Source of the DNA: Macrostomum lignano
Lineage: Eukaryota
Direction: 5' to 3'
Length of the DNA stretch: 34,293 bases
NCBI GenBank assembly: GCA_002269645.1
Contig: NIVC01003965.1
Coordinates: 1 to 34,293, forward strand
Shown: positions 1 through 34,293 of the stretch, one piece after another
How positions within the stretch are numbered: position 1 is the first letter of the stretch
Layout: the number at the start of each line of letters is the position of its first letter
Made by a program: the position numbers and the translations under genes
Notes under the pieces: generated by a model
What the model was told of the DNA's origin: nothing
Seen by the model: only the letters and a program-made list of their open reading frames with translations
The model's database searches: none

Positions 1-111
1 ATCTCCAGTTGAAGAAGTCTTTCCTGGCGTGTTGAAGTCGGGTACCAGTTTGTCGCTGGTTGGCTCTCGGATCAAGATTTGTGCATTGAACACGTTTCCA
101 GCGATGCACAG
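1..111 (-). CDS. Exon 18 (partial): domain 11 C-half
   Basis: ttgcag|LCIAGNVFNAQILIREPTSDKLVPDF..., open to the window edge. Confidence 0.82.
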   Translation of the reverse strand, partial: MCIAGNVFNAQILIREPTSDKLVPDFNTPGKTSSTGD

Positions 112-3100
112 CTGCAATCACGATCGTTGACGATTAGTTAGATTAATGTTATATACGAGCGTAGTTACTAAGCGAGTAAGCATATCCATATCGAAAACAG
201 GAATACAACATCTAAACTTTACCCTTGAAATCACAGCAGCGGGTCGGCAGCCAAAGACAGTAAGATCGATTTTCAATGCGGCTTTGAGGGGAAGAATGTA
301 TCCAAAAAGCTCTCTGTATGTGCCACCAGTGACTGCGAATGATGGCAGCAAGTCCGAGCGACTGAAGGCATCAACGAGGCATGCTGAAAATCAAGTAGTC
401 AGTTTGCACAAATGATTAATCGCATCTTGTAAGCTGGGTTTCCAAAGAAACTCGAGAACTAAAACTAAAAAGTTTCTTTTTAAACGTTGTTTTAACTTAC
501 AAGTAGTAGTAGTCGGGGTTGTTATTGTAGTTGTTGGAGTCGTCGTCACAGTCGTGGTGGGCGTAGTTGTAGTTGTAGTAGTGGTAGGTGTAGTTGTTGT
601 AGTGGAAGTCGAAGAGGTGCTTGTCGATGTTGGCGTTGTTGTAGTTGTAGATGACGTTGGTAGAGTAGTTGGCGTTGTGGTTGTTGAAGTTGTTGTTGGT
701 GTACTTGTTGTGCTTGTTGACGTACTTGTGGTAGGCGTGGTAGTTGCTGTGGTTGTCGTGTGTGTTGTAGTCGTTGTGGTTGTTGGTGTTGTTTGACATG
801 TGTCGTTAAGCGGCAAAAAGCAAGCTCGTATAGTCAAGAAAAACTGATAGTTCGTTGCAGGAGCTCGAAGAGCAGTAGGCTTGACTTGGAGCTCAACCAT
901 GTCGATGTTCAAATTGTAGCACAGTTGAGAGCTACTAGTTTCATAGTTTATTGAGTCGGCGAAGATAACCGGATAGTCGGAATATGTTCTTCGATATATT
1001 ACGTTTGCCATCTTCACATTACCTCCAATTAGACAAACCTGTAATAATGAGAATCAGGGAAGCCGTGCCGGTTTTGATGAACCAAAAATGTTTAGTAGTG
1101 ACTTAAAACTGACCTGCGCTTTTCCTAGAATCTTATTTATTTTTCTAGTGTTGAAGCTACCTACATAACAAAGGCACTACAGTGCAAAAGCAAAATAAAA
1201 TATAACAAAATTGTGGTTTAATAGACTTTCACTGTTAAGCCAGAGAAGATTAAAAATAAAAGCTGCGTCATCTTTCGTTGTACCCTATTATACATACCTG
1301 ATAAACAGTCAAGGCTCCCCGGCATCCACGAGCTGTGAGGTCAATCGCTATGTATCCACCGCTGGAAACTGAAATGTTCCAGCCAGTAGCGCCGTCAAAC
1401 GTCGCACCAGTGATCGTAAATTGCGGCAAGTACACAGGACTCGATAAACCATTAACGACGGGACAAACTGTAATGAACGTGAAAATGTCTTATTTATTAA
1501 GTTATTAATACACTACTTCTCGAATACAGCTCTCAATAACAATTGAGCACTTAAAAGAATCATGTAACGATCCTATTTACTTGTTGTGGGCACTGTTGTA
1601 GTACTTGTACTTGTCAGAGTAGTTGTAGTGGTAGTGGTCGACGTTGTCGGCGTAGTTGGTGTGGTTGTTGTGGGTGTTGTAGTTGTTGTAGTGGTCGTTG
1701 TTGTCGGAGTTGTCAAGCAGGTATTATTCAAAGGTGTGAAGCAAGCCTTGATTGTGATGTAAGCTCGAAATGCCGTGTCGGAGCTGAAAGCGCTCTTCAA
1801 CTGTTGCGGTGAGATGCGCACACCAGTGAGCATCATTCCTGTAGGCGGAGTGAAGCACAACGGATCGGAAACCCCAGTAGCTGACTGGCTTGCAGACGGA
1901 AGATTCGGACTGAATGGTCCTCCGTATGTAGTTTGATACAGGATGTAGGAACTCTGAATGTTTCCTAGTAGACAAATCTGCAAAAACCGTTGTGTGGTAC
2001 ACAATGTGCATTGTCTAGTGGTATGTCTGAAATGTATTAGCAAAGTGTCACGTTGTAACGAAATTCCTGCTCAATACTCACGCTCTCAACAGTAATTGGC
2101 ATGCGGCAGCCAAACACGGAGATGTCCACTGTCATTGCGTAGGTACCACCAGTTCGAATCATGTACCCTGAAACAGTGTAATTGGCTCCACTGACTGCAA
2201 ATGATGGAATAAAGCGCTCATCCGACAAGCCATCAACTGCACATGAAGGCGTAGTTGTAGTAGCAGTGGTCGTTGTGCTCGTCGTCGTGCTCGTCGTTGA
2301 TGTCGACGTGGTGGGTGTAGTTGTCGCTGTTGATGTTGTCGTCGGTGTAGTCGCAGTCGTTGTTGTGCTCGTCGAAGTGGTTGGTGTTGAAGTTGTCGTT
2401 GAGGTAGTCGTCGTAGTACACGATACTGGCAGAGGAGTGAAACAGGCCTCGATGGAAAGGAAAAACTGATACAACGAATCGCCTGAGGCTGCGCTTTTAA
2501 ACTCTTTCGGAACAATTCTCAGCTCGGAAATGGGAAGCATTGGGTAGTAGCACAGCGGTGTAGCAGTGTCACTTGTATTGTACAGCGACTGCTCGAAGAA
2601 GTCCCAGTAGAGGGTGGAGCCTTGACGGATGATAAGATCAGCTCGTTTTACATTACCGCCGAACAGACAAATCTAAAACGGAACGCATCTAATTTTAGCA
2701 TTTGAAATTGCTATTTTATTTAAATATCAAGAAAAGAACAAGTTACATACCCTATTAATTAGGATCGTGTGTGCGGCAACCGGATACAGAAATGTCCACA
2801 TAGACGCCTTCCACTGAGCCTCTGGTACATTATATCCTGTTAACGGATTATAACTAGGAGCATTGATAGAAGAACTAGGAATCAAGACGCCGTTGAGTCC
2901 GTTCACCAAACAGGATGTTGTTGTCGACGGAGTGGTTGTAGTAGTGCTAGTTGCTGTTGTGGTCGATGTCGGCGTTGTGCTAGTAGTTGTGGGAGTTGTT
3001 GTTGTGGATGAAGTAGTCGACGTTGTAGAAGTCGTTACAGGTTGAGTTTGACAGGCCGTAGACAGAGGCGCGAAACAGCCCTCAAGGCTCAGGAAGAATA

Positions 3101-6100
3101 AATAATTCGTTTCCAGCGACGAGCTGTTCAGTAGTGCGACTGGCGTGATTGCAATTCCTGTCGCGTTTGCTCCCAGAGTTATGCAAAGAGGAGTCAACGA
3201 AGACGAGACAGATACCAAATTGGATTCCAAGACAAGATCAAACCGACCGGTCGGATAAGTCGTCTGGGTAGACACTGTTACCTGCCTTACATTTCCTGTC
3301 ACACAAACTCTCGTTAGGTATGTAGGAACAGGATTACATCCTCCAGCTGTCAAATCTATGATAAGATCTCGTCTCGGACTCACTGGCATCTCGTATCGAC
3401 CAGTTACATAAGTGGCGCCGGTAATGGCCCAATCAGGTATGTACTTTCTATCACTAAGGCCATTGAGTGCTGGACAAATTGTAGGCTTGACAGTAGTTGT
3501 AGACGTTGTTGTCGTTGACGTTGTCGTAGGAGTTGTAGTTGTGCTGGTAGTTGTAGGTGTTGTAGTGGTTGTTGAAGTAGTCGTCGGTGTAGTAGTAGTG
3601 CTACTAGTTGTAGTAGGCGTTGTAGTCGTGCTTGTAGTACTCGAAGTCGGAGTGGTTGATGTAGTTGTTGAAGTGGGGGTTGTTGGTGCGACTGTGGTAG
3701 ACATCGTCGTTGGAGTTGTAGTGGTAGTAGGAGTAGTCGATGTCGATGTTGTTGGTGTAGTTGTGGTTGACGTTGTCGTTGGTGTCGTTGTCGTTGACGT
3801 CGTCGTGGGTGTCGTTGTTGTGGTGGTGGTTGTTGTAGTCGTAGTAGTGAGACAGCTGGCATTTAAGGCAGTGAAGCAGCCGTAGATATTCATGTAAAAC
3901 GTGAAATCTGATCCTGTTCCAGGAGTCATTGTCTGTGGCATCAGCTGCAAACCGGTGATGTCTCTGTTCACTTGAAGACAAAGTAGCCCGTTTCCACCCG
4001 TAACGGATGCAGGGAAAAGCACAAGCCTAGAATCCAGATTGTTCTGTACTGAAATCAGAGTCGTTTGCACATTTCCACCGAGACAGACGCTAAAAATTCG
4101 AATTGGCGCACGACATCCGCGAGCTGAGATATCCACCATTATTGAACTAAGTTGTGGAACAACAAATGCTCCTGCTCGATTAATAGATGCCCCAGAAATG
4201 TCTTGATCTGGTATAAACTGCGCGCTTGTCATTCCGTCGACCACAGGACAGTCTAAAAATCATATTTTTACAGACAAATTATGAATTATAACAAAAAAAC
4301 AATAAAATGAAACGAAAAGGTTAGATTTCTATTACTACTAATTCTTACAGGTCGTAGGTGTAGTTGTTGTAGTAGAAGTTGTTGTCGGCGTCGTCGGAGT
4401 AGTGCTTGTCGTTGTGCTGGTTGTCGTTGAAGTAGTTGAAGGCGTGGTTGTAGTTGTACTGGTTGTTGTAGGAGTTGTTGATGTCTTCGAACTTGTTGTA
4501 CTTGTTGTTGGCGTGGTTGTTGATGTCGTTGTAGTAGTTGTGGTTGTTGTAAGGCAGGACGAGTTTAAGTTGCTGAAGCAGCCATAGATCGATAAGAAGA
4601 AGTAGTAGGAACTTGCTGTCGTCTTGAATAGCTGCGGTTCTACCTGAACACTGATGACATCTCTGTTTACATCAATGCACAGAATTTCTCCTTCCTTTGC
4701 AGTGAGCGTAACCGAGTCAGGGATCAGGTAGGGAATCACGTCTGTGTTGAATCGCACCAGAACAAATGCTTGAGCAACGTTTCCAGCTATGCAAACCTAA
4801 AATTTAGGTTAGTGTGATATTATAGTCAATGATTGTGTCAGTTGGCAGAAATGCTGCTTTTCTTACTCTTAGAACCCGAGTTGCGGGACGACAGCCTCTC
4901 GACGAGATATCGACAATGACAGACGTTCTAGGCTGAAGTGTAAACGCTCCTGAGACTTGACGAGTGCTGTTACCGAATGTCGCAATGTCGATAGCGGGAT
5001 CATCGAAGGGTACAGCATACCATCGACACTGGGGCAATCTGCAATTGAGCGCCAGATTTATGCAATATAAAATTCCAATGCCCATACAGAATCGATAGAA
5101 AAGACAGTCAACAGTTTTGTAAATGGATTTACAATTTAATTGTCTAGAAATGAACTCACAGGTTGTACTCGGGGATGTTGTAGTCGTACTTGTTGGTGTC
5201 GTTGTGGTCGGCTTCGTTGTCGTGGTCGTCGACGTTGTTGTTGGAGTTGTTGATGTAGTCGTTGTTGTTAATGTTGTTGTTGGAGTAGTTATAGTCGTCG
5301 AACTGGTCGGTGTGGTGGTCGTTGTTGAAGTCGATGTCGTAGCACTTGTGGTAGTTCTAGGTGTAGTAGTTGATGTAGTAGTTGACGTCGTAGTCGTTGG
5401 CGCAGTGCAAGTGCTCGGCAGTGGTTCGAAGCAACCCTCAATGGTGACGGAAAACCGGAAGTTTGTCGCAGCCGAATCATACGACTTTACCAACTGAGGA
5501 GCAATTCTCACTGCCGATATGTTGAATCCGATCGAGTAGCAAAGCGAGTCGGCCATGGCGTCGCCGGTGGTTGTGAAAGATAGCTCAGAAAAGACCAGAT
5601 TTCCAGTGACGCTTCTTTTTAAGTGAATGTTAGCTTGTTTGATGTTTCCGTACAGACAGATCTGAATTTTTTAATGGAAAAATGGAATTCTAAAGAAATT
5701 GCTTAATAATTGTTTATTAACAATAGTTTTATTCAAAAAGCTCTACCCTTTCAATGTAGACTGGATTTGGTCGGCATTTCACGGCAGACAGATCGATATC
5801 CATAAAACCAGAGGTGGACCTTAAAATGCTGTATCCAAATGTGGGGTCAGACGAGACTCCGCTGATAGAGTAGGACGGGATGTAGGTACTGCTAGTCAGT
5901 CCATTGATCAGTGGGCAGACTGCAATAAAACAGGTACATACGTTTCCAATATTTCGTTTAGACCTTTGTTTTTAATTACTCCTAATTACTTGAAAATTAG
6001 GCAAAAAAGTAAGCATTGGACTTTTATGAGTCTAAATGTACCGTTTTGAAAGTTATTGAGAAATACTTAAAAATCAGAGTAGCTCGTAGTTATAGTACTC

Positions 6101-9100
6101 GTAAATAATTTTAGTCATTGATTTTTCATTCTGTAAGAATTGATGTTTTTCGTAATGCTGCTAGCTGGCTGTGAGTACCTGACTGGAGTAGCCTTTGTGG
6201 CTCACTTTTTTATTGGCTTGGTTGAATTCGTGAAATTCACTCTCTGGGTCAGTAAAGCTTTCTCCATCACATTCTCAACTCCATTTGTGATCATCTGTGG
6301 CGGGATGCCTGACTTGGTATTAGAATTTTGCCGCGCCGCTCATATGTGGCCCTGACGGCCTCTGAGGTGCTGTGTAGTAATGCCCCATTCTCCCTTCTCG
6401 CTTAAATGTAATGCTGCCAAATTTATTGTCTGAGAGGACTTCTACTTCTCGTATTGTGGTCCTTATTTCCATTAACTTGTTGACAAGCAAGTTAACAAAG
6501 CAAGTTAACTTTTATAAACGATACACAAAGGATGCAGAATGCTCTGCGAGGTGTAGCTTGGAGGTGATGCATTCCAATTTTTAGCTCCCCTCCCATGTCC
6601 ATGCAATGGGTTTGATTTTACTTGCAGTCACATAGAGTCACATCGACTTTTTGTAAATCAGGAGTCGGAGAACGTCAGCTCGTGGGCAAAGCCTCTCTAT
6701 CCGGCCCTCGGGTCCTTCAAAACTTCACAATTAGCAATCCGGCCCGCTCAATGTATACATCTCTACCCAGCGCTCTGCTCTCTAACCTTCTTTCTCCTCT
6801 CTTCCTTCCGGCAGGAAAATTTTTCCACGGGAGGTTTTCCCACCGAGTCTTTCCTGCCGAGTTTTCCCCGCCGAGATTTTCCCGCAGCGAGGTTTTCCCG
6901 AAGAGGTTTACCAGTCTGAATTTCAAGTCCTATTGAAAATTGTTGACCCTGTTTTTATCTGTAGCAACATAAATCCTTCAAACTGATTTGTTAACTCTGC
7001 TGTGTAAAACAGAACTTCTACTTAGCAGAAGTTATTTCTGTTTTAAAGAGGATGTGAACTTAAGCGCGATTTGGAAGCCGTGAGTCCAGCAACCAAACCG
7101 CTGCGAAATTCTCACTATTCAGACCCGAAATAGACAAGAAAAACGTAATTGATCTTTCTTCCACCCCGGCCGCTTCTGCTTGGTATAAATGGGAAAATGG
7201 GGATTTTATGTGAACTTAAGGCTCTGAAATGGAAGCGGTGGCCGATTCCAGTAGAGAGATCCGATAGAGAAACCGGCTCAATCGGCCACCGCTTCCATTT
7301 CAGAGCCTTAAGTTCACATGAAATCCCCATTTTCCCATTTATACCAAGCAGAAGCGGCCGGGGTGGAAGAAAGATCAATTACGCTTTTCTTGTCTATTTT
7401 GGGTCTGAATAGTGAGACTTTCGCAGCGGTTTGGTTGCTGGACTCACGGCTTCCAAATCGCGCTTAAGTTCACATCCTCTTTAGAAACTGTTTTAGAGCG
7501 CTTTAATACCACAGATCTGCAATGAACCATTCATTGTAGAACATGGCCAACCGAAGTAAAATGACGCGTTTCTTTGTAAATCGTACAAGTTGAAATGGGG
7601 GCCGATTTTCATTGCAAAATTCATTGGCGATATAAGGAGGTGTTCGCTTTTTAGTTCTAAAAAAAGCCGAATAGCTCCCCTTCTGACAAGTGAACAAGTC
7701 GACATTTCCTGGGGGTCACTCACTCATAAATTAACAAGCTATTGTTTTATGAAATACTTACTAGGGGGACTCGTCGGCAAGCAAAGTTACGGAGAAAATT
7801 TCACCTGTTCGTATTTCTAATGTATTGTTCTAGACGGGTTTTTCTCCTTGAACGAAACCTCTCCCTGCTCGCTTAATTCGGAATTCGGAAATCCATAATA
7901 TGAGATATTATGGATTTAGTGCTAAAATTAGTGACAGCTTCTTATGTTGCTAATGCATTTTTGCAGAAAAAAACTGGTTTCCTATGAAATTTACATGATT
8001 TTCGAGTGTAACATCCTTCTACTTCAGCTGTCCACGCCATGAGATACTTTATCTATACGTACATCTGGTCCACTATACATATATATCATTTTTAACATAA
8101 ACACATTATATGCTTATCTCAGTAGTTATCTTCAGCCTGAAGATTATTTTGTAAATTTATCTTTTTTGCAGAGAGGGATAAACTTTTGATAACCTTTTGG
8201 TAATCCCTCTTGAACCTTTTGGTTATTGTTGAGGAATAATCCTTTTGGTTCAGAAGGGATTACATAGAAGTTGGGTGCTAAAAAGGGCTTAAAAGTATTT
8301 AGTGCAGCTGGATAGACTAAGAGCAGAGACTAAATGAGGGTAGTGAAGAGATTTAACTACCCTCATATAGAACTGCTGTAGTTCGGAGCACCGAATTAAA
8401 ACAATTGAAACCCATACAAATCACATGGCTTCGAATGAAAAATGCTCAGCAGTATAAAACCTACTTGTTGGCTTAGGAGTCGTAGAAGTTGTCGTAGTGG
8501 TTGTTCCAGTGGTGCTCGTGGTCGGTGTGGCAGTCGTTTGCGTTGTGGATGAAGAAGTTGTGCCAGTTGTAGTTGTCGCAGGTGTCGTCGTAGAAACTGT
8601 TGTTGGAGTTGATGTCGATATTGAAGTAGTTTGTGTAGATGCTGTCGTGCTGGTTGTAGTTGGAGTCGTTGATGTGGTGGATGTGGTTTTAGTAGACGTT
8701 GGTGTTGTTGGGGTAGTGGTAGTGCTTGTAGTTGTTGTTGGCGTTGTCAGACACACTGCGGAAAGCGGCAAGAAGCACGCGTTGATCGTGAGGTAGAACT
8801 GGTACTGGGTTTTGTTCGGTGCCGACGACTTGAACTCCAATGGAAAAATTCCAATCTTGGCCGCAACTAGTTTAATGTCGTAGCACAGATCTCCAACATC
8901 GCTCGATACGGATGCTGATCTCGGCACGGGAACGAACGGTTTATCGAATGTTTCCCCGTACAAAATGTTGGCCCTTTTTACAGTGCCACTGATACAGATC
9001 TGAAACGAGTTATTGTTAGGTGAAGAAATTTCTTAAATAAATATAATTTTTAAACCAAAGTCGTGAGAATTCGAATTTGTTGAATCGCTTGTAAAATATC

Positions 9101-11615
9101 AAACTCACTGTTTCGATTCGAATCGGGGCACGACAAGATCCAAGTACCAGGTCAATTTGCATGACGTCATTTTGGTGAACCAGCCAGCCGCGAAGCGGAT
9201 CATTCGTCGCGTGGTTCACGGCGGTGAGCGGAATATAGGAGTAGTCCGACATGCCGTTCACAATGCGGCAGTCTAAAATGGTTATGTGCCAAGAAACATA
9301 AAAGTCAATGAAAAGCTAAAATAAGCTAAACTTTCATATAGCGAAATTTGTTGAAAGTTTTCATTTTTGGACGTTTCTGCTCTCTTTCGAGCATATTGTA
9401 TGCAGCTTAGTCATGCAATAAGTGAGGATTAATTTTTTACTGATATTGAAAATATTAGTGCAGCAATTCTTACAAGTCGTAGTGGTAGGTGTCGTTACAG
9501 TGGTGGTTGTCGGTGTTGTGCTGGTTGTGGTTGAGGTTGTCCGAGTTGTTGTTGGCGTTGTCGGTGTCGTCGTCGTAGAAGTGGATGTTGTCGTGGTCGA
9601 AGTAGTGCTGGTGCTGCTGGTTGTGCTTGATGTGCTGGTAGTGCTGCTAGTAATGGCAGTCGGTGTTGTCAGACAGGACGAGTTTAAGTTGCTGAAGCAG
9701 CCATAGATCGATAAGAAGAAGTAGTAGGAACTTGCTGTCGTCTTGAATAGCTGCGGTTCTACCTGAACACTGATGACATCTCTGTTTACATCAATGCACA
9801 GAATTTCTCCTTCCTTTGCAGTGAGCGTAACCGAGTCAGGGATCAGGTAGGGAATCACGTCTGTGTTGAATCGCACCAGAACAAATGCTTGAGCAACGTT
9901 TCCAGCTATGCAAACCTAAAATTTAGATTAGTGTGATATTATAGTCAATGATTGTGTCAGTTGGCAGAAATGCTGCTTTTTCTTACTCTTAGAACCCGAG
10001 TTGCGGGACGACAGCCTCTCGACGAGATATCGACAATGACAGACGTTCTAGGCTGAAGTGTAAACGCTCCTGAGACTTGACGAGTGCTGTTACCGACTGT
10101 CGCAATGTCGATAGCGGGGATCATCGAAGGGTACAGCATACCATCGACACTGGGGCAATCTGTAGTTGAAAAGAGGCATTGAGATGCGCTATTTTCTTAA
10201 GGGGCCGGGACTAAAAGAGTTCTAATGAAAGGTATGTCTTAAAATTAATATCTGTATCAGTTATAAATCATTAACTTTTGATAACTGATTTACTAACACT
10301 GAACTTACAAGTCGTAGTGGTAGGCGTCGTTGTTGTGGTGGTTGTCGGTGTTGTGCTGGTGGTTGTGGTGGATGTCGTCGGAGTTGTAGTGGGTGTTGTC
10401 GGCGTCGTTGTAGTAGTAGTAGATGTAGTCGTCGGGGTCGTAGTAGTGCTGGTAGTGGTAGTGGAAGTCGTAGTGCTGGTGGAGGTAGTTTGGCAGCTGT
10501 CATTAACCGGTGTGAAGCAGCCGTCGATGGTGAGGAATACCTGGTAGTTGGTGGCCGACAGGGCCCCGGACTTCAGTGCGACTGGATAAAAGGCAAGCCG
10601 AGCCATCCTCGTATTCAGCTCATAGCACAGCCTGGCGCCAGTGACATCAGAAAACAGGGAGCTGGACGGCTCAAATGGGACGTAGCGGCTACTGGTGGTC
10701 GGCATGTACTGCACTAAAGCTCGCATCACGTTTCCAGTCATGCACAGAGTGTTCACAAAAATTTCAGTAGTTCGACAGCCATCGACAATGAAGTCGAACT
10801 CCATCTGATCGTTGAAATTAATAAGAAAGCTGCCGGTGACTCCCGGCCGTCCACCAGAGATGGATTTGTCCGGGATGTAAGACTTCTGCGACAGACCGTT
10901 CACGTAGTCGCAGACTGAAGATTTTTTTAAATTAGAATTTTTAGCCTATTAGTATGAAAACCTTCTGCATCTAAACCTTAAAATTTGAGATTTAGGAGAT
11001 CGATAACTTGTCAGAACGGGAGATTAGAGACGTCGAGACATCCTATGCAGGTCTCTCATGGGCTACCAGGGGATAAAAAGTCTATCAAGTAATGGATTTT
11101 TTTTGTCCAGACCTTTACTTATAGGGCTCCATTCGAATGCTTCAGTTGACACCCGTCACGGCTCCTACAGGTACCTCCTACACCGTTGACGCAAACTTTT
11201 CAGGGCTTTTTTTCGAATCGCTAAATTACTCGTAATAAAAATTTATTTAGTTGCAAGAATATACAACAATAATGATCATGAATGATCAGCGGTGCCGCAC
11301 TCACCTGGTGTGGTTGTCGGCAGCCGTGTTGTTGTAGTTGTAGTTGGCGTCGTAGTTGAAGTTGTCGTGGGCGTCGTTGTAGTGACCGTGGTGGTGGGAG
11401 TGGTTGGAGTTGGGTGGTGAAGAAGTACTTGGTGGTGAGCGGCACGCACGAGCAGAAGGGATCCGCTGTCGTTGTGAAGCCGGCAACCGGCAATGTCAGG
11501 ACAGCTAGAAGGGCTGCCGCGGCGAATATTCCTGCTGAGAATGGAGTTATAAAGTCATAGGATGCACGATTTAGTGGGTACTGAAACTAGTTCTTGTGGA
11601 ATGACTGCATTTCAT
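1..11615 (-). CDS. Large secreted mucin-like protein: signal peptide + >=11 tandem Cys-rich discoidin(F5/8C)-like domains separated by Thr/Pro/Ser stalks; 18 exons, 3' end outside window
   Basis: Hand-built exons (minus strand): 11615-11582, 11534-11305, 10914-10309, 10159-9987, 9915-9474, 9272-9109, 8999-8465, 5919-5747, 5661-5160, 5038-4867, 4796-4349, 4252-2751, 2672-2082, 1977-1581, 1467-1298, 1038-501, 383-223, 111-<1. All junctions are GT..AG and exon lengths match phases except 11534-11305 and 5038-4867 (each 1 nt short). Repeated motif C-x2-V[ND]G[LM]-x5-IP...D[IL][ST]xxGCR...[VI]C[LI]xGNV...LC...[VI]xP...FxLxIx[GA]CF...C then poly-Thr. The discoidin assignment is inference from motif resemblance. 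Confidence 0.85.
223..383 (-). CDS. Exon 17: domain 11 N-half
   Basis: SCLVDAFSRSDLLPSFAVTGG...IDLTVFGCRPAAVISR|GTAAAG; 161 nt. Confidence 0.85.
501..1038 (-). CDS. Exon 16: domain 10 C-half + stalk
   Basis: VCLIGGNVKMANV...FFLTIRACFLPLNDTC + long Thr run; T|GTAAGT; 538 nt. Confidence 0.87.
1298..1467 (-). CDS. Exon 15: domain 10 N-half (not in ORF track)
   Basis: ICPVVNGLSSPVYLPQFTITGA...IAIDLTARGCRGALTVYQ|GTATGT; 170 nt. Confidence 0.85.
1581..1977 (-). CDS. Exon 14: domain 9 C-half + stalk
   Basis: tttgcag|ICLLGNIQ...YITIKACFTPLNNTC; A|GTAAAT; 397 nt. Confidence 0.87.
2082..2672 (-). CDS. Exon 13: domain 8 C-half, stalk, domain 9 N-half
   Basis: ICLFGGNVKRADL...FFLSIEACF...SCAVDGLSDERFIP...GCRMPITVES|GTGAGT; 591 nt, phase 0-0. 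Confidence 0.88.
2751..4252 (-). CDS. Exon 12: domains 6, 7 and N-half of 8 with stalks
   Basis: ORF 2727..4244; acceptor tttttag|AC TGT CCT; donor AGG|GTATGT; 1502 nt, phase 1-0. Confidence 0.88.
4349..4796 (-). CDS. Exon 11: domain 5 C-half + stalk
   Basis: Domain part identical to exon 5; different stalk; T|GTAAGA; 448 nt. Confidence 0.87.
4555..5041 (-). repeat. Internal duplicate of 9674-10162 (domain 5 = domain 2, including the intervening intron)
   Basis: By eye, 2 substitutions and 2 one-base indels over ~488 bp. Confidence 0.95.
4867..5038 (-). CDS. Exon 10: domain 5 N-half (copy of exon 4, 1 nt short)
   Basis: Near-identical to 9987-10159, but GGG at 4996-4998 versus GGGG at 10116-10119 gives a frameshift. 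Confidence 0.8.
5160..5661 (-). CDS. Exon 9: domain 4 C-half + stalk
   Basis: ttcag|ICLYGNIKQANI...FSVTIEGCFEPLPSTC + Thr run; T|GTGAGT; 502 nt. Confidence 0.87.
5747..5919 (-). CDS. Exon 8: domain 4 N-half (not in ORF track)
   Basis: ttgcag|ICPLINGLTSSTYIPSYSISG...MDIDLSAVKCRPNPVYIER|GTAGAG; 173 nt. Confidence 0.85.
6820..6912. repeat. Degenerate ~15-bp tandem repeat (GAGGTTTTCCCGCC-like)
   Basis: About 6 imperfect copies containing TTTTCC. Confidence 0.55.
7047..7480. mobile_element. Palindromic non-autonomous DNA transposon (Kolobok-like) in intron 7
   Basis: ~201-bp arms (about 4 mismatches) around a 32-nt loop (7248-7279); ends TTAA|AGAGGATG...CATCCTCT|TTAG. A TTAA target with RR termini fits Kolobok; a TA-target (Tc1/mariner) reading is also possible. 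Confidence 0.7.
8465..8999 (-). CDS. Exon 7: domain 3 C-half + stalk
   Basis: tttcag|ICISGTVKRANIL...FYLTINACFLPLSAVC + Thr run; donor A|GTAGGT; 535 nt. Confidence 0.87.
9109..9272 (-). CDS. Exon 6: domain 3 N-half
   Basis: YCRIVNGMSDYSYIP...DLVLGSCRAPIRIET|GTGAGT; 164 nt. Confidence 0.87.
9474..9915 (-). CDS. Exon 5: domain 2 C-half + stalk
   Basis: tttag|VCIAGNV...FFLSIYGCFSNLNSSC + Thr run; 442 nt, phase 0-1. Confidence 0.88.
9987..10159 (-). CDS. Exon 4: domain 2 N-half
   Basis: YCPSVDGMLYPSMIPAID...DISSRGCRPATRVLR|GTAAGA; 173 nt, phase 1-0. Confidence 0.88.
10309..10914 (-). CDS. Exon 3: domain 1 (unsplit) + stalk
   Basis: cttcag|TC TGC GAC TAC GTG AAC; T|GTAAGT donor; 606 nt, phase 1-1; ORF 10271..10903. 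Confidence 0.88.
11305..11534 (-). CDS. Exon 2: signal-peptide core (GIFAAAALLAVLTLPVAG) and first Thr stalk
   Basis: Hydrophobic stretch with small-residue cleavage site; donor CCAG|GTGAGT at 11304; needs +1 C near 11412 (ACC ACC C[C]A ACT) to enter the Thr frame. Confidence 0.75.
11582..11615 (-). CDS. Putative exon 1 (MKCSHSTRTSF)
   Basis: ATG at 11615; the frame stops unless spliced; phase-1 GT donors at 11581 or 11587 join the acceptor at 11535 in frame with the hydrophobic segment. Donors are weak and the intron is only 47-53 nt. Confidence 0.45.
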
Positions 11616-13869
11616 AAATCAATATCTTTACGCTCAATTTTTATTTTATTACATGTACTGTACTCTTAGCTTTTCAACTCGACTTCTGTATTGCTATTAA
11701 ATGTTTTTAAACGATGCCATCAAGCATAAGGGGACTTTCAACCAGACGAGTAAAGTCCAAACTTCGAGGTGTGTCAGCACTAATTGACGCTTGACTGCAC
11801 CGCAGTCCCAATACAAACTTCGTATATTGCGCAAGAATGGGGGGGTACACGGGACTACTCTTGAAGTCGTTAATATTCTCTTTCAATATTAACCACAAAG
11901 CAAAAAGCAAGCGCCCAACACGGGAATATAGCGGTTCGAAATTCGATAACTTATCAGCTCGCAAACTTCGTGTGTACACTTTTCTATTCGCCCCACATTT
12001 TTTGCTTGCTACTAGTTAGTAGGCTGTCTGATGAACTGAAGGAACATCTGCGTCAAATGTTTAGTAGGTAGAGTTTATTAAGTTTCACTATTCGCATCTG
12101 GAATGATATCCAAATTCCATATTCTATTTCCAGAAATCCATGGTAGAACTCCATATACCGACCTGCTTGTGAGGGCGGCGAGTTCGCTAGCTTAAAAAGC
12201 ATTTCGTCGAGTTTATTGAGTGCAGGGACAGGAATGTTGGGGGTTGCCCGACTGGCGCCATGCCGGCTGGTACGCAACACCCCGCGCTCCTGTTGGGTGC
12301 CATTAAAGATGCGAATGAATAGAGAACTTATCCGCCGCTCTTCGCTTTTTAGACATTTTCTGCATCTCAAGTTGCTAAAATCCAGTGTTTTTTATAAAGC
12401 GCACTGAATGTGGGTCGTCGGCGTGCGTTTCTTCGAATCTTCCAAAAGCTTCTACGCCCACGGATTTTTTCTAAGACAATGCGAACTTTATATGGCTTGC
12501 AGGGTGGATGCTTTGCCGGTTTTTTTTACAAAAACGCAAGTTTTCTGCAATGATAAAATTTCTTAGAAATTTCTACGAGCTACAACTTTCTCAACTTCTC
12601 ATCGTCAGCTTGCAAGGCAGGGGTTACGGGTTGCACCGTAGCCCTGCGCTGAGGCAGAAAGAAAAAAACTGCCATTGTGATCTTTTCCATTGGAGACCAA
12701 ACTGCCACGTTTTAATGTGCTGCATGCATATGTCATAGAGAAGCATCTGCCGCGTTCAGTGGACACACATATACCAACGAACCGTTTTTAGTATATGGAA
12801 ATTTTTCTGAAATCTATCGCTTATATACCTACCGACAGACAACTCATTTTTAGTATATTGGAAGTTGCTTTGAAAAATCTGCATCTGTCCTGTTTTCTCA
12901 CTGCTTCCATCTTTCAAGTGTCAAATCTTCTGACTTATGTTCTTAAACTAGCAGCTTGTTTTGGAGGGCCACGAATGCTAACGACAGAAGTAGTTGAAAC
13001 AGAACCGTTAAATGCTGGCACATTTAACAGCACCTACAACAATAAATACGAGTACTTGCTAAATACGCTCGTATGGGTAAATAGCGTGAGTAAAAATTAT
13101 GTAATTACACTAAAACAAATTCGGTGGGAGTTTGCTCTGCCCTTAGCAGGTGAGGACAACGAGAAGCAGGAAGTTCTCAATGTTCGGACCGCGTTCCTTG
13201 TCCTTGAGTGAAGCAACTGACCCAGACGTAAATTCTTGGCACTAATTGTCTGCAACCCGTGAGACTGGGCCTTTAAATAATTTAGCGATCCTTACCGATA
13301 AAAATTCTATGCACAGAATAACAGTGCCTCCAGCAACAAGCTTTACTGACAATAAGTAGTCAAAAATAGAAATTGCCTACCAAGCAGTGCAGATCGATCT
13401 GCGAGTGGCATCTCGGAGTTTGGCGCAGGGCCGTCTGGTGCAGTCAGCCCTTCGGAAAAGAGTCGCTGTGACTTGAATAAACGAACTGGGTGAAGGAATA
13501 ACTTTTCTTCTTCTAGTCAAACCTGAAATTCCTGCTCTCCCGACGAGTAGCAATTACTAAAGAATTTATGCAGCTACAGAAAAAGACTCGACAAGCTGCA
13601 TAAGGCGCCGAATCCTACCAATCAAGCTAACCCTAGATCTATTGTCCCTTAAATCGGACAATAGAACTCCCCCCTTTACCTAAGCAGTGCACAATTAGCC
13701 TCGAAAAGAAAATTAAAGAGGGCAGAATAGCGCCGAACTCAAGTTGAACAACTCTGACTGGGCTGGGCATGAGCCCAGGTGAATGAGAGACAGTAGTGAA
13801 ATTCTCTCTAAGTTTACCAATGCAATCGCGCGACCCTACGAGCATATAGGGTACTAAAGTGTCTGGTTG

Positions 13870-13921
<52 letters not shown>
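13870..13921. repeat. (GATA)13 microsatellite
   Basis: Direct reading. Confidence 0.98.
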
Positions 13922-13922
<1 letters not shown>

Positions 13923-14114
13923 TAGATAGCGAGAAAGAGCGAGCGAAGCGAGCTCTTTCGAGCTTGCTTGCCGCAGCCAATCACGCTGAAAGCACGCACA
14001 CAAGATCACCGGAAACGATTAAGGCAGCTGGAAAGCCAATGGGCGCGGTAAGCGCTTTTATCCAGAGGAACTACCTACTGGAACCAGCCATGCCGAACGA
14101 AAATCAGACTACTA

Positions 14115-14828
<714 letters not shown>

Positions 14829-15042
14829 TATTCGAGCTTTCCAGCGTCAATTTTAGCTTTCCCGCGCCATTTTAGCTTTCCCGCGTCAATTTTAGCTTTC
14901 CAGCGCTGGTTTGGGCCTATTGGCGCTGATTTCAGCGTTCCGGCGCTGATTTAGGGATCCTGGCGCTGATTTGGGGATCCTGGCGCCAAATTTGGCTTTC
15001 GGCGCCAATTCGAGCTTTTCGGCGCTGGTTTGGGCTTTTTAG
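14829..15042 (+). repeat. Short diverged copy (~1.3 units) of the 22.3-27.9 kb satellite
   Basis: Same subunits (GAGCTTTCCAGCG, GGGATCCTGGCGCCAAATTTGGCTTTCGGCGCCAATT), same orientation. Confidence 0.9.
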
Positions 15043-15434
15043 GCATGGCTTCAGGGATCAGCACTGATTTACATTCAATTGGCACTATAAAAATCAAAAG
15101 TGTCATTTTTTGACTTGTTATTGATTGTTGATTACTTTGTTATTGATTATTTTTAGAGATGACTATTTGCTGAGAGTTGATTTTTTTCAATTTATGCGAC
15201 TCAGGATATACTGAATATCTACTACCTTGTTATTATGACTGAGTTATGGTTTACTTTTACGATTTAATTGTGTAATGTCTTTGTCTTAATCTTTTACTCA
15301 CTTAATGCACTGTTAGCGATGAGTTATGATGCCAATTAGAATCGCCCATATCGCTTTTATCGCTTTTTATCACCTTAATCCAGGTCATTCAGTCATGCTA
15401 CTCTCGTCCTACCTCCTCTCTGTATCTCTACCTA

Positions 15435-16783
15435 TTGTCCTATGTCCTCTCCTTTACAGTGTGTCACTCTTCTAATCTTTCGTCACCCAACCTACAGAAG
15501 TATATCCGCCGCAATCGTAAGCGGCAGGAGAAGCGGGCTGCTGTTGCGTCCGCGGAGGGCGGGCAAGCCGCGGTGAGGCCTTCGGGAGCCACCGCAGCGG
15601 GGAGGCCCTCTGGGGAGTCCGGTAGCGCGGCTGGGCCGTCAGGAACCGCCGTGTCCTCGGACTCTCAGGGGGCAACCCTGCCGGCCTACCGCCTTTCAAG
15701 GACAAAGCGGCCCCGCTCAAGACCTCCGAGTCCTACGCCTCCAAGGTCAAGCAGCCGCTGCAACCCGCCGTGATGATCCTCGGCGGGGATTTTGACCTGA
15801 CGCCCGAGCAGCTCGACGTCGCGTGGCGCACCATCGACGAGGGCTTGCTCAACCTAACCCTGGAGGGCGTCTTCGTGGACATCGTCAAGTCCACCAAGGC
15901 GAACGGGTGCATCCTACTGTGGTGCAAATCCGAGGAGAGCACCCAGCTCCTGCGGGATCAGCTGCCCAAGTTCGACTGGCACAGCGACCTGGGCCAGCTG
16001 ACCTTCGCCCTGGTGAGCGAGCGGCCGAAGACCATCCGCCATCGGATTTGGGTCTCGGCCGACAGTGCAATCAAGTCCGGGGAGCAGCTGCGGCAGCTCC
16101 TGCTCAAGCGGCACCCGGATCTCGACGCCAGTGGTCTTGTGTACCACAGCACGGTTCGCAAGGGCACGACCGGGGCCACCGTCATCCTCGGCCTGACGGA
16201 GGGATGGGCCAAGCGGCTACCGCACGGCACAAACCTCCACCTTGGTCTCCATCAACTGACCATCCTCCGCTGTGAGGAGGGCAAGGTGGAGACCAAGAAC
16301 GACGGGAAGCGCGCCGCTCCCGGAGCTGGGGCTCAGGCTCCGCCGGCCAAGCGGCAGCAGCAACCCGATCCCGAGCCTAACAAGGCTATTCGCGCTGCTG
16401 AGTCCGCCTCGCGCGGACGTAGACCCGCCCGCAGTAACCGGCGGTCCGGGCTAATCCAGCGCGCACTTGACGAAGCTCAGTCTCTGAGACTTCACCTCGA
16501 GCAGACTCGCGCTGCTCGCAAAAATACCGAATGCCAGCCGAGGGAACTGGACGACGGCATGGCTCAGCCTTCCAACTGGTAGGATTACCACCAGGAGGAC
16601 GCTGCCGGCCGAGCTCAGACTCCCGACGGCGGGGCGCAAGGCGAAGGCAGCAGCCGTACCCCAGTCGCTGGGGGAGGGGAGGGCGGTGTAGCGCGGCTAG
16701 GTGACTCACCTGCCGTGGGCGCCGTATCCGCCTCCGCGACGGCTGGGGAGGCGGCTGGGCCTGAGCCAATGGAAACTGGATGC
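15435..16783 (+). mobile_element. Non-LTR retrotransposon ORF1 region (DUF4780-like; R1/LOA-type), cut off at its 3' side
   Basis: GC-rich block; ORF 15435..15773 joins the 15770..16582 frame by +1 G at 15668-15672, giving ...SYASKVKQPLQPAVMILG; central part (RHRIWV, LLLKRHPDLD, LHLGLHQLTI) resembles DUF4780 (inference); an Ala/Gly-rich tail continues past TAG 16580-16582 to 16783. Confidence 0.65.
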
Positions 16784-18602
16784 ACTGGCGCCTGCATGTG
16801 TATTCTAATATCAAAACAAAACTAATAAAAGCGAAAAATAGAAGCGTCATGTAAAAATAAAAGAAGCGTCATGTAAAAATCTTAAAAGCGTCATGTAAAA
16901 AATCTTACAAGCTTCATGTAAAAAATCATAAAAGCGTCATGTAAAAATGAAAGAAGCGTCATGAAAAGATCATAGAAGCATCATGTAAAGATCATAGCAG
17001 CGTTATGTAACAAGTAAAAAAGCGTCATGAAAAAAGAAAAGATGCGTCGTCATGTAAAAACCATAGAAGCTTCATGTAAAAATGATAAAAGCGTCAGGTA
17101 AAAATCATAGCAACGTCAGGTAAAAATCATAGAAGCGTCATGTAAAGATCATAGCAGCGTTATATAACAAGTAAAAGAAGCGTCATGTCAGACTATAAGA
17201 AGCGTCATGTCAGACTATAAGAAGCGTCATGTCAGACTATAAGAAGCGTCATGTCAGACAATTTATAAGCGTCATGTAAAAAAGAAAATAAGCTTTATGT
17301 AAAAATGAAAAAGCGTCATGTAAAAATCAATAAGCGTCATGCAAAAATCAATAAGCGTCATGTAAAAAGAAGCGTCATGTATTATTTTTTATTATTTTTA
17401 TATAATAAAAAGCATCATATTATTATTTTTTACAAGACTTGAAAAAGCAAAAAGGCTTGACATCTCAAAAATCCCCCGTAAACCTTAAAATCTCAGTAAT
17501 TCGTCCAAAGAGTCAGCAGAGTTTACGGGAGGCTTGTTTTATTTTCAATATGAAGTTTTTGTCATTTTACATGACGCTTTTTAAGTTTTGAAATGACGCT
17601 CCTTTTTGACATGACGCTTCTTTTTACATGACGCTTATTGATTTTTACATGACGCTTCTTATAGTCTGACATGACGCTTCTTATAGTCTGACATGACGCT
17701 TCTTATAGTCTGACATGACGCTTCTTATAGTCTGACATGACGCTTCTTATAGTCTGACATGACGCTTCTTATAGTCTGACATGACGCTTCTTATAGTCTG
17801 ACATGACGCTTCTTATAGTCTGACATGACGCTTCTTATAGTCTGACATGACGCTTCTTATAGTCTGACATGACGCTTCTTATAGTCTGACATGACGCTTC
17901 TTATAGTCTGACATGACGCTTCTTATAGTCTGACATGACGCTTCTTATAGTCTGACATGACGCTTCTTATAGTCTGACATGACGCTTCTTATAGTCTGAC
18001 ATGACGCTTCTTATAGTCTGACATGACGCTTCTTATAGTCTGACATGACGCTTCTTATAGTCTGACATGACGCTTCTTATAGTCTGACATGACGCTTCTT
18101 ATAGTCTGACATGACGCTTCTTTTACTTGTTACATAACGCTGCTATGATCTTTACATGACGCTTCTATGATTTTTACCTGACGTTGCTATGATTTTTACC
18201 TGACGTTGCTATGATTTTTACCTGACGTTGCTATGATTTTTACCTGACGCTTTTCATCATTTTTACATGAAGCTTCTGTGATTTTTTACATGACGACGCA
18301 TCTTTTCTTTTTTCATGACGCTTTTTTACTTGTTACATAACGCTGCTATGATCTTTACATGATGCTTCTATGATCTTTACATGACGCTTCTTTCAATTTT
18401 ACACGACGCTTCTATGATTTTTACATGACGCTTCTATGATTTTTACATGACGCTTTTATGATTTTTTACATGACGTTTGTAAGATTTTTTACATGACGCT
18501 TTTAAGATTTTTACATGACGCTTCTTTTATTTTTACATGACGCTTCTATTTTTCGCTTTTATTAGTTTTGTTTTGATACTAGAATACACATGCAGGCGCA
18601 GT
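16784..18602. mobile_element. Foldback-type element with long internally repetitive inverted arms
   Basis: Ends ACTGGCGCCTGCATGTGTATTCTA / TAGAATACACATGCAGGCGC-AGT; arms ~16784-17380 and ~17570-18602 built from AAGCGTCATGTAAAAA-type 21-23-bp units; non-coding spacer; no TSD found. Confidence 0.8.
17649..18110. repeat. 21 exact copies of 22-bp unit ATGACGCTTCTTATAGTCTGAC
   Basis: 462 bp / 22; the inverted counterpart in the left arm has only 3 copies (17187-17252). Confidence 0.95.
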
Positions 18603-18861
18603 CCCAAGGCTCTTTGCTGAATTTTGCAGACAAGTTTGTGGACAAGTCTGGCTTGAATTTATTGTTTGACTTGTTATTTTCTTCTACCGAAAACCGATTA
18701 AAGGCTTTCAAACATTTCGAAAAAAGGTGGCATATAAATTATGCGAAGACTACATGTATATTTACAAATTGTACATGTATACTCGTAGCTAAAGCAACTC
18801 GTCGTCAGAGGCTTCCCCTCACCAACCCCTCTGAGGGATATAAGCAAGTGCGTCTTATCAG

Positions 18862-20250
18862 GGATAAGGAATTAGGAATCGTGGATTCGGATTCCAACAT
18901 GAGGAATCAGGGATAGGGAATTAAGAATCGGGGATTCGGATTCCACATGAGGAATCAGAGTTAGGGAATTAAGAATCGTGGATTCGGATTTCACATGAGG
19001 AATCAGAGTTAGGGAATTAAGAATCGTGGATTCGGATTCCAACATGAGGAATCAGGGATAGGGAATTAAGAATCGTGGATTCGGATTTCACATGAGGAAT
19101 CAGAGTTAGGGAATTAAGAATCGTGGATTCGGATTCCAACATGAGGAATCAGGGATAGGGAATTAAGAATCGGGTATTCGGATTCCACATGAGGAATCAG
19201 GGATAGGGAATTAAGAATCGGGGATTCGGATTGAAAAATGAGCTTCTCTCGGTTCTCTGATAGCTGGCAGTCTTTCAAACATTTAGAAGAAGGTGCCATA
19301 AGCTCCTCTCTGCCGTATGAATTATGATCGCCGACCCAGTCTTTTAAGCTTCTCGCGAAAGGTGCCATATGCCCTATCTGGGAAAGGGAATTAAGAATCG
19401 TGGGTTCGGATTCCACATGAGGAATCAGGGATGGGGAATTAAGAATCGGGGGTTCGGATTTCACATGAGGAATCAGGGATAGGGAATTAAGAATCGTGGG
19501 TTCGGATTCCACATGAGGAATCAGAGTTAGGGAATTAAGAATCGTGGATTCGGATTTCACATGAGGAATCAGGGATGGGGAATTAAGAATCGTGGGTTCG
19601 GATTCCACATGAGGAATCAGGGATGGGGAATTAAGAATCGGGGATTCGGATTCCACATGAGGAAGCAGGGATGGGGAATTAAGAATCGTGGGTTCGGATT
19701 CCACATGAGGAATCAAGGATAGGGAATTAAGAATCGTGGATTCGGATTTCACATGAGGAATCAGAGTTAGGGAATTAAGAATCGTGGATTCGGATTCCAA
19801 CATGAGGAATCAGGGATAGGGAATTAAGAATCGGGTATTCGGATTCCACATGAGGAATCAGGGATAGGGAATTAAGAATCGGGGATTCGGATTGAAAAAT
19901 GAGCTTCTCTCGGTTCTCTGATAGCTGGCAGTCTTTCAAACATTTAGAAGAAGGTGCCATAAGCTCCTCTCTGCCGTATGAATTATGATCGCCGACCCAG
20001 TCTTTTAAGCTTCTCGCGAAAGGTGCCATATGCCCTATCTGGGAAAGGGAATTAAGAATCGTGGGTTCGGATTCCACATGAGGAATCAGGGATGGGGAAT
20101 TAAGAATCGTGGGTTCGGATTCCACATGAGGAATCAGGGATGGGGAATTAAGAATCGGGGATTCGGATTCCACATGAGGAAGCAGGGATGGGGAATTAAG
20201 AATCGTGGGTTCGGATTCCACATGAGGAATCAGGGATAGGGAATTGAGAT
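18862..20250. repeat. 48-bp minisatellite (~22 units) with two copies of a ~150-bp spacer, 661-bp higher-order period
   Basis: Unit GGGAATTAAGAATCGTGGATTCGGATTCCACATGAGGAATCAGGGATA; spacers start at 19233 and 19894. Confidence 0.93.
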
Positions 20251-20423
20251 AAAAAATGAGCTTCTTAAAAAACATCAAACATTCTTTCGAACATTATATA
20301 AACTACACCTTAGTTGAATGGGTGGGGTTGGCCTATTCAAAGGCTTAATAAACTTCATAATGAAGATTTCCGTCTGCGAAAACTCTGATTCCTGCCCTCA
20401 TGCGCCCCATCTCCCTCCCCCCT

Positions 20424-21400
20424 TTGACTTACTTGACTTAGCTGCAGGGCGGTCCGAAGACGCAGCGGGGAGGCGAGCGTCGCCCATTCCGCTAATCCCT
20501 GAAAGACCCGCATAGGCTAGGGCGCGGGGCCGGTCAGGGAGGTCTGCCGGTCCTGTCTGCAGCGTTGTCTTCGGTGGGGAAGACAGAGGCTCGCTTGGTG
20601 GCCCGGAGGAACCGGATGAGCCGTGGGATGTTCTCGGGCCGGCAAACGTCGTCCAGGGACGGGTTGGGCCCGAGGTGGTTGAGCCGGTCTCGGTTGAAGG
20701 CCGGGCAGTAGCAGACGAAGTGCTTGGCGTCTTCGTTCTCGAGGTTGCAGAAAGGGCAGAGTTCGCTCCGGCGGGCACTTCGGAGGAAACAGTGCCTGGC
20801 AAAGCAACCGTGACCTGTGAAGGTCATAGTGAGAGCGCGGATATCTTTTCGATTTTGGTTCAAAAGGATTCTCCGCAGCTTGAGGGACGGATTGGGCACT
20901 GCCGCACGAGATTGGCGGCAGTTGGAGATACCATCCCATCTGCGCAAGTGCAGGATGTCCGCCCAGTCGTTAATCTGACGATTAATGACAGTGGCGGGGA
21001 TGGGGGCCAGGGGCACCGGGCCAAGGGGCGAGCCGGAACAGCCCGCCTTAGCGAGGGAGTCGGCGAGCTCGTTACCTTTGAAGCCGGCGTGTCCTGGGAT
21101 CCACGTAATCCGGACGGTGTTCCTCCGAGCCAGCTTGTTGAGCTGAGCTGCCCGATACAGTCGCGGACTGTTCGGGAGTTCGTAGTGGTGTGACACAGGG
21201 CCTGCAAAGCGGCCTGGCTGTCAGAGTGAAAGAAAATTCTTCTGTCCTTGAAGTCCCTGCAGTGGAGCTCAGCTGCACAGGAGCTGATGGCAAGGACTTC
21301 ATTCTGGAAGACGCTGGAGAGTCTGCCAGTGTGTTGGGCGTGAGTAGCGATCACGCGGCCGTTGATAAAGATGCAGACTCTAAAGCCGGATAAATGAGTT
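20424..21400 (-). mobile_element. 5'-truncated non-LTR retrotransposon 3' end: RNase H + CCHC finger + 3' UTR and tail
   Basis: SVFQNEVLAI, FHSDSQAAL, WIPGHAGFKGNELADSLAK (non-LTR RNase HI motifs); CPFCNLENEDAKHFVCYC; stop at 20534; tail TAAGTCAAGTAAGTCAA at 20440-20424; frameshift from a 5-bp duplication at 21141-21150; the first TDGS-type acidic motif is missing. Confidence 0.9.
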
Positions 21401-21779
21401 CTGGGGGCGGTGGAGACAGGAGTCCAGCCAATAAAAAATCCGTGACGGAATTTTTGACGCCTGAACTGAACTAAATAACCGAATACTCAGTCACAAGTTA
21501 ATCATTCTACTGTTTTACCGTTCAAAATCCCTCCTATCTATCGTTACCTGTGGGCCCCCCGAGCCTGTCGGATTTCCATCCTCAAATTATTTGTACTTTC
21601 TGTTTTGCAATTTAGCCTTGTACTTTTCAGTTAGCCGGCTCCCTTCGTCTGCCATGCTCTTCCCCACAGACAATCTCATCGTTAATTCACCATAGATTAT
21701 ACAACTAACCTGTTCATTCTGTTAGTATAAATACAAGTTAAACTGGCGGCTCAGGCCCTTCATCCTGCTGCTTTTCTAA

Positions 21780-22009
21780 CCCGCTAATCATTTATTAGTT
21801 AATTGTCTATTCGACAACGGGCTATTTTTAGCGTGGGATGGGCTCCGCTAGCGGCCGGCCGTTAGGTGCTCGATGCGTCACCCAGTGCTTGCTTGTTCGT
21901 TCCTTCCTTTTCCATTTGCCCCTTTTGCTTTGCGTACATGAGACCCTCGACAGTTTATGGCCGCCCGTTAGCGGAGCCCATCCCACGCTAAAAATAGCCC
22001 GTTAGCGGG
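21780..22009. mobile_element. Small inverted-repeat (MITE/HINE-like) element
   Basis: Perfect 35-bp IR 21816-21850 / 21969-22003, extended by CCCGCTAA 21780 / TTAGCGGG 22009; GC hairpin follows at ~22013-22031; no TSD seen. Confidence 0.55.
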
Positions 22010-22314
22010 GTCCGCCCCACGGTGGGGTGGGCTCCCTTAGCGCGGGCCAGCCCACAATTATTAGGATATGCCATTACGGGGCTGTGGAGAAGCAGACGCC
22101 AGAACTTGACTCGCATTGGTTGTCAAGATACATGGCACTAATTCAAAAAAGAAAAAAAACTCTTTTTTCGGCTCCATTGCGTGAGAACTAAATGCAATGA
22201 CCTTGCCAGGGCGCTAAAATGGGCGCCGAAAGGCTAAAATTGGCGCCGGTAAATTAAAATTGGCGCCCAAAAGTAGCAAGCTGATATATGCTGCCACTTC
22301 TACGCCCGTTGGCA

Positions 22315-25300
22315 CATTCCAGCGCTGATTAAGGGATCCTGGCGCCGATTTGGTGATCCTGGCGCCAAATTTGACTTTCGGCGCCAATTTGAGCTTTCCG
22401 CGCCAATTTGAGCTTTCCAGCGCCGATTTGAGCTTTCCAGCGCTGGTCCGGGCTTTTTAGCGCTGTTTTCAGCATTCCGGCGCTGATTTGGCGATACTGG
22501 CGCCGATTTGGTGATCCTAGCGCCAAATTTGACTTTCGGCGCCAATTTGAGCTTTCCGCGCCAATTTGAGCTTTCCAGCGCCGATTTGAGCTTTCCAGCG
22601 CTGGTCCGGGCTTTTTAGCGCTGATTTCAGCATTCCAGCGCTGATTAAGGGATCCTGGCGCCGATTTGGTGATCCTGGCGCCAAATTTGACTTTCGGCGC
22701 CAATTTGAGCTTTCCGCGCCAATTTGAGCTTTCCAGCGCCGATTTGAGCTTTCCAGCGCTGGTCCGGGCTTTTTAGCGCTGTTTTCAGCATTCCGGCGCT
22801 GATTTGGCGATACTGGCGCCAAATTTGACTTTCGGCGCCAATTTGAGCTTTCCCGCGCCAATTTGAGCTTTCCAGCGCCGATTTGAGCTTTCCAGCGCTG
22901 GTCCGGGCTTTTTGGCGCTGTTTTCAGCATTCCGGCGCTGATTTGGCGATACTGGCGCCGATTTGGTGATCCTGGCGCCAAATTTGACTTTCGGCGCCAA
23001 TTTGAGCTTTCCCGCGCCAATTTGAGCTTTCCAGCGCCGATTTGAGCTTTCCAGCGCTGGTCCGGGCTTTTTAGCGCTGATTTCAGCATTCCAGCGCTGA
23101 TTAAGGGATCCTGGCGCCGATTTGGTGATCCTGGCGCCAAATTTGACGTTCCGCGCCAATTTGAGCTTTCCGCGCCAATTTGAGCTTTCCAGCGCCGATT
23201 TGAGCTTTCCAGCGCTGGTCCGGGCTTTTTAGCGCTGTTTTCAGCATTCCGGCGCTGATTTGGCGATACTGGCGCCAAATTTGGTGATCCTGGCGCCAAA
23301 TTTGACTTTCGGCGCCAATTTGAGCTTTCCCGCGCCAATTTGAGCTTTCCAGCGCCGATTTGAGCTTTCCAGCGCTGGTCCGGGCTTTTTAGCGCTGTTT
23401 TCAGCATTCCGGCGCTGATTTGGCGATACTGGCGCCGATTTGGTGATCCTGGCGCCAAATTTGACTTTCGGCGCCAATTTGAGCTTTCCGCGCCAATTTG
23501 AGCTTTCCAGCGCCGATTTGAGCTTTCCAGCGCTGGTCCGGGCTTTTTAGCGCTGTTTTCAGCATTCCGGCGCTGATTTGGCGATACTGGCGCCGATTTG
23601 GTGATCCTAGCGCCAAATTTGACTTTCGGCGCCAATTTGAGCTTTCCGCGCCAATTTGAGCTTTCCAGCGCCGATTTGAGCTTTCCAGCGCTGGTCCGGG
23701 CTTTTTAGCGCTGATTTCAGCATTCCAGCGCTGATTAAGGGATCCTGGCGCCGATTTGGTGATCCTGGCGCCAAATTTGACTTTCGGCGCCAATTTGAGC
23801 TTTCCGCGCCAATTTGAGCTTTCCAGCGCCGATTTGAGCTTTCCAGCGCTGGTCCGGGCTTTTTAGCGCTGTTTTCAGCATTCCGGCGCTGATTTGGCGA
23901 TACTGGCGCCAAATTTGACTTTCGGCGCCAATTTGAGCTTTCCCGCGCCAATTTGAGCTTTCCAGCGCCGATTTGAGCTTTCCAGCGCTGGTCCGGGCTT
24001 TTTGGCGCTGTTTTCAGCATTCCGGCGCTGATTTGGCGATACTGGCGCCGATTTGGTGATCCTGGCGCCAAATTTGACTTTCGGCGCCAATTTGAGCTTT
24101 CCCGCGCCAATTTGAGCTTTCCAGCGCCGATTTGAGCTTTCCAGCGCTGGTCCGGGCTTTTTAGCGCTGATTTCAGCATTCCAGCGCTGATTAAGGGATC
24201 CTGGCGCCGATTTGGTGATCCTGGCGCCAAATTTGACGTTCCGCGCCAATTTGAGCTTTCCGCGCCAATTTGAGCTTTCCAGCGCCGATTTGAGCTTTCC
24301 AGCGCTGGTCCGGGCTTTTTAGCGCTGTTTTCAGCATTCCGGCGCTGATTTGGCGATACTGGCGCCAAATTTGGTGATCCTGGCGCCAAATTTGACTTTC
24401 GGCGCCAATTTGAGCTTTCCCGCGCCAATTTGAGCTTTCCAGCGCCGATTTGAGCTTTCCAGCGCTGGTCCGGGCTTTTTAGCGCTGTTTTCAGCATTCC
24501 GGCGCTGATTTGGCGATACTGGCGCCGATTTGGTGATCCTGGCGCCAAATTTGACTTTCGGCGCCAATTTGAGCTTTCCGCGCCAATTTGAGCTTTCCAG
24601 CGCCGATTTGAGCTTTCCAGCGCTGGTCCGGGCTTTTTAGCGCTGATTTCAGCATTCCGGCGCTGATTTGGCGATACTGGCGCCGATTTGGTGATCCTGG
24701 CGCCAAATTTGACTTTCGGCGCCAATTTGAGCTTTCCGCGCCAATTTGAGCTTTCCAGCGCCGATTTGAGCTTTCCAGCGCTGGTCCGGGCTTTTTAGCG
24801 CTGATTTCAGCATTCCAGCGCTGATTAAGGGATCCTGGCGCCGATTTGGTGATCTGGCGCCAAATTTGACTTTCGGCGCCAATTTGAGCTTTCCGCGCCA
24901 ATTTGAGCTTTCCAGCGCCGATTTGAGCTTTCCAGCGCTGGTCCGGGCTTTTTGGCGCTGTTTTCAGCATTCCGGCGCTGATTTGGTGATCCTGGCGCCA
25001 AATTTGACTTTCAGCGCCAATTTGAGCTTTCCGCGCCAATTTGAGCTTTCCAGCGCCGATTTGAGCTTTCCAGCGCTGGTCCGGGCTTTTTAGCGCTGAT
25101 TTCAGCATTCCAGCGCTGATTTGGCGATACTGGCGCCGATTTGGTGATCCTGGCGCCAAATTTGACTTTTGGCGCCAATTTGAGCTTTCCGCGCCAATTT
25201 GAGCTTTCCAGCGCCGATTTGAGCTTTCCATCGCTGGTCCGGGCTTTTTAGCGCTGTTTTCAGCATTCCGGCGCTGATTTGGCGATACTGGCGCCGATTT

Positions 25301-27906
25301 GTGATCCTGGCGCCAAATTTGGCTTTCGGCGCCAATTTAAGCTTTCCGCGCCAATTTGAGCTTTCCAGCGCTGGTCCGGGCTTTTTAGCGCTGTTTTCAG
25401 CATTCCGGCGCTGATTTGGCGATACTGGCGCCGATTTGGTGATCCTGGCGCCAAATTTGGCTTTTGGCGCCAATTTAAGCTTTCCGCGCCAATTTGAGCT
25501 TTCCAGCGCTGGTCCGGGCTTTTTAGCGCTGTTTTCAGCATTCCGGCGCTGATTTGGCGATACTGGCGCCAAATTTGGTGATCCTGGCGCCAAATTTGAC
25601 TTTCGGCGCCAATTTGAGCTTTCCGCGCCAATTTGAGCTTTCCAGCGCCGATTGAGCTTTCCAGCGCTGGTCCGGGCTTTTTAGCGCTGATTTCAGCATT
25701 CCAGCGCTGATTTGGCGATACTGGCGCCGATTTGGTGATCCTGGCGCCAAATTTGACTTTCGGCGCCAATTTGAGCTTTCCGCGCCAATTTGAGCTTTCC
25801 AGCGCCGATTTGAGCTTTCCAGCGCTGGTCCGGGCTTTTTAGCGCTGATTTCAGCATTCCAGCGCTGATTAAGGGATCCTGGCGCCGATTTGGTGATCCT
25901 GGCGCCAAATTTGGCTTTCGGCGCCAATTTGAGCTTTCCGCGCCAATTTGAGCTTTCCAGCGCCGATTTGAGCTTTCCAGCGCTGGTCCGGGCTTTTTAG
26001 TGCTGTTTTCAGCATTCCGGCGCTGATTTGGCGATACTGGCGCCGATTTGGTGATCCTGGCGCCAAATTTGGCTTTCGGCGCCAATTTAAGCTTTCCGCG
26101 CCAATTTAAGCTTTCCAGCGCTGGTCCGGGCTTTTTAGCGCTGTTTTCAGCATTCCGGCGCTGATTTGGCGATACTGGCGCCGATTTGGTGATCCTGGCG
26201 CCAAATTTGGCTTTCGGCGCCAATTTAAGCTTTCCGCGCCAATTTGAGCTTTCCAGCGCTGGTCCGGGCTTTTTAGCGCTGTTTTCAGCATTCCAGCGCT
26301 GATTTGGCGATACTGGCGCCGATTTGGTGATCCTGGCGCCAAATTTGACTTTCGGCGCCAATTTGAGCTTTCCGCGCCAATTTGAGCTTTCCAGCGCCGA
26401 TTTGAGCTTTCCAGCGCTGGTCCGGGCTTTTTAGCGCTGATTTCAGCATTCCGGCGCTGATTTGGCGATACTGGCGCCGATTTGGTGATCCTGGCGCCAA
26501 ATTTGACTTTCGGCGCCAATTTGAGCTTTCCGCGCCAATTTGAGCTTTCCAGCGCCGATTTGAGCTTTCCAGCGCTGGTCCGGGCTTTTTAGCGCTGTTT
26601 TCAGCATTCCGGCGCTGATTTGGCGATACTGGCGCCGATTTGGTGATCCTGGCGCCAAATTTGGCTTTCGGCGCCAATTTAAGCTTTCCGCGCCAATTTG
26701 AGCTTTCCAGCGCTGGTCCGGGCTTTTTAGCGCTGTTTTCAGCATTCCGGCGCTGATTTGGCGATACTGGCGCCGATTTGGTGATCCTGGCGCCAAATTT
26801 GGCTTTCGGCGCCAATTTAAGCTTTCCGCGCCAATTTGAGCTTTCCAGCGCTGGTCCGGGCTTTTTAGCGCTGTTTTCAGCATTCCGGCGCTGATTTGGC
26901 GATACTGGCGCCGATTTGGTGATCCTGGCGCCAAATTTGACTTTCAGCGCCAATTTGAGCTTTCCGCGCCAATTTGAGCTTTCCAGCGCCGATTTGAGCT
27001 TTCCAGCGCTGGTCCGGGCTTTTTAGCGCTGATTTCAGCATTCCAGCGCTGATTAAGGGATCCTGGCGCCGATTTGGTGATCCTGGCGCCAAATTTGACT
27101 TTCGGCGCCAATTTGAGCTTTCCGCGCCAATTTGAGCTTTCCAGCGCCGATTTGAGCTTTCCAGCGCTGGTCCGGGCTTTTTAGCGCTGTTTTCAGCATT
27201 CCGGCGCTGATTTGGCGATACTGGCGCCGATTTGGTGATCCTGGCGCCAAATTTGGCTTTCGGCGCCAATTTAAGCTTTCCGCGCCAATTTGAGCTTTCC
27301 AGCGCTGGTCCGGGCTTTTTAGCGCTGTTTTCAGCATTCCGGCGCTGATTTGGCGATACTGGCGCCGATTTGGTGATCCTGGCGCCAAATTTGGCTTTCG
27401 GCGCCAATTTAAGCTTTCCGCGCCAATTTGAGCTTTCCAGCGCTGGTCCGGGCTTTTTAGCGCTGTTTTCAGCATTCCGGCGCTGATTTGGCGATACTGG
27501 CGCCAAATTTGGTGATCCTGGCGCCAAATTTGACTTTCGGCGCCAATTTGAGCTTTCCCGCGCCAATTTGAGCTTTCCAGCGCCGATTTGAGCTTTCCAG
27601 CGCTGGTCCGGGCTTTTTAGCGCTGATTTCAGCATTCCAGCGCTGATTTGGCGATACTGGCGCCGATTTGGTGATCCTGGCGCCAAATTTGACTTTTGGC
27701 GCCAATTTGAGCTTTCCGCGCCAATTTGAGCTTTCCAGCGCCGATTTGAGCTTTCCATCGCTGGTCCGGGCTTTTTAGCGCTGATTTCAGCATTCCGGCG
27801 CTGATTTGGCGATACTGGCGCCGATTTGGTGATCCTGGCGCCAAATTTGACTTTCGGCGCCAATTTGAGCTTTCCGCGCCAATTTGAGCTTTCCAGCGCC
27901 GATTTG
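22315..27906 (+). repeat. GC-rich satellite array, ~158-bp monomer (variants ~138 bp), ~37 units, made of ~20-bp GCGC-centred subunits
   Basis: Monomer CAGCATTCCGGCGCTGATTT GGCGATACTGGCGCCGATTT GGTGATCCTGGCGCCAAATTT GACTTTCGGCGCCAATTT GAGCTTTCCGCGCCAATTT GAGCTTTCCAGCGCCGATTT GAGCTTTCCAGCGCTGGTCC GGGCTTTTTAGCGCTGTTTT; 1090-bp higher-order period in ~22340-24640. Confidence 0.97.
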
Positions 27907-30589
27907 AGATATCTCATAGTATTTTTTTATTCTATTTTGTATTTTCATGCACATTAATCATAGTTTTCGTAGCAATGATTTTCATTTTTATCCATTTGGG
28001 ATTAAAATATCAAAAGTGTCGTTTTTGGACAAATGTTCTAATCGTTTATAAAACAAGTCTACTATTAGTATACTCTTGAGCCCCATTCATTGGCAATGGA
28101 AATTAATACATCAAAAAGTGACTAAAGTACTTACTACAGCAGCGATAGCTTTAAAATGATAGTAAGCAACTTCAAATGCTGATTTGGGGATTCTGTCGCG
28201 AAATTTGCATGGCTTCCGCGGCGGGTTTATCGTTAAAGATCGTTTGAAGTTTCGTAGAAAAAAATATTAACACTCTTTCAAATACTATATTATTGCCGAA
28301 TTAGCCGCTCATATCTAGTTTATCTATTGAATTATTATTAATAATAAATACACTGACATATACTGGCCAAACAGGCTTCTTGCCTGAGCCAAGCTTACTT
28401 ACTTACTATTAGATATACTTGCATACATACAGACACTTCATTTTTAGTTTCGTGGATAATTATACAGTTACTTGCTTCTGCTTACTTCAATTTTTGGACT
28501 CATGTCTGGAAAGCCCTTTTGGAAAATTTAGTATCTAGCCAAGTTGCAGGTGGGTTTAAATTGTTCGAGCATATATTTATTGCCTTTTTAACTTAAAATA
28601 TTGAGTTTGCAAATAGTGGATCTTGATCTTTATTTAATCTTCATGTTAAAACTTGGCTTATAGTTATAGGGCAAATAAGACACAGCTCTCACAGACATAC
28701 CTTAAGACCAATTGTGACCAATTATAATAAGGAAATGAGCATCATATTATCTATTTAGACATTTTAATAAACTGTGGCCATCTTGGTGTGTGGCCATCTT
28801 GGTCATGCACCCCCTGGCCAAGACTTATCACTAATATTAACAAGATGAATAAGTGGCCCAAAACTATTGCAAGTCAACCAAGGCAATTTTAACTATAAGC
28901 TTATGGTTAAAATTGCAAGGCTAAATTGCAATTGCAAGCCTTGCAAGGCTATACACTATAGTCTATAGGCTATATCTATATTCTTCCATGATATTCATGA
29001 TTAATTTTTTTCACTTTTTTGTCCTTTTTGAATGCTTTGCCCTGCAGCCCTTAGAGAACATGCTATACAAAAATAGTATAGGCCTAGTATAGATATTTAG
29101 TATATTTGATTCAATAGAATAAGTGGATAAATGCAGGGTGCCTACACCTTCCTTTATCTCCTTTATCTCCTGGCTTTATTTGGAAGATTTTTGAGACTTT
29201 CTCCTTTATTTTAGCCACTTTAGCTCCTAGGATTTTTAGCACTTGTATTTAATGTATTGTTAGTGGTAACAGTCCATTTTGGTAACAAGGGAGGAGATAT
29301 AACAATATGTATCTTAATGTGCTCTAAAAAATAATTTCAAATAGTTTTTGAGACAAAAAATAATGTTTTAGGCCTAGACAATGATTTAGCCAACAATGAT
29401 AAAATTGTTTTAATGTGTTTTGATCAATCTATTTAAATTTCCAGGTGCGCTTGATACTCAAGATATGTTATGATACAACCTATAAAACTTGTAATTACCA
29501 AAGTATTGTGTAATTAGAATTACTTTGAGTTAGAAATGTGAAATTTCAGTATTTACTTTAATTTATTTGTCATTAATTACTTTCATTGATCTCTCTAAGT
29601 CTCCGCTGTTATATATTCTATCTGTTCAAGTTGAAACAAATTACATGTATAATATATCCTAATCAGAAAAAATTGAATGGTAATCAGCAATAAAGTACTA
29701 AACAAGTTAATGATTAATTTAATTAATAGTTACTAAAAAATTAACATAAAGAAAAAGTGCTAAAAGTCATAAATCTGCTTTACCGAAGTGGCTGTTACCA
29801 AAGTGGATTGTATTCTTGTTAGTTTAGGGTCCTTTTAAATAATCATTCATTTTTAAAAAGACTATTTCATTGACTTGTATTATTTTCTTAGGCAAAGGTT
29901 TATATATATGATTAGTTACTAATTAAACAAACTTTAAAGCATCAGCCCTAGGTTAGCCACAATATCAGATATGTGGCACTGTGGAGCTAAAAATGTATAC
30001 ATGTAGTTTTTCTCAAGACTGAAAAATTGGCTAGAAAGATGATGCAATCAAAGCAGTCAACAAGTAGGCCATAGAATGAAACAACTATGAGAGTACTATG
30101 TCCCTTAAGAGCACAACTGGGAGAGTATATGAGAGAGAGCCAGATAAAGGCTGAGGGGCAGATAAGAGTAGAAAGAAGAATGAATAGGCAATAAGAGAAA
30201 GGAAAGGTAAGAGAAAGGATTAAAGAATAGATAAAATATAAATATATAAAAATATAATAATTAATACTGAATCTTTTTTCACATACATTGCACTCACACA
30301 TTTTTATATGCTATAAAGTAGACAAATATATCAGAATAGTAATGCATACATAATAAGCTTAAAGTTACTACGTATTGGTTTTGGTAGGTACAAAAGTAAT
30401 TTATAACAATGATTTACATCAGTGTTTATTCATTATATCATACAAATCCAAAGTGTCATTTTTGGACAAATGTGTGTTCAGATATGTATGAATCTGTATG
30501 AATAAATACGTCTAATAGTATAATATTGAAGTCATACATACATACATACATACTCTTGAATTACAATTTGCATTAAAACATTTCAGGTC

Positions 30590-33099
30590 ATGTCTCGCCG
30601 CAGAACATTGTTTTCTAATACAGATTCTGATAGTGATGTCGAAGCTGTATTGCGGACAAGCCGTCGAGGACGTCCAAGAAAGCTCCAGAAATCTTCTGGT
30701 TTTGGTGCCACCCGTCGTCCTAGCTCAAGCTCTGCTTATGGTTCTCATCAGGATCAGTCGGTAGGGAATTATTTTTTTCCTGAAATGCCTGATAATGCAG
30801 CCGAAATGCCGCCTGAAAATTCTACTGAACCTTCAAATCCGCCTGAAGAAACTGAGTGGGAGGATCATTCCATGTTTTCGGATCTTCACAGCAATGCGTA
30901 TGAAAATTATTTCAACTTGGGTTCATGCATTCGTTGCAGTGATGCGCCTGGAATTTATCGGTGTGTCACTTGTAGGCTGGATTTCTGTGAAGACTGTAAA
31001 GAAATCACACATGGTGATTTTGCACCACACAAATTTGAACAGTGGAATTCTGAGACGCTTATGTTTGCAGATCCAGTGCACGTGCCCATGGTTGCTGCAC
31101 TTTTCTGTTGTGTGGCAAGCAGAGAGGCTCGCGAATTGTCGGCTGCATCAACTGTTGAGCTAATCGATTTGTCGGGAATCGTTCAAGCTCAGATGTTTAC
31201 GTGTAGTTCATGTGACAAAGTGGATGCGCTTCTCTCAATGGGTTACTTCCGTCTTATGATGCAACCGCAACCGCCACAGACTGCACAGCCTATTTCGCCA
31301 TAAGTTTATTAACACTTCTCGACAATTTGACTACTGTAGGTCGACTACCGGCTCACAGGGCAATCAAAGCCCTGTTTTTAGGTGCTACTGTTGGCCAAGG
31401 AATCTGCAGAGATAAATTAGCATCAAGTTTGTATCAACGTCTGCAACGCCACTGTGTTCTGCTAAAATTTAGACAATTACAGATCCGCTCAGCAAAATGG
31501 CCCAAGTCGTGTCTCTTGTGTCCCGATCAGCATAATGATCGCCAGACTGTTGTTTGTGCTGATGCGCTTTTCGGCTGGCAAAGATTTTCTTCAATGGGAT
31601 TCAGGCAAGCTCTAACTCCGTCAGATGGTCGTCCGCTTCCTGTTCCATTAGTGAATGTAGATGTCAAAGCAGACGCGCCAAAAATCGCTTAGAAGAACAA
31701 AACTGTCCAAGTTGGAAAGCTGGGGCGCTCGAGCCACCATCCCGAGGTGCTGGTAGACATGATGTGTATGGCTTTTTTGGACTTTTTTGCCGGCACAATC
31801 GTCTATTGAATGGTTGTAACATTACTACGACAGGAGAGCGGTTCTGCTACATAGAACAGTGCCTTGAGCATTTTCTAAGAGACACGTCTGTATCGAAGAA
31901 ATTGCTTCTTATCTATGACGTTGGTAAGTGCATCTTTTGCATACTATGTCCGTATAATTTAGCGGGATCAAAATAAAGTACATACATTTTTCTCACATCT
32001 CACTGCAGGCTGCCGCGTTTCAGCTCGCGTACAATCCGCAGTTACTAAATCTGGTGCTAACGTACAGGCCTCTTCATGTGCCATCAATGCATTCCACGCA
32101 CTTGGCCACAAACCAAGCTGCCAAAGAAGGTTCTCTGTGCGTGTCACTCCTGGAGCGGGCTTGTGTGATGGCGAGAACACAGAGAGAGCTTGGGCACAAC
32201 TTCGCCCATATGGGCATTCACTAAAGTACATGCGACCTGATCGTAGGAGCACCTGTATGTCTCAAATTCTGTTTCATTTCAATGCGAATCAATTGTTTAA
32301 CACACCCCAGTGGTTCCAGCAACGTCTCAGACTTTTGGACAGTACGATAAAAAACATGTCTTCGGAAATGAACTCACTTCTTGATGATGCACGAATACAG
32401 CAAGCTTCCGGAATTTTAGACGGAAGCTTAGTACTTTCGGAGGTTCAAATTCGGAATCTCGGCCGTCAGTGGCATCAGAACTCTCTTATAGGCGCAGTAG
32501 AAAACTCTGAAAACGACCTTCTATCTAATATTCGTTCGCTTGCAGTTCTCAGAGAACATTGGCTGCGACAGTCTGGACTAAATATGGGCCAAGGTCATAA
32601 CAGAGCTTGCTTGCGCCGTGTACAAGGTTTGACTTCAGAAATGAAAGCTGATATTAATCGTCTGCCGGAAGAGACCCGGGGTTCTTTTGATCAGTATCGG
32701 AAGCCAAATAGTTCAAAGTACGATGGTTTATCTGAATCAGCTACTTCTGTCCGTTTCCGTCGGCGTGCAATCGATCTCTATCATAAGTACGACAGAGTGA
32801 ATGAGGAACTGCATATCGTATCTGAGGAATGGTATGACTTTATTGTAAAAATGGACATGGTTTGCAAGAGTCTAGATAATCAGGCTGGTTTGGCGGCTCA
32901 GTTTCGAAAACTATTTCGATCAATTTTAGAAAGAGTTGTAAATCTTGACGTTCCAGCAAGGGCAGAATATTTTCGACTCATTTTGGGCGGCGCAGAACAA
33001 AGCATTGAAAATGTTCCTCCTATTAGCAACGACTCGCCAACTGAGTCGGCGACTGAGTCTTCAGCGTCTGAATCGGATGATTCAGAAGATACTTTTTGA
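30590..33099 (+). CDS. KDZ (Kyakuja-Dileera-Zisupton) superfamily transposase with AT-hook and CxC2/CxC3-type Cys cluster; ~808 aa after repair; exons 30590-31923 and 32009-33099
   Basis: RRGRPRK; CIRC..YRCVTC..FCEDC...H...PHKFEQWN; IDLSGI...TCSSC...LLSMGYFP; CLLCP...VCADALFG; GLFCRH; GERF; LIYDVG|C across a GT-AG intron; AFHALGHKPSC; GAGLCDGENTERAW; YMRPDRR. Two +1 repairs needed (CC 31249-31250, A5 31680-31684). Motifs match recalled KDZ consensus (PF18758 family). Confidence 0.9.
31924..32008 (+). other. 85-bp spliceosomal intron in the KDZ catalytic core
   Basis: G|GTAAGT...CACTGCAG|GC; read-through hits TAA at 31974-31976; splicing restores YDVGC and the frame. Confidence 0.9.
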
Positions 33100-33178
33100 G
33101 CAAGTTTAAATTTTTTAGTTAGCTGAACACTTCAATTACACAGTGATTTATTGTGTCGGCTGTTTCCAAAGCACTTGC

Positions 33179-33184
33179 AATAAA
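33179..33184 (+). promoter_or_regulatory. Candidate polyadenylation signal of the KDZ gene
   Basis: AATAAA 80 nt after the TGA. Confidence 0.5.
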
Positions 33185-33820
33185 ATTATTCAAAAATTGC
33201 TGTGCCAATAGATGTCATTTTAACCTCACTTGCACACAATAGCTCAAGTGTGCTGTGAATTCGCTGCTCAGCTGTATCATTCCTGGGTCCATGTGCTCTG
33301 CTTACACGTAGCGGACCTGTTAACGTTAATTAATTCAGTTTAATGCAGTGATGAACTGTCACTCAGTTTATAAACTGGCGCTAAATTGTTTTGATTAACG
33401 GAGCCAAAGAGCACTTATTTATTTCGTTACCTTTTATACTACACTTCATTGCATGAAAATTAAACTGCCGTTAAGTTGACATTTTCGCCCGTTATGGTGT
33501 TATTAAACGATATGTTGGTTGCTTTTTCTCATTTTTAAGTCGTCAATATTAGTTAGGACTCAGTTTTCGATCCCGATTGCCATTCTCAAATCCATAGAAT
33601 CGACTCAAGACCCTAGCTGTAGTCCTAAGTTTTTAGTATCACAAAGATTTAGTACTCAATCAATCTGTCTTTCATGTCGACATGTGTCCACCTTTTTACA
33701 GATTTCTTATTGAAATCCGAAAGTGATTGTGTTATCTGAAACGAGTCGGCAAAAATCAATTAATTTACTCTTTTTTGTGGTAATAATCTATCAATCTTTG
33801 GCTACGATCACAAATCTACC

Positions 33821-34293
33821 ATGACGACTGAAAAGTACGAGTGCCCTCTGTGTCTTCCTGGTTTAAGTACCTATAGTGCTCGAGCTGATCGACTTCTTTT
33901 GCATGCAACTAAAAAGCATGCTTTAGACGCTAAAAAGCAAGTTGCATAATTCAATATCTTCGTTGGTCCAGAAAGTCAGATGTAAAATTATGCGCGCTAT
34001 GTGATCAGTTTGCTGTAAATTTGCGAGATCACTACGCTAAATGTCATGCGGGCGATTACAGGCGTCTTAACTCCTTATTAACTGGACAACCAGCTATCAG
34101 GTTGGCGAGAAAACGTGCTCTGCGGCGATTCGGAGAACTGTACTGGTGTTTTATTGCCGACCAGCCTTTGCCACGGTATCCGGATTCAAGTTACGAGAAC
34201 GAAAAACAGGGATTGCACGAGAGGTGAGTAATGTTATTGCCTATCCTGCTTTTCAAGATTTGATCAGACATGTAAACGGTTGTATAAACCTAA
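33821..34293 (+). CDS. Uncharacterised C2H2-like zinc-finger protein, 5' part; runs off the window
   Basis: ctaccATG MTTEKYECPLC-x16-HATKKH; +1 A at 33932-33936 joins ...KLCALC-x9-HYAKCH...; continues past 34223 either via a GTGAGT donor or via another +1 G (RVSNVIAYPAFQDLIRHVNGC). Confidence 0.62.

Follow-up and report, generated by a model that had tools for sequence, protein, structure and literature searches.

The gel-forming mucins MUC2, MUC5AC and MUC5B carry long Pro/Thr/Ser-rich (PTS) regions that are interrupted by Cys-rich globular CysD domains of ~100 aa. PTS regions are likewise broken by Cys-rich globular domains in a gene of the free-living flatworm Macrostomum lignano that we analysed in a window of 34,293 nt (the whole stretch of DNA under study). 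The vWD-C8-TIL, CysD/WxxW and cystine-knot modules of the vertebrate gel-forming mucins, however, were undetected in the ~2,100-aa product within the window, and its domain has a different fold. In transmembrane mucins of the MUC1, MUC4 and MUC16 type, a signal peptide and a huge O-glycosylated ectodomain are joined to a short tail through a single transmembrane helix. This type-I topology appears to be shared, judging from paralogues of the window gene, whose own C terminus lies beyond the window, whereas a ladder of β-sandwich modules sets its ectodomain apart, and the usual juxtamembrane SEA domain was undetected in the paralogues P0001 and P0005.

In insect intestinal mucins and peritrophins, CBM14 chitin-binding domains are interspersed with Thr-rich mucin domains, a secreted-pathway design of disulfide-rich carbohydrate-binding modules and O-glycosylated Thr-rich segments (PMC3065741) that the window gene would share through putative binding and putative glycosylation. 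The modules are unrelated (a 6-Cys peritrophin-A domain versus a jelly roll), the insect proteins are released into a chitin matrix whereas the paralogues of the window gene are membrane-anchored, and the window gene differs further in alternating strictly one-to-one across at least 11 units. Tandem discoidin domains are found, as a preliminary description of the locus had noted, in sea-urchin Nectin, an extracellular adhesion protein with six FA58C domains in tandem (PMC10057474); these stand back-to-back, whereas a PTS stalk separates all copies in the window gene.

The duo-gland adhesive system of M. lignano, which includes glycosylated components, is well studied, and two adhesive proteins, Mlig-ap1 and Mlig-ap2, have been found in the footprints of the animal (PMC6410801). 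They are extracellular glycoproteins of very large size, repetitive and Cys-containing, as the product of the window gene would be, and comprise KR-rich regions, C-type lectin, vWD/C8/TIL, EGF, LDLa and TSP1 domains and 221/255-aa repeats (PMC6410801). The window gene encodes neither of them, the domain sets being entirely different.

Gene model and mucin-like architecture

The gene occupies the minus strand of the window from 1 to 11.6 kb. In a six-frame HMM scan of the window, domain pieces turned up at 10918-142 of the minus strand only, with per-copy E-values of 1e-8 to 1e-44, far beyond chance. Our model has 16 exons (11534-223, minus strand; Table 1) in which all borders are AG/GT, the phases are consistent and 30 of 30 internal splice sites are intact. 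It encodes ten complete domains (D1-D10) and the N-terminal half of D11, the gene being truncated by the window start, past which the second half of D11 lies. At least 11 domain copies on Thr stalks had been described previously; this count holds, and the strand is minus. When the exon for the N-terminal half of D5 (D5N) is omitted, the model reads stop-free through 865 + 1269 codons (2,134 in total).

Exons match M. lignano fragments in UniProt at 100% identity. The D3 splice junction, between IRIET and ICISG, is common to fragments P0017 and P0018, with 100% identity across 178 aa. A second copy of the gene (P0006) is 84-94% identical, and an exact-protein look-up found no other contig with the window ORFs. 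Current gene models break the locus into fragments misnamed 'ZP domain-containing', 'DUF3707' and 'PKD'.

Cassettes of one domain and one stalk are mostly phase 1-1 exon units, so that they could be duplicated, converted or skipped without loss of frame. The D2 intron is in phase 0, immediately upstream of a VC.AGN motif, and both this intron and the domain-coding part of D2 are near-identical to their D5 counterparts. No domain-coding pieces were found by the HMM scan in the 2.5-kb intron between D3 and D4. This intron carries an inverted repeat with 207-nt arms at 7041-7486.

Table 1 Exons and domains of the mucin-like gene, in order of transcription
Feature	Coordinates	Strand	Remarks
Exon 1	11305..11588	(-)	Hydrophobic signal-peptide-like stretch, PFCSCVPLTTKYFFTT motif and first Thr/Pro run; 5' border uncertain
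Signal-peptide-like hydrophobic stretch	11532-11479	(-)	In exon 1
Conserved motif PFCSCVPLTTKYFFTT	11460-11413	(-)	15/16 identical to N terminus of paralogue P0001
Exon 1 donor	after 11305	(-)	GTGAGT, phase 1
D1 exon with 60-aa stalk	10309..10914	(-)	No internal intron; phase 1-1 cassette; HMM E 2.6e-44
D2	9474..10159	(-)	N-half exon 10159-9987; C-half and 65-aa stalk exon 9915-9474
D3	8465..9272	(-)	N-half exon 9272-9109; C-half and 95-aa stalk exon 8999-8465
2.5-kb intron	5920..8464	(-)	Between D3 and D4 cassettes
D4	5160..5919	(-)	N-half exon 5919-5747; C-half and 83-aa stalk exon 5661-5160
D5	4349..5038	(-)	Twin of D2; N-half exon 5038-4867; C-half and 67-aa stalk exon 4796-4349
D6, 124-aa stalk, D7, 45-aa stalk, D8 N-half	2751..4252	(-)	Single 1502-nt exon
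D8 C-half, 58-aa stalk, D9 N-half	2082..2672	(-)	One exon; UniProt fragment P0004 97% identical
D9 C-half, 45-aa stalk	1581..1977	(-)	One exon, HMM-detected
D10	501..1467	(-)	N-half exon 1467-1298; C-half and ~98-aa stalk exon 1038-501
D11 N-half exon	223..383	(-)	HMM E 1e-8

Domain and stalk alternate strictly one-to-one, in agreement with the preliminary description, with 45-124 aa of stalk after each ~140-aa domain. The ten stalks contain 62-78% Thr, 7-20% Ser and 7-11% Pro and account for ~35% of the 2,134 residues. With such long PTS regions the architecture is mucin-like, and the composition of the stalks suggests that they are densely O-glycosylated. Pfam detected no CysD/WxxW, vWD, C8, TIL, SEA or cystine-knot module in the product within the window, and the joined product had no Pfam match of any kind. 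The domain is therefore not CysD/WxxW, vWD, C8, TIL or SEA, and corresponds to none of the described mucin modules.

A domain apparently related, very distantly, to discoidin

The domain copies are 27-40% identical to each other and have six invariant Cys. Both the conserved Cys and the shared ends seen previously were recovered, the skeleton reading C.xVNG[LM]..xIP at the start and IxP...YxFxLxIxGCFxPLxxxC at the end. The family is small: only 16 matches were found among 1.84 billion representative proteins, and the sole clue among NCBI names is 'mucin-2-like'.

The preliminary description had called the domain discoidin-like, on the model of F5/8 type C domains (PF00754). A formal match was not obtained: PF00754 was not hit, even at E<=10 or 0.1, by three copies that lack introns, by an ORF of 510 aa with two domains or by the joined products of 865 aa and 619 aa, nor did the relatives P0001-P0015 match it, and in hhalign the Macrostomum copies alone gave a non-significant E of 0.22. 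The copies had no sequence match in the PDB. Intermediate relatives, a chiton protein and copies from other eukaryotes, aligned with the Macrostomum copies at 99.1% probability (E 4e-19, hhalign) and with 12 PF00754 members at 73.5% probability (E 2.9e-5, 128 colinear columns). The score of this intermediate subgroup against PF00754 was 35.8, compared with a block-shuffle maximum of 17.8 (n=60), and a profile-profile comparison of the whole family with the 12 members gave P = 0.0056 over 120 colinear columns, above 32 of 32 controls. At the level of sequence profiles, the link to PF00754 thus appears to be transitive only, through these relatives.

The alignment with discoidin, obtained through the intermediates, is full-length and colinear. 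It joins the Cys of the first and last strands, common to both groups: the first Cys and the Cys of '(G/A)CF' are conserved throughout the family and align with the terminal Cys pair of discoidin. An N-terminal C..(L/N/D)GM...I.D..I motif, which reads C..(N/D)GM...IPD..I in the module, and a '...(V/I)DL' strand are also shared. The ITASS, W...WLQVD and TQG signatures of discoidin are lost in the Macrostomum domain, which has four additional invariant Cys that are likewise absent from its two-Cys relatives. 'Discoidin-like' therefore seems valid as a statement of remote homology and fold, not of formal F5/8 type C membership. The domain belongs to a spiralian family, small and without annotation, that appears to be a very remote branch of the discoidin / F5/8 type C domains.

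Predicted fold and possible role of the modules

AlphaFold models of D1 and D7 reached pLDDT values of 91.7 and 90.5 and pTM values of 0.85 and 0.86. The module is predicted to be a galactose-binding-domain-like jelly roll, and the β-sandwich that the preliminary description anticipated is present in both models. Their best Foldseek matches are lactadherin C2, CBM32, neuropilin b1/b2, IFT25/PP25, factor V C2, factor VIII and the CASPR2 discoidin domain (E 3e-5 to 1e-3), with TM values of only ~0.5-0.6, which make the fold class secure and the subfamily not. Discoidin, CBM32, neuropilin b1 and IFT25 folds were matched at E 3e-5 to 2e-4. Single matches include 3bn6 (lactadherin C2, E 2e-4), 1czs (factor V C2, 1e-4) and 5y4m (CASPR2), and CBM29 and laminin LN are also among the fold matches. 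The jelly-roll class is thus the one common to the discoidin domains of lactadherin C2, factor V/VIII C1-C2, neuropilin b1/b2, CASPR2 and DDR.

If each domain bound a different glycan, as had been proposed, diversification might be focused in the loops. We found no support for this: substitution is equal in predicted strands and loops (top-residue frequency 0.51 versus 0.48), and indels alone concentrate in loops. Conserved positions cluster in the N-terminal clasp, at the Cys residues and in the C-terminal strand, with no recognisable pocket, and no conserved ligand-binding residues were identified in the domain copies. Since variability in the loops does not exceed that in the strands, ligand binding by the modules is purely putative. 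The same conservation pattern, the strict alternation with stalks and the four extra invariant Cys would suit modules that act, like CysD domains, as structural or cross-linking knots, disulfide-braced globules that space the stalks, make homotypic contacts and confer protease resistance. We regard such a non-lectin role as possible, though somewhat doubtful, given that nearly all characterised matches in the fold superfamily (discoidin, CBM32, CBM29, neuropilin b1, laminin LN) bind ligands and that the domain has no similarity to CysD/WxxW.

Probable membrane anchoring

The window gene aligns colinearly with P0001/P0002 (37-54% identity). P0001 (UniProt A0A1I8G2V1) and P0005 share its domain array, begin with a signal peptide and finish with a clear transmembrane helix followed by a basic cytoplasmic tail, so that both M. 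lignano paralogues with complete C termini are transmembrane proteins; Pfam detected no SEA, EGF or NIDO/AMOP domain in their juxtamembrane regions. The 3' end of the window gene, and hence any transmembrane helix, lies outside the window, and anchoring is read from the paralogues. By analogy, about three further domains, a transmembrane helix and a tail would follow past the window start.

The preliminary description had envisaged a secreted mucus or adhesive protein, that is, a lectin array from gland cells that contributes to glue or footprint in the manner of sea-urchin Nectin or sea-star Sfp1, with each module serving a different glycan. The discoidin-like fold, the tandem FA58C domains known in temporary adhesives (PMC10057474) and the glycosylated components of the duo-gland system (PMC6410801) are compatible with this reading, and with the 3' end beyond the window a transmembrane segment might be absent. 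We nevertheless consider it unlikely: both complete paralogues are transmembrane, the two adhesive proteins of the footprints, Mlig-ap1 and Mlig-ap2, are built from quite different domains, and loop-focused diversification was not seen. A membrane-tethered mucin seems likelier than a secreted glue because the colinear paralogue P0001 carries a transmembrane helix and a short cytoplasmic tail at its C terminus.

Integrity of the locus

The signal peptide reported previously corresponds to a hydrophobic, signal-peptide-like stretch for which the genome offers no ATG in frame; an ATG at 11610 reads into a TAG at 11589-11587. The spliced leader of M. lignano ends in ATG, and ~30% of genes are trans-spliced (PMC8629364). 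AGs at 11588/87 and 11582/81 would set this ATG in frame, and the spliced leader probably supplies the start codon.

Four coding indels were found. In exon 1, one base is missing from a C-run (~11414-11412) between PFCSCVPLTTKYFFTT and the first Thr run. The D5N exon has 172 nt rather than the 173 nt of its near-identical twin D2N, and the frame of the CDS is lost there as assembled because CCC stands in place of CCCC at ~4996-4998. The N-terminal half of D8 (D8N) has two compensating shifts, at ~2811 and ~2770, which move the GCR motif into another frame and leave D8N with an HMM score of only 5 bits. All four lie within C-, G- or AC-runs, and one further run indel falls in the intron of the D2/D5 twin. 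Confinement to homopolymer and dinucleotide runs is the signature of long-read consensus errors, and the frame breaks are most likely homopolymer or assembly errors of this kind.

The alternative is decay of the locus, as a duplicate turned pseudogene or null allele, with the real protein coming from another copy. It would fit the absence of a genomic in-frame ATG, the uncompensated 1-nt deletions in exon 1 and D5N and the loss of the GCR cysteine in D8N. A second copy exists (P0006), the genome of M. lignano is recently duplicated, and the species is described as a hidden polyploid (PMC10468722). We judge decay improbable, since the internal splice sites are all intact, the 2,134 codons are free of stops, all six Cys are retained in nine of the ten complete copies, every indel lies in a run, even in the intron, and D5 could be skipped in frame as a phase 1-1 cassette.

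Discussion

We conclude that the window probably holds about three-quarters of a gene whose product is a mucin-like glycoprotein of giant size (>2,200 aa in the window), of type I and probably tethered to the membrane. In such a protein, the O-glycosylated stalks would serve as stiff bottle-brush spacers that place the modules at successive heights over the epithelial surface. If the modules resemble discoidin and CBM32 domains in binding glycan, lipid or protein, the ladder would gain multivalent avidity, and the protein may act as a component of the glycocalyx or mucus interface that captures particles or microbes or couples secreted material to the cell surface. A more far-reaching and rather unlikely scenario is that the family is a spiralian-restricted new branch of the discoidin superfamily (flatworm, chiton and at least one more invertebrate) that builds surface mucins whose binding modules, each diverged in its own way, form a ladder. 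Such mucins might serve M. lignano as receptors of the glycocalyx, either for the capture of microbes or particles or for attachment of the secreted temporary adhesive to anchor-cell microvilli, and would then constitute a new kind of multivalent mucin for pattern recognition or adhesion.

If our reading is correct, a domain family that no library recognises becomes tied to the discoidin fold, and similar tandem-array genes would become annotatable in flatworms, molluscs and other spiralians. A practical warning also follows: current gene models split the locus, and its fragments bear misleading automatic names. The gene would represent a mucin design undescribed in vertebrates and insects, in which PTS stalks are paired 1:1 with β-sandwich modules and which is probably membrane-anchored. 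M. lignano is amenable to RNAi, in situ hybridisation and transgenesis and is the reference species for temporary bioadhesion, which makes the function of such a glycocalyx protein directly testable.

Organization of the domain–stalk array

Three-frame translation of the minus strand between 1 and 12.5 kb revealed a succession of open segments, each holding one half of a domain. N-terminal halves follow the pattern C.xVNG[LM]..xIP....G........ID....GCR...., and C-terminal halves the pattern (I/V)C..GN(V/I)......LC.......P...K....Y.F.L.I.GCF.PL...C.T, after which comes a Thr/Ser/Pro run, the stalk. Exon borders are canonical AG/GT throughout and their phase pattern is regular: domain starts and stalk ends are in phase 1, and an optional phase-0 intron directly precedes the (I/V)C..GN motif. 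This internal intron is absent from D1, D6 and D7 (copies are numbered D1 to D11 in order), and D6, D7, their stalks and the N-half of D8 (D8N) form a single 1,502-nt exon. The 16-exon model encodes D1–D10 in full and the N-half of D11, and the gene continues outside the window. A family HMM scan of the window, translated in all six frames, placed all domain pieces within this minus-strand array and none elsewhere. The copies share 27–40% identity, with 12–13 invariant columns that include six cysteines, and the ten stalks (45–124 amino acids, 62–78% Thr) account for roughly 35% of the 2,134 residues that could be read. Taken together, the exon model, the family HMM, the identity among copies, the invariant cysteines and the Thr-rich stalks confirm the domain–stalk array that the preliminary description had proposed and place it far beyond chance.

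Reading frame and start codon

As assembled, the frame is disturbed by four indels, each in a simple run. Exon 1 switches frame at ACCACCC (11418–11412): the motif DPFCSCVPLTTKYFFTT is read together with the hydrophobic stretch, but the Thr run that follows and the phase required by exon 2 need a different frame. The N-half of D5 (D5N) measures 172 nt, versus 173 nt in its near-identical twin D2N (GATGATCCC-GCT versus GATGATCCCCGCT), and the frame of the joined CDS is lost there; with exon D5N left out, 865 + 1269 codons are read with zero stops. In D8N, a G-run (~2811) and an (AC)n run (~2770) flank the segment GVYVDISVSGCRTH, which is read in a different frame; the two indels add up to −3 and leave the exon open, but the GCR cysteine is lost and the family HMM score is just 5 bits. 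Alignment of the D2 and D5 twins also revealed a 1-base A-run indel within the intron. Because this indel pattern, including the intronic A-run, is that of long-read consensus errors, we rate assembly error as a likelier source of the frame breaks than pseudogenization.

The hydrophobic stretch has no in-frame genomic ATG; the ATG at 11610 runs into a TAG at 11589–87. About 30% of M. lignano genes are trans-spliced, and the spliced leader carries an ATG at its end (PMC8629364). This ATG would be in frame if joined at the AGs 11588/87 or at TTTCAG 11582/81, and the protein would then begin M(FQ)YPLNRASYDFITPFSAGIFAAAALLAVLTLPVAG|F.... Joining it to the cis-spliced acceptor at 11534 was rejected as out of frame, these AGs being the only in-frame sites.

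Fold and remote homology of the domain

Pfam gave no match for single copies, joined products or relatives. This search covered CysD/WxxW, which the preliminary description had named as an example of a described mucin family, as well as vWD, SEA, ZP, PKD and DUF3707, some of them suggested by automatic UniProt names; none matched, and these identities were rejected. A PDB sequence search returned nothing relevant with either a single copy or the family profile as the query, and its sole match, 9n30 (E 0.34), is regarded as chance.

We modelled D1 and D7 with AlphaFold2, using an alignment of the window's own copies only. Both models were all-beta and confident (D1, pLDDT 91.7, pTM 0.85; D7, pLDDT 90.5, pTM 0.86), and nearly all of their Foldseek matches in the PDB were galactose-binding-domain-like jelly rolls: IFT25/PP25 (E 3e-5), factor V C2 (E 1e-4), lactadherin C2 (E 2e-4), CBM32 (TM 0.58), neuropilin b1/b2, factor VIII, the CASPR2 discoidin domain, laminin/netrin LN and CBM29. 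Against viral structures, Foldseek found just generic jelly rolls (E > 1e-3), an uninformative outcome. The beta-sandwich anticipated in the preliminary description was thus predicted for both copies.

As a homology reference for hhalign, we aligned 12 bona fide members of PF00754 (F5/8 type C, discoidin). The whole family aligned with it over 120 colinear columns (P = 0.0056), exceeding 32 reversed or shuffled controls. A two-Cys subgroup, made up of chiton copies and copies from other eukaryotes, reached 73.5% probability (E 2.9e-5, 128 columns), with a score of 35.8 against a maximum of 17.8 in 60 shuffles, and matched the Macrostomum copies at 99.1% probability (E 4e-19). The Macrostomum copies alone gave no significant match to PF00754 (E 0.22). 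The alignment to PF00754 pairs the terminal cysteines, the GM...I.D..I clasp, the (V/I)DL strand and the final strand-GC. On these comparisons, the domain appears to be a strongly diverged discoidin-like one, reached through intermediates only, to which the Macrostomum branch has added four invariant cysteines. The earlier interpretation is therefore supported in part: it stands as regards a galactose-binding-like fold and remote discoidin homology, but does not extend to PF00754 itself, of which the domain, judged by sequence, is not a formal member.

Relatives and paralogues

Of 1.84 billion representative proteins searched exhaustively by HMMER with a nine-copy profile, only 16 matched. Cluster look-up assigned P0001–P0006, P0008 and P0009 to M. 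lignano, under uninformative automatic names. P0007, the 'mucin-2-like' XP_064614628.1, is from the chiton Liolophura sinensis; its seven copies have Thr/Pro stretches between them. The remainder come from ENA or Logan contigs. A word-indexed protein search found no matches with the nine window copies as the query, and P0012 alone, another relative, with a 23-sequence family alignment. Three ORFs of the window had no exact-protein match on record.

P0001/P0002 (A0A1I8G2V1) is a colinear paralogue of the window gene. Its sequence reads as a signal peptide, the motif PFCSCVPLTTKYFFTT as in the window gene, at least 11 domain matches with a C-terminal stalk, and then a hydrophobic helix (YLTLIVLVCCLGGGFLLLLVIFIIVYAVY) with a basic tail; P0005 combines four copies with a transmembrane helix, and its tail is long. 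Right behind the signal peptide, PFCSCVPLTTKYFFTT is identical to P0001 at 15 of 16 positions, whereas the domains share merely 37–54% identity each, which suggests a constrained N-terminal element, perhaps with a role in sorting, processing or pairing.

By tblastn, P0017 and P0018 are 100% identical to window exons D3–D4 and share their splice junctions, which identifies the window as M. lignano DNA. A second copy, P0006 (84–94% identity), fits the hidden polyploidy of M. lignano described in PMC10468722. The M. lignano gene models A0A1I8FZS0 (P0003), A0A1I8G1S0 (P0018) and A0A1I8J2C9 (P0017) are fragments of the window locus; some of their stalks are read off-frame, yielding N/H/Y-rich artefact peptides, and their automatic names (ZP domain-containing, DUF3707 domain-containing) are misleading. 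L001 (1–15047; ENA ERZ25069853 ctg29007l), an AT-rich eukaryotic contig (GC 34.5%), carries at least eight tandem, mostly one-exon copies of the two-Cys, more discoidin-like version, so the tandem-array habit also occurs outside flatworms and chitons.

Within the window gene, the domain-coding parts of D2 and D5 and their intervening intron are nearly identical, differing by one non-synonymous (V/F), two synonymous and one intronic substitution and two homopolymer indels; no alignment is possible between the Thr-rich stalks of the two. This likeness looks like a gene-conversion tract of about 490 bp or a very recent exon-pair duplication. P0001 has one such cassette only, at the D5 position.

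Other features of the window

Rfam gave no match in the window.

Features of the Macrostomum lignano window
Feature	Position	Strand or location	Details
Gene model	11534–223	minus	16 exons
Domain pieces	10918–142	minus	family HMM
Motif PFCSCVPLTTKYFFTT	11460–11413	minus	behind signal peptide
D2 twin	10162–9672	minus	
D5 twin	5041–4553	minus	
Inverted repeat	7041–7486	inside 2.5-kb intron	207-nt arms, 98% complementary, 32 nt apart; gives mirror-image ORFs of 87 aa on the two strands; possible MITE-like element or palindrome artefact of long reads
(ATAG)n microsatellite	14115–14828		perfect, 178 copies; source of 248-aa 'LSIY' pseudo-ORF
GC-rich ORFs	15.4–16.9 kb		no Pfam match
22-bp minisatellite blocks	16840–17368, 17569–18549	both orientations	
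48/96-bp tandem repeat	18857–20249	next after minisatellite blocks	
RNase H domain tail	20534–21354	minus-strand ORFs	Pfam E 6e-8; retroelement fragment
5.6-kb satellite	22341–27908		20-bp sub-unit, 158/316-bp higher-order repeat; strong AT skew (−0.36); long spurious minus-strand ORFs
KDZ (Kyakuja-Dileera-Zisupton) transposase, C-terminal part	within 30590–33099	plus	E 7e-6, just under gathering score; probably a degraded DNA transposon
B-box-like zinc finger	within 30590–33099	plus	E 1e-3

Design and proposed function

The window protein is mucin-like and built from a cryptic discoidin-superfamily module. Its paralogues P0001 and P0005 are membrane-anchored by a helix and tail and, by analogy, it is probably membrane-tethered too. 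O-glycosylated bottle-brush stalks would hold the modules above the epithelial surface. There the modules would bind ligands, with avidity gained through multivalency, and the protein would act at the glycocalyx or mucus interface.

A serious rival to ligand binding is that the modules are structural, like CysD, which interrupts gel-forming mucins. No conserved pocket was found in the module copies; the predicted fold is of the galactose-binding-domain-like type, and Pfam found no CysD. The suggestion of the preliminary description that every module may recognise a glycan of its own is speculation. Hypervariable loops on a conserved scaffold were rejected, because predicted strands and loops show equal substitution levels (0.51 versus 0.48) and indels alone are loop-biased (5 versus 35 gap cells).

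In design, gel-forming mucins, with PTS regions broken up by CysD, are one close analogue. Insect intestinal mucins, in which chitin-binding modules are joined to Thr-rich domains (PMC3065741), are another, and the closest domain array is that of sea-urchin Nectin, in which six FA58C domains occur (PMC10057474). Identity with the M. lignano adhesive proteins Mlig-ap1 or Mlig-ap2 was rejected, their published domain maps being wholly different (PMC6410801), and no paper in the literature searched describes the window gene. The array represents a domain family without annotation in an experimentally tractable organism.
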